From a virus (lineage: Duplodnaviria; Heunggongvirae; Uroviricota; Caudoviricetes), in the IMG/VR virus record IMGVR_UViG_3300032053_000009, positions 18,630 to 82,629 of that record: a stretch of DNA of 64,000 nucleotides. One strand, 5' to 3'. This document shows, piece after piece, positions 1 through 64,000 of the stretch. Each line of letters opens with the position of its first letter. Positions within the stretch are counted from its first letter, which is position 1. Made by a program: the position numbers and the translations under genes. Below the pieces are notes generated by a model. That model ran no database searches, had not been told where the DNA came from, and saw only the letters and a program-made list of their open reading frames with translations.

Positions 1-599
1 TGCTCACACGACCATACCATCAAATCCATAACCGTATTTTTGGATGGCCGAAACTTTGAATCATCAGAAACACAATCCGCCAACAGCTCATCCAAATGCT
101 TATGAAGTAATTTGTGTCGAGCGATATGTTTTTTTCTTTTTTTATCACGTTCCGCAAGCACATTAAGGGTCATAACATCGTCAACCACACTAAATCCGTT
201 CGGTCTACACCCAACATAAACACCGCAACGTTTATCAAACATATTTGTCAAATCAACAGCTTGACCAACTTTTGGTCGGCGTCGATTAATCGCAGAACAC
301 CATCTATACGCCTTACTTGTTTCATGCAATGATCGAGAAGACATACCACGAATAATTCGTCCCCTGTACTTGCCGTGCGTAATCTTAAAACACCATACCC
401 ACGTGTCCATGTTACCCATGTTACTTCCATAATCTGGAACAGCAAATATAACGTCTTCTTCTATCGTCAACAGCATGGCTTTATAAAAACCAATCGGCAT
501 TTTGGTTGACGCACTATGAAGATACTGATGGTCTTTTCTGCGCTGTTGGATAATACATTCAATTTGATATGGAGACAGAATTGGTGATTTTTTATTCAT
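1..599 (-). CDS. Partial hypothetical protein (runs off left edge); N-terminal part resembles DUF669/phage ssDNA-binding-like OB fold
   Basis: Manual translation: open frame from ATG 599 to the window edge (MNKKSPILSP...WVWCFKITHGKYRGRIIRG...GQAVDLTNMFDKRCGVYVG...HKLLHKHLDELLAD). TAAGGAG SD upstream. Absent from the ORF track because no stop lies in the window. Confidence 0.65.
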   Translation of the reverse strand, partial: MNKKSPILSPYQIECIIQQRRKDHQYLHSASTKMPIGFYKAMLLTIEEDVIFAVPDYGSNMGNMDTWVWCFKITHGKYRGRIIRGMSSRSLHETSKAYRWCSAINRRRPKVGQAVDLTNMFDKRCGVYVGCRPNGFSVVDDVMTLNVLAERDKKRKKHIARHKLLHKHLDELLADCVSDDSKFRPSKNTVMDLMVWSCE

Positions 600-613
600 A
601 ACATTTACGCTCC

Positions 614-1612
614 TTATATATTCTTCGGAACCCTGATCTCGTAATCTTTCGTGATCTCGCCTGCGCTCCGGTTGCCTTTCACAGTCGGGTGCCAGAACCA
701 GATTCCCTTATGCTTGCCAAACAGCGGCTTCTCATTGAAATTCTTAAAGTGACCACGCACCAAGTGAAGCGCCTGCGGCGTCAAATCCTCATTACCTTGG
801 TTGCCATCACGGATGATTCGCTTCGGCACGTCCAGAACGAGCGTATGGTGGCGAAATAGCGGGAGCCGCCCACGTCTGACCCTGGCTCGTTGCAAAGCGT
901 CTGGAATAGGTGGCGCAGCCTGCTCCTTGATCCCACGAGCGTGCAGAAACGACAAGCTCATGCACGGAACGCCTGCCAGCGAATGAGCGTAAGCGATGGC
1001 GCTTTGATGACCTTGTTCTGCTCGTCCTTTGAGCATTTCTACGATCCATGCCGATGGGTGACTCATGACACCCTTGCCGTTCATTTCAGGACTCGCAAAC
1101 GATTCGCCATTTTCTTTCACAAGTAAAAACGTGTTGCCGACAAACACGATCAACTTCTCCATATTAAACCGGACAAACGTGGTCATGTGCAAAATCCATT
1201 TCAACTGCTCTGGCGGCACGTCAGCCATTTCCAAAAGTGATTTCGCCACGTCATCCGTGTCCTTCAACCCAAACTTCATCAGCACCGTTAATTTCAATTG
1301 ACGCAAAGCATCAGCCGCTTCTTGCGTGGTTCGGCACTCGGCGCTGCTGATCAAAACACCAATGGTTTGACGGTTCTCATTTTTCAATTGCCACTCCATC
1401 CACATTGAGCGGTAAGCGGGCGCCACGTTTGGAAAATCGTTCCAATCCCATTCGTTCTTTTTCGCCTCCATATACTCGCAGACGTTATCGACTCTGAACA
1501 CAACTGGTTTCTCTCGGTCAAAAAAATCAGCCATAAAGTTCGTAGGCAACTCATTGAAGTTGCTCTGAGCTTTTGGATTGCGCCGCATCTCCGCAATGTC
1601 ATCAATAAGCAA
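614..1612 (-). CDS. Conserved phage hypothetical protein (C-terminal H-x-V-R-G-H motif)
   Basis: 332 aa ORF; C-terminal LHLVRGHFK...GIWFWHPTVKG pattern seen in phage hypotheticals. Confidence 0.75.
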   Translation of the reverse strand: MLIDDIAEMRRNPKAQSNFNELPTNFMADFFDREKPVVFRVDNVCEYMEAKKNEWDWNDFPNVAPAYRSMWMEWQLKNENRQTIGVLISSAECRTTQEAADALRQLKLTVLMKFGLKDTDDVAKSLLEMADVPPEQLKWILHMTTFVRFNMEKLIVFVGNTFLLVKENGESFASPEMNGKGVMSHPSAWIVEMLKGRAEQGHQSAIAYAHSLAGVPCMSLSFLHARGIKEQAAPPIPDALQRARVRRGRLPLFRHHTLVLDVPKRIIRDGNQGNEDLTPQALHLVRGHFKNFNEKPLFGKHKGIWFWHPTVKGNRSAGEITKDYEIRVPKNI

Positions 1613-1904
1613 GTGGCACCTCCATCAACTCATGATCGGCAAGACCCTCAAAATTACCATCAACGTCAACGTGACCAACAAGAATGTTGCCCATGAGTTC
1701 GTTGAATCTCTTGTTCGGCTCCAACGGCATCAACCGTCCTTCCTCGTTGACGAAAACATCATAAGGCTTCATATCAATGCGAATACGAGTGTGCTCAATA
1801 TATCCGCCGACAATCTCTTGCATTTTTTTCAGCGGGCAAAATCCATCCGTCACGAACGAACTTAAATGACCGTCAACGTGAATGATGACGTAACGCTGTT
1901 TCAT
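1602..1904 (-). CDS. DUF3846-like protein
   Basis: MQEIVGGYIE...VFVNEEGRLMPLEPN...ILVG matches the recalled DUF3846 pattern. Confidence 0.75.
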   Translation of the reverse strand: MKQRYVIIHVDGHLSSFVTDGFCPLKKMQEIVGGYIEHTRIRIDMKPYDVFVNEEGRLMPLEPNKRFNELMGNILVGHVDVDGNFEGLADHELMEVPLAY

Positions 1905-1912
1905 GGACGCTC

Positions 1913-2488
1913 CTATCCCATCCGATCAGGCAACTCGCCTGGATATTGAAATTTCTCGCCCGAAGATTGTCCCGCCCAGCTTTGAATCTCTTTAACAATC
2001 TTAGGCGGTATCTCTTCCCGAAGCCAAGCCGATCCGTATTTGTATCCACAGGTCGGGCACGCTTTTGTGAGCAAGCCATCTTTATGCTCGGACGGCAAAA
2101 CCCAGATCGCCAACAAGCCCTTCTCATCTCGATTGCCCTTATGGTCTGGCAACTCCTTCGGATCAATTCGCCGATCTTCCAAGCGATCCGCCCGCTGATG
2201 TTCGCAGCCAGCTCGCATATCGTTCAGGTGCCAACGCTCCCAAATCTCAGCCATACGCTGCGCCTTGGCGTTGTCGGGGAAGTACGACACAACCTCATCC
2301 ACGCACTGACCGCCGCAGTAAATGTCAGTGTGACGTGGATTCCAAATCTCGGCGCTCATAGAGAAGTTTCCGTTCTCGAATTTCCACGTAATGACAGCCT
2401 GGCAGTTTTTCACTCCTGTCTGATCGTAGTCCACTTTGCCTAAGACCAATTTATGATTCATATCGCTCACGCTCCTTTGAATGTCCAT
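1913..2488 (-). CDS. Conserved phage/mobile-element hypothetical protein with C-terminal CxxC
   Basis: FSMSAEIW...GGQCVDEV...IWERWHLNDMRAGC...CPTCGYKYGSAW; start may be slightly downstream. Confidence 0.7.
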   Translation of the reverse strand: MDIQRSVSDMNHKLVLGKVDYDQTGVKNCQAVITWKFENGNFSMSAEIWNPRHTDIYCGGQCVDEVVSYFPDNAKAQRMAEIWERWHLNDMRAGCEHQRADRLEDRRIDPKELPDHKGNRDEKGLLAIWVLPSEHKDGLLTKACPTCGYKYGSAWLREEIPPKIVKEIQSWAGQSSGEKFQYPGELPDRMG

Positions 2489-2775
2489 AGTCGTCGAAAA
2501 GCGGCTTTCGTAACCTTCGAGCGGCGCTTGCTTCCGACCTCTTGAAAAATCACATCACCCAAATCAAATCCGGTCACGACCACTTCACGCTTACCTTTGA
2601 GATAATGTCCGCCAATCCCGATCTCCCGATCCTTCCACCGCTGTAAGCTCTGCCGAAGATGAGGGCACAAACCTTTCGATTCATCAATATCCGGTTTGCC
2701 CTGGGCGTCGATCCTGACTTCATGAAATTTGTGGATCGGACATTGCCAATTCTGTATGCCGCTGTTGATGCTCAT
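2467..2775 (-). CDS. Hypothetical protein (C-x2-H...C-x-H possible metal site)
   Basis: 102 aa ORF; ATGA overlap with the upstream gene. Confidence 0.6.
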   Translation of the reverse strand: MSINSGIQNWQCPIHKFHEVRIDAQGKPDIDESKGLCPHLRQSLQRWKDREIGIGGHYLKGKREVVVTGFDLGDVIFQEVGSKRRSKVTKAAFRRLWTFKGA

Positions 2776-2969
2776 TTAAGACCATCCTCTTTGGCATCAA
2801 GAACAGTTTTCAAAGTCTCTTCCATTCCGCATAGACGCCCTTTGGTAAATTCATCGGAATTGCAAAACTGACGGAGACATTTAATCTTGCCTTGCAAAGC
2901 CTCTACCAAATCATCTATCGTCACAGAATTATTAGGAGCTAACATATACCACAGTTGTTTTAGTTTCAT
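2772..2969 (-). CDS. Hypothetical protein
   Basis: 65 aa ORF coupled by 4-nt overlaps on both sides. Confidence 0.6.
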   Translation of the reverse strand: MKLKQLWYMLAPNNSVTIDDLVEALQGKIKCLRQFCNSDEFTKGRLCGMEETLKTVLDAKEDGLK

Positions 2970-3190
2970 AACTTAACCTCCTGCCCATAGTTTTCAACTA
3001 TTTTTAATCCAGCAATTACAGTGGTTGCGTGGTATTTTTTTAACAATCGTTCAGCCTCTCTGATTGTGAAATGTAAGGCATCTGGATATTCAGGAGAAAA
3101 TTTGAATTTTCCGTTATGCTCGCTTCGGACAAAATTTCCTAACGCATCTTGAACAATAACCACTCCTGTTTTTATTGGTTCTGTTTTCAT
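2966..3190 (-). CDS. Hypothetical protein
   Basis: Start reassigned to MKTEPIK at 3190 because of the GGAGGA SD; the ORF-track start at 3349 overlaps the next gene. Confidence 0.6.
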   Translation of the reverse strand: MKTEPIKTGVVIVQDALGNFVRSEHNGKFKFSPEYPDALHFTIREAERLLKKYHATTVIAGLKIVENYGQEVKL

Positions 3191-3230
3191 AATATTCCTC
3201 CTTCTCTCTCGTTCTTGTTTTCTGATCGCC

Positions 3231-3518
3231 TTATCCATTGGTCGGCTCCGCTCTATTAAACCCGCCCAAGTTCCTTTCCTGCTCATCGGGTGTTGGCTTC
3301 CTTTTATACTGACGTGGTTTGAACTGGGCGATGGCATCTTCCAGCTCATTCATAAACCGATTCTCAAAAAAGTTGCCATCGTTGTACCCATCAGTCTTGG
3401 CTATGTAATCTCTGGACTTGATCGCCAGCCGCACAAGCTCCTCGATGACGTGGCATTGACAAAGACATTCACTGCTGTGCGTTCCGTAAACAACCATGTC
3501 GTGACAAGCGCAAGTCAT
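3231..3518 (-). CDS. Hypothetical Cys/His-rich protein
   Basis: 95 aa; CACH...CLCQCH; AAGGAG SD. Confidence 0.6.
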   Translation of the reverse strand: MTCACHDMVVYGTHSSECLCQCHVIEELVRLAIKSRDYIAKTDGYNDGNFFENRFMNELEDAIAQFKPRQYKRKPTPDEQERNLGGFNRAEPTNG

Positions 3519-3781
3519 ATCGAAGTCTCCTTCTTGTCCTTATTATCCACCCATATGACGACATACGCTGACCCTGGATAAGCGTGCCAGCCGCCATGAC
3601 CCTTCGCCCGCTGGCAATACCCACGTCCTTTCGGATGAGGCTGTTTGCAATGCTTAGCCTTTTTGTGCCCAGTCTTCTCAGCGTGCTCATGCTGCTGAAA
3701 CTTGAAACCGAAATATCTGTCGCACGTCGGACAATCAAACTCAGCCCAGCGGTCGTACCATTCTGTCAGCACTCGACTCAT
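3515..3781 (-). CDS. Double zinc-finger protein (C2H2-like)
   Basis: CPTC-x12-H-x5-H followed by C-x10-C-x5-H-x3-H. Confidence 0.65.
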   Translation of the reverse strand: MSRVLTEWYDRWAEFDCPTCDRYFGFKFQQHEHAEKTGHKKAKHCKQPHPKGRGYCQRAKGHGGWHAYPGSAYVVIWVDNKDKKETSI

Positions 3782-4047
3782 GACGAACGCTCCTTTTTAT
3801 CGGAGCGAAATCTATCTAACCACTTCGTCACTTTTGCTTTTGATCCCCAACACCCAACTGGTATTTTGTTATAAACATAGGTGCAAATTTCAACCAAATC
3901 TTGAGAGTTTTGCGCATCTGCATGACCAACAGCACCAAACAGGTCATTGGTCAGTACAGAATATAGGAACCCGCCAGTAGGCGTGCCATGATAAACGTAA
4001 TCTTCGAGTGCCGTTAACGTTGAGTCCTTCATAATCGCCTCCTTCAT
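3778..4047 (-). CDS. Conserved phage hypothetical protein
   Basis: GTPTGGFLYSVLTNDLFGAVGHAD...CWGS...V..W pattern common in uncultured phages; likely start is the second Met (GGAGG SD). Confidence 0.7.
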   Translation of the reverse strand: MKEAIMKDSTLTALEDYVYHGTPTGGFLYSVLTNDLFGAVGHADAQNSQDLVEICTYVYNKIPVGCWGSKAKVTKWLDRFRSDKKERSS

Positions 4048-4547
4048 TATCTGCCGACAAAAATGGTCTCGACAGAATCACCGTACTTGGTTTCGATAGC
4101 CTTCTTCACGCCCTCACAATAAGGATGCTTCCACAACCGCCACTCATCCTTGGGATCGCCCTTTACTCGGAACGGCGTGGCTGTCTTGGAGCGGCGCAAA
4201 AGCATTTTGCGCTCATCGTATTTATCAAGCTCGTCATAGACCCACATATCCGCAACTTCAAAGTCCTGCTTGTTGTCGATGCCCCATTGCTTGATGAACG
4301 CCTCGAACTGCGAATTGTCATGCAAGTTGTCCATCAAATAACCACATGACCCGCCACAGCCTTCGTTGTAGACGGTTCCAATGACCTTCCCGTTCTCGGT
4401 AATCTTCGCCTCGAACCGTGGCGTCTCGTCGCCGCCCGCCATTTTGATTGCCTTGAGTCCGTAGATGTGAACCTCCTTGGCGGTCAAGACCGCCACGCCA
4501 CACTCACATCTATCGTTGCCCATGTTTTTGTGTTTATGGTTCGCCAT
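4047..4547 (-). CDS. Hypothetical protein
   Basis: 166 aa; AAGGAGG SD; ETPRFEAKI..NGK.IG.V.N.G.GG motif. Confidence 0.75.
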   Translation of the reverse strand: MANHKHKNMGNDRCECGVAVLTAKEVHIYGLKAIKMAGGDETPRFEAKITENGKVIGTVYNEGCGGSCGYLMDNLHDNSQFEAFIKQWGIDNKQDFEVADMWVYDELDKYDERKMLLRRSKTATPFRVKGDPKDEWRLWKHPYCEGVKKAIETKYGDSVETIFVGR

Positions 4548-4584
4548 AGTAACCTCCTTCGCTCTCGCTCTTGCTTTCTATCCC

Positions 4585-4611
4585 CGCCCACCGCTTTCCG
4601 GTCGATGGGCG
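4585..4611 (-). promoter_or_regulatory. Intergenic GC-rich stem-loop (no U-tract; processing site or weak terminator)
   Basis: Minus strand CGCCC-ATCG-ACCG-GAAAG-CGGT-GGGCG. Confidence 0.35.
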
Positions 4612-4626
4612 AAGGAGAAAGCCTGC

Positions 4627-5787
4627 TTAGAACTCGATCTCCATCAGCTTCCCAGCCTGACGGTCAAGTTCCACTCTTTTGTCAGCGAAAGGCGTGTCTT
4701 GGCTTAAACGAGTTAAGCCCGACACCATGCCCCACACTGTGTTCGGTGCGCCATTGACGGACTCATGCTTCTCCGCCAACCCATACGCCTTCTCAAGGTT
4801 GGTGAACGTGGCGATCCGCTTGTCGAACAGTTTTTGCAACACGTCTTCTTTTTTCATTGCGATCTTAACTGTCCGTGCCCGCTTGATAGCCATCTCAATG
4901 TCGCCCACAGCCGATTGCGAATAACGGCTCAACTCAACTTGAAGCTCTTGAGTCGCCCGCTCATCGGCTGAACCAATGTGTCGAATACGAACTTCACGCA
5001 CGCCCTGAGCGCCCCACACGATGTGATTGCCACACACAGCATCATATAGGAACGTCATCAGTCCGAACGATGAAGCACCGACTTCCGAATTCCAGGCAAA
5101 CAATCCCTTATACATGGGCTTGCCTGATCCACTGTCGATGGGGTGCTTCTCATTCACCATGAAAGCAAACATATCATGGTCGGAAGCGTACAGCCCCGCA
5201 GGAGCGATGAGATCACCTTCGTGAATGCCAATGTCAAACAGTTTGGCACTGTCCAGAACGTCATCTTTGGTCGCTGAACGTGTCCCTGGTTGATCTGGCA
5301 AGGCAGGGCGGGCAGGTGGAACTCTCCAACCCATGTCTTGAAGTGAGATCAGACGCTTGGCGATAAGCCAATTCCATATGCGGGAGTATTGATCTGAGGT
5401 AACGCTTCGCAGAAGCAAATCCCCATTGGAGTGAAACAGAAGCTGAGCTTCTTTTGTGCCGAAGTCCTCAGCCTTGTTTTTCAAACCCCAGTTGAGATTT
5501 TGTGAGGCGAGCGTGGCGGGAACGGTACGCAAGTAATCGGCGGGTGCGCCGACCATGCGTGACAGTTGCCCAAACGCCCAGTGAGTCAATTTCGCAAACC
5601 TGCCAGCCTTGCCAGCGATTTGCACGTCGTCTTTAACTGCTTCCACTCTCAATTCGCCGTAAGGCACTTGAGAGACCTTAGCCGTGTCCGCATAACCCTT
5701 GCAGGCATCGTACATCGCTTGGGTGGTTGCGAACCTTTCATCTGCTGGTCGGGATGACCATTGTGAGGATGCTTTGAACAGTTCCAT
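4627..5787 (-). CDS. DUF932-family phage/plasmid protein
   Basis: SSQWSSRPADERF...THWAFGQLSRMVGAPADYL...LRSVTSDQYSRIWN...LYASDHDMFAF...NSEVGASS...YDAVCGNHIVWG. Confidence 0.8.
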   Translation of the reverse strand: MELFKASSQWSSRPADERFATTQAMYDACKGYADTAKVSQVPYGELRVEAVKDDVQIAGKAGRFAKLTHWAFGQLSRMVGAPADYLRTVPATLASQNLNWGLKNKAEDFGTKEAQLLFHSNGDLLLRSVTSDQYSRIWNWLIAKRLISLQDMGWRVPPARPALPDQPGTRSATKDDVLDSAKLFDIGIHEGDLIAPAGLYASDHDMFAFMVNEKHPIDSGSGKPMYKGLFAWNSEVGASSFGLMTFLYDAVCGNHIVWGAQGVREVRIRHIGSADERATQELQVELSRYSQSAVGDIEMAIKRARTVKIAMKKEDVLQKLFDKRIATFTNLEKAYGLAEKHESVNGAPNTVWGMVSGLTRLSQDTPFADKRVELDRQAGKLMEIEF

Positions 5788-5856
5788 TTTCTTTCTCCAT
5801 TTTGTCCCTACCGTGGGCTGACTGCGCCCGACTGTGGGAGATTGGGGTATTGTTTG

Positions 5857-5900
5857 CCCCTATATACATATACGGGAAACATACCCAAATCGTGCAAGTA
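5857..5900 (-). promoter_or_regulatory. Conserved early promoter/operator motif, copy 1
   Basis: Minus strand TACTTGCAC-N15-CCCGTATATGTATATAGGGG; TTGCAC at 5897-5892; upstream of the DUF932 gene. Confidence 0.7.
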
Positions 5901-5953
5901 ATCTCATATATTTTACGCATCGTTTTTAATAGAAGCCTGCAACTCGGCTCCGG

Positions 5954-6280
5954 TTACAGAGCCAAATCGTCATCATCTTCTCGTTCAAGGTCTTTGCGAA
6001 TATCCTTAAGCATGGACTCAAGCGACACCAGGGAGACGGTCTTTGTCACCTTCCTCACTCCGGTCATGAACATGGTTTTGAAAAAACGTGTGTCTAAATT
6101 TTCAACGCTCGAAGTCTTCTTGATAAAATAATCTTTAATGAAGAAGCGAGCGACCAGAAACATGATGAATTCCTTTTTGGTCAACTCCATTGTCGCTGCG
6201 ACCCGCACATTGTATTTGTCCTTGGTTTCCGCCATCACAACATCAATTTCGTTTTTGAGTTCTTTCATGCTTAACGCCAT
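5954..6280 (-). CDS. Hypothetical protein, acidic C-terminus
   Basis: Start reassigned to MALSMKELK (GGAGAGG SD). Confidence 0.6.
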   Translation of the reverse strand: MALSMKELKNEIDVVMAETKDKYNVRVAATMELTKKEFIMFLVARFFIKDYFIKKTSSVENLDTRFFKTMFMTGVRKVTKTVSLVSLESMLKDIRKDLEREDDDDLAL

Positions 6281-6579
6281 ATGCCCAACCTCTCCGGTTC
6301 CTTGTGCAGCAGTTCCATATGCCGATCCCGATCTGCCTTGGTGCGAATTGAAAACCAACAGGCGCCGCAACGCCGCTTAGCTGTCACGTCCCGCTTCCAT
6401 CGTTTGAACTCTGGCGTCGGTGGCACCGGAGTCTTAAATCCATTTCGTAAACATTCGTTCGTGACCGTTGATCCAATCAGCTTTCTGTTTTCATGTTCAA
6501 TAATGCTGTAGTACGCCACGTCATCTCCGGTATTGCCAAACCCTTCCAGGTAGAACACGAACCGAGCCTTATTCGACAT
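6271..6579 (-). CDS. Hypothetical protein
   Basis: 102 aa; GAGGGGG SD-like sequence. Confidence 0.6.
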   Translation of the reverse strand: MSNKARFVFYLEGFGNTGDDVAYYSIIEHENRKLIGSTVTNECLRNGFKTPVPPTPEFKRWKRDVTAKRRCGACWFSIRTKADRDRHMELLHKEPERLGIWR

Positions 6580-6637
6580 ACGCCCCCCTCTGTTATCTTG
6601 GTATCATGCAATGACGGCGATTTATTAAACTCAAAAA

Positions 6638-6844
6638 GTGTCTGACAACAAGCTCAAAATAATTACGTGCCCGAACTGTAAAAAGAAGATGACCATCATC
6701 CACGTTGAAGCCAGACGAATTTATCAATCCCGCTGCATCATCACGGGACGCTGCCAGCACTGCCAAGTCATCCACACCGATTTCTGTACGCACATGAAAG
6801 ACCCGAATCACAAATACGAACACGTAACATATATTCGTGATTAA
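6638..6844 (+). CDS. Zinc-ribbon protein
   Basis: CPNC...CQHC pairs; GTG start; no SD. Confidence 0.55.
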   Translation: MSDNKLKIITCPNCKKKMTIIHVEARRIYQSRCIITGRCQHCQVIHTDFCTHMKDPNHKYEHVTYIRD

Positions 6845-7073
6845 AATGAAACTCAAAGACCTCAAGCTAAACAAAAGACGATACAAGCGACCCAACTGCG
6901 TCACCAATGAGTTCTTCATCGTCCGGTTCATTGGCAAGGAATGGATCGTGGCAGAGAACGAAGCTGGCAAAGAAGTTGTGTTCTCGAAAGATGGCGCCGA
7001 TGATAATGACTGGGAATTTTTCGACGACGAAATTCTGTACCCCGATGAACCACGAAACAAATTTTCCATCTAA
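6837..7073 (+). CDS. Hypothetical protein (small SH3-like beta protein possible)
   Basis: 78 aa; basic N-terminus, acidic C-terminus; overlaps the zinc-ribbon gene and converges on the 7070 stop. Confidence 0.55.
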   Translation: MIKMKLKDLKLNKRRYKRPNCVTNEFFIVRFIGKEWIVAENEAGKEVVFSKDGADDNDWEFFDDEILYPDEPRNKFSI

Positions 7074-7333
7074 CCCCGCCTTCTTGATTTTCGTTTTTGA
7101 ATCCGATAAATGTGAGCCTTCGTCACTCCAAACCTCTTCGCAAGCTCAACGCCCGTGTGAACATGATCGGCTCTGATTTCCTTCACTTGAGCCTCGCTTA
7201 GCTTGCAATGACCATTCTTCTCGCCATAGCGTGGCTTCTGGGCGGGTACGACCACGTGCCTCATCCATTCTGCTGAATGATACCGAGTCAAGATACGACG
7301 GTCTCTGCCAAGACCAAATTTGTATTCTGGCAT
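7070..7333 (-). CDS. HTH protein resembling the C-terminal DNA-binding helix of HNH homing endonucleases
   Basis: GEKNGHCKLSEAQVKEIR...GVELAKRFGVTKAHIYRI. Confidence 0.7.
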   Translation of the reverse strand: MPEYKFGLGRDRRILTRYHSAEWMRHVVVPAQKPRYGEKNGHCKLSEAQVKEIRADHVHTGVELAKRFGVTKAHIYRIQKRKSRRRG

Positions 7334-7983
7334 GGTTGCTCTATTGTCTCCTTCGCCTGACGACGCCGAGCCAAATGACCTTCACGAACCAATAAGACGT
7401 GCTTGGCTTTCTTGAGGGCTGTCTGTAACCGCTTCACCCGCATCTCAAGGCTCTTGACCCGCTTGCGTGTTTGATCAACCCTGTACTCAAGCGTGCGACG
7501 CATCTCTTTCAGCTTCGCCTTGCGATCTAAAATCTTCTGCGCCTTGATCTCCTTAGCTTCTCGCTCCGCACGCCACGTCGCTATTGCTTGTTCAGCTTCT
7601 GCTCTGGCGTCGGTAATGTATAACCTGTCACTGTCAATATAGACCTTGATCAACGCTCGCTTGAATGAACCTTTATGACCTGGGTGATAGTCTTTGTCAT
7701 CTTTGAATTTTTGTGTGTTCAGAACATGGGCAAGCTCATGATAGATCACGCCCAACGAACAAGGCACATCGAGCTTGGGCAATCGAATACGTGCGCTCCA
7801 CGTCGAAGACGTGGCATCGCCTTTGTTCGCTTTGCGAAATACAAACGCAACACTGATGTTATGAAGGTTGAATTTTTTGGCAAGAATGTGAGGAAGGAAT
7901 TTTCGTTCAGGATAAGGAATGTTGATTTTTTGTTCTTTGGGAAATTTATCATGCTCCCACCGATATACCAATAAGTGCGCCAT
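7288..7983 (-). CDS. SprT/M48-like zinc metalloprotease with basic coiled-coil tail
   Basis: YHELAH (HEXXH) plus a downstream H..H..SFK; C-terminal K/R/E heptads. Confidence 0.7.
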   Translation of the reverse strand: MAHLLVYRWEHDKFPKEQKINIPYPERKFLPHILAKKFNLHNISVAFVFRKANKGDATSSTWSARIRLPKLDVPCSLGVIYHELAHVLNTQKFKDDKDYHPGHKGSFKRALIKVYIDSDRLYITDARAEAEQAIATWRAEREAKEIKAQKILDRKAKLKEMRRTLEYRVDQTRKRVKSLEMRVKRLQTALKKAKHVLLVREGHLARRRQAKETIEQPCQNTNLVLAETVVS

Positions 7984-8024
7984 AGTTATACCTCTCTCTC
8001 GCTCTCGCTCATATGAAGCGTTAG

Positions 8025-8054
8025 ATTATACCCCATCGTTAGATGATACCGCAA
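8025..8054 (-). promoter_or_regulatory. sigma70-like promoter for the SprT-like gene
   Basis: TTGCGG-N18-TATAAT on the minus strand, 42 nt upstream of ATG 7983. Confidence 0.5.
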
Positions 8055-8280
8055 CATTTTTAATTGGTCGATTCTTGCGCTCGTGTGCCAAGCGAATTTT
8101 CCGACGAGGTTCCCGAAGCAAGCTGGCGATGTTGTTCATGCTTGTCATGAACGCCTGCATCGCCTTCACGGTGTCCCGTACAGCCTTGTCGGTCTCGCCT
8201 TTTCGAGCAAAGTCCTCAGCCTGAGTCAAAAGCAACTTAGCCAGATTCTGCGCTCTCAGATACGTTGAAAACCTATTCAT
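8026..8280 (-). CDS. Hypothetical helical protein
   Basis: 84 aa; TAAGGAGG SD. Confidence 0.7.
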   Translation of the reverse strand: MNRFSTYLRAQNLAKLLLTQAEDFARKGETDKAVRDTVKAMQAFMTSMNNIASLLREPRRKIRLAHERKNRPIKNVAVSSNDGV

Positions 8281-8319
8281 AGTTCCTCCTTATTATATAC
8301 AATACAAGGACGTAGTACG

Positions 8320-8363
8320 CCCCTATATACATATACGGGAAAGGGGTCAAAACCGTGCAAATA
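8320..8363 (-). promoter_or_regulatory. Conserved early promoter/operator motif, copy 2
   Basis: Minus strand TATTTGCAC-N15-CCCGTATATGTATATAGGGG; TTGCAC at 8360-8355. Confidence 0.7.
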
Positions 8364-8395
8364 TTCAGGTAGACAACTCAATATGTTTTTATAAA

Positions 8396-8424
8396 TTGCC
8401 CGAACTTTACAAATCAGTTATCAT
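8396..8424 (+). promoter_or_regulatory. sigma70-like promoter for the replication block
   Basis: TTGCCC-N17-TATCAT, followed by AGGAGA SD and ATG 8453. Confidence 0.55.
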
Positions 8425-8452
8425 CATCAGCTCTGTCAGGAGACCCGAAACC

Positions 8453-10126
8453 ATGAACGCCGAGCTTAAAGTACGAGACCGATATACCTTTCATCTCTTC
8501 TTCCCATACCACGCACCGACCGTAGAAGCTATCCGCAACACGCCTGGGTGCGCCTGGTCAAAAGCAACCTATAGTTGGATCTGCCGCTACATTTTTTACG
8601 ATCTCGTTATCAACACCTTAAACAAACAAGGTTTGGACATTACCGAAGGAAACAATTTCAAAAACGATCTGATCAGTTTCCACAACAGCGAAAAAGAATT
8701 GGAGAAAATAAAAGCCATTGACGGAAACGAGTGTTTAGAACTAACAAAAATAAAACTCGATCCGCATCAAAAAGTCGGCTCCACATTTATGGTGGTTGGT
8801 GAAAAGGTTTTGCTTGCTGATGCTGTCGGTCTTCAAAAAACATCTACAGCGCTGAACGCCTGCCTTATTTTGAAAAAGGTGAGAGACGTTAAAAAAGTTC
8901 TGTACGTGACCATCAACTCGTGCAAGTGGCAAGTGCAAACCGAGATCGAGCGCTTTACAAATCAAAAATCAATCGTGATTGATGGCACCAAAGAACAAAG
9001 ACACAACCAATTCAATCGCTGGCGAATTGGCAAAGATATGTTTCTCATCACCAACTACGAAGCCATTTACGCCAACATCAACCTATTCAAGAACGCTCTG
9101 CCGGACATCATCATCGCTGATGAGGTCAGCAAAGCCAAGAACTTCATGTCCAAGACAGCCAAGGCGCTGCGTCGCATCGAATCCCAATACTTCTGGGCGC
9201 TCGGCGCCACGCCGCTCGAAAACAACTTCGATGAAATCTTCAACATCCTCCGACTGGTCAACCCTGAACTCCTCGGCAACCTAACCAACTTCAAATCCTA
9301 TTATGCCAAGCTGGGCTTTTGGAACGAAATCAAAGGCTGGCACATCGACCGCATCAAAGATTTCATCAAGCGCATCCAGCCGTACATTTTGAAGCGCACC
9401 AATGAAGACGTGGGTCGTGTGCTGCCAAAGACAGACATCAAACATCATTGGATGGAACTGACCCCAGAACAACGAACCGTTTATGAGAATCTAAAAGTTC
9501 AATCAACGCTCACCGTGTCTGTCAACGGCACGACGTACAGCCAAATGATCTCAGTTTTGACTCGCCTACGAGAGACGTGCGACTTCTCTGACCTTGGCGA
9601 TCACAGCGCCGCCAGCGTCAGCTCGAAGCTGGAAGCCTTGGTTGACATTCTTAAAGCCACGCCGCCAGGCGACAAGACCATCATTTTCACGCAATGGGAG
9701 CAAGCCGCCCTGCGCATCGGCGAGCGCCTAAATAAGGAGAAGCTGGCTCATATTTTCGTGTCCGGCAGGGTTAAAGGAGCGCACAGGCAAATCGCTGTCA
9801 AAGATTTCAAAGAGAAAAGCGAGCTTGGCATCTTGCTCACGACCGATTGCTTGAGCTATGGCATGAACCTACAAGACGCCAACCACATCGTCATCTTTGA
9901 CTTGCTGTACACACCCAGCCGCATGACGCAGCGTGTCGGACGCATCCGGCGCCTTGGTCAAACCAAGGATATGACCATCCACACTCTCTTGTGCCGGAAC
10001 ACCGTGGAAGAGCGGATGCTGGACATCCTGGCACGCAAGCAAGGGTATCAGGATATGCTCTTTGATCCGTTCGCCAAAAACGTTAAATTGACGATGGACG
10101 ACCTGAAGAAGATAATTTTGAGCTAA
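8453..10126 (+). CDS. SNF2/Rad54-like SF2 helicase
   Basis: LLADAVGLQKT (motif I), IIADEVSKAKN (II), GATPLENN (III), GMNLQDANHIV (V), QRVGRIRRLGQ (VI); start moved to the ATG after the AGGAGA SD. Confidence 0.9.
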   Translation: MNAELKVRDRYTFHLFFPYHAPTVEAIRNTPGCAWSKATYSWICRYIFYDLVINTLNKQGLDITEGNNFKNDLISFHNSEKELEKIKAIDGNECLELTKIKLDPHQKVGSTFMVVGEKVLLADAVGLQKTSTALNACLILKKVRDVKKVLYVTINSCKWQVQTEIERFTNQKSIVIDGTKEQRHNQFNRWRIGKDMFLITNYEAIYANINLFKNALPDIIIADEVSKAKNFMSKTAKALRRIESQYFWALGATPLENNFDEIFNILRLVNPELLGNLTNFKSYYAKLGFWNEIKGWHIDRIKDFIKRIQPYILKRTNEDVGRVLPKTDIKHHWMELTPEQRTVYENLKVQSTLTVSVNGTTYSQMISVLTRLRETCDFSDLGDHSAASVSSKLEALVDILKATPPGDKTIIFTQWEQAALRIGERLNKEKLAHIFVSGRVKGAHRQIAVKDFKEKSELGILLTTDCLSYGMNLQDANHIVIFDLLYTPSRMTQRVGRIRRLGQTKDMTIHTLLCRNTVEERMLDILARKQGYQDMLFDPFAKNVKLTMDDLKKIILS

Positions 10127-10147
10127 GAAAACCGAAAGGAGATTAAT

Positions 10148-10357
10148 ATGAAAATGTCATACCTGAGAATCATCAGCGACAAAGACTCACGCACAAACGA
10201 AATCAACACGCAGCGTTTTTTGGCGGAACAGGAGATCAAAATTGATGGTCTTGATCCGCTTGCCAAACAAAAAGTGATGTCTGACGCCGCCAAAGACCTG
10301 CACCTCGCTGGCGCCATCATGCTGAAACAAATGATTCTTCAAAAAGGGGACGAATAA
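10148..10357 (+). CDS. Hypothetical protein
   Basis: 69 aa; AAGGAG SD; TAATG coupling to the next gene. Confidence 0.65.
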   Translation: MKMSYLRIISDKDSRTNEINTQRFLAEQEIKIDGLDPLAKQKVMSDAAKDLHLAGAIMLKQMILQKGDE

Positions 10358-11184
10358 TGAATTACGAGAAAGCGCTGCAACTCGCTAAAGAGGATTTGAT
10401 TTACAAATGCACGGAGTGTACGAGAGCACACGACGTTTTAAGTCAATGCCGTCGCAAATGCCACGTCATTTACAGGAAGTACGTGAGCTATGCGTTCGCC
10501 AACATCCCACGGGAACTGTGGGATCTTGAAATTGACGACTTCAACGTGGCTGCGGCAGACGCAGAAGTGAAAGAGCGTCGCATCCTCGCCCTCAAAACAG
10601 TCCGGTTCTACATGGACAACCTCTTAAACGCTTACCGGAAGGGTCTGGGCATGGTTCTGTACGGCTTTCACGGCACCGGAAAGTCAATGCTGGCCGCCTG
10701 CGTGCTCAAAGAAGCTCTCCGGCTCGATAAAAAGGTGAAAATGATCGAATTTAATGACATGACCAGCATCATCCGGCGATCCAAGCAAGATCCAGAACCA
10801 ATGGATGAGCTGGAAAACCAAATTGAGACGCTGGACGTGCTCTGCATTGAGAATTTTGGCGTCAATCAGTTCCTTCGCAATCCTGACGAGATCAGCCGAG
10901 ACAAAGACGCCAGCAAAGAGAAGGAATTGGCACGGTTTGTGCGTGGTCCCGACTACATGACCCGTGAAATTGCCCGCCTTTTGAACAACCGCCGCCGTGC
11001 CATGCTACCCAACATTATCACCACCTACTACAACATCGAAGAGTTGATGAAATCACAGGATGACGAGGGTCGGCAGCTCATGAGCACGATCACTGGACAT
11101 TGCGAACAGATCTGGATTGATGGAGAAGATTACAGAAAATCTGTCCTGAGCAAAAATTGGGACAAAAGGGTGGCTAAACGCTAA
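10357..11184 (+). CDS. DnaC/IstB-like AAA+ ATPase (helicase-loader-like)
   Basis: N-terminal C..C...C...C; LYGFHGTGKS Walker A; LCIENFG at Walker B; IITT sensor-like. Confidence 0.85.
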   Translation: MNYEKALQLAKEDLIYKCTECTRAHDVLSQCRRKCHVIYRKYVSYAFANIPRELWDLEIDDFNVAAADAEVKERRILALKTVRFYMDNLLNAYRKGLGMVLYGFHGTGKSMLAACVLKEALRLDKKVKMIEFNDMTSIIRRSKQDPEPMDELENQIETLDVLCIENFGVNQFLRNPDEISRDKDASKEKELARFVRGPDYMTREIARLLNNRRRAMLPNIITTYYNIEELMKSQDDEGRQLMSTITGHCEQIWIDGEDYRKSVLSKNWDKRVAKR

Positions 11185-11585
11185 TGGCTGGAACAAATGA
11201 ATGGAAGCGAATACCGTCGTTCCCGAATTATTCTGTCAGCAAGGATGGAAAAGTCCGAAGAATACGACCCAGCGGCTTGAAGGGCATCAAAAGCAAGCTC
11301 CTAAAGCCGTTTCACTCCCTTAAGCCGTTCCATTATCAGAACTTCACCTGGTATTGGCTCTATCGTAACGGCGTGCGCCACAAAGTGGCGGCAACCAAGC
11401 TGGTAGCGAGCGCATTTATTGAGACGTATGAGGATTTGCGAACGCTTGAAGTGCAAATGATTGATCCGGCCAAGGGTGTTTATTACACGAACTTGCGCTG
11501 GGTGCCTCGACGCTTCAACGCTCGCCGGAACGAGCCAACCACGTTAGCCCTTCGCAGGTATGAACACAAAAAGCGGTATGGATGA
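11184..11585 (+). CDS. NUMOD4-motif protein with degenerate HNH domain
   Basis: EWKRIPSFPNYSVSKDGKVR (NUMOD4); KLVASAF and NLRWV retained but catalytic His absent. Confidence 0.75.
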   Translation: MAGTNEWKRIPSFPNYSVSKDGKVRRIRPSGLKGIKSKLLKPFHSLKPFHYQNFTWYWLYRNGVRHKVAATKLVASAFIETYEDLRTLEVQMIDPAKGVYYTNLRWVPRRFNARRNEPTTLALRRYEHKKRYG

Positions 11586-12175
11586 TAAAAAATAAAATTG
11601 GTCGCTGGACAGTTATTGCGCAAGCCAAATCAAAAGGGGTTTACAAACATTGGCTCTGTCAATGTCAATGTGGAACCAAAAAGATAGTTTCTCAAAGCGA
11701 TCTGCGCCGAGGAAACTCACGTTCATGCGGATGTTTACGAAAAGAATTATTAATAAAACGCTCGTCTATACATGGTCACGCCGCACGCACATATCATAGT
11801 CCTGAATATAAATCATGGACGAGTATGTTGTGTCGATGTCGAGACAAACAAGATCGGGATTATGGTGGACGAGGTGTTCAAGTATGCCGACAATGGCGCA
11901 AATTCAAGAACTTTTTAGCCGACATGGGATCGAAACCATCACGACAACATACCATTGAGCGCATTGACGTGAATGGCAACTATGAGCCAGGTAATTGTCG
12001 ATGGGCAACTCGAAAAGAGCAGACAAGAAATCAAAGAAATAATATTCGCATCACTGCGTTTGGAAACAATCTGCTATTGATTGAATGGTCTGAATTTACA
12101 GGAATCAAATATCAAACATTGTATAACAGAATTTTCTCTCAACGTTTAACGCCAGAACAAGCTCTTACCATCTAA
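11582..12175 (+). CDS. HNH homing endonuclease
   Basis: WLCQCQCG...SCGC...YGGRGVQVC..W..F.NFLADMG...TIERIDVNGNYEPGNCRWAT. Confidence 0.9.
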   Translation: MIKNKIGRWTVIAQAKSKGVYKHWLCQCQCGTKKIVSQSDLRRGNSRSCGCLRKELLIKRSSIHGHAARTYHSPEYKSWTSMLCRCRDKQDRDYGGRGVQVCRQWRKFKNFLADMGSKPSRQHTIERIDVNGNYEPGNCRWATRKEQTRNQRNNIRITAFGNNLLLIEWSEFTGIKYQTLYNRIFSQRLTPEQALTI

Positions 12176-12195
12176 AGGTAATCCAAACACCCCAA

Positions 12196-12245
12196 GCTCG
12201 CCTTCCGTCCACCACTTTCGTGATAGACACAGATGGAAGGCGAGC
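12196..12245. terminator. Stem-loop between convergent units (candidate bidirectional terminator)
   Basis: GCTCGCCTTCCGTC...GATGGAAGGCGAGC inverted repeat (11 bp perfect, extended by a G-U pair); no clear U-tract. Confidence 0.5.
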
Positions 12246-12288
12246 CACTAAAGTCTGGACTCGTTCAACCAGCGCCCACAGTCTTGAT

Positions 12289-12753
12289 TTAGGCGGGCTT
12301 GGCTGGCGCTGGGGTTGGAGCTGGCAAACCACTGTTGATGCTGGTCAGGTTTTGAGCAATTGACATAGCGCCAGCAAGAATCGTTCCTGCTATCGCCAAA
12401 TGTGCGCTCGACACGCCGCCCTGTTGTAACGCTAATACGGCATTGCTGAGCTGAGCCAAGAGACCCATCAAAAACTCTGTCGATCTCAATGGCGGATGTG
12501 GTATGGATTCATCGGTCTTATCAAAACCACGCATGATGTTGTACGACCCCACCAACACGGTTGTGATAATCAAGCTGATGTCAGCAGGGATGAACCCTTT
12601 AATGGAAGCCACCAACGCAATTCCAGATCCCAAAAGCGAGACCCAGAAGTGAATGGTTTTCCATCCACGCTTTACTTCTTTGACGTTCGCCAAGAAATCC
12701 GCAGCGGGCTTTCTGGCAACGAACAACAATTTGATCTTGTCTATCAGACTCAT
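12289..12753 (-). CDS. Putative holin (about four hydrophobic helices, internal duplication)
   Basis: Start MSLIDK at 12753 (ATGA overlap); hydrophobic segments; WKTIHFW / LRSTEFL repeats; second gene downstream of the endolysin. Confidence 0.7.
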   Translation of the reverse strand: MSLIDKIKLLFVARKPAADFLANVKEVKRGWKTIHFWVSLLGSGIALVASIKGFIPADISLIITTVLVGSYNIMRGFDKTDESIPHPPLRSTEFLMGLLAQLSNAVLALQQGGVSSAHLAIAGTILAGAMSIAQNLTSINSGLPAPTPAPAKPA

Positions 12754-13079
12754 TTGACCCTCCTTGCTCTCTTTATCTGAGAAATGATCCGAATCTTTTG
12801 AATGTGCGCATTGCGTCGAAAGATCAGCCGCAAATTTGGGCACACAAATTCATACACCCTTGATATTGGTATGCCATCGCTTTCAGCGACATCGCACGCA
12901 GCAACGTAACCACAGCGCACTTCACTGTTCGATAAACTGTCGGTCGTGTTAATTTCCCAGACAAATCGTTCCCAATGATCAGGGTCTAAAAGAATGACTC
13001 GTGGACGAGACGATGATGGCAAACACCTCAATTCATCTTCGATTTTGGATGCAACCAGCACCTCGCTCATACCCGTCAC
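12750..13079 (-). CDS. Hypothetical protein in lysis cassette
   Basis: 109 aa, coupled on both sides. Confidence 0.6.
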   Translation of the reverse strand: MTGMSEVLVASKIEDELRCLPSSSRPRVILLDPDHWERFVWEINTTDSLSNSEVRCGYVAACDVAESDGIPISRVYEFVCPNLRLIFRRNAHIQKIRIISQIKRARRVK

Positions 13080-13840
13080 GCAATGGCATCCATCTTACTT
13101 TTAATGGATGCCAGCGCCGTCACCCTGTTATAAACGCCTGTGAGCGAGCTGACATACTGCGGATCTGTCGCCCACTGATATTTTCCATTCGCCAGCCAAA
13201 AGAAATACTTATCCGGCACGTTTCTGAAGCTATACGATTGAGGATACATCCGTTGGATCTTGTCGCAATACCAAATAACAGCCTCGTCCGTCGTCTCCCA
13301 ATCCACAAAAAGACGTGTCGTGGTCACTTTAACCCACAAAATACCTGGCTTGCCTGACTCCACTTCAAATTTGGTTATGTTCGGGAACTGCTTTTTGGCG
13401 TAAGCGATGGCTTTGTTCTTGAGATCAGGATCTTTAGAATCGGTATAGACGTACTTCACAAACTCGTGCGTGTCAATATCAAGCACCAGCCCTGTCCAGG
13501 CGTTTGGCCTGGTGATGCCGAAGAAATTGTTGTTGCCGATCACACGATCAAACCCGCCTGTTTCATGCCAAGCGTGTGCCAGCACGATGTACGGATCAAA
13601 ACCACGAATCTTTAATAGCGGCGCCGACGCCATAAACCGATCTAAAGGCGTTCCGAATGGTGGCGGAGGTGGCTTGGGTGGCGGCGGAGCGGTCTTAGGT
13701 GGTTCCGTTATCGTTATTCCGGTCAGGGAGGATAACGGTGAAACGGGTGGGGGCGGGATTATCGGAGCCGTAGGTTCCGTTGGCGGCTTTGGCTTCAGCC
13801 ACGTTATCAGAAATTGAATTATTTTCTTCAGTAGTTCCAT
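13076..13840 (-). CDS. Endolysin, GH73 glucosaminidase/FlgJ-like, with amphipathic N-terminus and Pro-rich linker
   Basis: LAHAWHETG...NNNFFGIT...WATDPQY (catalytic Glu plus YATD-like motif). Confidence 0.85.
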   Translation of the reverse strand: MELLKKIIQFLITWLKPKPPTEPTAPIIPPPPVSPLSSLTGITITEPPKTAPPPPKPPPPPFGTPLDRFMASAPLLKIRGFDPYIVLAHAWHETGGFDRVIGNNNFFGITRPNAWTGLVLDIDTHEFVKYVYTDSKDPDLKNKAIAYAKKQFPNITKFEVESGKPGILWVKVTTTRLFVDWETTDEAVIWYCDKIQRMYPQSYSFRNVPDKYFFWLANGKYQWATDPQYVSSLTGVYNRVTALASIKSKMDAIA

Positions 13841-13956
13841 AATAAACCGTTTTTGCGAACCCGCAATTACAAAGAAGATCGTATCCAGTGATCATGCCTG
13901 GCCAGTGCGTTTCCGTTAATATGGCACCACATTTTGGACAATTCACACTCAATCCA

Positions 13957-14406
13957 TCAAGTGTTTGGCTGTTCCCCATTACCATTATTGTTGACGCCAA
14001 CACGATTTTCAAGCTCATTAACGATGGCTTGCCCGATTGGGTTTGGCTTCACCTCTCCCTGCGTCAACGACGGTTCTGTGGACTGCACAAGCATCCGACG
14101 CATTGAGTTTTCAATCGCTCGCTCGGCAGCGTGCGGGGGCGACACATCCAATATCACGTTTCGCACTTCCTGAACAGCGACGCCCGTGTGCATAATGCGC
14201 TGAGTGTTTTCGATCAAGGCTTCCAAAACCCAAATGTGAACGCAATCAAATTTGTCAACAACTTCGTCACTTTGCGCTCTCTTGCCACGCACCTGGCGCC
14301 ACAACTGACATTTGCTTTGCGCTCCGGTCGCTGGATCGACTTCAAAATCGCTACGCCATCCGTCGATGCACCGTTTCCCGTTATAGGGACAGTTTTGATA
14401 GCTCAT
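13957..14406 (-). CDS. Cys-rich conserved protein typically following His-rich tail fibres
   Basis: CP...C...C.LW..V.G...D.FDC...W...ALIENTQ....TG.AV.E.RN. Confidence 0.75.
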   Translation of the reverse strand: MSYQNCPYNGKRCIDGWRSDFEVDPATGAQSKCQLWRQVRGKRAQSDEVVDKFDCVHIWVLEALIENTQRIMHTGVAVQEVRNVILDVSPPHAAERAIENSMRRMLVQSTEPSLTQGEVKPNPIGQAIVNELENRVGVNNNGNGEQPNT

Positions 14407-16046
14407 TAGTTTTTCTGCGCCACAATCACGTCAATGTATTGAAGCGTGAACGTTCCCAAAATCGTATCCGTGCCAGGTGACGCAGCACTCGTCCCAGGAG
14501 ATTGAGCGTCGGTTGTGAGAGCTGTCGCACTCGTCCCAGGCGCCTGAGCGTCTGTCCCTGGCGCTGTTGCACCCGTAGCGGCGCCATGAGCATGAGCACC
14601 TTGTGAATCTGTGCCAGGACCTGCGCTACCCGTAGCTCCTGCATGGCTATGCGATCCATCATTCCCAATAGAATGTGTGTGGCTGTTCACAACATGAGAA
14701 TGCGAACCTTCAGGACTGGTCAACGCCCAAGAATATGTGGGACTTGTGAGTGATTGAGCAGTATAGGCAGAAAAAGTATGACCAGTGCAAGGATCGGCAA
14801 TAAACGATCTCGGATCGGGAGAGGCAGCGACGCCCCAAGGTCCTCGTTCCGGCCTATGATCATAAGCAGTATCGCTTATCTGAAAAGCCTCAGTGCCGCC
14901 AGTATTGCCAAACACAAACGATTCTTTGTGTTGGTGATCGGCAAACGTATCTGTGCCTGGCGCTGTTCCGCCACTTGCCCCAGTATGATTATGAGTTCCG
15001 TCCGCACCAATAGAGTGAGTATGCCCATTCACGGTATGAGCGTGTGTGCCATCCGAACTGACGCCATGCGTATGACTATTGACGGTATGGCTGTGGCTGT
15101 TCACGGTATGGCTATGACCAGTGATGCCGTGAGTATGGGCGTTCACGGTATGGCTGTGGCTGTTCACAGTGTGAGCATGAGCCAAATTGAATCCAGTTGA
15201 CATTGACGACGATCCGCCAACTCCACCCCCAGCACCGCTTACAATACGCAACGCCTTGTCATTATTGGTCACGAGCTGCGTCCAGCCGCTTGGTGGTGTC
15301 GCTTGATAGAAGACCTGAATCGTTCCGGTCTGATTAAAACCAATTCCAGACCCAACGAACGATGCCGTGTTTATACGATCCTGATTTACTGATCCAGCCA
15401 CCAAACGAGAACCATCCAATCCATAATCCGTTCCTCGTTGACGAAACGTAACAGGAAACGAACTCGATACCAGCATGGCGCTATCGACAAAGAACGTTCC
15501 GATCTGTAGGTCAGGAGCGAACGCTCGAAACACATTGACGTGGAGATAAGTGGCAGTGGTGGCAATGGTCTGCGTGACCGTCAACGTCTGATAAGCGCCG
15601 CCGCCAGGATGGAAGGCGCTAACAGTTTCCGTGATGCCGTCATCAATGGAGATTTTGACAGCGTTCGGCAGTGAGCTATAAACACGAACGGACAGAGAGA
15701 GCTTCAATCCCTTGAATTGTTGGTAATTGGAGAAGACTTGGTAAATCGCATACTGAACATCCGGCGACCCCGCTCCCGACACGACAAGTTTCATTGCATA
15801 ATTGCCGCTATCGACTTGAGCGCCAAGGTCAGTACGAGCTGCACGATTCACATTCACTGTTGGCAACGAGCTGCCAGCTTTAAGAACTTGCCACGAATCT
15901 AATGTGAAAGCACCATTGGCCGGATTCGTATAGACCGAACCATTGTTGGTTTGGTCTATTTCAAATCCACCATTTAGGAGGAGGTTTTCGTGTATCCCGT
16001 ATCCCTTAACGCTTCCGTCAGTACCAACTTCCCAGAATTGACCCAT
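14406..16046 (-). CDS. Tail fibre: N-terminal CBM-like domain plus His-x-His metal-binding needle
   Basis: NLLLNGGFE domain; PPSGWTQ...KALRIVSG; 14 H-x-H motifs; ends YIDVIVAQKN. Confidence 0.85.
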   Translation of the reverse strand: MGQFWEVGTDGSVKGYGIHENLLLNGGFEIDQTNNGSVYTNPANGAFTLDSWQVLKAGSSLPTVNVNRAARTDLGAQVDSGNYAMKLVVSGAGSPDVQYAIYQVFSNYQQFKGLKLSLSVRVYSSLPNAVKISIDDGITETVSAFHPGGGAYQTLTVTQTIATTATYLHVNVFRAFAPDLQIGTFFVDSAMLVSSSFPVTFRQRGTDYGLDGSRLVAGSVNQDRINTASFVGSGIGFNQTGTIQVFYQATPPSGWTQLVTNNDKALRIVSGAGGGVGGSSSMSTGFNLAHAHTVNSHSHTVNAHTHGITGHSHTVNSHSHTVNSHTHGVSSDGTHAHTVNGHTHSIGADGTHNHTGASGGTAPGTDTFADHQHKESFVFGNTGGTEAFQISDTAYDHRPERGPWGVAASPDPRSFIADPCTGHTFSAYTAQSLTSPTYSWALTSPEGSHSHVVNSHTHSIGNDGSHSHAGATGSAGPGTDSQGAHAHGAATGATAPGTDAQAPGTSATALTTDAQSPGTSAASPGTDTILGTFTLQYIDVIVAQKN

Positions 16047-16075
16047 TGTTCAACTCCTTTCATTCGCCTTTCAAT

Positions 16076-16462
16076 TTAGAACTGTTGAAGATTGTAGTAA
16101 GACACTCCCTGCTTCGAGCACTCGTCAATGAGAATTGACACCGCCAATGCCGCTTGTGTGCCTGTGGTCGGAAGACCACGATCAGCAGCTTGCGCCTGTA
16201 CGTCGGCAAGGCTGAGCGTCATCATCTTCAGATAGTGAAGATATTGAGCAATTGGACCACCCGCCATCGGATACTGACTCACGGTATGGCACGTCTGACA
16301 CTCAACATTGATTTGCGTGTAATTGGTTAATCCATTTATGCCAACTGTGAAAGGCAAAGTGGACACGGCAATGTTTTGGCTGATGCCATCGTTGTGGACG
16401 ACATCAACTTTATACCCACCGACATCGGTCATGTTTGAAACGTAGACTGTTTGTACTGGCAT
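16076..16462 (-). CDS. Hypothetical protein (CxxC plus SAP/HeH-like C-terminal helices); possible fibre chaperone
   Basis: GAGGAG SD; CQTC; LSLADVQAQAADRGLPTTGTQAAL. Confidence 0.7.
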   Translation of the reverse strand: MPVQTVYVSNMTDVGGYKVDVVHNDGISQNIAVSTLPFTVGINGLTNYTQINVECQTCHTVSQYPMAGGPIAQYLHYLKMMTLSLADVQAQAADRGLPTTGTQAALAVSILIDECSKQGVSYYNLQQF

Positions 16463-16499
16463 TGTTATTCTCCTCCTATTAGAGAAATATGAGTCAAAA

Positions 16500-17432
16500 T
16501 TATGTTACCTCTGCCGTATAGCTGTAAGAGAGTTCAAGAACATTATAGGTTGTTTGCGAAGCGTTCCTGTCAAATCTGGTCGAACATCCTTGAACGTTTA
16601 CGCTGGCTGTGGTGGCAGTATAATTCGCCGTATCAACCAAAGAACCAGTCCCTTGTGTAGGGCTTTGCCAAAGCTGCGCCGTCGCCAACGACATAGTGAT
16701 AGTTGGAGTAGATGCTTTAGTTACCTTAAACGGATGAACGATACGTGCCGTACTCGATGAACTGGATTCTAACGCAACCACTGGATTGTATGAACCGGAA
16801 AGCTCATAATACCGTTGACACCGAGCCAGATCGTCCGCAATGACCAAAGGAACAAACGCTTGCGGCTCTGTCCCGACAACCATCATAGCTGAATCGGCAT
16901 AAAAAGTGCCAGTCTGGATGCCGCCACCTTCATTGCGCTGTCCAACGTAAATACCCAAAGCCGACGCATTAGATTCCACTGCGTATGTGATCGTTAAGGT
17001 TTCCCAATTCCCAGAACCTGAATGATAAGACGAGAAAGCGCCTGCGATACCAGTGTCGAGTTGAAGACGAACTTTGGTCATGGTTGTCTTCACTCGCACT
17101 GATGCCGAAATTATTTTACCTCGATAATAAATATAGTTCTCAACATAGTTAGCGACTGAGCAATTGCCAGCGGTGCCCGCATTCGTGACGGTGAGATTTA
17201 ACGAATAATTGCCGTTATCGACATTGCCAGCCCCAGGCTCTTGCGCAACAGTAAATGCCAATGCGCCAACACTGCTGCCGCTTGCCGCAAACCATCGGTC
17301 AGCGGTATACGTGAAATTAGCCGGACTGCTGAATGTCGTTCCTTTTTGCCAAATTTCAAAACCACCATTAACAAAAAGATTGGAATTGCCAATATTTTGC
17401 GCCACCCGTTCAAGTCCAGTAAGATAACTCAT
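16500..17432 (-). CDS. Receptor-binding protein paralog (1 CBM4/9-like domain plus RCQRYYE C-terminal domain)
   Basis: NLFVNGGFEIWQKG...YHSGSGNWETL...RCQRYYE...YTAEVT; start MSYLTG at 17432. Confidence 0.8.
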   Translation of the reverse strand: MSYLTGLERVAQNIGNSNLFVNGGFEIWQKGTTFSSPANFTYTADRWFAASGSSVGALAFTVAQEPGAGNVDNGNYSLNLTVTNAGTAGNCSVANYVENYIYYRGKIISASVRVKTTMTKVRLQLDTGIAGAFSSYHSGSGNWETLTITYAVESNASALGIYVGQRNEGGGIQTGTFYADSAMMVVGTEPQAFVPLVIADDLARCQRYYELSGSYNPVVALESSSSSTARIVHPFKVTKASTPTITMSLATAQLWQSPTQGTGSLVDTANYTATTASVNVQGCSTRFDRNASQTTYNVLELSYSYTAEVT

Positions 17433-19282
17433 TCTGCACCCCACTGAGTCCCATCATACGCAAGAATCACGGCTGCGTGATTGGTGGAAATAATTAAATT
17501 CGTGTTGCCATCAATGGTTCCGGCGGCTGGCTGAATAATGATCGGATTTGTCAACGCATCACCTTTTCCATCCTTAATAATAATCTGCTCGCCAATCAAA
17601 GGACTGGACATTAAATTAACAAACGTCGCTTCACTGGCTGCCTTGCGAACAATAATACGATAATCGGTAGACAAAACCGCTATCGCTCCCGAAGCCGTGA
17701 CAACTCGTGTCGTGCCAACCAAATTGGCAATCGAAATCGGATCAGACCCGCCAATATTATGAGTTGAAGCGTGTGCAAAATTTGGAGCCACACCCGTGCT
17801 TATAAACGAAACGTTTTCATTGAGCTGGCGACCTGTGAAGAACGTGACTGTGTTCTGATTCGTTTCCGTGTAATCAACGCCATTGACCATGATCAAGCCA
17901 CCGGAATAAACAACCAAACCACCCGTATTCATGGTATAGGAAAAATTCAAGGCAAAGACAGTCTGATTTGAGGTCGCAACAATTGTTTGACGCTGAAGTG
18001 CGGGAGCGACGACACCATTAGCAATGCGATAAAAAGCGTTCAGCGTGGCGTTGGAAGCAGGCGGCACAGTCATGGTAAAGCCTGGCAAAGACTGGCTTTC
18101 AAAAAAGTCTATGCCATTATCCAGCACCAATCCATTACGAGTCACCATCAGTGTTCCAGCCACAAACGTGGATGGCAGCGTATAGGTAATATTTGCTCCA
18201 TCCGTCGCCCCTGTAGGCAACACATAATCTTGTCGAAGTTCAGCCAACTGGTTGCCGAGAAAGGTAGCCTGAAGTTTATAGAACGCCAACAACGTGTCAT
18301 TCACCTGCGGTGCTACCGTCATTGTAAACCCTGGCTGAGTGGGCTGTTCTGCGTAGTCAACGCCACTCTTAAGCGTCAATCCATTTCTGGTGACAATTAA
18401 TGACCCAGGAACATAATTTTCAGCAAGCGTAAATATAGTATTGGCGCCATTCACCAATCCTGATGGTGTGATTTCAACCCGTGTAAATTCACCGCTGCCT
18501 TGAGTCACAATCCACGTCACGCCATTAAAAAATGAGAACGTCTGCACGTCTGTCCGGTATGCTGGCTGACCAGCAAGCGGACTGGATGGATAAGACGATG
18601 CTGAGCTGAATGGAATTCGGATGGGATCACTGCTCGTCCAGTTATGCGTTGATCCATGAGCCAAATTAGGCTGGATACCTGTGCCAATAAATTGGACGAT
18701 TTCACCAACTTGACGACCTGAAGAAAAGGTCACGGTCGTGCTGTTGGTTTCAGCATAATCAGTCGTGATCAGTTGCCTCAATCCAGTGGAATAAACTTCC
18801 AGACCACCGCTACCAGGCGTATAAGAAAAGTTCAGATTAAAAACTGTCTGACCAGCGGTAGCCACGAATGATTGAGCGACCTTGGTTGGTATGGTGGCGG
18901 TCGCTGTTAAGGAATAAAACGAGATGAGGATTGATCCGGTCAACGGTGCTGACGCCATCGTGAACCCTGGTATCCCAGGCTGCTCAAAAAAGTCCACTCC
19001 ATTTTGAAGCAGCAAACCGTTTCGAGACACCACCAACGAACCAGCATAAAATTGTTCAGGCAAGGTGTAGGTAATGTTGACGCCATTGACAGATCCGGTC
19101 GGGATAATGTTGTCACGTTCTAAAACGCCGCCACCGCTCGTGCCTTGAATCTGAGTCCACGTCACACCATCATAACCGTATAAAAGTTTCGTGTCGGTTT
19201 TGTAGAACAACCGACCGATCTTCAGATCGGTCTGAGGAAAGTTCAAACCTGAGATGTCAAGTTCTTGAGATAAAATACTCAT
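17429..19282 (-). CDS. Mosaic tail/fibre-associated protein with repeated beta modules
   Basis: Three copies of G..NG.N..(Y/F)TL....AGSL.V.RNGL.L..G.D(F/Y) and two of Q.FVAT..QTVF.LNFSY. Confidence 0.8.
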   Translation of the reverse strand: MSILSQELDISGLNFPQTDLKIGRLFYKTDTKLLYGYDGVTWTQIQGTSGGGVLERDNIIPTGSVNGVNITYTLPEQFYAGSLVVSRNGLLLQNGVDFFEQPGIPGFTMASAPLTGSILISFYSLTATATIPTKVAQSFVATAGQTVFNLNFSYTPGSGGLEVYSTGLRQLITTDYAETNSTTVTFSSGRQVGEIVQFIGTGIQPNLAHGSTHNWTSSDPIRIPFSSASSYPSSPLAGQPAYRTDVQTFSFFNGVTWIVTQGSGEFTRVEITPSGLVNGANTIFTLAENYVPGSLIVTRNGLTLKSGVDYAEQPTQPGFTMTVAPQVNDTLLAFYKLQATFLGNQLAELRQDYVLPTGATDGANITYTLPSTFVAGTLMVTRNGLVLDNGIDFFESQSLPGFTMTVPPASNATLNAFYRIANGVVAPALQRQTIVATSNQTVFALNFSYTMNTGGLVVYSGGLIMVNGVDYTETNQNTVTFFTGRQLNENVSFISTGVAPNFAHASTHNIGGSDPISIANLVGTTRVVTASGAIAVLSTDYRIIVRKAASEATFVNLMSSPLIGEQIIIKDGKGDALTNPIIIQPAAGTIDGNTNLIISTNHAAVILAYDGTQWGAE

Positions 19283-21367
19283 TTATGTTACCTCTGCCGT
19301 CCACGCAAATTCAACATACAGTAGCTGATATGTGGATTGATCAGTAGACCGATTTGAGCCAACATAAAAGCTCTGCAACCCTGCCGTTGGCGTCAATGTC
19401 CAATTGGCTTGATCTGCCCCGCTCACGCCATTGCCTACCCCTGCCAGATAATACATCACAGCCGTGTAGCCTGAAATCGTTATTGTCGGCGCCGCCTGTT
19501 TAGCTGCAACGAATGGAATTGATTTATAAGAAATTGAATTTGTCGAAACGTTCCGTTGTATTGGCCACGTTCCTTCATAAACAGGACTGCTGACTTCGTA
19601 ATAACGCAAACATCTTTGCAGTTCGTCAGCCGGATGCTGAGGAACAAAAGCAATCGGAGTGGCGCCAGTGATCAGCATAATTGAATCTGTGTACATGGTG
19701 CCATTGGCTTGCGGTGATAAATATGAGCCAAATCCAACTTCGACTGTCGTCAACGATCCGCTCATAATCTGTGTCGCCGTCAACGTTTCCCAGTTGCCTG
19801 ATCCAGAATGATTAACGGAGAAAGTGGTCGTCACGCCATCCGATATATAAAGATGAAATAGATTTGCGGTTGATGTTTTCACTCTGGCGCTGACCGTCAT
19901 CGTCAGCCCTGCAAAATTTCTAAAATTCTCAAGTCGCTGATAAATCGCTATTTGGTTCCCGCCAACACTGCCTGTAATATCCAATTTTAACGACGCCCCG
20001 CCCTGATCAACAATTGAAGTTTCTTTAGACACCGTGAACGTTGGTGTTGAGTCTTTATACAGTCTCCATTTATCAGCCAGGTAAACAGCATTGGCAGGAC
20101 TCGAAAAAGACGTTCCTCGTTGCCAAATCTCCATTCCGCCGTTCGTTAGAATGTTGGTCGTGTTGTCTTGCAAATCCGACAAAGCTCCGCCCTTCACCTT
20201 ATCAAGTTCAGCAAGCGTCGGAGCGAAACTGATTGGATTGGTAGCCATCGTCAACATAGCAGAGTCGATATAAGTTGTTGACACCTTAACATCGCCAGCG
20301 CCATACATCCCAATCGAAATATCCAAGTTTGCCACAGACAGCGTTTTAACAGCAGTCAATGTCTGCCAGGTATTGTCGCCTGTGTGATATTGCGAATACG
20401 AAGGTCCATCAACCGAGTTGTACAAGCGGACACGTATGCAACTTGCTTGATTGGTTTTCACACGAACAGACAAGGACAGAGTTTTCCCGTTGTAAAATTC
20501 TGGATTGTCTAAATATTGAAGGATGACTATTCCTGTACATGACCCGACATTGGTCAGATTAAATTTCAAGCTATATAGACCAGAGTCAACGATAGACGCT
20601 TCTTGGCTGATTGAAAACGTTGGCGCCACGCCAAAGCTCGTTCGCCATTTATTTGCCAAAAACGTATTGCTAATCGGAGCCACGAACGAGGTTCCATAAT
20701 CCCACTGCTCAAACCCGCCGTTGGCGAGAATGTTCTGAGCATTGTTGCGTAAATCAGAAACTGCTCCGGCTTTAACTTTGTCAATTTCAGCGCTAATGGG
20801 TGTGAAATTTGAAGGATTGGAACTCACCACCAGCATAGCTGAATCAATATAAGTTGTGGCGATTTTCATGTCGCCAGAATCCGTACCGCCAATTTTTATC
20901 AGTAGTCGATTGGCTGTTGCTGATAAAGTTTTTGTGACGATAAGCGTTTGCCAAGTTCCATCGCCAGTGTGATAAGAGGAATACGTATTGGTCAATCCGT
21001 CATGGATCAGCATTCTGATTGAATTAGCAGTATTGGTTTTGATGCGGACAGACAAGCTCACGGTAGCGCCTATATAATTTTGCCAATCAACCACGTCTTG
21101 CGCCACATAGCATAAAAAGCTCCCGCTGGCTGCCGTCACGTCCATCTTCATAGAATAAACGCCAGAGTCAACATTGACGCTCTCTTGCGAGAAGTTGACA
21201 GTACCGCCGTTATGAAAATGAATCCATTTATCGTCAACGTATGAACCAGTGGGTGGATTAGGAAACGAAGTGCCCAAGCTCCATACTTCAAAGCCGCCAT
21301 TGACCAGCATATTTAACTGCGCTGGCGCCATTGCAAAATCTGTTCGAGGATCAAGTTGAGTTGTCAT
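19283..21367 (-). CDS. Receptor-binding protein paralog (3 CBM-like domains)
   Basis: Three N(M/I)L.NGG.E repeats; RCLRYYE; ends WTAEVT; start MTTQLDP via TAATG coupling. Confidence 0.85.
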   Translation of the reverse strand: MTTQLDPRTDFAMAPAQLNMLVNGGFEVWSLGTSFPNPPTGSYVDDKWIHFHNGGTVNFSQESVNVDSGVYSMKMDVTAASGSFLCYVAQDVVDWQNYIGATVSLSVRIKTNTANSIRMLIHDGLTNTYSSYHTGDGTWQTLIVTKTLSATANRLLIKIGGTDSGDMKIATTYIDSAMLVVSSNPSNFTPISAEIDKVKAGAVSDLRNNAQNILANGGFEQWDYGTSFVAPISNTFLANKWRTSFGVAPTFSISQEASIVDSGLYSLKFNLTNVGSCTGIVILQYLDNPEFYNGKTLSLSVRVKTNQASCIRVRLYNSVDGPSYSQYHTGDNTWQTLTAVKTLSVANLDISIGMYGAGDVKVSTTYIDSAMLTMATNPISFAPTLAELDKVKGGALSDLQDNTTNILTNGGMEIWQRGTSFSSPANAVYLADKWRLYKDSTPTFTVSKETSIVDQGGASLKLDITGSVGGNQIAIYQRLENFRNFAGLTMTVSARVKTSTANLFHLYISDGVTTTFSVNHSGSGNWETLTATQIMSGSLTTVEVGFGSYLSPQANGTMYTDSIMLITGATPIAFVPQHPADELQRCLRYYEVSSPVYEGTWPIQRNVSTNSISYKSIPFVAAKQAAPTITISGYTAVMYYLAGVGNGVSGADQANWTLTPTAGLQSFYVGSNRSTDQSTYQLLYVEFAWTAEVT

Positions 21368-21388
21368 TAAGTTACCTCTGCTGTCCAA
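21354..21388. repeat. 35-bp perfect direct repeat, copy A (gene junction)
   Basis: agttgagttgtcattaagttacctctgctgtccaa, identical to 22280-22314. Confidence 0.95.
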
Positions 21389-22293
21389 TTAAATTGAATG
21401 GACAAAATGGGATACGTGGTTTGATCAGTGCTGCGACTTGAGTCTAACGAAAAACCGCTCACTGTTGGATTAGCGGTTTGATTTGACCAATTCGCACCAT
21501 CCGCTCCGCCATTGCCTGCACCAGTCGTTGGCGAATGAGCACGCACAGCGCTGACAATAGTGACGGTATTAGTTGGCACCGCTGCTTTTTTTGTGTTGAA
21601 CGGAACCCAAGTGATAACCTCATTTCCAGGCGTCGCATTACGATAGATAGGGATGAAAGTTGCCAAGAATCCATTTTCATAATAGCGCTGACACCGCACC
21701 AGTTCGTTGGCTGGATGTAGAGGAATAAAATTGATTAGCCCTGGGCTGACGGTCATCATCGCCGAATCAATATAAGTTGTGCTGACAAAACATGATGTAG
21801 GTAAGCCAAGAGTCACACGAAACGCTGTTGCGACAGCGCCAACGAGCGCAGATACCGTCAATATTTGCCAAGTGTTGTCGCCAGTATGGTACGACGAAAT
21901 CCAACTTGAAAATCCATCTGTGAGATAAATTATCGCCGCATTTGGCACATTGCATTTCATGGCAACAGAAACCGTCACGATCTTTCCTCTATATGATCGG
22001 GCGTTTTCTAAATCTTGAAAAATCGCCGCAGATGTTCCTGAGCCAACAACAGTAATGTCCAACTTCAATGACGTGGCTTCAGACTGGACAATAGATGTTT
22101 CTTTTGTGATTGAGAATGTTGGGCCGCCACCATAATTAGCTTGCCACTTATCAGCCGTGTACGCCGCAATAGCTGGATTAGAGAACGGTCCTGAGCCACG
22201 CTGCCATTGCTCAAAACCACCGTTCACAAGCAGATTGATCTGTGGCGGCAACGTCATTGAAAAATCAAGATTTGGATTCAGTTGAGTTGTCAT
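21367..22293 (-). CDS. Receptor-binding protein paralog (1 CBM-like domain)
   Basis: NLLVNGGFEQWQRG...YHTGDNTWQIL...RCQRYYE...WTAEVT. Confidence 0.85.
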   Translation of the reverse strand: MTTQLNPNLDFSMTLPPQINLLVNGGFEQWQRGSGPFSNPAIAAYTADKWQANYGGGPTFSITKETSIVQSEATSLKLDITVVGSGTSAAIFQDLENARSYRGKIVTVSVAMKCNVPNAAIIYLTDGFSSWISSYHTGDNTWQILTVSALVGAVATAFRVTLGLPTSCFVSTTYIDSAMMTVSPGLINFIPLHPANELVRCQRYYENGFLATFIPIYRNATPGNEVITWVPFNTKKAAVPTNTVTIVSAVRAHSPTTGAGNGGADGANWSNQTANPTVSGFSLDSSRSTDQTTYPILSIQFNWTAEVT

Positions 22294-22314
22294 TAAGTTA
22301 CCTCTGCTGTCCAA
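22280..22314. repeat. 35-bp perfect direct repeat, copy B (gene junction)
   Basis: Identical to 21354-21388, 926 bp apart. Confidence 0.95.
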
Positions 22315-23252
22315 GTAAAAATAAAATCTAAAATGTTGTACGTGGTTTGATCCCCGCCAGTTCTTTGACCGTAAATAGTAAACGCATCTTTATTGGTCGG
22401 AGTGGAGATCGCACTCCAATTAGCTTTATCGTCTGCACTGTTGGCATTACCGCTCGTAGGTAAATAACCCATGTAATAATTTACCTTCGTTATCGTCACG
22501 GTCGGTACAGCATATTTTTGAACACAAAATCGTTGAAGAACTTGGTAATAATTTTGAGAAGTGTATCGTTGCAAAGGGGCGACTGTTTCATTATTGCTCT
22601 CTGTTTTTTCATAATAGCGCTGACACCGCACCAAATCATCAGCAGGGTGCATGGAAATAAAATTAATTGGTACATTGCCAACCGTCAACATCACTGAGTC
22701 GATATAAGTTGTCGAAACAACAGTCGCTGCCAACCCGCCCAAATGACTTAAGCAACCAATAGCAGCGGTAAGCTCCCCATTAGAACCTACAGCCGATACC
22801 GTGGTTGTCAATGTAAGAGTTTCCCATCCCGTTCCTGCATTCGAGGAAGAAAATCTCCAACTCCCCGCATCAGCAAAACCAATCTGAATTTTATTTGCGA
22901 CAGAGCATTTGACTCTTGCGGAAATACTGATAACTCGCCCATTTAATGATCCGCCTATAAGCCCTTCCAAGGACTGAATAACCCCTATGCCGAGTCCGCC
23001 TGCCACCGTCACATCCAGTTTCAGGCTGTACGGGAACACATCATAATTGCCCGCACCCCCTTCTCTGGCGATTGTAAAGGTCGGAGATCCATTCTTGGTG
23101 CAATACCAACCATCTGCTGTGTAAACTCCAAGAGCGGGTGAACTAAAAGAGGTTCCTCTCTGCCAAAAAGCAAATCCACCATTAATTAACATATTGACCT
23201 GCGGTGCCAGCGTCACGCTAAGATCTTGATCAGGAATTAATTTTGTTGTCAT
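22293..23252 (-). CDS. Receptor-binding protein paralog (1 CBM-like domain)
   Basis: NMLINGGFAFWQRG...RCQRYYE...WTAEVT. Confidence 0.85.
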   Translation of the reverse strand: MTTKLIPDQDLSVTLAPQVNMLINGGFAFWQRGTSFSSPALGVYTADGWYCTKNGSPTFTIAREGGAGNYDVFPYSLKLDVTVAGGLGIGVIQSLEGLIGGSLNGRVISISARVKCSVANKIQIGFADAGSWRFSSSNAGTGWETLTLTTTVSAVGSNGELTAAIGCLSHLGGLAATVVSTTYIDSVMLTVGNVPINFISMHPADDLVRCQRYYEKTESNNETVAPLQRYTSQNYYQVLQRFCVQKYAVPTVTITKVNYYMGYLPTSGNANSADDKANWSAISTPTNKDAFTIYGQRTGGDQTTYNILDFIFTWTAEVT

Positions 23253-23253
23253 G

Positions 23254-24192
23254 TCACAAAACCTCTAAAAGCAAATATTCGGATGTAGTTGACGAAAACA
23301 ATTCTGCTGCGTGAAACGCTGTCAATGGACTACCCGATACGCTGCTACCAGCAAAATATCCACTATGATTCGATTCCGCTGCAAAACCCAATGCTCCAAT
23401 AACCACCAAGCCGCCAGCCGGATTGCCCGTTTTCCAATTCGTTGAACTAAAAACTGTGGCTGTCGGCACGGCTGCCATTGGCACAAAATAGTGAATTGGA
23501 AATTCGCACGCTGACGTAGATAGAGCTATGCCGATTGCCACATCTTGATTAATTGCCCCGCCACCAAATTTTTGGCAATAACGCAAACACCGTGAAAAAT
23601 TATCAGCAGGTTGCAACGGCACAAATGATAACGATTGGCTACCAACACATAGCATGACATTATCAATATAAATCGTAGCCACATTAACGTCGCTGGAAAT
23701 CATACCGATCTCCAAATATAATTGGCTGGTTGCTGAATAAACAGTTTGCGTGGCGGTCAAGGTCTGCCAGGTATTATCTCCGGTATGATAATCCGACGGA
23801 GTGTTAAAGATACTATCCCGCAATCTGATCTTTGCCGTGTTAGCGACATTGCATTTTATTCTCGCCGACGCCGATACGGTCAAGCCAGCATACGCTGAAG
23901 CGTTTTCCACGAATCCAACAATGCGACACACGGTGGCGCCGCCAACCGCCGTCACGTTCAATTTAAGAGAATATGAACCCTTACCATCAATAATGCTTGA
24001 CTCTTGGCTAATGGTAAATGTTGGAGACCCAATTAGCGACACTTGCCACTTATCTGCCGTGTACGCATTAATGCTTGGATTAGAAAACGATATTCCTCTC
24101 TGCCACACTTCCATTCCTCCATTATTAAGAAGATTGAGAAATGGCGAAAACGCATTTGGATCTAAAGCCCGATTAACTACAGTCGTTCCCAT
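23254..24192 (-). CDS. Receptor-binding protein paralog (1 CBM-like domain, divergent C-terminus)
   Basis: NLLNNGGMEVWQRG...YHTGDNTWQTL...RCLRYCQ; start MGTTVV via TAATG. Confidence 0.85.
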   Translation of the reverse strand: MGTTVVNRALDPNAFSPFLNLLNNGGMEVWQRGISFSNPSINAYTADKWQVSLIGSPTFTISQESSIIDGKGSYSLKLNVTAVGGATVCRIVGFVENASAYAGLTVSASARIKCNVANTAKIRLRDSIFNTPSDYHTGDNTWQTLTATQTVYSATSQLYLEIGMISSDVNVATIYIDNVMLCVGSQSLSFVPLQPADNFSRCLRYCQKFGGGAINQDVAIGIALSTSACEFPIHYFVPMAAVPTATVFSSTNWKTGNPAGGLVVIGALGFAAESNHSGYFAGSSVSGSPLTAFHAAELFSSTTSEYLLLEVL

Positions 24193-26333
24193 TAAGTCAC
24201 CTCGGCTACCCAATTAAATTCTATCGACGCCAGCGGATACGTGGTTTGATCACCTGTACGTGTTAAACCAACATAAAACCCATTTACTCCAACGCCTTTG
24301 CCAGCCGTCCAATTTGCTGTATCGCTGCTACTACTGTTGCCAGTCGTTGCCAAGTGCAACAAAACAACAGAAAGAGATGATAATGTTACCGTTGGCGTCG
24401 CAACTTTCGTGACACGAAACGGAATAGAAAAATAAGCACAGTAATTCACGCCAGCGTTGCGACTAATTGGCTCCACGGTTTCAAATATTGGACTCGACAC
24501 TTCATAATATCGTTGGCACCGAATCAAATCTTGATATGGTGCGACAGGTTGATAAGGAGCTGGTGAAGCGTTTTGCACCACCATCACTGCCGTGGCATCA
24601 ACGTAACACACCGCATTTGGCGCAAAAATCCCAAAAGCCACAGTCGAAGTGCTGTCATCTATAAAAGTTGTGACTGTCAACAAATGCCAATTCCCATCAC
24701 CTGGATGATAAGCGCTTCTATAAATACTTGGTGAGCTGGCTGCTCCTTGTAACAAAATTCCGCAACCATTTGAATTGGAACGAACATAGGCTGAAAACGT
24801 AATAGGCTTTGATCGGTGAGAAGCAGCCGTATCAAAATACTGAATAGCAAATCGAGCATCGTTAAGAACTCCTGTCCCGACCACCGTGCATTGAAAGCGC
24901 ATCGCATATGGACTTTGCGGATCTGGATAGGCTGTTCCAAGCCTACTGATCGTAAACGTTGGCTGAACCGTGGCAGTGTTATATTGATTTGTCCATCGGT
25001 CGGCTGTTTCGGCGCCATTGGCTGGATTGCTAAATGTTGTACCTCGTTGCCACCATAAAAATCCGCCATTGTCAGCCAAGTTATCGACCCCATGCCCGTA
25101 CTGAGTATAAAATGAATAGGATCGCATAGAGTCATTGTCTTGGCTTTCAGACACGTATGGAATTGAGACAGGTCCAATATTTGCTATTGCGTTATCGACA
25201 TAGACAACGCCTGTGCCAGGTACGTTCACATCATACCAGCCAGCTCTAAAACAAAGATAATTAGCGAGGGCGTAAACAGATAACGTCACCGACAACGTTT
25301 CCCATCCCCCACCGCCCGAATGCGCATTTGAATATTTAGTCGTGTTTAGATCTGTTATCTGTAATTTGAAACCAGCCAAGGTTGTTTTAACTCGCATCGC
25401 ATAAGAAACGGTACGATTACGAAACGAATTTCCATAAGTGGTTTGTATGATGCCAGCTTGCGTGGTTCCAGATCCAGCGCTGGTGACGCTAATATACAGC
25501 GCATTACGACCCGTCAATGGATCGAAATTCACTGTCTCTTGACCATAAGTAACAGTCGGAATGGAGCTTGTGGTGGTAGCTTCAGCAACCCACCCATCAG
25601 TGACAGACATATATCCTGATGGCTGTGGATTAACGCAAATATCACCCCGATTCCAAATTTCAAAACCGCCATTAATAAGAATGTTTCGAGTGTTCCCTTG
25701 AACAATAGACGAGTATCCCGTCTTCAACAATTCAACTTCAGCATGATCAGGCTCAAAAGTCGGAATTGTAGCGCCCAACATCAACATGGCCGAATCAACA
25801 TAAAATATTCCATTAGCTGGCGCAGCTCCGCCCGCCGTAGAATCAAAACCGACATGGACAGATAACCCAACTCCGCCAGGCGTAAATTTTACGCTTAGGG
25901 TCTGCCAAGTGTTATCGCCAGTATGGGCAGTGGACAAAATGGTTCCGCCAGACCAAAACGCCATCACACACACTCCGGCAACATTGCTTTTTACCCGCAT
26001 CGAAAGAGAAAGCTGTTTTCCATTCAAAGAAGCAGAATTGTTGGAAGTAATAGGAGTTTGACCAACACGCAAACGTGTTCCGCTGCCAGCGTTGGTGATA
26101 TTGACTTTCATGGAATAAGCGCCATTGTCAATAGTGGTTGCTTCCTGAGAAATCGTATACGCCGTTACGCCAACTACTCGTACTGCCCACCCATCGGCTG
26201 CGTTTTGCTGATCAGGAGGATTGGTGAAAAGTGTCCCACCATTCCATTGTTCAAACCCGCCATTGGTTAAGAGGTTCTGATATGGGCTATTGACCGGATC
26301 TAACGCTCTTGATGGTACGAATGTCTCACTCAT
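24192..26333 (-). CDS. Receptor-binding protein paralog (3 CBM-like domains)
   Basis: NLLTNGGFE / NILINGGFE / NLADNGGF; RCQRYYE; WVAEVT; start MSETFV. Confidence 0.85.
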   Translation of the reverse strand: MSETFVPSRALDPVNSPYQNLLTNGGFEQWNGGTLFTNPPDQQNAADGWAVRVVGVTAYTISQEATTIDNGAYSMKVNITNAGSGTRLRVGQTPITSNNSASLNGKQLSLSMRVKSNVAGVCVMAFWSGGTILSTAHTGDNTWQTLSVKFTPGGVGLSVHVGFDSTAGGAAPANGIFYVDSAMLMLGATIPTFEPDHAEVELLKTGYSSIVQGNTRNILINGGFEIWNRGDICVNPQPSGYMSVTDGWVAEATTTSSIPTVTYGQETVNFDPLTGRNALYISVTSAGSGTTQAGIIQTTYGNSFRNRTVSYAMRVKTTLAGFKLQITDLNTTKYSNAHSGGGGWETLSVTLSVYALANYLCFRAGWYDVNVPGTGVVYVDNAIANIGPVSIPYVSESQDNDSMRSYSFYTQYGHGVDNLADNGGFLWWQRGTTFSNPANGAETADRWTNQYNTATVQPTFTISRLGTAYPDPQSPYAMRFQCTVVGTGVLNDARFAIQYFDTAASHRSKPITFSAYVRSNSNGCGILLQGAASSPSIYRSAYHPGDGNWHLLTVTTFIDDSTSTVAFGIFAPNAVCYVDATAVMVVQNASPAPYQPVAPYQDLIRCQRYYEVSSPIFETVEPISRNAGVNYCAYFSIPFRVTKVATPTVTLSSLSVVLLHLATTGNSSSSDTANWTAGKGVGVNGFYVGLTRTGDQTTYPLASIEFNWVAEVT

Positions 26334-26340
26334 TTTATCC

Positions 26341-27825
26341 TCACGACGTTGCCGTCCAATTAAACGCCATACGCACAGGACGTTGCCCACCTATGGTCTT
26401 GCTGGCTCTCAACGAAAAGCCACGCAACAAATGATCGGTGATGCCTAAAAGCAAAGTGTAGGCCGCCACAGCGTTTGTTATCCCCAAACCGTCTTCATAG
26501 ATCTGCACGTTCGTTAATGCTATCACGGGCGCCGATGCCTTGACCACATTAAAATCAATGTCATCATCAATATAATAGGTCGTGTCGTCGGAAGCGCCAT
26601 ATTTTGAAAAATCATTGTAACCCACTTCAAAGTATCGCTGGCTCCGATCCCAATCTTCCGCAGGACTGAGCGCTGCGAACGTAAGTGGATCAGTGTTTTG
26701 AACAGCCATAGCGCCATCGACGTAACACGTTTGGCTGGCGTTGATTTCAATCGAAAACGTGAGTGACGTGATCCCAACCGCAGGCGTGCGTGTGACGGAA
26801 AGCGTCTCATATGACCCCGTGCCTGTGTTGGCTGCCGATGACGTGGAGCCATTGCTGTCCGTGATTTTGGCGACAATGCTGGTGGCTGCACCAGGTCGCA
26901 CCCGAATCGTGAACGCCACCGCACGATTCTGATAATCCAAATAGTTTTCAATGGTCTGCGACAGCGATACCACGCCAGACGAAATAGTAACCACAGCCTT
27001 CAATGCCGCAGGCGAGTTGTCAACAAACGTCATCTCTTTTGAAATTGACGCCGTGTTGCTGCCGAGCGCCAGCGTCCAGCGATCTGCGGTAAAGCCATTG
27101 GTCGTGAACGCTCCGCCGCCACGCTGCCAAATCGAGAATCCGCCATTGGTAAGAAGATTGATCGCTGCTGAGCCACCCACATTTGAAATCCGAATCTTGT
27201 TACCAACGGTCAGGGTCTCAAGAAGGATATTGGTGCCGCCCTCCAAGCTAACGTTATCGGTCAACGTCAGTCCGCCCACTTGGGCTAACGTTTTAACCAC
27301 TTGACCAGAAGCTATCTTGTCAGAGGTGACGGCATTCACAGCCAATTTTGAATTGGTAATGGCTGAATCAGAAACGTCTGTTTGAACAATGGTTCCAGGG
27401 GCGATTTTGTCAGATGTGACCGAATCGGGCGCCAGCTTGATGTTGGTGATGGCATAGTTTTCAATCTGGGTAATTCCCACCGCTCCGGTCGCCAGCTTGG
27501 ATTGAATTACAGCGGTGTCAGAAATGTTCGTGCTCGTGACAGCATTCACCGCCAACTTCGGATTAGTAACAGCCGAGTTTGACAGCTCAAGAGTATCGAC
27601 AGCGCTGGGCGCTATGTCAACGGCAATAACTGTCCCGTCAGCGATCTTGTCCGACGTAACGGAACTGGGAGCCAGCTTATCGTTGGTGACAGCCAGATCT
27701 CTAATCTTGCCCGTGATAACGGATTGGTCTTCAAGCTGTGTCAGACCAACCGCACCGTTAGCGATAACGGGCTGCGTTACCGATTGGCTGGCGTACTCTT
27801 GTGTTTGAACAAATGTTCTGGACAT
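26341..27825 (-). CDS. Fibre with 10-residue shaft repeats plus CBM-like tip
   Basis: AVT..K(I/L)A repeats, then NLLTNGGFSIWQRG...RSQRYFE. Confidence 0.85.
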   Translation of the reverse strand: MSRTFVQTQEYASQSVTQPVIANGAVGLTQLEDQSVITGKIRDLAVTNDKLAPSSVTSDKIADGTVIAVDIAPSAVDTLELSNSAVTNPKLAVNAVTSTNISDTAVIQSKLATGAVGITQIENYAITNIKLAPDSVTSDKIAPGTIVQTDVSDSAITNSKLAVNAVTSDKIASGQVVKTLAQVGGLTLTDNVSLEGGTNILLETLTVGNKIRISNVGGSAAINLLTNGGFSIWQRGGGAFTTNGFTADRWTLALGSNTASISKEMTFVDNSPAALKAVVTISSGVVSLSQTIENYLDYQNRAVAFTIRVRPGAATSIVAKITDSNGSTSSAANTGTGSYETLSVTRTPAVGITSLTFSIEINASQTCYVDGAMAVQNTDPLTFAALSPAEDWDRSQRYFEVGYNDFSKYGASDDTTYYIDDDIDFNVVKASAPVIALTNVQIYEDGLGITNAVAAYTLLLGITDHLLRGFSLRASKTIGGQRPVRMAFNWTATS

Positions 27826-27835
27826 TATTTACCTC

Positions 27836-30800
27836 TTAGTAAATCCCGCTTGCCACGATTCGACTCGAACCCGATGGCGCAAACGTAAATGTCACTGACA
27901 ACTGATTGGTCAGATAGGCTGCCGTGTAGTCATTACCTACCCCTGAATATCTTAAAACACCATTGATAAATACCGATTCCTGCCCGCTCACGGGCGTCCC
28001 AGGAACAGTGAAGGCAAAGAATGTGGTGATGCCGTCCGGCGCACTCACCGGAGAAACATTGGTGTAATGGTGATGGACAGAAGCGAAAACGCTTGGCTCC
28101 AATTGTGTCAAGCCAACCGCTCCATCTGCAATCTTTGGCTGCGTCACCGCCTGATCACGAATCAACGTAGTGATGATGGCTTGCGATTCGATCTGCGTCA
28201 GCCCTACCGCTCCATTGGCAATTTTGCCTTGGGTGACGTTCAGATTCCTAATGGCAGCCGTGGTAACGGATTGATTTTCAAGCTGGGTCAATCCCACAGC
28301 ACCAACAGAAATCTTGGTTTGCGTCACGGCTGAATCGCTGATATTGGTTGACGTGACCGCATTAACGGACAGTTTTGGATTGGTCACAGACGAATCAGAA
28401 AGCTGAAGTGTGTCAATAGCGTTCGCTGCCACCTTTGGATTGGTGATGGCGCCATCTCTGATCAAACCTGTAATAATGGCCTGGCTTTCAATTTGTGTCA
28501 GCCCCACGGCGCCCGCAGCAATTTTAGAATTGGTGACAGCGCTGTCGCTGATATTGGTTGAGGTGACTGCGTTCACTGCCAGTTTTGGATTCGTCACGGC
28601 TGAGTTGGACAGCTCTAAGGTGTCCACTGCCCCAGGCGCTATGTCAACCGCAATCACAGTGCCATCAGCAATTTTATCGGTTGTGACCGAGTTAGGAGCC
28701 AGTTTGATATTTGTGACCGCATAATCACGCAGCAAAGACTCAACAATGGCCTGAAGCTCAATTTGAGTCGTCCCAACGGCTGCGTTAGCAATTTTTGGCT
28801 GCGTCACAGCTTGATTTTGGATTCCGTTGGTGTTGACTAAATTCCAAGCCAGATTACCGCTCCCATCATTTTGCGGGAACGTATCGGATAACCCCTGCAC
28901 GGCAGGCACAGTTATCGGATATGGCGTTACAGACGCAGGCGCTTTGACTGAAACGGCGCTGGTGCCGACGCCGCTCTGTTGCAAGTTCAAACTGCCTTTC
29001 AGATTCACGTCCTGAACAGGCTTGCTTGGCGAGCCGATGCTGCGAGTATTGCCCGTGTCGGGCGTCAGGTCTTGATTGAAGGCGACATTGGTTAGATTGT
29101 TAAGCGTCGTAGAAGCCTTGGCGTTCAATTGATCCTGAACGTTGCTGGATATTGTCGATAGATAGGATGATTGCGTGGCGGTCAAATGATAACGTTCGTC
29201 GCCAGCTCCGCCTTGCAACCCAGCCAAATCATTGTGGCGAGTAACAAGCGGTGTGTGAATGTGGGAATAATGAAGCGTGCCGTCATGCGTTTGGCTAACG
29301 GTCGTGTTGGAAGTATTGGTTGTTCGTCCATAATACCGAACCGACAATTCATCGGTTAAGCTCAGACCAGTGTAAGCAGGCTGAGCTGTGATAACGTTTT
29401 CAAGCGTAACCGTGGTGTCATTGATTTCGCCCGTCTCTGCCTGAAACAAATAACGATGTACCGAATAAGCAACACCAGATTCACTTACGTACCCGTTTGG
29501 CGTGGCGATAGTGACCACTGAAGATGAAGTCCACCCCGTTATTTGAAACGTCTGTGTCGGCGTTTCCAAATAACCCGCCAGCGTCATGTCTGCATTGGCA
29601 TCTCCGGCAAGGAATGGCGTACCGCCAGTGACAGTAGCTGTTCGACTTGTGCCTGGACCTGCCGATATGGATAACGTGCCCGTGCCAACAAAACGTTTCA
29701 ACACTTGGGCAACAATGGTGGAGACTCCGGCTGTGGTATCAACGTACCTGTAAATATCAAATTCCCAGATACCGCCATCAATTTGAGTGCGACCCAACGC
29801 AGCGGACAAATACCCATCCATGAACCCTGTAGAATTGTTGACCACAACGTTGTCAGAATGTTCAGCATTGGTATTTGGTGCAAATGTTAAAGATGAATTT
29901 CCATCCGATGACGGCGCATCGTCCAAGAAATAAACCACACCAGCGCCAGCCGATGTGTTGACCGGAGTTCCGCTGATCCAATCTGCGCCGTTCCATTGCA
30001 GGACATCATTGACCACAGGCGATATGATGGACACGTCGCTCAATTGCGACAGATTCAAAGACATGACTTCAATACGAACAGCGTTTGAGAGTCCGTCCGT
30101 GGTGACGACAATGGCTGAGCTGCCTTCCAGCTTCACATTGTCAGTCAAAGTAGATTGACCATAAGCACCAAGCGATTTCACAACCTGACCAGATGCAATC
30201 TTCCCGCTCGTGATCGTGGCGTCCAATATCTTTGCGTTCGTCACGGATGAGTTTTGAAGCTCGGTTGTTCCAACGGCATTGGCGGATAACTTGGCTTCGG
30301 TTATGGTTCCATTGGCAATTTTCGCTGCGGTGACTGCCAGATCCCGAAGCTGAGCCGTGTCCACGGCTTGTAATTCGATTTGAGTCAAGCCAACAGCCTG
30401 GTTCCCGATTTTTGGCTGAGTCACGTTCAGATCTCGAATGAGAGTGGTAACGATGGATTGAGGCTCGATCTGAGTCAAACCAACGGCGCCTGCCGCTATT
30501 TTGCTCTGCGTGACTGCCGTATCGCTGATATTCGTGCTCGTCACGGCATTGACCGCCAGTTTTGGATTGGTAACAGCCGAATTGGACAGCTCAAGCGTGT
30601 CCACGGCGCCAGGAGCAATATCAACAGCGATTACGGTTCCGTCCGCAATCTTGTCCGTGGTAACGGAGTTAGCTGCCAGTTTTTGGTTGGTGACGGCGAA
30701 ATCCCTAAGTAAATTGCTGACGATGGCTTGAAGCTCAATTTGCGTGACGCCAACAGCCTCAGCCCCAATTTTGGGCATGGTGACGGCGCCATCACGAAGC

Positions 30801-32056
30801 TCTGGCGTGTCTACAGCCTGGGCTTCGATTTGTGTGATCCCAACCGCTCCGGCTGAAATTTTGGATTGTGAAACAGCGCCATCTCGAATTTTGGTGTTGG
30901 TCACGGCTTGATTCTCAAGCTGAGTCAAGCCCACGGCTGCACTGGCTATTTTGGCTTGGATAACAGCATCGTCTTCAATCTTGGACGTGATAACATTAAA
31001 GTCCGCAATCTTGTCCGTGGTGACGCTTAAATTCGCCAGCTTGTCCGTGGTAACGTTGAGATCACGCAGCGCTACCGTCACAATAGATTGGTCTTCAATT
31101 TGTGTCAGACCGACCGAACCAGACGACATATGAAGTTGAGTGATGGCGTTGATTTGAATCGCCAAACCAGGCACAGACCGTGGCGCCAGCGTGGGAGTGA
31201 TTGTGGTCAGCCCCGTTACGATGTCACGAATTTGAGTCTCAAGCGGCTCCGCCAAATGAGCATTGCCCAAATTGGTCAACACGGGAGTGGTGTAAATGTC
31301 TTTGGAAAGCTGATTGATGTTCAGGACTTCTGTCAGGTCAACCGTGCCGTTGAAGAACTTGTCATCCGCAGCCCACGATTCATCAACCACGTTAAGGTTA
31401 AAGCGTTGGAGATATTGCCAGTCAATGATGGTCAATCCAGGCGGAATCGGAGTGATAACTTCAGGTCCACCCACAGGTTGAGTATAAAACGTCATTGACC
31501 ATTCGGTTGTGCCTGGATTGGTCACTGACAATCGTCCATAAATTTCTAATGAGTTCGTTACCGCTGGCAATCCCGTGAAGGAGTTGCGAATAGGGCTGTA
31601 GTTCTTTGGTTCATCAACGAGGATACCTTCAGTGACACCGCCCGAATAAGCCGGAATCGTGGTCACGCCAATAATGGTGGTCACGTCAACATTGGTCATG
31701 TTTTGGACAATTTGAGTTTCATTGACCTGAACATAGCCAGTGACTTTTTTATATGTCAAAACGGCTTGTTTGGCTGAGGAGGACAAAGCGGTGTCTATGA
31801 CGGCATTGGGAGCGATAGACGTGCTGATGACAGCACTTGGAGCGATCAAAGCTGAGGTAATGGCGTTCAGCTCAATTTGAGTGGTTCCGACAGCCTGGTT
31901 CGCAATTTTAACTTGCGAGACCGATAGGCTGGCCAGCTTGGAATTGGTAACAGCGGAATCCGTTATGGCTGAGTTCGTGACCGAATTAACAGCCAACTTC
32001 GGCGCTGTTATGTCGCCGTCTTGAAGGTCATCAGTTTGTATAAATGTTCGTGACAT
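27836..32056 (-). CDS. Long tail fibre with extensive 10-residue repeats (AVTxxKIAxG / AVGLTQIExQ)
   Basis: 1406 aa; repeat blocks separated by globular inserts (HNDLAGLQGG). Confidence 0.9.
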   Translation of the reverse strand: MSRTFIQTDDLQDGDITAPKLAVNSVTNSAITDSAVTNSKLASLSVSQVKIANQAVGTTQIELNAITSALIAPSAVISTSIAPNAVIDTALSSSAKQAVLTYKKVTGYVQVNETQIVQNMTNVDVTTIIGVTTIPAYSGGVTEGILVDEPKNYSPIRNSFTGLPAVTNSLEIYGRLSVTNPGTTEWSMTFYTQPVGGPEVITPIPPGLTIIDWQYLQRFNLNVVDESWAADDKFFNGTVDLTEVLNINQLSKDIYTTPVLTNLGNAHLAEPLETQIRDIVTGLTTITPTLAPRSVPGLAIQINAITQLHMSSGSVGLTQIEDQSIVTVALRDLNVTTDKLANLSVTTDKIADFNVITSKIEDDAVIQAKIASAAVGLTQLENQAVTNTKIRDGAVSQSKISAGAVGITQIEAQAVDTPELRDGAVTMPKIGAEAVGVTQIELQAIVSNLLRDFAVTNQKLAANSVTTDKIADGTVIAVDIAPGAVDTLELSNSAVTNPKLAVNAVTSTNISDTAVTQSKIAAGAVGLTQIEPQSIVTTLIRDLNVTQPKIGNQAVGLTQIELQAVDTAQLRDLAVTAAKIANGTITEAKLSANAVGTTELQNSSVTNAKILDATITSGKIASGQVVKSLGAYGQSTLTDNVKLEGSSAIVVTTDGLSNAVRIEVMSLNLSQLSDVSIISPVVNDVLQWNGADWISGTPVNTSAGAGVVYFLDDAPSSDGNSSLTFAPNTNAEHSDNVVVNNSTGFMDGYLSAALGRTQIDGGIWEFDIYRYVDTTAGVSTIVAQVLKRFVGTGTLSISAGPGTSRTATVTGGTPFLAGDANADMTLAGYLETPTQTFQITGWTSSSVVTIATPNGYVSESGVAYSVHRYLFQAETGEINDTTVTLENVITAQPAYTGLSLTDELSVRYYGRTTNTSNTTVSQTHDGTLHYSHIHTPLVTRHNDLAGLQGGAGDERYHLTATQSSYLSTISSNVQDQLNAKASTTLNNLTNVAFNQDLTPDTGNTRSIGSPSKPVQDVNLKGSLNLQQSGVGTSAVSVKAPASVTPYPITVPAVQGLSDTFPQNDGSGNLAWNLVNTNGIQNQAVTQPKIANAAVGTTQIELQAIVESLLRDYAVTNIKLAPNSVTTDKIADGTVIAVDIAPGAVDTLELSNSAVTNPKLAVNAVTSTNISDSAVTNSKIAAGAVGLTQIESQAIITGLIRDGAITNPKVAANAIDTLQLSDSSVTNPKLSVNAVTSTNISDSAVTQTKISVGAVGLTQLENQSVTTAAIRNLNVTQGKIANGAVGLTQIESQAIITTLIRDQAVTQPKIADGAVGLTQLEPSVFASVHHHYTNVSPVSAPDGITTFFAFTVPGTPVSGQESVFINGVLRYSGVGNDYTAAYLTNQLSVTFTFAPSGSSRIVASGIY

Positions 32057-32068
32057 AATCTCTCCTCA

Positions 32069-32836
32069 TCACATTGGGTTATAGCTGGCCAAGATTTTTG
32101 ATGTCGCCGCCGGAGCGAACGTAAATGAAATCCCATTCACTCCGAACAGGGTATAGTCCTCAGTCGCCCCAGAATTTCGCAATACGCCGTCAACATAAAT
32201 CTCCTCTGAACCAGAAACAAAATTGTCAGGCGTCGTGAACAAGGCATTTAACCCATCAGGCGCTGGTGAAAGCGATTGCCTAAATTTTCTATTAATTGAG
32301 CCACCGTTCACATCAAAAATGAACCTATTATTTGGAGAATCTTGCGTGATAGTGATGTTGGCGCCCTCAATTAAAATGATGTCGCCCTGCAAACCAACGA
32401 TGGCGCCTATAATGGACAAGGTATTGACGCCAGCCGCCACAGAGCCGCCAGGACCTCCCAAGAATGAACGTGAGTCAACAACAGAGATAACGTTCGTTGC
32501 TCCGGTATAAACACGAGCAAGAGGCACAGAAAGAGTTGGAAACCCAGTAGTATTTACGGTGATGACGCCGATGTTGTTGACAAAAATAAAATTGGTCGTG
32601 TTGGCGGTCATCGTCTTCGTGGCTTGACCGAGGAACGGAAACACGGCGCCGCCAATCTGACATTGACCAGGAGCAACGACGACGTTCAGCCCACCGCCCG
32701 ACGTAACCTGCAACGCTATATTGACTGCTGACAGCGAGTCGGCAATATCAAAATTGCGACGTAAAGGAGAGTCCCAATTTTGGTCGCCGTGAGCTGGCTT
32801 TTCGTATCCTGCGTTTGGTGTAAATGTGCTTGCCAT
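32069..32836 (-). CDS. Baseplate/fibre attachment protein
   Basis: TPNAGYEKPAHGDQNW...NFDIAD N-terminal anchor; C-terminal PDG.N..F module. Confidence 0.7.
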   Translation of the reverse strand: MASTFTPNAGYEKPAHGDQNWDSPLRRNFDIADSLSAVNIALQVTSGGGLNVVVAPGQCQIGGAVFPFLGQATKTMTANTTNFIFVNNIGVITVNTTGFPTLSVPLARVYTGATNVISVVDSRSFLGGPGGSVAAGVNTLSIIGAIVGLQGDIILIEGANITITQDSPNNRFIFDVNGGSINRKFRQSLSPAPDGLNALFTTPDNFVSGSEEIYVDGVLRNSGATEDYTLFGVNGISFTFAPAATSKILASYNPM

Positions 32837-32843
32837 AGTATAG

Positions 32844-34211
32844 TTATCCTAAAATAACAATCGTTCCGCCCGTGTCTTTAACAGCCTTGAACTGACCATC
32901 CACGATGTTCAGCCATTTACGACCAGGAAATAAATCCACCAGAAGTGGATCGCTGTACCGCACTTCAATATTATTTTCTCCCAGAAACGGTCTCATGTCT
33001 TTTGCTGTCCTTGATGTCGGAGCGTCTGGATTGCGAATGTTCCCACCGCCTCCGGCAGGGTCAAACGGAAGCCAATTGACCGAAAACAAAGGAAGATATT
33101 TGTTCGTGTAAACGATGTTGAAATAGTCGGTCGTGATCGCAATCGTACCGCTGTTGTCCAAATACCCGTAATAAAGATTGGTTGCTTGGCCAAGAAACGA
33201 AATCGTAATTGGGTTAGCGCCGCCCATGATGTTGGTTGCTGCTTTTCGGATTCCGTTCACATACAAGGATTCCGCAGTGGACAAATTTGGAATTGACAGA
33301 TAGTCATTCCCAGGATCGACAATGATCACCTGCGGATAAAGAGCGCTGGCGACGCTGGTTATGTCGGGTGTTTCAATAATATTGTTGTGTGTTTCTTTCT
33401 GATACAGCTCGTTCAATGGCTCCAAAGCAGACACCACACCAAGGTCAGCCAGAGTCAATCCGTGCGGGTTGACAGGCGTGATCGTGCCTGTCCCTATCGC
33501 CATGACGTGATCATCCGCCACGTGAGTTTCGTCTGCGTTATAAACTGTCGTTGCGTTTGACCGATCCGCTTTGGGGGTCTTGACTTTGACGGCATTAAAA
33601 TGAGTCACAGCGAAGGTTCGATTAACGAGGCTGATATGAGATGGAGTGAGTGGGTTGCCCGTGCCTTGCGCTGTCACTGATCCCAAATAAACCGAATTGG
33701 CTAATGGCAACGAAATTGGATTGTTGGTTGTGCTGACAATGATCCAATACCCATCGGTTTGGCGAGTGAAGAATTTTTCAGCCGTGATGGGATGGATAGC
33801 AATTTGGCTGATGTCGATGGTCTGAAGGTATTGAATCCAAAAATAGTTGACCGTGCCAAGCGTGTAATTGGCAAGCGAGACAGAAATATTCCCAGTCGAT
33901 TGTGGCGTCGGCTTGCCGGACGAGAGGTCTGTTTTGTACGGATTGGTCGGATCGTATAAAACGTTAGCATCAACAAAAATTCTTTCGCCGCTAAAGTATG
34001 CCGTGCCCAAGCTGACATCAATTTTCGTGTTGTCCAGCGTATTGGGAGTCAAAGCGAACTCAAACGTCGAGCCAGCTTCTTGATGAACGATGCCGTTATC
34101 AACGTAATCGGTTAAACGTTCTTTGACAGCCTGTTGCGTAAACTGGCTGAGGCTGATGTTAAAATCATCAACCACTGGCTCAATTCCTGAATATAAAGCA
34201 AGTCCTTTCAT
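32844..34211 (-). CDS. Baseplate peripheral/structural protein
   Basis: 455 aa; NPHGLTLADLG knot motif; lies between wedge and fibres. Confidence 0.65.
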   Translation of the reverse strand: MKGLALYSGIEPVVDDFNISLSQFTQQAVKERLTDYVDNGIVHQEAGSTFEFALTPNTLDNTKIDVSLGTAYFSGERIFVDANVLYDPTNPYKTDLSSGKPTPQSTGNISVSLANYTLGTVNYFWIQYLQTIDISQIAIHPITAEKFFTRQTDGYWIIVSTTNNPISLPLANSVYLGSVTAQGTGNPLTPSHISLVNRTFAVTHFNAVKVKTPKADRSNATTVYNADETHVADDHVMAIGTGTITPVNPHGLTLADLGVVSALEPLNELYQKETHNNIIETPDITSVASALYPQVIIVDPGNDYLSIPNLSTAESLYVNGIRKAATNIMGGANPITISFLGQATNLYYGYLDNSGTIAITTDYFNIVYTNKYLPLFSVNWLPFDPAGGGGNIRNPDAPTSRTAKDMRPFLGENNIEVRYSDPLLVDLFPGRKWLNIVDGQFKAVKDTGGTIVILG

Positions 34212-34221
34212 TCTCTCTTCC

Positions 34222-35340
34222 TTATGGTGTGAAGATAAATTCCGCTTTCGTTTCTGCTGGCATCAATTCCAGTATAAGCTCTTTCAAAAGATTTTCATCA
34301 ATCGTCAAACCAAAAATATTATCCACCGTGATCATAAACGCATGAGCTTTCTCGGCTTTGCTGTACGTGCTGATGATGATGGTTAGGCTGGGATGGATGG
34401 AATCTTGGATGTAATAATGCGGTCGGTTGGGTTCTAAATCAGACGGACTGAAAATTCTCCAACCAGTCAAATCCTTGATTTCAACGATCTTTGGCGTTTG
34501 GCAGGTGAAGATTCTAATGATGTCGATGAGCGCTTGATACGTGCCGGAAGTTTCGTAGGCGCCGATAAGCTGAATCAATTGCTCTCGATATTCTTGGAGA
34601 GTTTGCGTACTTTGGGCAAAGTTATACAAAGCGCCAAAATTATTATATAGCGCTTCGTCACGCACGTCGGTAAGATAAATATCCCGCTTAGCCCTTAACG
34701 CCTCAAATTGCATTTCCTCAATTTGACGAGAATGCTCCTTGGCTACAAGGAACGTATAAGTGCTATCGGTATCCTTCGTGTAGACGTTCTCATCAGGATA
34801 AGTTGTGTAAATTCGGTTTGTAGTTTCTTTTTTCTGACTCGAATCCCTTACAAACGTCTGGGTGTCCGTCCAAGGACTTTCCAGCGTTTGGCTCAAAACC
34901 TTGACCCTCCAATAATATTGAATCGTTTGGGCTTCGGCTCTTATCGGAAAAGCTATTTCATAACCTGTTACAAGTTGACCCTTGGTAAATCCTACCAAAC
35001 CACGGGTGCCTCCTGCAAAGCCTCCGATGCCAAATCCGTCCTCCCCGAACCCCCCAATACCGAATCCTGTGACGGTATCATCGCCTGAAAAGCACCTTAA
35101 ATTAGGGCTGTTAAAATTTGGGTCTGTGTCTATGCAAAGCTCGTAATCATATTGCGAAATCGGGGCAGGCAGTCCGCCCAGACAATCGTTGCAGCACGCC
35201 AATGTCCAGAAGAAGACATACGAATTCTCCGACGTGCCCAAATAAGACCGTGGATTAAGCACGGTCGGAACAGCAATTTTAGGAGCAAATTGCGTGTTAA
35301 ACAGGCTCGTATTAAATAAAGATGTGTTAAATAAAGCCAT
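34222..35340 (-). CDS. Baseplate wedge subunit (FN3-like N-domain plus P2 gpI-like C-domain)
   Basis: Start MALFNT (GAGGT SD); YYWRVKV; LYNNFG...YREQL...SGT..AL. Confidence 0.65.
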   Translation of the reverse strand: MALFNTSLFNTSLFNTQFAPKIAVPTVLNPRSYLGTSENSYVFFWTLACCNDCLGGLPAPISQYDYELCIDTDPNFNSPNLRCFSGDDTVTGFGIGGFGEDGFGIGGFAGGTRGLVGFTKGQLVTGYEIAFPIRAEAQTIQYYWRVKVLSQTLESPWTDTQTFVRDSSQKKETTNRIYTTYPDENVYTKDTDSTYTFLVAKEHSRQIEEMQFEALRAKRDIYLTDVRDEALYNNFGALYNFAQSTQTLQEYREQLIQLIGAYETSGTYQALIDIIRIFTCQTPKIVEIKDLTGWRIFSPSDLEPNRPHYYIQDSIHPSLTIIISTYSKAEKAHAFMITVDNIFGLTIDENLLKELILELMPAETKAEFIFTP

Positions 35341-35347
35341 CAATACC

Positions 35348-36571
35348 TCAAGTAGTTTCCGCTGTCCATAAAATGTTAGCTCTGTAAGTCCCAGCCACAT
35401 AACTGGAACGATGCAAACGAAACGAGAACTCATCCACCGACACATTCTCATTAGCCTGCACCGACCAATTCACACTATCGTCAGAATCTGACGACGTTAA
35501 TACGCTCAGCCCTGATGAAGTGAGAGTTGGAATGTTTGCCTTGGTGACTTTGAAAACTCGTGGCGTCCACAAAAATGAAGTCGTTGATATGCTATACAAC
35601 CCAGCCGATGTTATCCGTCCAGCCTCATAATAACGCTGGCAGCGAATGAAATCGTCTGCAATGCGAGTCGGCTGATAATCAACAGCCTTCGATCCCAACA
35701 CCAGAACAGCGGAATCGAGATAAAACGTGCTGAGCGTTGGCGCCACGTCAACGTACCCCACACCAACAATTAAATTCGTTGATCCTGCCGGAACCGTGTA
35801 CGAACACGTCAAGCGTTGAAAATTTGATCCGCCCGCATGAGCCACTGATAATGACGTGGAGATCGTGCCATTGGTAATGAACGCTTTAATGCCTGGGTTA
35901 GTGGAGTTGACCCAAATCGAAAAAGAGACGGTCTTGCCAATGAAGTCATAATAATTTTCAATTGATTGTCGAACGGAAAACGTCGTCGCTCCGCCAACAG
36001 AGCCGATCTGACATTGAAGAGAATACTGACCCAAATTAAGAAAAAGCGCTGTTGAGTTGCGAGACACGAGAGTGACTGGCGCCCCTGTATAATTCATCTT
36101 CCACTTATCTGCCGTGTAAGCATTATTGGCTGGGCTGGCAAATATGCCACCCCGCTGCCATATTTCAAATCCAGAGTTCACAAGCAGGTTTGGGAACGCA
36201 TTGACACGAATACCATTCACAAGATCGTCTTCAATAGCTTTGATTTCATCTTTGAGAGCGTTGTGGTGCATGGCAATGTATTCGATGCCGATGAGCTTGC
36301 CGCTGTCATGGGAAACCGCAAGCGTGTTGTCGAAACCACGAATGATTCCGGTCAGATTATTGCCAAATATGCCTGAGTAATAAACCACCTCGTCTTCAAT
36401 CGTGGCTACCCCTGCTATCGGAAACCCAACCGTGGTCAACAAAGCGATTCCGCTTCCCCCCGTGTTGTCGCCCGTGGCGCCCATAGCGCCATTAATTGCC
36501 GTTTGCAAATTGTTGACGCCAGTTAAAAGCTCAGCATCAGTCGCTACGCTGTTCGGATATAGTGCAGTCAT
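35348..36571 (-). CDS. Baseplate-anchored receptor-binding paralog (anchor plus CBM-like domain)
   Basis: RGFDNT.AVSH...HHNALKDEIKAIE anchor; NLLVNSGFEIWQRG; RCQRYYE; WTAETT. Confidence 0.8.
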   Translation of the reverse strand: MTALYPNSVATDAELLTGVNNLQTAINGAMGATGDNTGGSGIALLTTVGFPIAGVATIEDEVVYYSGIFGNNLTGIIRGFDNTLAVSHDSGKLIGIEYIAMHHNALKDEIKAIEDDLVNGIRVNAFPNLLVNSGFEIWQRGGIFASPANNAYTADKWKMNYTGAPVTLVSRNSTALFLNLGQYSLQCQIGSVGGATTFSVRQSIENYYDFIGKTVSFSIWVNSTNPGIKAFITNGTISTSLSVAHAGGSNFQRLTCSYTVPAGSTNLIVGVGYVDVAPTLSTFYLDSAVLVLGSKAVDYQPTRIADDFIRCQRYYEAGRITSAGLYSISTTSFLWTPRVFKVTKANIPTLTSSGLSVLTSSDSDDSVNWSVQANENVSVDEFSFRLHRSSYVAGTYRANILWTAETT

Positions 36572-37329
36572 TATTGTACCCTCATTTGTAGATTTGTCGT
36601 CACGGAGTCAAACGTCCCCACCAGCACGTCGATAACGATGTTGATCAGTCTCGGATCAACCTGATCAATATCAATGGATAGATTGTTTAGACCAAGAAGA
36701 ATCTCATCGGCTGGCAAGGTGTCCACCTCCTGCGCTTGAATTTCAATCAACCCTTGAATGGCGTTGACAATCGACTGTTGAAGTTTGAAAAAGATGGTCG
36801 GTGTCAACTTCTCTCCAATCGCAAATGACAGCGTACTCCCATAATCAGGGTTAAAAACGTTATTTCCAATGACCGTCAATAAAGCCTTTGAAACATTCTG
36901 ACGAACTCGATTCGTGCTCGTCACCTCAGCAAGCTGCCCCATCTGGTTAAATCCAATGTCCCGAAACGATTTTGCGCTTAAACATTTTGGGCATACCGCC
37001 AGCGGCGCTATATAGTTCGCCAAATAAATCCGATTCGGTATAACAAACGTGCTCCCTTCCACAAAATTGACGCCAGGCGCAAAAAGCAATTCATTGAACT
37101 CCAATCTCTGATCACCAATCAGCTTGAAGTCCGTTATGCCGTCCAAAATATAGACGTAATGTTGGTTCGACTCTGTTGTAAAAAATTCACGAACTTCAAT
37201 TTGCTGAGCGTTCAAATTCGTCGGAAAGCGCAAGTCAGAATAATAATAAGGACTTAACCCATTCAGCGTCAGGGTCTCATCCGTTATTCTGTGATCGCAC
37301 ACTCTTCCGATCTGAACATCAATAGGCAT
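36571..37329 (-). CDS. gp25/GPW-like baseplate wedge protein with N-terminal extension
   Basis: LLTVIGNNVFNPDYGSTL...IG...DPRLINIVIDV. Confidence 0.8.
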   Translation of the reverse strand: MPIDVQIGRVCDHRITDETLTLNGLSPYYYSDLRFPTNLNAQQIEVREFFTTESNQHYVYILDGITDFKLIGDQRLEFNELLFAPGVNFVEGSTFVIPNRIYLANYIAPLAVCPKCLSAKSFRDIGFNQMGQLAEVTSTNRVRQNVSKALLTVIGNNVFNPDYGSTLSFAIGEKLTPTIFFKLQQSIVNAIQGLIEIQAQEVDTLPADEILLGLNNLSIDIDQVDPRLINIVIDVLVGTFDSVTTNLQMRVQ

Positions 37330-38774
37330 TAGATCACCGTTATTCCGGTCAGACTTGTTCCATCCAGCCTAAAATACTCAGTCTGCTTCGCTTGCAAATA
37401 TTGATTCGCTCCTGGCGTTGCTCGACGAGAAAGCGTAGTGAATGGCAACAAAATCGACGCAATGCCAGGTATCGTATTCCTCAACCGAAACACCAAATCG
37501 CTTTGTTCAATACGCACGCCAAGCCCTGTGCTGTTTATGTACAGATTCAACGCATCGACAATTTGCGTCAACAACACCGCCTTGTCATATCCACCATTGG
37601 CTGTTGTCTGAAAACCAATATCAATAAAGACTTCGGTCGCCTCTTTGGTCAACACGTCAGCCGTTAAAACTTTATTGGCCGGATCTTCCAAAATCAACTG
37701 CGTGTCCGGCACATTCTTATCGTAAATGTACGCAATCGTGAACGGCGAACTATTGTCCGGTCTGCTTCCAAACGGAAGCCATTGAATCAGATCCGACGCC
37801 CTAATTGAATGAGCGTAAGGTGTTGTGTTGTCAAGGGCAAGCACATAATCAATGTTTTGAGAAAACGTAAACGGTATGGCATTGGAAAGACCAACGACGC
37901 CAATGATAGCGACCGCAGGTTTGAAATCCAAACCATAAGTCAGTTGAGAATTATAAAACGTTGTCACCTGCTGCGCCTGTACTGGATTCGTGCCCAACAA
38001 GTAAATGTCCACTTCGTTCCCATATTGTGTCCGCACCGCATCGACATCGCCAGGACCAACCACAGACGCATCCAAAACGCCAGGTTGCGAAATAACGAGG
38101 CTGCGATAGCCAGGCTTGGTTCCAAGGTTGCGAGCTTGCGCCTTTGCCACAATTCGATTAGCCAAATCAGTATTGCTTTCAATGTCTGTCCCGCCCGATG
38201 TCGCCAAGCGATTGGTAACGGTGTTGATGCCAGCGATTGGCTGCTGAAGGACGACAATATTATTGGCGCCCACGTTGCCGGACGCTCCGGCGAACACGGC
38301 TATGACAGGTGCCGTCACGTCATAAGTTCCATACGTTGGGTCAATAATCGCTGTCGTTCTTAAGAAAACCGTTGCCGTGGTCACAAATTGAATAACGGCT
38401 CCATTAGAGAGCGTTCTGGTGCTGACTATCGTGCCCCCAGATCCATCCCCCGATCCGATCTGGATGTCGGCGATAGGTTTATTGAAGGCTGAAAAAGTTA
38501 CAAAGCCAGTCGCAAACGTGGCTTGTTTGCGAGTCAAAGCATAATTGGCAGCCAAGGCATCCATCTCGTCAGTGGTTAAAGAATTGGCGAACACCACAGA
38601 CTGAGCTTGCTGCAAGGTTGAGATATTTCCATATGCGCTCGCTATTTCATTGGAAACAGCTTCCACTACCAAATCACGCAAAACCGTTCCCTCCAAAACA
38701 TCAGCGTCGGGACGTTTCAGTTTGATGAAATTGATCATGTCTGTGACAATATCTGCGAATGACTTGATTGCCAT
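37329..38774 (-). CDS. Baseplate J-like wedge protein
   Basis: LRDLVVEA...R.QATFATG.VTF...G..GNVGAN.I...SGGTD.ESN.DL..R...GT..GY. Confidence 0.9.
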   Translation of the reverse strand: MAIKSFADIVTDMINFIKLKRPDADVLEGTVLRDLVVEAVSNEIASAYGNISTLQQAQSVVFANSLTTDEMDALAANYALTRKQATFATGFVTFSAFNKPIADIQIGSGDGSGGTIVSTRTLSNGAVIQFVTTATVFLRTTAIIDPTYGTYDVTAPVIAVFAGASGNVGANNIVVLQQPIAGINTVTNRLATSGGTDIESNTDLANRIVAKAQARNLGTKPGYRSLVISQPGVLDASVVGPGDVDAVRTQYGNEVDIYLLGTNPVQAQQVTTFYNSQLTYGLDFKPAVAIIGVVGLSNAIPFTFSQNIDYVLALDNTTPYAHSIRASDLIQWLPFGSRPDNSSPFTIAYIYDKNVPDTQLILEDPANKVLTADVLTKEATEVFIDIGFQTTANGGYDKAVLLTQIVDALNLYINSTGLGVRIEQSDLVFRLRNTIPGIASILLPFTTLSRRATPGANQYLQAKQTEYFRLDGTSLTGITVI

Positions 38775-38785
38775 TTCGATTCTCC

Positions 38786-39082
38786 CTATCCTAAATTTGA
38801 AAGAGGGGCGACCTTTTTCTCAAAAATCACGTTCCCTCCCCGTTTAAGTTTCAACGTAATCGTCGCACCTGTAACCGTACCGACCGCCTTTTGAATCGTG
38901 CCGACAATCTTCTGCATCTTTGCAACAAATTTCATCGCATTCGCCTGAGCTTTCGTGGCGCTCGCTGGCGTCTTCGGCAGCTTAGTCGTTGGCGCTGTCG
39001 GAATACCGCTACCAGGCGTCACCGTCGGCGCAGCTTTTGTCTTCGGCTTCGGAAGCGGTATCACAATATCTAAATTCGCCAT
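38786..39082 (-). CDS. Small basic Pro/Thr-rich protein in baseplate module
   Basis: 98 aa ORF between spike and baseplate J. Confidence 0.6.
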   Translation of the reverse strand: MANLDIVIPLPKPKTKAAPTVTPGSGIPTAPTTKLPKTPASATKAQANAMKFVAKMQKIVGTIQKAVGTVTGATITLKLKRGGNVIFEKKVAPLSNLG

Positions 39083-39084
39083 AT

Positions 39085-40383
39085 CTATAACGCCAATGCC
39101 ACAGTTGATGAAATTTGTACAGGCGTAACAGGCACCGCCGGAATCACAGGAGGGGGCGTCAAAACCCCAGTCACCGGACCTGCGCTATAAACGTGCGTAT
39201 GTGTATTGAATGCCGTCACCAAAGCATTAAACGCTGTCGCCATCAAATCTGAAACCGTAACCGGATGTGTCGCCGACTGCCCCAACGAAATCACGCCCCC
39301 ATTAACCACCACGTTTTGAGCATTGATGCTGACCTGCTGCGATGTTTCATCGACAACAATGCCCGTCCCGCCCGACGTTGTGATCTGAACATTATCATCC
39401 TCGACATCAAGACTTGTTCCATTGGGAGACGTTACGTTAATCTTACCCGCACCGTCACAAGCAATAACAGATCCGGCGCCGTCGGTGATGTTGATGTCAC
39501 CATCTTCGCCCAAAGTAACGGTGATCGTGCCGTTGGCGCCATTAACCACAATCGTATACCCCTTGGTCGCCATATGGATTTCTTCGCCAGCGGTATTCGT
39601 CACAACATCTTTTGGTGACGTTAGACCGATACTGCCTTCTTTATCGATCTGTAAATTCATGCCGGACGCATGAGTTAAGTCCAAATTCACGTCCTTGCCA
39701 TTGAATGAGACTTTTTTATTATCAGCTCGCTTGAGCGTCGCTGTCTCCTCATCAACAGCTAACAAATATAAATCATCCTCACGAACCGTTCCCATCCATA
39801 ATTCAAAAATCTTATTCGTCTCTTTGACCGCATCCAGTGTTAAATGATTAGGATCATTTATTTCAGTGTCGTCACGAGACTCACGAACGATCATGCGCAT
39901 ATTGGCAAACCGATCCATGTAAATCTCAGCGCCTTGATATGACTTGAACAAAACTTCACCACCCGTCAAATAACGAGTAGGACGATATAAAACTTCAGTG
40001 CCTGACAACGCCGATGGTGGCTGTCTGGTGCCATCTGGTTGAACCGCTCCACGCTCATAATAGGGATTGCCCATTAAATAACCCAACACAACAGCAAACC
40101 CACCAGGACGAAACCCAGCCACAACAACATCGCCCGCTCGTGGATAAGAAAATATACCCCAACCTTGTCCTGCCATCGGACACGACAAAGCGATTTGGTC
40201 TAACGTTCCGAGCCGAACATCCGCCCATTGTATCTGAGCTGTTCCGTATGTGATTCGACGAGACGCACCGCCTTTCTGCGGCGAGTTGTAGTCAATCTTG
40301 ACGATTGTACCGACACGCAGGTATTCATAATAATTGGTATTTTCAATCCCCGCATATCCTTGTGTTATGATCCGATTGATCAT
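39085..40383 (-). CDS. Baseplate central spike (gpV/gp5-like OB fold, beta-helix, H-x-H tip)
   Basis: G.FSYPRAGDVVVAGF; Gly/Thr/Asp beta-helix repeats; FNTHTH apex. Confidence 0.85.
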   Translation of the reverse strand: MINRIITQGYAGIENTNYYEYLRVGTIVKIDYNSPQKGGASRRITYGTAQIQWADVRLGTLDQIALSCPMAGQGWGIFSYPRAGDVVVAGFRPGGFAVVLGYLMGNPYYERGAVQPDGTRQPPSALSGTEVLYRPTRYLTGGEVLFKSYQGAEIYMDRFANMRMIVRESRDDTEINDPNHLTLDAVKETNKIFELWMGTVREDDLYLLAVDEETATLKRADNKKVSFNGKDVNLDLTHASGMNLQIDKEGSIGLTSPKDVVTNTAGEEIHMATKGYTIVVNGANGTITVTLGEDGDINITDGAGSVIACDGAGKINVTSPNGTSLDVEDDNVQITTSGGTGIVVDETSQQVSINAQNVVVNGGVISLGQSATHPVTVSDLMATAFNALVTAFNTHTHVYSAGPVTGVLTPPPVIPAVPVTPVQISSTVALAL

Positions 40384-42680
40384 GCGACTTGTCCTGTCAT
40401 AGAATTTGTTTTGTCAAAATTGGTGTCTATTTGCATTCCTTTATTTTTAGTGTTCCGCAAACGTTGATTCTGTAAATCAGCAGCGCTCAAGCCTTTCTCA
40501 AACGCCTCTTGAATGAGAAGAGCGTCATTAAAATCAATATCGACTCCAAATTCCCAAATATATCCGGCACAATAAAAGAGCGACAAACTTGATGCCAACT
40601 TGGGCGATGCAAAACTATTGGTTGGATTATAAATGTGCTGAAGCTCATCAGCGCTATATCCATCATTTTCTAAATTAGCCACAACGTTTCTGTACGACAA
40701 ATTAATGCTCAATGGCGTTAAGCGAGTAAAGGTTTTGTTTTTTGCAACATCACTGTCGAGAAAATTACGAGCCAAAGTTCGTTTTGATTCAGTCGTGGCT
40801 CGATACAGCGTCCCAATCGAAGTGCCAACTTGACTGGCGAAAAGTTGAGCCACGTCATACACAGGCATCCGACGATAAGTCAAACTCAAACGAACTCGAT
40901 AACTTCCGCCAGGAGAAATCGTATGCTCGATGGAGTCAATATAAAACAGCATATTGTTTGACTCCAAAAGCACATACGTCCCGACCCGATACCGAGAATC
41001 GCCCACCACTTCAACAGAGCCACCCGCAAATGCTTTGCTGTTAATCCGGTTCAAAACCGAGCTTGCCCAAACATTCAATGCTGCGTTGGTGGTTAAACCG
41101 ATCACAGGCTGAAGGCTGGTCATTTTGTCACCATATTTTTGAATCAACCGATTGTCCTTGATGTACCCAAAAATGCCCAACGAATCCAAGCTCGTGCCAA
41201 GTCGCACTTTCCAATCACCTGTCGCAACAGCGACGCTGGCGATCTCTGTGTTGTCTTCATATGTGTTTTGTTGATAGATATTGTAATCGTGTAAAATGTG
41301 AACATCAGTTGGGTCTAATAAATGAGAAAGCGTGGTATTGACTGGACGAAAACGAATAATGCCTTCTTCGTTCGCAAAAAATTCAAAATTGACAGTATTG
41401 GCAAATTCGTGACACAGCCTGTTTGCCTCTTTCCACTCCGACATCCACAAATTAAATCCATTTCGGAACGCCACAGTGTAAGCGGGCTGATTTGTTCCGT
41501 CGATAATCATGACAGGCTTCTTGATGAAATTTTCCTCCTGCGCCAACACAGTTGCTTTGGTGTTCTTAAACACCTTAACGCCCTTAGCTGACATCCCGAC
41601 ACTATCTCTTAAGTCGATATACAATTCCGTAAAGCCAAGACGATCTTTCTCTATTGTCTCTCTGAGCACACCAATTTGCTCTTCAATGCCCTTGGTGTCT
41701 ACTCCAACAACGCCAGGAATGGCAGTGCTGAACGACGGCTGAACTGAAAATACATTTCTCTCTTTATACAGAGAATTATACTGGTTCACATTCGCAGACA
41801 AATCTGGCAAATTATAAATTGTGGACAGCGCAAGCACTCCGACGCTGCTAATGATTTTCTGTACCGCTTCAGCCTCTCCGCCTTCACCCTGCACCCACGG
41901 AAACACGAAAGCACTCAGAGGGACGAAATGAGCTTGCTGATCCCTATCCAATAACGCTTTTTGAATTGCCACCCGTGAATATCGCAATCGCTTGGTCACG
42001 TCTTCACATTCAAGAGTGATTGTATTTTGAGCTGGCGCCCGATTGCGCTGAACTTGATTAATGTACCCTGTAAAGCAAACATTCAAATTGGCGTCACGAT
42101 CCGGCAACCTCACAACAACAATGTCATCCGGCTCAAAAATAGTCTTTCCGAGGAGGAGGTCATTATTTCGGAAACAATACCTGTCTAAATCATTTTTAAT
42201 TGTAATCGACGCTTGACCCGTTCCACTGACCGACAAACGCACGGACGCACTTAATATATCCTCTATGCCGTCTATTTTGGATGAGCGCACACGCACCATC
42301 CACGCTGGACGAGTTAAATCAACAATCCCCAAAGCGATGGTGTCAATATAACGAGCGTTACCATACAGCAAAGAAAAATCAGTAGTTTCCGTCGTGCCAA
42401 ACTGACTCGTGTTCAGATAAATAGGAAAATACCCTGTACTGTTTTTAACAGACAACAACTCTTGAAGAATCACCTCTTTACGCTGTATCACAAAATCAAG
42501 TTTGTTACGAACCGTAGTCAAAAATTCTGCATACTTGGCATTGAATTGCTGAATTGCGGTCGATAAATCCGAACGAGTAGGCGGAATTTGTTTAATGACA
42601 ATGACATCAAAGGAGCGGTCAAAAGCGTACTGCTTTTCAACCAACGCATCCTTGCCACCCGCTATGTATTCGTTAGCCAT
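40380..42680 (-). CDS. Baseplate hub (gpD/gp27-like)
   Basis: GQASITIKN...IFEPDDIVVV...FTGYIN...LECED; EFFANEEGIIRFRP; VVGDSRYRVG...YIDSIEHT. Confidence 0.8.
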   Translation of the reverse strand: MANEYIAGGKDALVEKQYAFDRSFDVIVIKQIPPTRSDLSTAIQQFNAKYAEFLTTVRNKLDFVIQRKEVILQELLSVKNSTGYFPIYLNTSQFGTTETTDFSLLYGNARYIDTIALGIVDLTRPAWMVRVRSSKIDGIEDILSASVRLSVSGTGQASITIKNDLDRYCFRNNDLLLGKTIFEPDDIVVVRLPDRDANLNVCFTGYINQVQRNRAPAQNTITLECEDVTKRLRYSRVAIQKALLDRDQQAHFVPLSAFVFPWVQGEGGEAEAVQKIISSVGVLALSTIYNLPDLSANVNQYNSLYKERNVFSVQPSFSTAIPGVVGVDTKGIEEQIGVLRETIEKDRLGFTELYIDLRDSVGMSAKGVKVFKNTKATVLAQEENFIKKPVMIIDGTNQPAYTVAFRNGFNLWMSEWKEANRLCHEFANTVNFEFFANEEGIIRFRPVNTTLSHLLDPTDVHILHDYNIYQQNTYEDNTEIASVAVATGDWKVRLGTSLDSLGIFGYIKDNRLIQKYGDKMTSLQPVIGLTTNAALNVWASSVLNRINSKAFAGGSVEVVGDSRYRVGTYVLLESNNMLFYIDSIEHTISPGGSYRVRLSLTYRRMPVYDVAQLFASQVGTSIGTLYRATTESKRTLARNFLDSDVAKNKTFTRLTPLSINLSYRNVVANLENDGYSADELQHIYNPTNSFASPKLASSLSLFYCAGYIWEFGVDIDFNDALLIQEAFEKGLSAADLQNQRLRNTKNKGMQIDTNFDKTNSMTGQVA

Positions 42681-43354
42681 TAGCCTGCCGCTCCCAATGA
42701 AAGTAATCCTGGCGCTTGACTGATTGACGACACGGCTCCCATTAATCCAATTTTCGCCGCATCAGGAAAATTCACCAACAACTTACGAGCAATATAATCT
42801 GTCGATGAAAACGTCACCACAAATTCAAAGCTGTAATCGTACAGCCGTGGTCGATCAATCTGTTCCGACCAGGCGAAAGATGTAAAAAAACCAAGATAAA
42901 GCGTATACCGATAAACAATAAATGACTGAGCCAAGTCCTTCAGGCTCTTGTTTTTCTTTCCCGTGATCTGGTCTTGAACGGATTTGTCGCCAGATTGAAG
43001 ATTGGTAGATGTGGTTCCGGTTGGTAAATTATTTTTATTAAACATTTTCAAGAAGCTCACCATGCGCTCCTTATCTATTTTGAAAATTTGCTGAAGTTTC
43101 AAAATCTGAAAATCAACCAACGCAAAATCAGCAGCGCCGCCAACCTTGCGTGTCGTCCACCCCACGCATTGCATGACATCGGGTCTATTGCCCCAATGCT
43201 CAAACACAAATGACGCCAACGTTTGAGACTCGCTGACCACCTTGCGAGAGTTAAGGCGAAAATTCTGCGGGTTGGGTTTCATTAAAATAAGAAACGGAAC
43301 CGTTGAGTTTCCGATGATCATTTGCGATACAAGATCACGTGTGCTAAATGCCAT
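42680..43354 (-). CDS. Tail tube initiator / baseplate-tube junction protein
   Basis: PNPQNF....K......T...V.EHWG; Y.G.F.SF.W.E....P....Y.FEF. Confidence 0.7.
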   Translation of the reverse strand: MAFSTRDLVSQMIIGNSTVPFLILMKPNPQNFRLNSRKVVSESQTLASFVFEHWGNRPDVMQCVGWTTRKVGGAADFALVDFQILKLQQIFKIDKERMVSFLKMFNKNNLPTGTTSTNLQSGDKSVQDQITGKKNKSLKDLAQSFIVYRYTLYLGFFTSFAWSEQIDRPRLYDYSFEFVVTFSSTDYIARKLLVNFPDAAKIGLMGAVSSISQAPGLLSLGAAG

Positions 43355-43356
43355 AT

Positions 43357-45753
43357 TTAATGACCTCTCCCTAAAACATTATCTCGTCGCAATGCTTTTT
43401 CAACTTCTTCAACTGTGCGCCTAATCAATCCTTCCTTGTCGTCACCTGTTAAACCAACCTTGACATCAACATTGACGTTACTGCCTGAATCAGGCTGCGG
43501 CGCCATACTTCGTGATGGCATTGCCCCAGCTCCCACGGGCTGCTGCTGAGGTCGAGGCGTTTGCGCAAGAGGAGTTTTCAACAAAGCAGTAAAATCAAAA
43601 CGCTCAGGTCCATCCTCTCCGGCTAAAAACAATGTTGGTTGTGTCACTACGCCAGAGCCACCTTGAGCCATTTTTTTAACAGGAGCAAGCGTCTTCTTCT
43701 TTGCACGATCTTCCTTCAAAGCTGGTGATGGAGTCGTCGGCGCAAGTGGTACAGTCATCTCCTCTTCCATAGGAAACGTTGGGAATTTCTCTTCTACCTG
43801 TTCACGATACCGAGTGCTTGCTTTCGCCTCAAACGACTTTGTAATTGCTTTGTTGATTTCGTCTTGAGCCTGCTTCATAGCCAGCGGATCGCCGCTTTTA
43901 CCCAACGCCTCTAACGCCGCCAAACGATGAGCTTCTGCACCAGGCACGTTCATTGTTCTCAAACCCTGTTCTCGAACATCCTGTTCTTTTTTCTGTACTT
44001 GTAAACGTTCCGTCCGTTCAGATAAAAATTTCTTAGCCTCTACTTGCTGCTCCGGCGTGCCTCGTGCAGCCAAACTCTCCATACGTTTCACATCAGACAT
44101 TTCTTTTTGCTGTCTCTGTTGAAACTCACGCTGCTTTTTCATGAGTTCCATTTGTTCCTGTTCTTTTGGTCCTATCTGAATCGTAAACACACGAAACGCA
44201 TTGCCAAGAATGGTGGTCTGAATGGCGTCAGCAAGCGTTTGCGTACTCAGATTTATATTCTCAGCAACAGAGATCAAATTATTCATCTGAACAGTCGGGT
44301 CTGGTGGCTCTACGGCGGCAATTTGTTTTTGTAAATCGGTCATATTGATTGTGTTCTTCAAAACCTTTTCCAAAATATCATTATTGAGATTCTGTAACTG
44401 TTTCAGAGCTGGAAATTCCGGCATCGCTAAACGCACCGCCCCCATAGCACGCAACGATCCTGGCTCAGCACCAGGCGCCACCTGCGCAGCCAATTTTCTC
44501 AAAACGCCAACTTGCAATTGCAACAAATTCGCTTGCATATCTTTCTGACCAACAAGACCTATGGATTCTAATGGACCCATCCCTGGTCTCATGCCAGGCA
44601 TTTTCACGCCAAATTGCTGCGCCAACGCCAAAATACCTGCCTGGCGACCAAAATCAGCGCTCCGCATAGCGCCAGTCATTTGCGCAAATTGCTGAACGGA
44701 TAAAACGCCGCTTTGTAGTTCTTTCGCAAACTTACCAACGACAGCCTGAGAAAAATGAATGTCTTTTGTGTAATTAACGGTGGCTTGGGAAAGCTCCGTA
44801 ACCCAGCTCGTATACAACTCTGTCCCCATGCCCGCTTTCTTAGCCTCCCGATCAAAACTCATCAGCGTTGACGACGCTTGCTGAGCGGACATACCTAACC
44901 TCTGCGTGAGATGAATAGTTGCGGCACGGGAGGTCTGTTCTGATACGTTAGCCGCCTTCGCAAACGCTGTCGCCACCAAAGCTGCCTCCATGCTGACAAA
45001 ATGCAAAGTTGTTCCAATAAGACGTGTCGCCCCACCAAATACCTGAGTCATGGACATGATGTCAGAAGCAGCCTGTTCAGTGCTTTTGCCCATAAACATC
45101 ATGCTTATCATTGCTTGACTTGCCGCCAAGCGCAGATCTTCAGTGGCTTGATACTGACGAAGACCAAACTCTTGACCACCCAATCCTTGAGCACCACGCA
45201 CACGACCTTCACCAAGACCCATCATGCCAATAGTGGCTTTACGAACATTGATGTCCATTCGCTCCATACCTTTGCCAAATTCTGCAAACACTGAAACAAA
45301 TCCATATCGAAACTTTCCAGTGCTTTGCAAAAGCTGGTCGGCAAACTCCTTATAGCTAAGAGTTCCGCCAACAATGCGTTTACTGAATTCGCTCACCTTC
45401 ATTGTGGTGATGTCAAAATCCGAACTTAAGGATTTCACAGCGTCGCCAAAACGACTAAGCAGCTCTTTTCGTTTTTCAAATGCCACTTCTTGTTCTCTCA
45501 TCTGTTCTTTTAGCTTTGAAAGAGCCTGTCCGGTATCAAAGGTTTTACGCAAAAGTTCAGTGGCTGCCACGCCAGCACGTTGAGCTTCTGGCGACAGATC
45601 AGAAAAGAACTTAGCCAAATCAGTGGCATCCCTGAGAAAAGTACGAGCCATGCCGCCAACAATGCCAAGAGTTTTACCCAACTCCATCACTGACCGTTGG
45701 AGTTGCTGAAACGAATCTTGAATCGCTGACGGGTCTGGTATTGGATCAGCCAT
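43357..45753 (-). CDS. Tape measure protein
   Basis: 798 aa helical A/G/M/Q-rich protein after the chaperone; MAQGG.GVVTQPTLFLAGEDGPE motif. Confidence 0.85.
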   Translation of the reverse strand: MADPIPDPSAIQDSFQQLQRSVMELGKTLGIVGGMARTFLRDATDLAKFFSDLSPEAQRAGVAATELLRKTFDTGQALSKLKEQMREQEVAFEKRKELLSRFGDAVKSLSSDFDITTMKVSEFSKRIVGGTLSYKEFADQLLQSTGKFRYGFVSVFAEFGKGMERMDINVRKATIGMMGLGEGRVRGAQGLGGQEFGLRQYQATEDLRLAASQAMISMMFMGKSTEQAASDIMSMTQVFGGATRLIGTTLHFVSMEAALVATAFAKAANVSEQTSRAATIHLTQRLGMSAQQASSTLMSFDREAKKAGMGTELYTSWVTELSQATVNYTKDIHFSQAVVGKFAKELQSGVLSVQQFAQMTGAMRSADFGRQAGILALAQQFGVKMPGMRPGMGPLESIGLVGQKDMQANLLQLQVGVLRKLAAQVAPGAEPGSLRAMGAVRLAMPEFPALKQLQNLNNDILEKVLKNTINMTDLQKQIAAVEPPDPTVQMNNLISVAENINLSTQTLADAIQTTILGNAFRVFTIQIGPKEQEQMELMKKQREFQQRQQKEMSDVKRMESLAARGTPEQQVEAKKFLSERTERLQVQKKEQDVREQGLRTMNVPGAEAHRLAALEALGKSGDPLAMKQAQDEINKAITKSFEAKASTRYREQVEEKFPTFPMEEEMTVPLAPTTPSPALKEDRAKKKTLAPVKKMAQGGSGVVTQPTLFLAGEDGPERFDFTALLKTPLAQTPRPQQQPVGAGAMPSRSMAPQPDSGSNVNVDVKVGLTGDDKEGLIRRTVEEVEKALRRDNVLGRGH

Positions 45754-46513
45754 TACTCAATCACCTCCATCGACTCTCCTGAGTCTTCGCTTTCCTCTTC
45801 GTCTTCTGCGAACACGATGTTTTCCATTTTGATCTTCGTTATGTCGATACCCTGTTGTCGCAACAGATCAAGATACTCAGCTTTACGCTGATCTCGATAA
45901 TGCTGCTTCGACTCTTTTTCCTTTTCGATGCTTGACCAAAGCTCGTAATTAATCCAGGGCAACAAGCTCTTAATCTTGTCTCTCAATTCCTCCTCGTCGG
46001 CAATAAGGTTTTGCTGGGACCAATCCCAATGTACATCCTCAAACTCGCTTGCTAAGCGGGCTGGGGTTGTGCCGAGCTTGGTGCAGATTTTCCAGAGGAC
46101 TCTGCCGACTGATCCCTTGAGGAGTTTTTTAGTGCGTCCAGCTCCTTCGCCCTTTCTTGTACCAGATCGGAGTAGCAATAGTTGAAAATGTACTCTATCG
46201 TGCTCCAATCAAATTCGCTGAGCACCTGCTCAACGACTTGCACAGATGACAGCGTAGGATCTTGCCGCATCTTTTCTCGAACCTCTGGTTGTGCCTCAAT
46301 AGGAACATCATTGATGGACACCAAAGCACGAGCAAGAATAGGCACCTTGGCAACCTCAGCCTGGGAAGCAAAATCCAGGTTGCGACTGCCAATGATCCTG
46401 CTGATCTCTATTTGTTCTCCTGCCGTCAACGTCTGCAAGACAACTTTGCTACTTCCGATCTGGTACGTCTTGTCCTTGCGCTGACCTAACAGCGCCTCTA
46501 CGAGCTTTTGCAT
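45753..46513 (-). CDS. Tail assembly chaperone, -1 frameshift long form (gpGT-like)
   Basis: A-AAA-AAC heptamer at 46130-46124 joins the 153-aa ORF to the open -1 frame (KKLLKGSVGRVLW...) that ends at the TMP start. Confidence 0.75.
46052..46513 (-). CDS. Tail assembly chaperone, short form (gpG-like)
   Basis: 153 aa between tube and TMP; low-complexity tail after the slippery site. Confidence 0.85.
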   Translation of the reverse strand: MQKLVEALLGQRKDKTYQIGSSKVVLQTLTAGEQIEISRIIGSRNLDFASQAEVAKVPILARALVSINDVPIEAQPEVREKMRQDPTLSSVQVVEQVLSEFDWSTIEYIFNYCYSDLVQERAKELDALKNSSRDQSAESSGKSAPSSAQPQPA

Positions 46514-46565
46514 ACTTCCCCCTTCAGTGTTCAGTTTTCGACTTATAGGCGATTACCGCCTATGA

Positions 46566-47102
46566 TTACGCTCCTGTCGTTCCTTGAGCGGGCGTTTCCG
46601 ACGTTCCGTAAACAATCGTGGCGGTTTCAGTTTCCCGAATATCGCCAGTGATGTCACGGGTTGATCCGTAACGGCTGATCCAAGCATCTTTGTAGATCTT
46701 CTGCGTTATCGCAGTTGGAGCCGCATTTGGATTTGGCGTTCCGTCTTGATTGAACACGGGAACGTTGACGATTTCATGGATCTCGAAAGGCGTATCCATC
46801 TCAAACAATGTCCCAACACCCACAGCGGCGCCAAGCGCCTCCATGATGTTTTTCGTGTACAGCCGCAGACGCCGAACTTCCAACGTCTTCTCACGGACGA
46901 GACCAGGCACCATTTCAAATGGTTCCCCGATCTTCTTTCCGAGAGTCGTCCCGATTTCAAACGAAGGCGTGATGTCCCTCGTTTCGGACGGATTGATGCT
47001 TTGAATCGAGCCGACTTCCACCAATGCTCCCGCATCGTTCAGGATTTTGATGGTATAGGAAGTCGCTAACTGTATTCTCGTTGTTGCTGGTTTGATAGCC
47101 AT
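46566..47102 (-). CDS. Tail tube protein
   Basis: VGSIQSINPSETR....FEIG...E.VPG...LEVRRLRLY; follows the sheath. Confidence 0.85.
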   Translation of the reverse strand: MAIKPATTRIQLATSYTIKILNDAGALVEVGSIQSINPSETRDITPSFEIGTTLGKKIGEPFEMVPGLVREKTLEVRRLRLYTKNIMEALGAAVGVGTLFEMDTPFEIHEIVNVPVFNQDGTPNPNAAPTAITQKIYKDAWISRYGSTRDITGDIRETETATIVYGTSETPAQGTTGA

Positions 47103-47129
47103 TTTTCATTCTCCTCCTTTGGCGTAAAC

Positions 47130-48488
47130 TTAGACCGCAGTGTTGACGAAGATGCTGAACGTCACTTGAATGAAGCGCAACGGAAACACCGGAGCCACTT
47201 CAAACGACACGTTCACCTGGCGAGGATCAACAAGGTCGAGCTTCGCCGTGATGTTACGGAACGCTGTGATGATGCTTGAGCTGATGAAGTTTTGGAGTAT
47301 CGACTGCACGCTGGCTTCGATGTTCTTCGTCGTGCCGCCAAGCAGTTTCGTTCCAATGTACCTCGCATCAAGCGCTGCCCTCACAGTTTTTCGCAACACA
47401 TCTTTTATTCTCCGAACACTGGGTTCCACTCGCTCAATACTGGACACGTCCGTGGTTGATGCTTCTTTCACGTACACGCCACTATCATTCTGTTGGAGAA
47501 TTGTGACCCCAGAGCGAAGCATGAACAGAATTTCGCTTCGGATATATTTGAAGTTGTTGACATCCAATCTTGCTGGCAACTTTTTGCGCAGCAGCGGCGT
47601 GGCAACATCATTGGCTGCTTCAACGCCAGCGAAGGCTGCACCTGCGTAGATGGAAGACACAACCAAACGAACATCTTGGGTCGTGCCAATATCTTTCACG
47701 GTGACGCCAACTGACGCCGGAGCAATGAGATTCACACGGTCGCTTGCGATTTGAGTCGCCATACCGCCAATGGTTTGCACGGTATCATTCAGATTGCTTG
47801 ACGCAATCCAAGCATGACGCTCTTTTTGGTTGAAGTCAGTCGATTGCAATTCGACATGATTGATGACAGCGGTGCGAACTTGTGAGTTCGTCACGCCAGT
47901 CACGATCACGGTATCGACTTCTTCTCTTTCTAATTTCGCCAATGCGTCAATGTAAGAGCTTGTTTGCCCATCCACCGCTTGAACAGCCACAACCACGGTT
48001 CCGTCTCCGCCCGCTTCAAACGCCAACAAAGACGCCAGCGTTATTTCGCTGATGACTCCATTGTTTAATTCAGCGCCATACGTCGCTCTCACGTCGTCGA
48101 TGCTGAAGAACGTTTTTGCGTCATAATAGGAAGCGTCCTTCACTAAGTTGTAAGACACATAGTACGACGCACCTGTGTTCGGCTGTTGTCCTGACGGCAA
48201 CCACTGAACTTGATTATCGTTTTGATTGAAGTCAGTTCCGGCGACAAAGTTGAAATACCCTGGCGCCTCACCAACCCCAATGATCGAAGCTACTTCGCCC
48301 GTGAGCGTGTCTGGAATAATGTCAGAGCCATTGGTTAAGCCTTTGACCGTTTCCACGTTATCAACTTCAACGGTCGCACTGCCTGTACCAACGATTCCGG
48401 CGATATTCTGCACGCCAGGACCAAGAGCCAATGATGGATTTTCGATTTCCGATACAATCACACCAGATTCTTTAACGTTAATAGACAT
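47130..48488 (-). CDS. Tail sheath protein
   Basis: SGVIVSEIE N-terminus; ER.A.I; C-terminal SVRRIKD...RYIGTK...DPRQVNVSFEVAPVFPL.FI.V. Confidence 0.9.
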   Translation of the reverse strand: MSINVKESGVIVSEIENPSLALGPGVQNIAGIVGTGSATVEVDNVETVKGLTNGSDIIPDTLTGEVASIIGVGEAPGYFNFVAGTDFNQNDNQVQWLPSGQQPNTGASYYVSYNLVKDASYYDAKTFFSIDDVRATYGAELNNGVISEITLASLLAFEAGGDGTVVVAVQAVDGQTSSYIDALAKLEREEVDTVIVTGVTNSQVRTAVINHVELQSTDFNQKERHAWIASSNLNDTVQTIGGMATQIASDRVNLIAPASVGVTVKDIGTTQDVRLVVSSIYAGAAFAGVEAANDVATPLLRKKLPARLDVNNFKYIRSEILFMLRSGVTILQQNDSGVYVKEASTTDVSSIERVEPSVRRIKDVLRKTVRAALDARYIGTKLLGGTTKNIEASVQSILQNFISSSIITAFRNITAKLDLVDPRQVNVSFEVAPVFPLRFIQVTFSIFVNTAV

Positions 48489-48503
48489 GATGTACTCCTC
48501 CTC

Positions 48504-49190
48504 TTAAAAGTTCGGGTCTGTAATACCATCGACAATCGTAATGAGACCGCCGATGTCTGGTATTTGAATCTTTTTAATCAGTTCAGCTTCGGCTATGGAC
48601 AATGTTTCTTCAAATTCGGTATAAATATCAACGTTCACTTCATGCGTCGTAATCGGGTCATTCCCTATCTTTTCAACGCCTTCCATCCCTAAATTTATAT
48701 CCAGTATTTCGATACCCGAAATCCTGAGCTTTTCAAACACCAAAAATCTCAGACCGGATATAATCTTGTCAACAATGCGCTCTACCTTCTTCGGGTCGTA
48801 ATCGTACACCTTGATATTGACGGTTAAGTTAAGCGGACCTCCATATCGTTCCGCAACAACGCCAGTTCTCGTCAATCCATCAATGAGCACGTCACCAAGC
48901 AACGGCTCTTGGAACTCTCGATTGAGACTCCTGAAGAATCCTTTGCCGACGACTGTATCAACAGTGACAATCGGATAGATCCTAAACTGAACAGGGAAAT
49001 GTTCAAAAACCGTGATCTTTGTGACCCTATTATCAGGATTCCATGTGAAATCGCCAGCCGATGGCGGCACAGCGCCCGTGGGCTGCACCTGCTCAATAAA
49101 TTGCGGATCTGGCAACCCAAATGCCTGAAAAAATTGCTGCAAAACACTGACAAACGTAAGACGAACATAACGTGACGCTCGCAAAATCAT
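48504..49190 (-). CDS. Tail terminator / neck protein (putative)
   Basis: Between neck and sheath; start moved to MILRAS. Confidence 0.6.
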   Translation of the reverse strand: MILRASRYVRLTFVSVLQQFFQAFGLPDPQFIEQVQPTGAVPPSAGDFTWNPDNRVTKITVFEHFPVQFRIYPIVTVDTVVGKGFFRSLNREFQEPLLGDVLIDGLTRTGVVAERYGGPLNLTVNIKVYDYDPKKVERIVDKIISGLRFLVFEKLRISGIEILDINLGMEGVEKIGNDPITTHEVNVDIYTEFEETLSIAEAELIKKIQIPDIGGLITIVDGITDPNF

Positions 49191-49191
49191 A

Positions 49192-50070
49192 TCAACACAC
49201 CTGTTGGTACGGCGCCAGCGTTCCAGGCACAATAAGTTGCGGGTGCTTGTACGCTGCGTCCGTTCTCTCAAGCTCATTCATTTCAAAATCTTGGTGCGTG
49301 ATCAAATTCCTGAAAAAATAAGGTGTCACGTTCAGAATTTCGTACCTTCGGTTCTCGCCATCAATGATAATGTCACGATCATGAAGCCTGGGCGTCCATA
49401 AAGTCCACGATCTGGGTAATCTTTGCTTGCGCCAGCCGTAAGAAGCCAGCTCTTTCATGGCTTGCATATTGTAATACCGGATTTTCACCCGCACGGGCTG
49501 AAAATACGTGTTCGTGTCTGATCGTCCATAGTCTTCGCTTAACGTGGCGTCATTGATGTCCTTCTGCTTGCGCTTGAACAGCCAAAAATCGCCCCCATCC
49601 TGCTCAAGCAACCACAGCGTGCGACGCCGCATCTCCTGAAAGAAATATTCCTGCTGCAAATTCGTCGGGTACATCCCGCTTTGGGACTTGATATTGATCG
49701 TGGACACCTGCGGAGGCGTCGTGAACGTCATGTTCACGTCTCCAAAGGGTGACGTGCTGAACGCCTGCAAATTTTCATACGTCACTGGCTCCGACGGCGT
49801 GCTTTCGCCCAGTACATTCACGGAAGTCACCGAATAATACGGGTCCGTGTCAATAATAATGGGCACATTGCTGTCCACGAACCCCGTGGCTCCTATCAAT
49901 GACACATTCAGCTTCGTAAATGCGCCATAGGGCGTGTAATTCCGGTACACGTTGAACCCGCTGACGCCATTAACGGCATCCCAGGTCAATTGCACCTGCG
50001 TCTCTGGCAGGTTTTGACCTGTCACCAGCAGATTGCGAGCTATGATGTTTTTAGGTGGAAGACATGACAT
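49192..50070 (-). CDS. Head-tail connector/neck protein with N-terminal fibronectin type III domain
   Basis: VQLTWDAV.GVSGFNVYR...YY.VTSVN.LGES (FN3); C-terminal WT.WTPRLHDRDIII...RYEI.NV. Confidence 0.7.
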   Translation of the reverse strand: MSCLPPKNIIARNLLVTGQNLPETQVQLTWDAVNGVSGFNVYRNYTPYGAFTKLNVSLIGATGFVDSNVPIIIDTDPYYSVTSVNVLGESTPSEPVTYENLQAFSTSPFGDVNMTFTTPPQVSTINIKSQSGMYPTNLQQEYFFQEMRRRTLWLLEQDGGDFWLFKRKQKDINDATLSEDYGRSDTNTYFQPVRVKIRYYNMQAMKELASYGWRKQRLPRSWTLWTPRLHDRDIIIDGENRRYEILNVTPYFFRNLITHQDFEMNELERTDAAYKHPQLIVPGTLAPYQQVC

Positions 50071-50545
50071 AATCAAGCACCTCGCTCGAAGCCAGCTCAT
50101 TTGGACTGATCAATTTGTCCAACATTGGCGTTAATGGGAAGCCCGATTCCTTAAAAGCCGTATCCACCCAGCCAGAACACACCTTGTGGCACTGGGTCAC
50201 GCCAAATTTTCCCAAAATCATGTTCAAAAAACTGTAGTGGTCGTTGATGTTCATATAGCACCAGTAAATCGCCCGTATTTTGACAGCATCCGAGCACATC
50301 GGGCGATAAATTACTTTCGGTCTCATGTCATCGGCAAAAAACTCAAAATTGGGCCGAGGCCACTTCATCTGAATAATAATGTCCGGCTCCGAACTCACCA
50401 TAGCCACGTGCGTATAGCCTGGGTATTGAACCTTGCCCATTTCCCCGCCGATCTTCTGAAGCCAGGCAAAGAAATTGTGCTTCCAGGCATCATCGTCTGG
50501 ATAAAAAATCAAATCTCCTGGCTTCAGAACATTCACTGCGTTCAT
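50051..50545 (-). CDS. Permuted papain-like NlpC/P60 (YiiX/YebB-like) hydrolase
   Basis: LKPGDLIFY...YTHVAM (His) precedes ...VCSGWV (Cys); I.P..L C-terminus. Confidence 0.8.
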   Translation of the reverse strand: MNAVNVLKPGDLIFYPDDDAWKHNFFAWLQKIGGEMGKVQYPGYTHVAMVSSEPDIIIQMKWPRPNFEFFADDMRPKVIYRPMCSDAVKIRAIYWCYMNINDHYSFLNMILGKFGVTQCHKVCSGWVDTAFKESGFPLTPMLDKLISPNELASSEVLDYVMSST

Positions 50546-51171
50546 TGAAAATACTCCGACAGAATGTTGAAGTACCGAGTCTCGGTTTCGCTCAATCCAT
50601 CAGGACAATGCACGTGAACACGGAGCTTGAGCGACGTTGGAAAGGCCATAGATTCGTCACTAATAAACGGAATTAAAATTCCTTTTGCCAGATAGACATT
50701 TTGAATCATGTTTGGCATATACACCTGGCTGGTGGCAGCCAAAAGAACATCCGTATTGATGTATTCGTCTGGGTCATCCGAGTTCGTGTAACAATATCCG
50801 CCACGGAAATAAACTTGGGTCGGCCAAGAGATATCAACAAACGAATAGGTCATCCCAGGGTCCATGACGACCTGATACCCTTTCCACTTGTTATAAGTGT
50901 TCATGGGCTGTGGCGACATTGACAATCGTTCTGGACGACCTGTGCCAGCTTTCACTTCCAAAGGAGCATTGGCAGTTGATTTGAAATTGGCTTCAAAATC
51001 TGTTTGGTCCGAACCACCATCCTTGGGAATAGTGGTATGCCACAAGAAAGCACCCGCTTCTGGGGCGAACAGGTCATAATTGTCCGGCATTTCTGAATAC
51101 TGAATCAATAACGCCTTGGAAGTCACCAAAGCCTTAAATGCTGTCCAAGATGAAAGCTCCATAATCTGCAT
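50542..51171 (-). CDS. Putative structural protein, paralog B (shared N-terminal domain)
   Basis: MQIMELSSWTAFK...DFEANFK..AN; start via TAATG. Confidence 0.7.
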   Translation of the reverse strand: MQIMELSSWTAFKALVTSKALLIQYSEMPDNYDLFAPEAGAFLWHTTIPKDGGSDQTDFEANFKSTANAPLEVKAGTGRPERLSMSPQPMNTYNKWKGYQVVMDPGMTYSFVDISWPTQVYFRGGYCYTNSDDPDEYINTDVLLAATSQVYMPNMIQNVYLAKGILIPFISDESMAFPTSLKLRVHVHCPDGLSETETRYFNILSEYFQ

Positions 51172-51839
51172 TAGACTTCCCTCCATGTCAGGTTAATTCC
51201 AGCCGGACGGCTGTTCCCGAAACAAGTCAGCGTAAACAGGATGGTATGATTCGGGTCGATGATTAACGGGTCGTCACCAAAATCATATTCCTTAGTTTCC
51301 CCTGTCATGCTATGAAGCGTTTTTGTTTTTGTCCCAAAAGCTGATGTCGTCGGGCTAAGAAACAGGTTCATGGCAGATGATGGCGGTGAGGTCATTGCCT
51401 TTCCCCAAATGGGCGTGTATGCTGTCCCATTCGCTGTCACCGTCGGGTCGTAATAAATCCTGGCCGTGATTGCGCCAGACGTGTTGGACTGGCAAGCAAA
51501 CAGAACTTCATCCATGCGAATAATCTTTCCGCTTGCCGCAGGATTTTTAACCAAAATAATCGGCACTTCGGTTTGGCTTACCGTCACTTCATAGGTCAAA
51601 CGGAATCCATAATTGCCTTCCGCAAAGATGGTCTTGTTGGCGTATGGCTTGTAGTTCGCCTCAAAATCTATCTGGTCAGCTCCACTATCCTTGTAAATCT
51701 TGATATTCCAAAGGAAAATGTCGCCCTCTGGTGCGTAGACATCGTAAAAATTGTCCACCTCCGCATATTGCATCAACAATTGCTTTGCAACAGCCATTGC
51801 CTTGTAGCTTGTCCATGATGTCATTGCCATTATTTGCAT
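51171..51839 (-). CDS. Putative structural protein, paralog A
   Basis: MQIMAMTSWTSYK...DFEANYK..AN; beta-rich C-terminus. Confidence 0.7.
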   Translation of the reverse strand: MQIMAMTSWTSYKAMAVAKQLLMQYAEVDNFYDVYAPEGDIFLWNIKIYKDSGADQIDFEANYKPYANKTIFAEGNYGFRLTYEVTVSQTEVPIILVKNPAASGKIIRMDEVLFACQSNTSGAITARIYYDPTVTANGTAYTPIWGKAMTSPPSSAMNLFLSPTTSAFGTKTKTLHSMTGETKEYDFGDDPLIIDPNHTILFTLTCFGNSRPAGINLTWREV

Positions 51840-51842
51840 AAT

Positions 51843-54800
51843 TTATACCTCGTACCCGCCAAAATTACCCACCCATATCCTGCTTGATGCGCCCGCTGGC
51901 GTCGTCACCCAACGAATGACCGTTCCAGCGGCCACAGGAAGCGGATCACTAAATGGATAAACACCAGGACCGTGGCCAGGCCATTGTCGATAATCACCCA
52001 ATACTTTTGTTCCGCTTGGATTTTCAAAGCTCGCAAGCCCCAAAATATCATTGGAATTGGATGCGGTCGTAAGCGATGCTCCGACCCCGACATATTCAAG
52101 ATAAAGCGTTTTCCCAGCCGTCACCGTATAGGTCAAAATTATTTGGTCTGCGGTTGTCGCTGTTGTCGTCAAACTTCCTGTCTTCATAACGACGGTTTTC
52201 TTGCCAGTCGAAGCGTTAAGACTGGTCGTCAATCCAACCACCTCGTCAAAAATCATTATCGACAGTTGAGCCACTTCTTGAGAAAGCAATGGTCGCAAAT
52301 CAATACCAGAAACAGCCGTATTTGTAATGATTTGGGACAGCTGCTCCACTTCTTGAGAGCCGTAGAGCTGAAGCGTGGTGAGCTGTTGAATTTCAACAAC
52401 AACCGCCGTATTAAGATTGGAAAGCTGTGTAACCTCTTGGCTCAATAGGGGTCTAATGTCGATTCCAGAAGTCGCTGTGTTGGTAATGATTTGGGACAGC
52501 TGGGCCACTTCTTGCGCCAACAGCGTCACTTGGCTGTCGTTTGACACATTCAAAGTTGTCAGCTGTCCAACTTCTTGAGCAAGCGTCACATTGACCGTTG
52601 TGAGTTGAGTTATTTCCAAAGCCACGGCAAGATTCAAGTCGGAAAGCTGAGTCACTTCTTGGCTCAGAAGCGGACGAATGTCAATTCCTGAAACAGACGT
52701 GTTTGTAACAATGCTCGACAGCTGTCCAACTTCCTGCGCCAACAAAGTTATTTGTGCTGTTTGGTTTGCCGCCGTCGCCACGTTCAAATTAAGCGTTGAA
52801 AGCTGGGCAACCTCTTGCGAGCCATAAAGCTGCAAAGTCGTGAGCTGAGTAACTTCCTGCGTCAGCAAGATCACCTGACTGTCATTGGACGCATTTAAGG
52901 TTGATAACTGAGCAACTTCTTGGACCAAGGTCGTATTGACAGTCGTTAATTGCGTCACCTCCAAGGCGACCGCCGCATTGAGATCCGAAAGTTGAGTCAC
53001 TTCTTGCGAAAGCAATGGTCGTATGTCAATACCGGAAACGCTGGTGTTGGTAATAATCTCAGATAGTTGCGCAACTTCCTGCGTCAATAAAGTGGTAAGC
53101 GGCGCAGAACTCGCATCCGCTGTAAGGGTGATAATTGTTGAAAGCTGCCCCACTTCTTGTGACCCATATAATTGAAGCGTTGAAAGTTGAGTGATCTCAT
53201 GAGCCAAATACGCACGAGTATCAATGCCAGACACTGCCGTATTGACAATTATTTGAGACAACTGCGCCACTTCTTGTGAACCGTAGAGCTGAAGCGTTGT
53301 CAATTGAGTGACTTCAACAACAATGGCCGTATTCAAATCGGAAAGCTGTGTGACTTCCTGTGAGAGCAGAGGGCGCAGGTCGATATCAGAAACGCCAGTG
53401 TTAGTGATGATTTGGCTTAACTGGCCCACTTCTTGAGCCAGAATAATCATGGTATCCGTGAAGCCAGCCGCTGTCGTGGCTATCTGCGTCCGAGCCAAGC
53501 CTTCCAACTCATCGGTGTTTACATCAATGTCGCCAATGTTAATGGACAAACCCTTCAACTCCTGAAGCACACTTAATTGAGTGACTTCAGTCGCCACACG
53601 AATTTGCAGATCAGAAAGTTGGCCAACCCCTTGCGCCAGCAAAACATTTCCATCGGTTTGGTTAATTTCAACCACACTCAACTGGGACACGGCTTGAAAT
53701 CCATAAAGCTCAAGCGTGGATAATTGTTCAACCTGATGACTCAAAATAGGCGTCGTATCGACAGCAACTGTTCCAGTGTTGGTTATTATTTGGCTAAGCT
53801 GAGCTACTTCCTGGGCAACCAAATTCTGAACATTGGTAAATCCATTAGCGATTGTGGCTGTCTGAAGTCTTGTTAAATTTTCCAAGTCGTCAGTATTGAG
53901 ATCGATATCGCCAATGTTAATGGACAGCCCGCTCAGCGATTGAAGCACACTCAGCTGAGTCACCTCGGTTGCTAAACTGGTTTGTAAATCCGAAAGCTGA
54001 GCCACCTCTTGTGCCAACAATGCCCCGCTATCAATTTGGTTAATCTCCACCTGGCTGAGCTGGCTCACCATTTGAGACTCATAAAGCAAGGTCGTGGACA
54101 GCTGAGTGATCTGATTCATCGTTGTCAGGTCGATGGTTGTCAGCTGCGAAATCTCCAACGAAACGGACACATTCAAGTTGCTAAGCTGGTCCACCTGCTG
54201 CGAGCCATAAAGTTCAAGCGTTGAGAGCTGCGTCACTTGATGGCTAAGGAGCTGGGTCGTATCGATTCCGCTTGCGCTCGTGTTGGTAATGATTTGGCTT
54301 AGCTGTGCAATCTCTTGAGACATCAAAGCGCTGTTGCTGACTTGATTGAGTTCAATTTGGCTGAGCTGAGATACTTCTTGGCCGAGCAATAAATAAACAT
54401 TGGTGAACCCTTCCACGGTCGCCAAGATAACGTTGGTCAATCCCTCCGCATTGGACGCTTGGAACTGGCGTGTCAAATCTTCAAGCTGGTCAGTGTTTAC
54501 ATCCACATCCCCAATCGTAATGGACAATCCTTGAAGCTCACTGATGATGGTAGAAAGTTGTCCAACTTCAAAGGCAACATTCGGAGACAGCAAACTGGTG
54601 TTGATTTCAATTTGTGAAAGCTGAGCCACTTGCTGGTCCAGGCTGGGGCTGGTGACGGTCGCAACCGTGTTAATTTTGGCTATGAAATAAGTGACACGGA
54701 CATTGTTGGCTGGTGAGGCCGGAATCGCAGCCGTTGTTACGATTATTTGTCCAGACACTGTAAACGACGTAAAACCTGTCCAATTGATTCCATCAGCCGT

Positions 54801-54998
54801 TATTTCAATGACAACATTGGTTAGGACGGGAGTGTGGGACAAAAGAAATTGCTGCCCAACGGCGTTGTTTCCAGTATATTTTTCCTGAATAGAAAAGAAC
54901 GCACCAATGACTTGGAGCGAATTGTCTCTGACCCGTGCCGCTTCTTTCGTAAGCGGGTCTCTAATGAATAAATCCGAAGATACGCCTTCAAAGCTCAT
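51843..54998 (-). CDS. Large QEVTQLS-repeat fibre protein (putative trimeric coiled-coil whisker or head fibre)
   Basis: 1051 aa; dozens of (Q/L)EV(T/A)QL(S/T) motifs mostly 14 aa apart; globular N- and C-terminal domains. Confidence 0.75.
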   Translation of the reverse strand: MSFEGVSSDLFIRDPLTKEAARVRDNSLQVIGAFFSIQEKYTGNNAVGQQFLLSHTPVLTNVVIEITADGINWTGFTSFTVSGQIIVTTAAIPASPANNVRVTYFIAKINTVATVTSPSLDQQVAQLSQIEINTSLLSPNVAFEVGQLSTIISELQGLSITIGDVDVNTDQLEDLTRQFQASNAEGLTNVILATVEGFTNVYLLLGQEVSQLSQIELNQVSNSALMSQEIAQLSQIITNTSASGIDTTQLLSHQVTQLSTLELYGSQQVDQLSNLNVSVSLEISQLTTIDLTTMNQITQLSTTLLYESQMVSQLSQVEINQIDSGALLAQEVAQLSDLQTSLATEVTQLSVLQSLSGLSINIGDIDLNTDDLENLTRLQTATIANGFTNVQNLVAQEVAQLSQIITNTGTVAVDTTPILSHQVEQLSTLELYGFQAVSQLSVVEINQTDGNVLLAQGVGQLSDLQIRVATEVTQLSVLQELKGLSINIGDIDVNTDELEGLARTQIATTAAGFTDTMIILAQEVGQLSQIITNTGVSDIDLRPLLSQEVTQLSDLNTAIVVEVTQLTTLQLYGSQEVAQLSQIIVNTAVSGIDTRAYLAHEITQLSTLQLYGSQEVGQLSTIITLTADASSAPLTTLLTQEVAQLSEIITNTSVSGIDIRPLLSQEVTQLSDLNAAVALEVTQLTTVNTTLVQEVAQLSTLNASNDSQVILLTQEVTQLTTLQLYGSQEVAQLSTLNLNVATAANQTAQITLLAQEVGQLSSIVTNTSVSGIDIRPLLSQEVTQLSDLNLAVALEITQLTTVNVTLAQEVGQLTTLNVSNDSQVTLLAQEVAQLSQIITNTATSGIDIRPLLSQEVTQLSNLNTAVVVEIQQLTTLQLYGSQEVEQLSQIITNTAVSGIDLRPLLSQEVAQLSIMIFDEVVGLTTSLNASTGKKTVVMKTGSLTTTATTADQIILTYTVTAGKTLYLEYVGVGASLTTASNSNDILGLASFENPSGTKVLGDYRQWPGHGPGVYPFSDPLPVAAGTVIRWVTTPAGASSRIWVGNFGGYEV

Positions 54999-56152
54999 GC
55001 TGTGCCTCCATTGGCATAAATCTGCAAATCAACGGGAATCGTTGATGTCGTCACAAACATTGTGTCCGTGTTTTGCTCCTCAAAAGTAAATCTCCCGTTC
55101 GCCAAATTGATTGCCGGATTGGATATAGAGCCAAACTTTACCGACACCGGATTGCTCGTCGCAAAATACACATCCTGCATCCGAACCCCAAAATTGTATG
55201 TCACATCCGTTAAGCCCGCTGGCTGCGTTGTCTCAAAAGCATAATACTTTCCGTGCGGAGCCGATGTCGTTATTGACAGCCCTTCCAATGTCTGCAACAC
55301 GCTCAGTTGTGTGACTTCTTGATTCAGCGTGGTGGAACTGAAGTTAAAGCACAGCCCTTCCAAATCATAAAGGATGCTGAGTTGAGTGACCTCCTGCGCC
55401 AGTGACGTAGAATCCAAATTAACACAGAGACCCGACAGCTCTTGGAAAATGCTGAGCTGTGTTTGTTCCGTCGCCAGCCGCATCTGCAAATCAGAGAGTT
55501 GAGTCACCTCCTGCGCTTCAAGCGCCAGAACATTGGTTAAGCCTTCCGCAATCGTCCCTGTTTGAATTCGAGTCAGGGTTTCCAGCTCGTCCGTATTGAC
55601 ATTTACATCCCCAACAGAAACAGACAACCCATCCATTGCCGCCAGGATACTCAGCTGCGTCACTTCCTGGTTGAGCGATGGTGCGTTAAAGCACAACCCC
55701 TTCAACTCTTGAAGGACGCTCAACTGTGTAGCTTCCGTGGCGACGGTCGTTATCAGGTCAGACATCTGCGCCACCTGCTGCGAAGCCAGGACCAGTCCTT
55801 GTAAGATCAAATCAATCTGCGTCAGCTGGCTGGCCTCCAACGCCAACGTGGGACTGGTCAAGCTCAAATTCCAAGTCCCATCAAGGTTAGGCGTGGCCAA
55901 AAGGTCGTGCTTGTTCCCCAGTGAATCAACGCCCTGAATGATGACCTTTCCAATCGTTATGGGCGGCAGCGCTATTTCCGTGTTGGATGCCAGGGCATAC
56001 TGATCCGTGGTCCCATCTATCAACGAAACGTTGATGGGAACAATAACACCATCCGAGCGCTGGCCCGCCAATACAGCAACGTATTCGGAGTCAGCACTCC
56101 GTGGAAAGTGCTTCTTGTTTAGATCAGGATGCCAAGTTGGAAATATCTCCAC
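54995..56152 (-). CDS. Shorter QEVTQLS-repeat protein
   Basis: 385 aa; same repeats and GL..S.GD..VNTDELE knot; GTG start. Confidence 0.75.
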   Translation of the reverse strand: MEIFPTWHPDLNKKHFPRSADSEYVAVLAGQRSDGVIVPINVSLIDGTTDQYALASNTEIALPPITIGKVIIQGVDSLGNKHDLLATPNLDGTWNLSLTSPTLALEASQLTQIDLILQGLVLASQQVAQMSDLITTVATEATQLSVLQELKGLCFNAPSLNQEVTQLSILAAMDGLSVSVGDVNVNTDELETLTRIQTGTIAEGLTNVLALEAQEVTQLSDLQMRLATEQTQLSIFQELSGLCVNLDSTSLAQEVTQLSILYDLEGLCFNFSSTTLNQEVTQLSVLQTLEGLSITTSAPHGKYYAFETTQPAGLTDVTYNFGVRMQDVYFATSNPVSVKFGSISNPAINLANGRFTFEEQNTDTMFVTTSTIPVDLQIYANGGTA

Positions 56153-56155
56153 CTA

Positions 56156-58618
56156 TCAACTCACCCCCGCTGGTTGAAGCTCTTTTTTGGCCTGAGCTTC
56201 TTTAAGCCGTTGCAGCGTCAGCTCAATCGCTTTCAAATTATCGTCAATCTTTTTAATGTGAGACGGATGACTATTGGTTCCGATATTCATTTTTGCTTTC
56301 GAGAACGCCTCATGAGCTTCATCATATTGGCCACGATTAAACAAGATGACGCCAATATCATTCCAGGCACCCCACAACTTTGGATCAAGCTCAACCGTCT
56401 TCCTGTACAGGATAAGCGCTTCATCAAACTTTTTCGTGTGATAAAGATGAATCGCCCGAATAAAAAACGGACGAGGATCTTTAGGCGTCAGCTCGCACTG
56501 ACGTTCAGCCAGCTTGTAATACCAATCATGCTTGGCGTTCAGGGAATGCTTCTCTTTCAAATATCCAAAATGATAGAGAGGCGTTTCTGTTCGCACGATA
56601 TTGACCTTGCGCACTTTGCCCAACTCAACCAAGCTGTCGTCAATGTCTTCATGCACAAGTCTCGTGTAGAAAATACGAGGATCGTTGACGAACATTCGCA
56701 GTGTTTCAGATAACACCCAATTTGAATCCCATCCTTTCACGTGCGGATCTTCCTGATAGTTACGAATCGGGAACAGATAAGCATCCACGTTTTCTCGTTG
56801 CGCCAACTTCCAAATGTTAAAGAGTTGATCCCGTGGTATCACTTCATCCGCATCAAGCCGCAATATCCAAGGCTTTGTGCACGAACGCACCGCTGCGTTA
56901 CGAGGCTCGGCAAAGCCTTGCGTTGGAATGTCCCAAGGAAATTCAATCACCCTGGCGCCAAGCGATTTGGCGATTTCAACAGTCTTGTCCGTGCTTCCGG
57001 TATCGCACACCACCACTTCGTCAGCGATAGCCAGCCCGCTTTTAATCGCTCGCTCAATGTTTTCCTCTTCATTTTTAGCCATGATGCTTAAGCTAAGTTG
57101 ATTGTACCGAGGCAGCTTTTTCTTCCAGTCATTGAATTTGGTCAGCTCGTCATTAAACCGTTTGTCCTCATCTTCAATGCGCTTAGCCTCAATTTCTGGC
57201 GACTCTTTATAGCCGTCCGGCTTCTCCAAATGATCCGGCGTACAGTGCGTGTCTGCCCAGAGCTTATAGCCAGCACAGATCGCCCGTGTGCAGAAGTCCC
57301 GATCTTCACCACGCATATTGCTTGGCAAATTTGGCACCCTGGTATAGCTGACGCCCTTCTCTACTACCTCTTTCCATATCAGCGTGCACGCCCCCAAGCC
57401 ACCCACTGGATACATCCCAGGACGCTTCAACATAGAGATAAAATCATTGCTGATTTCATACCCGCCACGAATCCAAACGTTCGGAAGCGGCTGAGCATCT
57501 TTGTGACCCCAAATCGCCCAAAACACTTCGGACACGATTGGTCGTTCAAGCCCAACCATATGCTTCACAATGCGTGGGTGGCGAATAATGATGTCTGAGT
57601 CGATCATGAACAGCGCTTCCGAGCTGAACTTGTGCAGCGACGCCAGCGCACGATTCCTCATGTAAGCCATGTTTGCCAGCTTCTGATCTTCCCACGTGTG
57701 CTCTTTGTCAGAAGCGTTGCCGAAGTTGATGGTCTCGATCTCAATGAGCTTGTATATTTTGTCCTTCAACGCCGCCCACGTTTTCAGCTTTTCATGCGTG
57801 TCATCATAAGAGTCATTGACAATAAAATAGAAACTCAGCTTGTCCTTGGGGTAATCAATACTCTCCAACCCTTCCAAGAACCGATCCAAAACCCAGCCAC
57901 GATTGCGCAAAAGCGAAGCCACCAAAATCGGCGGCCACTCAATCTCGTCCTTAAATGGCTTGAGCTTGGGCGCCATAAAAATGGAATGAGCGTGCTCAAG
58001 ATTGATCCCTGTCGCCCGCTGAAGATAGAACTCGTACTTGCGCTCCTTATCAGCGTCTTTTGCCCATCCCCAATGATTCAAAAACAGATCCGAACGAGCT
58101 GTACCATTTAGAGTCTCGGCAATGTACCGAGGCACGCAGCCGCAATGAATGGCGCCCGCAAAGCCAAACGGCTGATCCTTGTACCGGAAGAGCCGTGTGA
58201 TGAGCGGACTCCAATACCCATCCACCCTGTACTCGTTCTCATTCCACATATCCAAGAGCCGAACCGAATACCAATCGTACTTGTCGGTCTTGATCAGCTC
58301 CGGCAGCTCCTTTATAAAGCTGTCGCTGAATGTTTCGTCAGCGTCTTGACTGATGATCCAATCCCCTTCTTTGGCAAACTTCTTTGTCAATTCCCATTGC
58401 ACGTTGCGAAGTTTTGATTCATCAATTCCGAACATAGACTGGTCAAACGGCGACGTAAAAAACGTCACCTTGGGATACGACCGACAAATTTCCTCGGTCT
58501 TGTCCGTGCTGCGATCATCCAGAACAAGAATCTTGTCTGCAAACTTCGACGCATTGTCAAGAACCCGTTTCAGGTATCTGTCGGCTTCATTGCGAAGCAT
58601 TATTTGAGTAATGATCAT
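56156..58618 (-). CDS. Tri-domain GT-A glycosyltransferase (three GT2-like domains) with C-terminal TPRs
   Basis: RNEAD...DDRSTD...QDADE; LRNRG...IDSD...GED; KNEE...DTGSTD...LDADE; TPR-like helices at the C-terminus. Confidence 0.9.
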   Translation of the reverse strand: MIITQIMLRNEADRYLKRVLDNASKFADKILVLDDRSTDKTEEICRSYPKVTFFTSPFDQSMFGIDESKLRNVQWELTKKFAKEGDWIISQDADETFSDSFIKELPELIKTDKYDWYSVRLLDMWNENEYRVDGYWSPLITRLFRYKDQPFGFAGAIHCGCVPRYIAETLNGTARSDLFLNHWGWAKDADKERKYEFYLQRATGINLEHAHSIFMAPKLKPFKDEIEWPPILVASLLRNRGWVLDRFLEGLESIDYPKDKLSFYFIVNDSYDDTHEKLKTWAALKDKIYKLIEIETINFGNASDKEHTWEDQKLANMAYMRNRALASLHKFSSEALFMIDSDIIIRHPRIVKHMVGLERPIVSEVFWAIWGHKDAQPLPNVWIRGGYEISNDFISMLKRPGMYPVGGLGACTLIWKEVVEKGVSYTRVPNLPSNMRGEDRDFCTRAICAGYKLWADTHCTPDHLEKPDGYKESPEIEAKRIEDEDKRFNDELTKFNDWKKKLPRYNQLSLSIMAKNEEENIERAIKSGLAIADEVVVCDTGSTDKTVEIAKSLGARVIEFPWDIPTQGFAEPRNAAVRSCTKPWILRLDADEVIPRDQLFNIWKLAQRENVDAYLFPIRNYQEDPHVKGWDSNWVLSETLRMFVNDPRIFYTRLVHEDIDDSLVELGKVRKVNIVRTETPLYHFGYLKEKHSLNAKHDWYYKLAERQCELTPKDPRPFFIRAIHLYHTKKFDEALILYRKTVELDPKLWGAWNDIGVILFNRGQYDEAHEAFSKAKMNIGTNSHPSHIKKIDDNLKAIELTLQRLKEAQAKKELQPAGVS

Positions 58619-58636
58619 TTGTTTCTCCTTGTGTTT

Positions 58637-59332
58637 TCAGTTTTCATTTACGTATTCCTCTACAGTCGCCGGAGTAGTGATTGATTTGGCATGTTCCAAA
58701 TTAACCCCATCCGCACGACCGTCAAGATAAAATTGTTGTTTGGCTAACCGTTTGTCTTCGTTAGCCCAGCCCCAATGAATAATCTTTATGTCCCGCCGCT
58801 CAGTGCCGTTTGCACTGTCCACGATATACTTCGGCAAAAGCGGAACGTGATTAACCGCTGTCGGCAACTCCGCTGGCAAATTCTTATATCGAAAGAAAAC
58901 CTCTTTCACTGGCGACCAATATCCATCCACCCTGTACGTTGTCGGCGACCACATATCCAAAAGCCGAAACCGGAACCAATCGTGTTCAGATGCCATCAGC
59001 TCCTTAACTTTTAAGGTGAATGACTTTTCTATTTCTTCATCAGCGTCAAGCGCCAAAATCCAATCCCCATCTTTGGCAATCTCGCACGTTTTCTGCCACT
59101 GCACTTCACGAAACTTCGGCTCATTGATCGGATACATCGGAACATCAAAGGGCGATTCACGAAATAGAATATTCGGAAACGACCGACACACCGATCTCGT
59201 GGCGCCTCCGTCATCGCTCTTATCGTCCAAGATCATGACGTAATCAACAGCGTCGGTAATAGAAGTCAGCACCTTCACAAAGTAAGAATTGTGAGCTTCA
59301 TTACGCACGATCATGGATGCCACGATAGCCAT
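58637..59332 (-). CDS. GT2-like glycosyltransferase, paralog of domain 1 of the 820-aa enzyme
   Basis: VRNEA...DDKSDD...LDADE...RLLDMW...YRVDGYWSP...HWGWA shared with the neighbour. Confidence 0.9.
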   Translation of the reverse strand: MAIVASMIVRNEAHNSYFVKVLTSITDAVDYVMILDDKSDDGGATRSVCRSFPNILFRESPFDVPMYPINEPKFREVQWQKTCEIAKDGDWILALDADEEIEKSFTLKVKELMASEHDWFRFRLLDMWSPTTYRVDGYWSPVKEVFFRYKNLPAELPTAVNHVPLLPKYIVDSANGTERRDIKIIHWGWANEDKRLAKQQFYLDGRADGVNLEHAKSITTPATVEEYVNEN

Positions 59333-59962
59333 TTATTTCTCCAACACTACGCCATAGACAGCCAATTGATCGACATGACAATCAATGTCGAACTCACGAC
59401 TGGTCAACACATCCACGGGAAGCACCGGAGTAATACCAAGATTTCCTGCGAACTTGGTAAAGTCGGCCAACGAGAACTGATACGGGCTTGGCTCAATGCT
59501 GACATCCACGGTGAGATAAAAACGACACCCTGGCTTGAGCACTCTCATACACTCATTGAACGTCTCCATCGGATCATTGCCTACGTGCTCCAAAACGCTG
59601 ATGCAAAAAACAGCATCAAAGTTATTGTCTGGGAACGGCATTTTTCTAACATCCGAAACACACGGAACGAGATTTGGAAGCTCTTGTTCGTGCACAGCAA
59701 TCGCTGGGTCGATGTCAACATTAACGACCTTCTTCACTTTCTTGCACAGATACCGCTGAAACACGGAATGACCGCCGCCCGCATCCAGCACGACATGATC
59801 AATGTCCAGATAAGTGTCCTGAAGTATGATCCACGGGTACTCCCATTGACGGCTCCACGCCAGCCGACCTTTGTTCAGCATCTCCAAGTCTTTCTTCATG
59901 GAGACGAACTCCGGCTTAAGCAGATCCGTTTTGAGTCCATATGTATGCGATATGACTTTCAT
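59333..59962 (-). CDS. Class I SAM-dependent methyltransferase (Methyltransf_11-like)
   Basis: R.WEYPW...VLDAGGG; MPFPDNNFDAVFCISVLEH; RVLKPG. Confidence 0.9.
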   Translation of the reverse strand: MKVISHTYGLKTDLLKPEFVSMKKDLEMLNKGRLAWSRQWEYPWIILQDTYLDIDHVVLDAGGGHSVFQRYLCKKVKKVVNVDIDPAIAVHEQELPNLVPCVSDVRKMPFPDNNFDAVFCISVLEHVGNDPMETFNECMRVLKPGCRFYLTVDVSIEPSPYQFSLADFTKFAGNLGITPVLPVDVLTSREFDIDCHVDQLAVYGVVLEK

Positions 59963-59965
59963 CGT

Positions 59966-60847
59966 TTATCCGACAACATTCAACTCGTGCGCCCAGTACG
60001 CACCTTCAACGCCGTTTTCCCACTTCACCATAAACGAGCCGTCCTTGTTTTTCTTCTGAACGATCCCTTGATGAGCACCTTTCGCCACCGTCGCTAACCG
60101 AGTCACGGGCTTGTACCCTTCTTCTTTGGGAACGACAAATGAGGCTTTCTTGTCCATCTTCGGAACCGACAACGCATTCAACACCGCCGTCGCTATACGT
60201 AACGACGCCTCTCTCTTTTTGTTTTTGTCTATGAATTCATCGAGAGTTGTTTTCTCGTTGGCGTTCCCAAACTTCTTAAATGAACAATATTCCTTTTGCT
60301 CCGCCTTCATGTAGAACGGACAAGCGCTGTCACCGAATGTGCCTCGGCACGCATGAATCTCAATTTTGACCTCATCCATCGGACAAATGGGAGCTTCTGA
60401 CTTCAGCTCTGCAAACACTTCAACGCCAGCCTTCGCTACCTTGGCGTTGTCGATACGAACCAAAGCGAATCCAGATTCCCAATCCAAATCAATAATGGAT
60501 GCCTTTTTTTGATATTTCTTGTTCACGTAAGCCAGCACTTCACGAGAAATGGTATTAGCATCCCAGTTTGTACTGTTCGTGTTTTTCAAGTCCCATTGCG
60601 CCGCCACAAAAAGAGCGTCATCTGCTGCCGCATAATGAGACCATTGCTCTGTCACTTTGCCAGACTCCACGGCTTGGAATTCTGTTGGTTCGTTCTGAGG
60701 TCGTGCCTCCCATACCGTCTTCGTCATATTCCACTTCCAAGACTTACCAGCACCAGGATCGGTCGTCGGTTTTGGAACGGATGGACGCTGTGCCACCCTA
60801 TGATGTCTTTGCTCCTTTAATGTTTGGAGCCGATCTTTAATGTTCAT
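59966..60847 (-). CDS. Hypothetical head-region protein with C-terminal SH3-like domain
   Basis: 293 aa; HQGIVQKK...FMVKWENG...YWAHEL. Confidence 0.65.
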   Translation of the reverse strand: MNIKDRLQTLKEQRHHRVAQRPSVPKPTTDPGAGKSWKWNMTKTVWEARPQNEPTEFQAVESGKVTEQWSHYAAADDALFVAAQWDLKNTNSTNWDANTISREVLAYVNKKYQKKASIIDLDWESGFALVRIDNAKVAKAGVEVFAELKSEAPICPMDEVKIEIHACRGTFGDSACPFYMKAEQKEYCSFKKFGNANEKTTLDEFIDKNKKREASLRIATAVLNALSVPKMDKKASFVVPKEEGYKPVTRLATVAKGAHQGIVQKKNKDGSFMVKWENGVEGAYWAHELNVVG

Positions 60848-60878
60848 TGAGTGTTCCTCCTCCTTAAATCAGAAACCA

Positions 60879-62858
60879 TTACTTCGACGGCTGCTCTGAC
60901 ATACAAAGCGACCGACGTTGCAGGTAATCTTCTATTTCTAAAGCCTCATATACGTCAGGATCTTTCAGTGTCGGTTCTCTAAATTGGACAAATACCATCC
61001 ACTTCTTATGTTCCGTGCTCAACTCCGCTTGCGCCTGAACAAATGAAATGCACTCTGACCCGTCATCGTTAGCAATCAAACCATTCAGATCAGGCTTGCT
61101 CCTGGTGGGGGTTCCTGGGGGTAAATCGGGAGCGGACTCTCCTGGCTTGGCGGCCTCTCCTCGTCCTTCTTCTTTCGTCGTTTTTTCTTCGGGAGCGGTT
61201 TCGGTTCTTCGGGTAGAGGGTTTTTCTTGTCCTCCGGCTTTGACTCTATCGAGTCTTGCATTGGCAACCTCCAAAATAATTTTCGAGGCATCGGCAATCA
61301 TTTCGGCGGCGTTTCCATATTCCTGTTTCATGCTGGTTCGGAAATCAACCAACCCAACAGTGATGTCTTCAGGATCAATAAATCGTAGTTCGCCACTCGG
61401 CGTCTCGTTATCGACAGCCCAATAACGAATGCTGTCCACGGTGTCAATGTGTCCCAGCGCCTTGTAATATTCCAAATTGGCGTCATAGGAATCCCAAAGG
61501 ATCTGAAATTGATCCGGCGACAATGATTGATCCGCCGCAGACCGCACACCGTAATCAAGTCTGCTCTTCAAGCCTTTGCCTTCTAAAATGCTTTCGTCGT
61601 AATAGCGACGATCAATATCCTTCATGATCTCGTCTTCGGTTTTGTGACGCACAAATTCAATTTCATTCGGATGAACTTCAAAAATCTCCTGACCGTTAAT
61701 CGGTCTGTTCCAGCGAACCACGATGTCGATGTCGGCTTCGTGGTGCATCTTCGATATGGCAATCACCTCGCCCTCGGTGCTGGTGTTGATGTCCTTAACA
61801 ATATCCCCGACCGTTATCAAAAGCGTCTTCTCATCTTCAGCGCTAAATCGGTTCAAAGAATAATTGCCGTACCCGTCCTGAACCATTGTGCCTTTGCGCA
61901 TCAAGCCAAAGAGATGTTCTGGCGGATAAGCTAAATTGGATTTCTTCATTAAGGAAAGAAGGTACGGCGCCGCACGCTGAACGAACGACGGAATGTTCCT
62001 GGGATGAACTTCGCCGCAGTCGTTCACGAGTCCGTGAAATACAGCCAGCTCTTTTTTATCAGACACGACCGACAGCAAGTCCTCAAGGCTGAACGCCACG
62101 TCAAACGCCGACATCTTAAATGCCCTGCGACACCACGGGTTATAAACAGCCCTCACAAACAGCGGCGAAATGGCTGCTTTGGGCACGAAAAACGACACAT
62201 CTGCGTCACCATCTGACGGCACGCCTTCAACCGCATTGGGGGGCACTTTCACGATCACGACCTGATAGCCACGATGATTGGCTGCCACGCCAATTGAATC
62301 CGTCAAGGTCTCACTCTCCGGCACCCCGTTAGCCACCGGATCAGCAAAGCGGCTCACAGCGGCGTACAGCGTCAGCGACGCCTGCGTAGATGACAGCTCG
62401 TGATGAGGCAGGTTCAAAAACAATTCCACCATCTCCCACGCTTCATCAAATTTACCTTTGTCGATCAGATCCTTGAACTTCCTCAAATCCTCTTCATCCG
62501 CCCGTTGAATAAACTGAGCCGTCTCCATGACACCCATCCAACCAGGATAAAACAGGGATTGACGCTTTATGGATGACCGGATGTGAATCGGTGGGTTGTA
62601 AATAGACAATATGCGGTCGGCAGCAATCACTTTTTTGGTGTACATTCCGAGAGATCCAACCGACACAATGTGCTCGCCAGGAACGTCAACCTCAACCACC
62701 ACGGGCTTGCCTCCCGACAGCGCCCGCAACGAAGCGAAGAAAACGGCTTCATTGAGCGATGATGTCAACCACGCTGGCTGCTTATTTTCCCAGTCCCAAA
62801 GCCCATGTTTTGAAATCTTGTCTACGAGTGCGTCTGTTGTTCCGTGATAAACTTTCAT
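60879..62858 (-). CDS. Multidomain protein with N-terminal ADP-ribosyltransferase-fold (KptA/Tpt1-like) domain and a degenerate second copy
   Basis: KVYHGT...I..HGL...WLTSSL.EA..FA...VVVEVDVP; second copy LYAAV...LTDSI.VA...VVIVKVP...VYNP. Confidence 0.65.
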   Translation of the reverse strand: MKVYHGTTDALVDKISKHGLWDWENKQPAWLTSSLNEAVFFASLRALSGGKPVVVEVDVPGEHIVSVGSLGMYTKKVIAADRILSIYNPPIHIRSSIKRQSLFYPGWMGVMETAQFIQRADEEDLRKFKDLIDKGKFDEAWEMVELFLNLPHHELSSTQASLTLYAAVSRFADPVANGVPESETLTDSIGVAANHRGYQVVIVKVPPNAVEGVPSDGDADVSFFVPKAAISPLFVRAVYNPWCRRAFKMSAFDVAFSLEDLLSVVSDKKELAVFHGLVNDCGEVHPRNIPSFVQRAAPYLLSLMKKSNLAYPPEHLFGLMRKGTMVQDGYGNYSLNRFSAEDEKTLLITVGDIVKDINTSTEGEVIAISKMHHEADIDIVVRWNRPINGQEIFEVHPNEIEFVRHKTEDEIMKDIDRRYYDESILEGKGLKSRLDYGVRSAADQSLSPDQFQILWDSYDANLEYYKALGHIDTVDSIRYWAVDNETPSGELRFIDPEDITVGLVDFRTSMKQEYGNAAEMIADASKIILEVANARLDRVKAGGQEKPSTRRTETAPEEKTTKEEGRGEAAKPGESAPDLPPGTPTRSKPDLNGLIANDDGSECISFVQAQAELSTEHKKWMVFVQFREPTLKDPDVYEALEIEDYLQRRSLCMSEQPSK

Positions 62859-63298
62859 AGCTGAGCTTCCCCTTTCAGTCCAAAACTGTCCACACGAACT
62901 GGTTTTAACTCGGCCTTGTCACGGCAATAAACGATAACCGAGCAATTCTTGTCCCCTGGATGGCTCCTTTCAAAGAGCGGAGCGTCATGAGACAATCCCG
63001 ACAAAAACTGGTTCAGATCCCACCGCTGGCCGTGCAAGGCCACACACACGTCATGCACCGACGCCCCACTGTCCCATTGCACGGTGTCGTACCCTTTGGA
63101 CATAAGCGCTTGCAAAACTGGTCTGGACAGATCCTTTCTATGGTTCCCACGACCCCGCCCTGGCGTCTTACTTGGCTCTTTGATCGTGTCTTGTTTCTTG
63201 CGAACGAATTTCTCTTTGAACCTGCGCCACAACCCGCCCCAGTCTATGGCCTTTCTCTCCATCGGCTGTTCAATGGCTGTCCAAGGCATTTTTCGCAT
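62855..63298 (-). CDS. Phage head morphogenesis (Mu gpF/SPP1 gp7-like) C-terminal domain protein
   Basis: W...S..DVC.ALHG...SHPGDKNCSV resembles C..L.G...P.HPNCRC. Confidence 0.55.
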   Translation of the reverse strand: MRKMPWTAIEQPMERKAIDWGGLWRRFKEKFVRKKQDTIKEPSKTPGRGRGNHRKDLSRPVLQALMSKGYDTVQWDSGASVHDVCVALHGQRWDLNQFLSGLSHDAPLFERSHPGDKNCSVIVYCRDKAELKPVRVDSFGLKGEAQL

Positions 63299-63333
63299 CT
63301 CCCTTAAAAAACGAATCTAAAAATCAACTCAAA

Positions 63334-63375
63334 TACTTGCACAGTTTCGACCCTCTCCCCGTATATGTTATAGGG
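63334..63375 (+). promoter_or_regulatory. Conserved early promoter/operator motif, copy 3
   Basis: TACTTGCAC-N15-CCCGTATATGTTATAGGG, directly followed by GGAGG SD and ATG 63387. Confidence 0.7.
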
Positions 63376-63386
63376 AGGACAACTTT

Positions 63387-63911
63387 ATGAAAACAGCTAA
63401 AATATGGCGCCCAGATCTGGGACGGTACGTCGAAGTTGACGCCGCCGTCGTTGAAAAAATCAAAGCCGCCTCAAAAATCAAGAACGCTCGCAACCTCTTA
63501 CACAAAGAATCAGCACAAACATTCTTTCAGCGAGTCAACATCATTGATCTTGCGTTTCGCCTCTTCTTCTTTTTCGGTATTGTCTGCCCGTGTGTCGGGA
63601 TTGTTATTTACGGCTTCGTTCAATCCGTCGGTACACAAACCTCTCTCCAAGTGCTGGCTCTTCTTGGCGTTCTTGTTGGCATCATGTTCGTACTTGTCGT
63701 GCTCTGCTACCTCAGCCAATTGCCCGCCAACGAGCTTTCTCTTGGCTTAACTGTCGGCACCTTCATCAAAGCTATTGTCATGACGCCAATCGCCTTAATC
63801 GGCTCGTTCTTTGTCGCCAAAGCCCCCAAAGGCACCGTGGGCGCTGGCGGCATCGTCTCCGACATGATTAATGACGCTGGCGAAATCATTGACAAGGTGA
63901 AACACAGATGA
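63387..63911 (+). CDS. Membrane protein (2-3 TM helices)
   Basis: Hydrophobic segments around aa 55-140; GGAGG SD. Confidence 0.75.
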   Translation: MKTAKIWRPDLGRYVEVDAAVVEKIKAASKIKNARNLLHKESAQTFFQRVNIIDLAFRLFFFFGIVCPCVGIVIYGFVQSVGTQTSLQVLALLGVLVGIMFVLVVLCYLSQLPANELSLGLTVGTFIKAIVMTPIALIGSFFVAKAPKGTVGAGGIVSDMINDAGEIIDKVKHR

Positions 63912-64000
63912 GATCGCTCAAGCTCATCAAACACTTCGTCGGCTACAAGCTCGGTCTATATCAAACATCAATCCGAGGGCGTCCGTGGGCGATCCTGTTA
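63908..64000 (+). CDS. Partial hypothetical protein (runs off right edge)
   Basis: ATGA overlap; MRSLKLIKHFVGYKLGLYQTSIRGRPWAILL... Confidence 0.45.
   Translation, partial: MRSLKLIKHFVGYKLGLYQTSIRGRPWAILL

Follow-up and report, generated by a model that had tools for sequence, protein, structure and literature searches.

Glycosyltransferase and methyltransferase genes in the structural operon of an uncultured tailed phage: a candidate virion-glycosylation module

An uncultured tailed phage probably sugar-coats part of its own particle, judging from a block of enzyme genes in its structural operon. The phage is represented by a record of 146.6 kb (84% complete by CheckV), from which a stretch of 64,000 nucleotides, here called the window, was analysed. 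In this myovirus, the minus-strand region that separates head genes from tail sheath includes genes for a methyltransferase, a GT-A glycosyltransferase (GT) and two repeat proteins, as well as for an 820-aa enzyme in which three GT-A domains are joined to tetratricopeptide repeats (TPRs) (Table 1). A first-pass annotation had placed these enzymes inside the structural operon, and an open reading frame check confirmed their presence there, with coordinates matching exactly. From the methyltransferase gene through the 214-aa gene, each gene overlaps the next or is followed by it within 18 nt. The sheath gene lies five genes downstream of the fibres, and the major capsid protein (MCP) gene (genome positions 88298-89299, outside the window) lies in the same operon, nine called ORFs upstream of the methyltransferase gene. 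Virion-protein glycosylation is the best reading of the block because the enzymes resemble protein GTs and because their homologues are conserved in structural modules. We give an even chance to its full form, in which a phage-encoded cytoplasmic module, co-expressed with the virion genes, would place a methylated oligosaccharide on exposed virion proteins.

Table 1. Features of the enzyme block and its surroundings (positions in the window)
Feature	Position	Strand	Description
Tail sheath	47130..48488	-	phrog_2839, E 3.9e-38; marks downstream end of head-to-tail region
214-aa protein	50542..51186	-	N-terminal ~70 aa common to 222-aa protein
222-aa protein	51171..51839	-	C-terminal domain with NPxASGK...TANGT motif; phrog_5335
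1051-aa fibre-like protein	51843..54998	-	28 strict / 37 core QEVxQLS-type motifs, C-terminal beta domain
385-aa fibre-like protein	54995..56152	-	N-terminal beta domain, QEVTQLS repeat shaft, C-terminal jelly-roll
820-aa enzyme	56156..58618	-	
C-terminal TPR/helical domain, aa 691-815	56174..56548	-	TPR_1, TPR_2, TPR_17 matches
GT-A domain 3, aa 505-690	56549..57106	-	GT2, GmaR/SunS-like; PF00535, 112.7 bits (cut-off 23.3)
GT-A domain 2, aa 226-470	57209..57943	-	Anp1/GT62-like and GT25-like (COLGALT1 N-domain); PF03452, 40.3 bits (cut-off 28.8)
GT-A domain 1, aa 1-225	57944..58618	-	GT2_4 type; PF13704, 63.5 bits (cut-off 27.5)
Stand-alone GT-A glycosyltransferase, 231 aa	58637..59332	-	Paralogue of domain 1 of the 820-aa enzyme
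Class I SAM-dependent methyltransferase, 209 aa	59333..59962	-	PF08241, E 4e-20, 72.7 bits

The block contains four GT-A domains, one stand-alone and three fused. Pfam matches along the 820-aa enzyme fall at residues 10-98 (GT2_4), 230-365 (Anp1), 511-644 (Glycos_transf_2) and about 700-776 (TPR). In 23 homologues the DXD motifs (D92xD94E95, D340xD342 and D589xD591E592) never vary, nor does D35 of domain 1, and by sequence all four GT domains look catalytically intact. An AlphaFold2 (AF2) model of the enzyme has a pLDDT of 89.7, with helices at residues 690-813. Domain 2 matched COLGALT1 chains in a sequence search of the PDB (E 3e-7) and, by Foldseek, COLGALT1 (E 5.5e-19) and Mnn9 (E 6.5e-13); it resembles COLGALT1, LH3 and Mnn9, all of which act on proteins. 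With domain 3, phmmer found GmaR (22ao, E 1.4e-19) and SunS (7msp, E 7e-12), and Foldseek aligned domain 3 plus the TPR region to SunS (E 4e-19, TMt 0.70 over 310 columns). These matches bear out the proposal that the GT2-plus-TPR architecture is like that of protein O-glycosyltransferases such as GmaR, and the TPR/helical domain is presumed to bind the acceptor. Across the full enzyme the fold matches were SunS, ThuS, COLGALT1 and LH3, and mimivirus R699 and multi-GT giant-virus proteins also appeared. No transmembrane segment was predicted in the enzymes (hydrophobicity KD19 <=1.27).

The stand-alone 231-aa protein matches Pfam GT2_4 (PF13704) weakly (E 0.003), alone below the cut-off; it is nevertheless a real GT-A paralogue because it shares 43% identity with residues 2-225 of the 820-aa enzyme (P0003; E 9e-63), and its DADE aligns with the DXD motif of domain 1. 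Its gene is kept in one close relative, L094, and replaced by an HNH gene in another, L004. The methyltransferase passes the cut-offs of both Methyltransf_11/25 families (PF08241, and PF13649 with 54.7 bits) and may serve the module by methylating sugar (or protein); a homologous gene adjoins the triple GT in L001/L002, L004, L005 and L094. From four apparently intact GT domains and a methyltransferase, a multi-sugar, methylated glycan can reasonably be inferred.

Several known systems resemble parts of this block. GmaR is the flagellin O-GlcNAc transferase of Listeria and carries an extra anti-repressor domain (PMC9638930). SunS and ThuS are glycocin (peptide) S-glycosyltransferases and rank with GmaR as the proteins that domain 3 plus TPR matches best in both sequence and fold. 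All three are cytoplasmic enzymes in which a TPR/helical domain comes after a GT2 GT-A domain, and they act on a protein or peptide; however, they have a single GT and add one sugar, whereas the phage enzyme, only about 20% identical to them, has two more GT-A domains upstream. Several GT domains are likewise combined in A064R of chlorovirus PBCV-1, which is also a methyltransferase, and in giant-virus fibril enzymes, and these make a glycan for the capsid or fibril without relying on the host glycosylation machinery. Likeness to these virus-encoded multi-GT enzymes is at the level of the GT-A fold only; they belong to eukaryotic viruses, with other GT families and acceptors, and the phage methyltransferase is a separate gene. 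Among mycobacteriophages, PMC12363180 and PMC12619734 report that phage GTs glycosylate capsid and tail tube (citing Freeman 2023), and GTs of Che8, Corndog and Myrna are there proposed or shown to decorate the phages' own virion proteins, presumably with host nucleotide sugars. In contrast to those GTs, three GT-A domains are here fused to TPRs and accompanied by a methyltransferase, the genes lie within the structural operon, and the proposed acceptors are fibres rather than capsid or tube C-termini. None of the 15 matches to the 820-aa enzyme in a tblastn search of 50,697 phage records came from a Mycobacterium phage, although that collection includes hundreds of such records (208 were hit in one search), and no sequence similarity between the enzymes and the known virion GTs of mycobacteriophages could be detected.

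The repeat proteins encoded next to the enzymes were then considered as candidate acceptors. The strict QEVxQLS-type motif, counted for the 1051-aa protein in Table 1, averaged 0.12 copies in shuffled sequences (maximum 2); the 385-aa protein has five copies, where shuffles average 0.01. Most core motifs follow one another at 14, 21 or 25 residues, and the shaft of the 385-aa protein contains GLC/GLS 'knots'. Both proteins had been called extremely S/T/Q-rich; they are enriched (S+T 20-22%, S+T+Q 27-32%, against 9-15% in neighbouring proteins), but only about two-fold, and 'extremely' was an overstatement. In an AF2 model of the 385-aa protein, residues 101-241 form helices of low confidence (pLDDT ~30) and residues 300-385 a C-terminal beta-sandwich (pLDDT 76-87), which matches virus spike and turret jelly-rolls with Z ~8. 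A trimeric, heptad-based coiled coil like that of fibritin-type whiskers is one possible form of such a shaft, but hydrophobic periodicity was not above that of shuffles. Relatives of the 385-aa protein are rare (just 22 among 1.84 billion representatives), and homologues of the 1051-aa protein directly follow the GT gene in L004 (854 aa) and L094 (1036 aa). By tblastn, the C-terminal domain of the 222-aa protein also ends large fibres of relatives (854 aa in L004; 430 and 933 aa in L001), and the shared N-terminal region of the 214-aa protein recurs in small fibre-adjacent proteins of relatives.

In the mechanism we propose, the TPR domain would hold a protein acceptor while the four GT-A domains transfer sugars one after another from nucleotide sugars of the host, and the SAM methyltransferase would methylate the glycan, so that exposed virion proteins would carry a short, methylated oligosaccharide. 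The likeliest acceptors here would be the two QEVxQLS fibres encoded immediately downstream, modified perhaps at recurring G-L-(S/C)-(I/V/F)-(N/T) 'knots'. The protein nature of the acceptor, its place in the virion and its identity are inferred, as are the order of the sugars and a role in shielding or adhesion.

Ten phage contexts were examined (the window, L004, L094, L001/2, L005, L006, L007, L003, L013 and one further contig), and each has homologues of the GTs (36-92% identity) inside its virion structural module; both myovirus (sheath-bearing) and siphovirus (sheathless, TMP-type) layouts are among them. In the close relatives L004 and L094 the GT-fibre adjacency is kept; in L001, L005 and L006 (43-46% identity) different Ser/Thr-rich fibres lie 2-6 genes away on the opposite side of the GTs. 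All myovirus relatives have Ser/Thr-rich (23-27%) repeat fibres 0-6 genes from the GTs. In the siphovirus relatives L007, L003 and L013, in contrast, there is no long fibre gene beside the GTs, and around L095, a distant QEVxQLS-like protein, no GT occurs within 16 kb. The GT block is therefore partly unlinked from fibres in distant relatives, which tells in part against the first-pass proposal that this phage glycosylates its own fibres: intact enzymes, their likeness to protein GTs and their structural placement favour it, but the fibre linkage holds only in myovirus relatives, and the QEVxQLS fibres are only partly supported as acceptor.

It is also possible, though unlikely, that the virion is glycosylated on capsid, decoration, tail tube or sheath, or neck proteins, and that the fibres are mere neighbours. 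Connector, neck and tube genes surround the GTs in siphovirus relatives, in keeping with such acceptors, and here the MCP shares the operon with the GTs. The tail tube protein of the phage has a Ser/Thr-rich C-terminal tail (11/30 residues), recalling the C-terminal glycosylation of mycobacteriophage tube proteins described in PMC12619734. However, no Ser/Thr-rich segment was found at the MCP end or, as a tail, on the tube proteins of siphovirus relatives, and the retention of Ser/Thr-rich fibres near the GTs of every myovirus relative also argues against these acceptors. A rather improbable explanation is that the enzymes act late on a host structure (wall teichoic acid, S-layer, flagellin or pilin, or a DUF6385-type protein) and mask receptors, either to exclude superinfecting phages or to stop progeny from adhering to debris, with the operon position incidental. 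GT2 enzymes also make cell-wall polymers, which counts against protein glycosylation, and most annotations of GT2 enzymes and PHROG neighbours refer to the cell envelope or to O-antigen conversion. Siphovirus relatives also have genes for LicD, cytidylyltransferase and ABC transporters, a set typical of teichoic-acid or phosphocholine decoration (some have an extra ~10-kb sugar-biosynthesis cassette), and the cellular homologues adjoin cellular DUF6385 proteins. Yet the enzymes are predicted to be soluble, without a membrane anchor; the block abuts or overlaps the surrounding virion genes; and its head-tail position is conserved across two morphotypes, down to 36-46% identity. Moron-type genes rarely keep such a conserved position.

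Glycosylation of phage DNA, with hypermodified bases evading restriction, is very improbable here, even though many phage GTs act on DNA according to PMC12619734 (citing Pyle 2024). Both the TPR domain and the nearest relatives of solved structure speak for acceptors that are proteins or peptides, the block is part of the structural operon and not of a replication module, and the cellular counterpart of the module has no DNA-modification context. The reported absence of nucleotide-sugar or DNA-hypermodification genes near the block extends to the whole 146.6-kb record, in which no epimerase, NTP-transferase or ThyA-like (hydroxymethylase) gene was found; because the record is 84% complete, such genes could lie in the missing part.

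The best cellular relatives of the preferred virion-glycosylation module form a chromosomal module of Bacillota (Desulforamulus putei, Desulfosporosinus paludis, Sporomusa and Paenibacillus), with a homologous methyltransferase, GT2-TPR genes and an Anp1+GT2 gene. The domain types are the same, and over residues 1-750 of the phage enzyme the identity is 28-31%; the methyltransferase of the Desulforamulus DUF6385/GT cluster is 31% identical to that of the phage (E 2e-13); and an adjacent Ser/Thr-repeat protein ends in a jelly-roll. Unlike in the fused phage enzyme, the domains are split over 4-5 genes, and the locus is chromosomal, not viral. DUF6385 proteins flank the module in all five loci where that domain was found, and those bearing repeats have GLTIT/GLSIT repeats. 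Homology between DUF6385 and the phage fibres is not established: Pfam DUF6385 (PF19912) had no match in the fibres at E <= 1, our own HMM gave sub-threshold hmmsearch matches (E 0.2-1.7), the top ones to GT-adjacent fibres, and hhalign gave 74% probability over just 17 columns. A pentapeptide shared by phage fibres and DUF6385 proteins was defined after the sequences had been seen, its copies are not independent because they are located in repeats, and it is absent from the L006 fibre.

We regard it as doubtful, but worth stating, that one cytoplasmic multi-GT/TPR family with its methyltransferase serves both Bacillota DUF6385 surface proteins and phage fibres through a G-L-(S/T/C)-(I/V)-(N/T)-type motif. 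If this were true, a short acceptor motif would recur in otherwise unrelated repeats, and its Cys/Ser alternation would mean that S- and O-glycosylation are mixed, as they are in ThuS. The module would have passed from hosts to phages of several morphotypes by capture, in some lineages together with a full nonulosonic-acid/phosphocholine-type sugar pathway, and phage projections would wear a host-like glycan for mimicry, shielding or adhesion.

The genes of interest lie on the minus strand of a single, linear record of 146,629 bp (CheckV completeness 84%; the window covers bases 18630-82629), and they are tightly packed: from the methyltransferase gene to the gene for the 214-aa protein the largest gap is 18 nucleotides, and several genes overlap. 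With portal, protease and major capsid genes upstream and sheath and tube genes downstream, the block sits where the first-pass annotation had placed it, in a myovirus between the genes for the head and those for the tail. A promoter and terminator scan of 46-64 kb revealed nothing above shuffle expectation at any informative place, and a search of a phage collection for near-identical DNA returned no match to the window. The 659-aa and 293-aa proteins encoded directly upstream of the methyltransferase (60879-62858 and 59966-60847) are 51% and 61% identical to their counterparts in the close relative L004; Pfam, PHROG and PDB sequence searches gave no meaningful match to either, and the 293-aa protein has a Cys-rich stretch around residues 160-200. 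A lone plus-strand ORF of 174 aa (63387-63911) breaks the otherwise minus-strand structural operon.

Features of the glycosyltransferase block and its surroundings (window coordinates unless marked genome or preceded by a locus handle)
Feature	Position	Strand	Remark
147-aa, 659-aa and 293-aa proteins	upstream of methyltransferase	minus	function not assigned; first in transcription order
Methyltransferase	59333-59962	minus	class I SAM, PF08241
231-aa GT	58637-59332	minus	GT-A
820-aa GT	56156-58618	minus	three GT-A + TPR
385-aa repeat protein	54995-56152	minus	QEVxQLS-type motifs
1051-aa repeat protein	51843-54998	minus	QEVxQLS-type motifs
222-, 214-, 164-, 302- and 257-aa proteins	between 1051-aa repeat protein and tail sheath	minus	
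Tail sheath	47130-48488	minus	
Tail tube	46566-47102	minus	
Baseplate and large tail-fibre paralogue set	further downstream of tube		
Portal	genome 93305-95197		upstream, just past window end
Protease	genome 90893-92665		upstream, just past window end
Major capsid gene	genome 88298-89299		upstream, just past window end
Bacillota module	L014:4461-13852; L016:5311-14054		also L015, L025, L028

Pfam searches identified the methyltransferase as a class I SAM enzyme (E 4e-20) and detected GT2_4 (residues 10-98), Anp1 (230-365) and Glycos_transf_2 (511-644) in the 820-aa protein, with TPRs at approximately 700-776, C-terminal to the three GT-A domains. The 231-aa protein, which scored weakly against Pfam, is 43% identical to domain 1 of the 820-aa enzyme (E 9e-63) and is therefore counted as a fourth GT-A domain, in agreement with the four originally claimed. 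An alignment of 23 sequences of the 820-aa enzyme revealed an invariant DXD motif in each GT-A domain, together with many further invariant residues, and the AF2 model (pLDDT 89.7) consists of three Rossmann-like GT-A units and a helical C-terminal domain. No hydrophobic segment within transmembrane range was found in the methyltransferase, the 231-aa protein or the 820-aa protein. By sequence, domain 3 is nearest to Listeria GmaR (E 1.4e-19) and to the glycocin S-glycosyltransferases SunS (E 7e-12) and ThuS (E 3e-9), and domain 2 to the N-terminal GT domain of human collagen galactosyltransferase COLGALT1 (E 3e-7). The best fold matches were SunS (E 4e-19, TMt 0.70), COLGALT1, ThuS, LH3, the chondroitin polymerase K4CP, mimivirus R699 and yeast Mnn9. 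In GmaR, which puts GlcNAc on flagellin, the TPRs come after an N-terminal GT domain (PMC9638930). The characterised nearest relatives of the 820-aa enzyme are thus mostly protein or peptide glycosyltransferases. A SunS-like, glycocin-type peptide product was also considered; in an unsystematic look through the ORF lists of the block, no small Cys-peptide gene was noticed.

The two proteins encoded next carry a QEVxQLS-type motif, with 28 copies in the 1051-aa protein (shuffle mean 0.12) and 5 in the 385-aa protein (shuffle mean 0.01), spaced mainly by 14, 21 or 25 residues. Tandem Repeats Finder detected no array in the DNA, the repeats having diverged at the nucleotide level; they are thus old and have been kept at the protein level. 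Ser and Thr make up 20-22% of both proteins, and Ser, Thr and Gln 27-32%, approximately twice the levels in neighbouring proteins; the enrichment described in the first-pass annotation stands, while its wording ('extremely' S/T/Q-rich) is too strong for these fractions. Neither protein had a meaningful match in Pfam or PHROG, and hydrophobic periodicity of the repeat region did not exceed that of shuffles. The AF2 model of the 385-aa protein (overall pLDDT 42.8) has long helices of low confidence across the repeat region and a confident C-terminal beta-sandwich (residues 300-385), a jelly-roll of middling likeness (Z ~8) to spike and turret domains of SH1, STIV, PM2 and HFTV1. A trimer prediction for residues 95-385 scored 0.01, with a fold confidence too low for this value to speak for or against oligomerisation. 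The 385-aa family is tiny, with 22 matches among 1.84 billion representative proteins, and its C-terminal domain also occurs on small proteins; ESM Atlas searches with the 1051-aa protein, whole or as its N-terminal domain, gave scores of at most 0.81-0.86, which are leads only. Modules are shuffled between the repeat and fibre proteins of relatives: the QEVxQLS proteins P0131 and P0135 share an N-terminal anchor with a different, Ser/Thr-rich fibre of 752 aa in the myovirus relative L006, and the 222-aa protein bears a C-terminal domain seen on large fibres of L004, L001 and L006. These features point to the repeat proteins being modular virion projections; the paralogues encoded at 14-36 kb appear to be the actual receptor-binding tail fibres.

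Approximately 35 full-length proteins with the same three-GT architecture are present in public data. These relatives were reached only via protein databases; scans of IMG/VR with single-protein patterns for the GT and for the 385-aa protein found nothing. All ten genomic contexts examined are phage structural modules; the triple-GT family thus keeps to virion structural modules despite deep divergence and in phages of two tail types. The close relatives L004 (75% identity) and L094 (77%) keep the whole layout, with a homing endonuclease inserted beside the methyltransferase in both, and in L004 the 231-aa GT is missing and an HNH gene lies in its place. The homing-endonuclease genes (HNH, NUMOD3) at the methyltransferase/GT junction are at L004:9462-10010 and at L094:4174-4929 and 17214-18074. 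In the myovirus relatives at 43-46% (L001/L002, L005 and L006) the GT lies upstream of the sheath, as does the methyltransferase in L001/L002 and L005. Their fibres differ, being Ser/Thr-rich (23-27%) proteins of 644-1017 aa with SASGLTINGTV-like repeats, encoded 2-6 genes upstream of the GTs and, in L006, directly after the capsid gene. In these relatives the gene next after the triple GT encodes a conserved 168-aa protein (L001:10605-11111, L005:12609-13115, L006:12509-13015); its homologue here is part of a 254-aa gene (genome 85539-86303) three genes after the capsid gene, indicating that the GT/fibre block has moved relative to it.

L007 (40%), of a sheathless lineage, carries four GT genes; they lie amid the genes for connector and neck, on the upstream side of the tape-measure gene. 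Its siphovirus-type relatives L003, L013 and one contig without DNA have homologous neck and tail genes downstream. These last three contigs also have a sugar-pathway cassette of approximately 10 kb, which belongs to the structural module and lies immediately upstream of the triple GT (L003:1-10000, L013:1-10000). Pooled over the three, it encodes NeuB, PIG-L deacetylase, ATP-grasp and radical-SAM/SPASM proteins, several methyltransferases, LicD, cytidylyltransferases, epimerases, GDP-mannose dehydratase and an ABC importer with its binding protein. A LAGLIDADG intein is present in one GDP-mannose dehydratase of the cassette. NCBI lists L003 as belonging to a MAG; judged by its neck and tail genes, it is phage DNA. 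Judging from this gene content, some members of the family would bring their own sugar supply. No such genes were found in the record of the window phage (146,629 bp, 84% complete), which would thus need host nucleotide sugars.

Among 185,579 species genomes, the best cellular matches to the 820-aa enzyme are from Bacillota (Desulforamulus, Desulfosporosinus, Sporomusa, Lucifera and Paenibacillus), with 28-31% identity over residues 1-750. The two annotated loci, from Desulforamulus putei (L014) and Desulfosporosinus paludis (L016), are chromosomal and contain three GT2-TPR genes and an Anp1+GT2 gene; L014 also has a methyltransferase 31% identical to that of the phage (E 2e-13). DUF6385, a single jelly-roll domain (PMC13700489), was detected in five loci, and in every one of them it is on proteins that flank the GTs. 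The Desulforamulus DUF6385 protein contains GLTIT/GLSIT repeats, and its counterparts in L016 and the further Bacillota locus L028 are likewise motif-rich; one DUF6385 protein of the module carries a CBM96 domain. In the Bacillota module the enzyme set is paired, for a second time and independently, with a Ser/Thr-repeat protein tipped by a jelly-roll; conserved in spore-forming Bacillota, the module looks like an uncharacterised surface-protein glycosylation system. No comparison established the phage fibres as homologues of DUF6385 proteins. Pfam gave no match of DUF6385 to the phage fibres; our own DUF6385 HMM gave E values of 0.2-1.7, its best-ranked matches being exactly the GT-adjacent fibres, and hhalign gave 74% probability over 17 columns only. 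BLAST aligned the phage fibres with the Desulforamulus DUF6385 repeat protein only with composition correction switched off, and this likeness was discarded as compositional rather than homologous. As a pointer to the phage host, the Bacillota affinity of the enzymes offers only a weak hint.

The pentapeptide G-[LVI]-[STC]-[IVF]-[NTS] is enriched in GT-adjacent fibres, the seven top counts among 638 phage ORFs all belonging to such proteins, and is present in 6-15 copies in the Bacillota DUF6385 repeat proteins; the L006 fibre has no copy. It was defined after inspection, and its copies sit in repeats and are hence not independent. That it is the acceptor motif is a weak, post hoc hypothesis, and it could be a mere beta-strand signature. 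Each of the three cysteines in the 385-aa protein falls within GLC[FV]N, where paralogous repeats and relatives have GLS[IV], an alternation of Cys and Ser that recalls the S/O-glycosylating SunS and ThuS; GLC[FV]N may serve as a structural knot or as a site of modification.

Taken from sequence, fold and synteny, as are all functional statements made here on the block, the best-supported reading is that it encodes a module for glycosylating virion proteins, for which the neighbouring fibres are the foremost, though unproven, acceptors. Other virion proteins might be glycosylated instead of the fibres, and the tail tube of the window phage does end in a short Ser/Thr-rich tail (11 of the last 30 residues); C-terminal extensions of this kind carry glycans in mycobacteriophages. 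A further rival to virion-protein glycosylation is that the enzymes modify some structure on the host surface. Glycosylation of DNA is a far less likely reading, since the record (146,629 bp, 84% complete) yielded no hydroxymethylase, and the relatives of the enzymes also speak against it; the case made earlier against DNA glucosylation is upheld.

Glycosylation of virions has a precedent in mycobacteriophages (Freeman 2023, as cited in PMC12363180 and PMC12619734). The enzymes in the window differ from that system in architecture and have no detectable similarity to any Mycobacterium phage protein. The enzyme family described here, carried in structural operons of diverse uncultured myo- and siphoviruses, appears unrelated to the virion GTs of actinobacteriophages. 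To our knowledge, actinobacteriophages are as yet the only phages shown to glycosylate their own particles; in them this blunts antibody recognition. The locus offers a compact, predicted soluble, three-in-one glycosyltransferase with a defined candidate acceptor, and it draws attention to a system of protein glycosylation in spore-forming Bacillota that is as yet uncharacterised. If the triple-GT family does the same job as the actinobacteriophage enzymes, virion glycosylation would be a widespread, independently evolved phage trait, with a bearing on host recognition, environmental stability and phage therapy.
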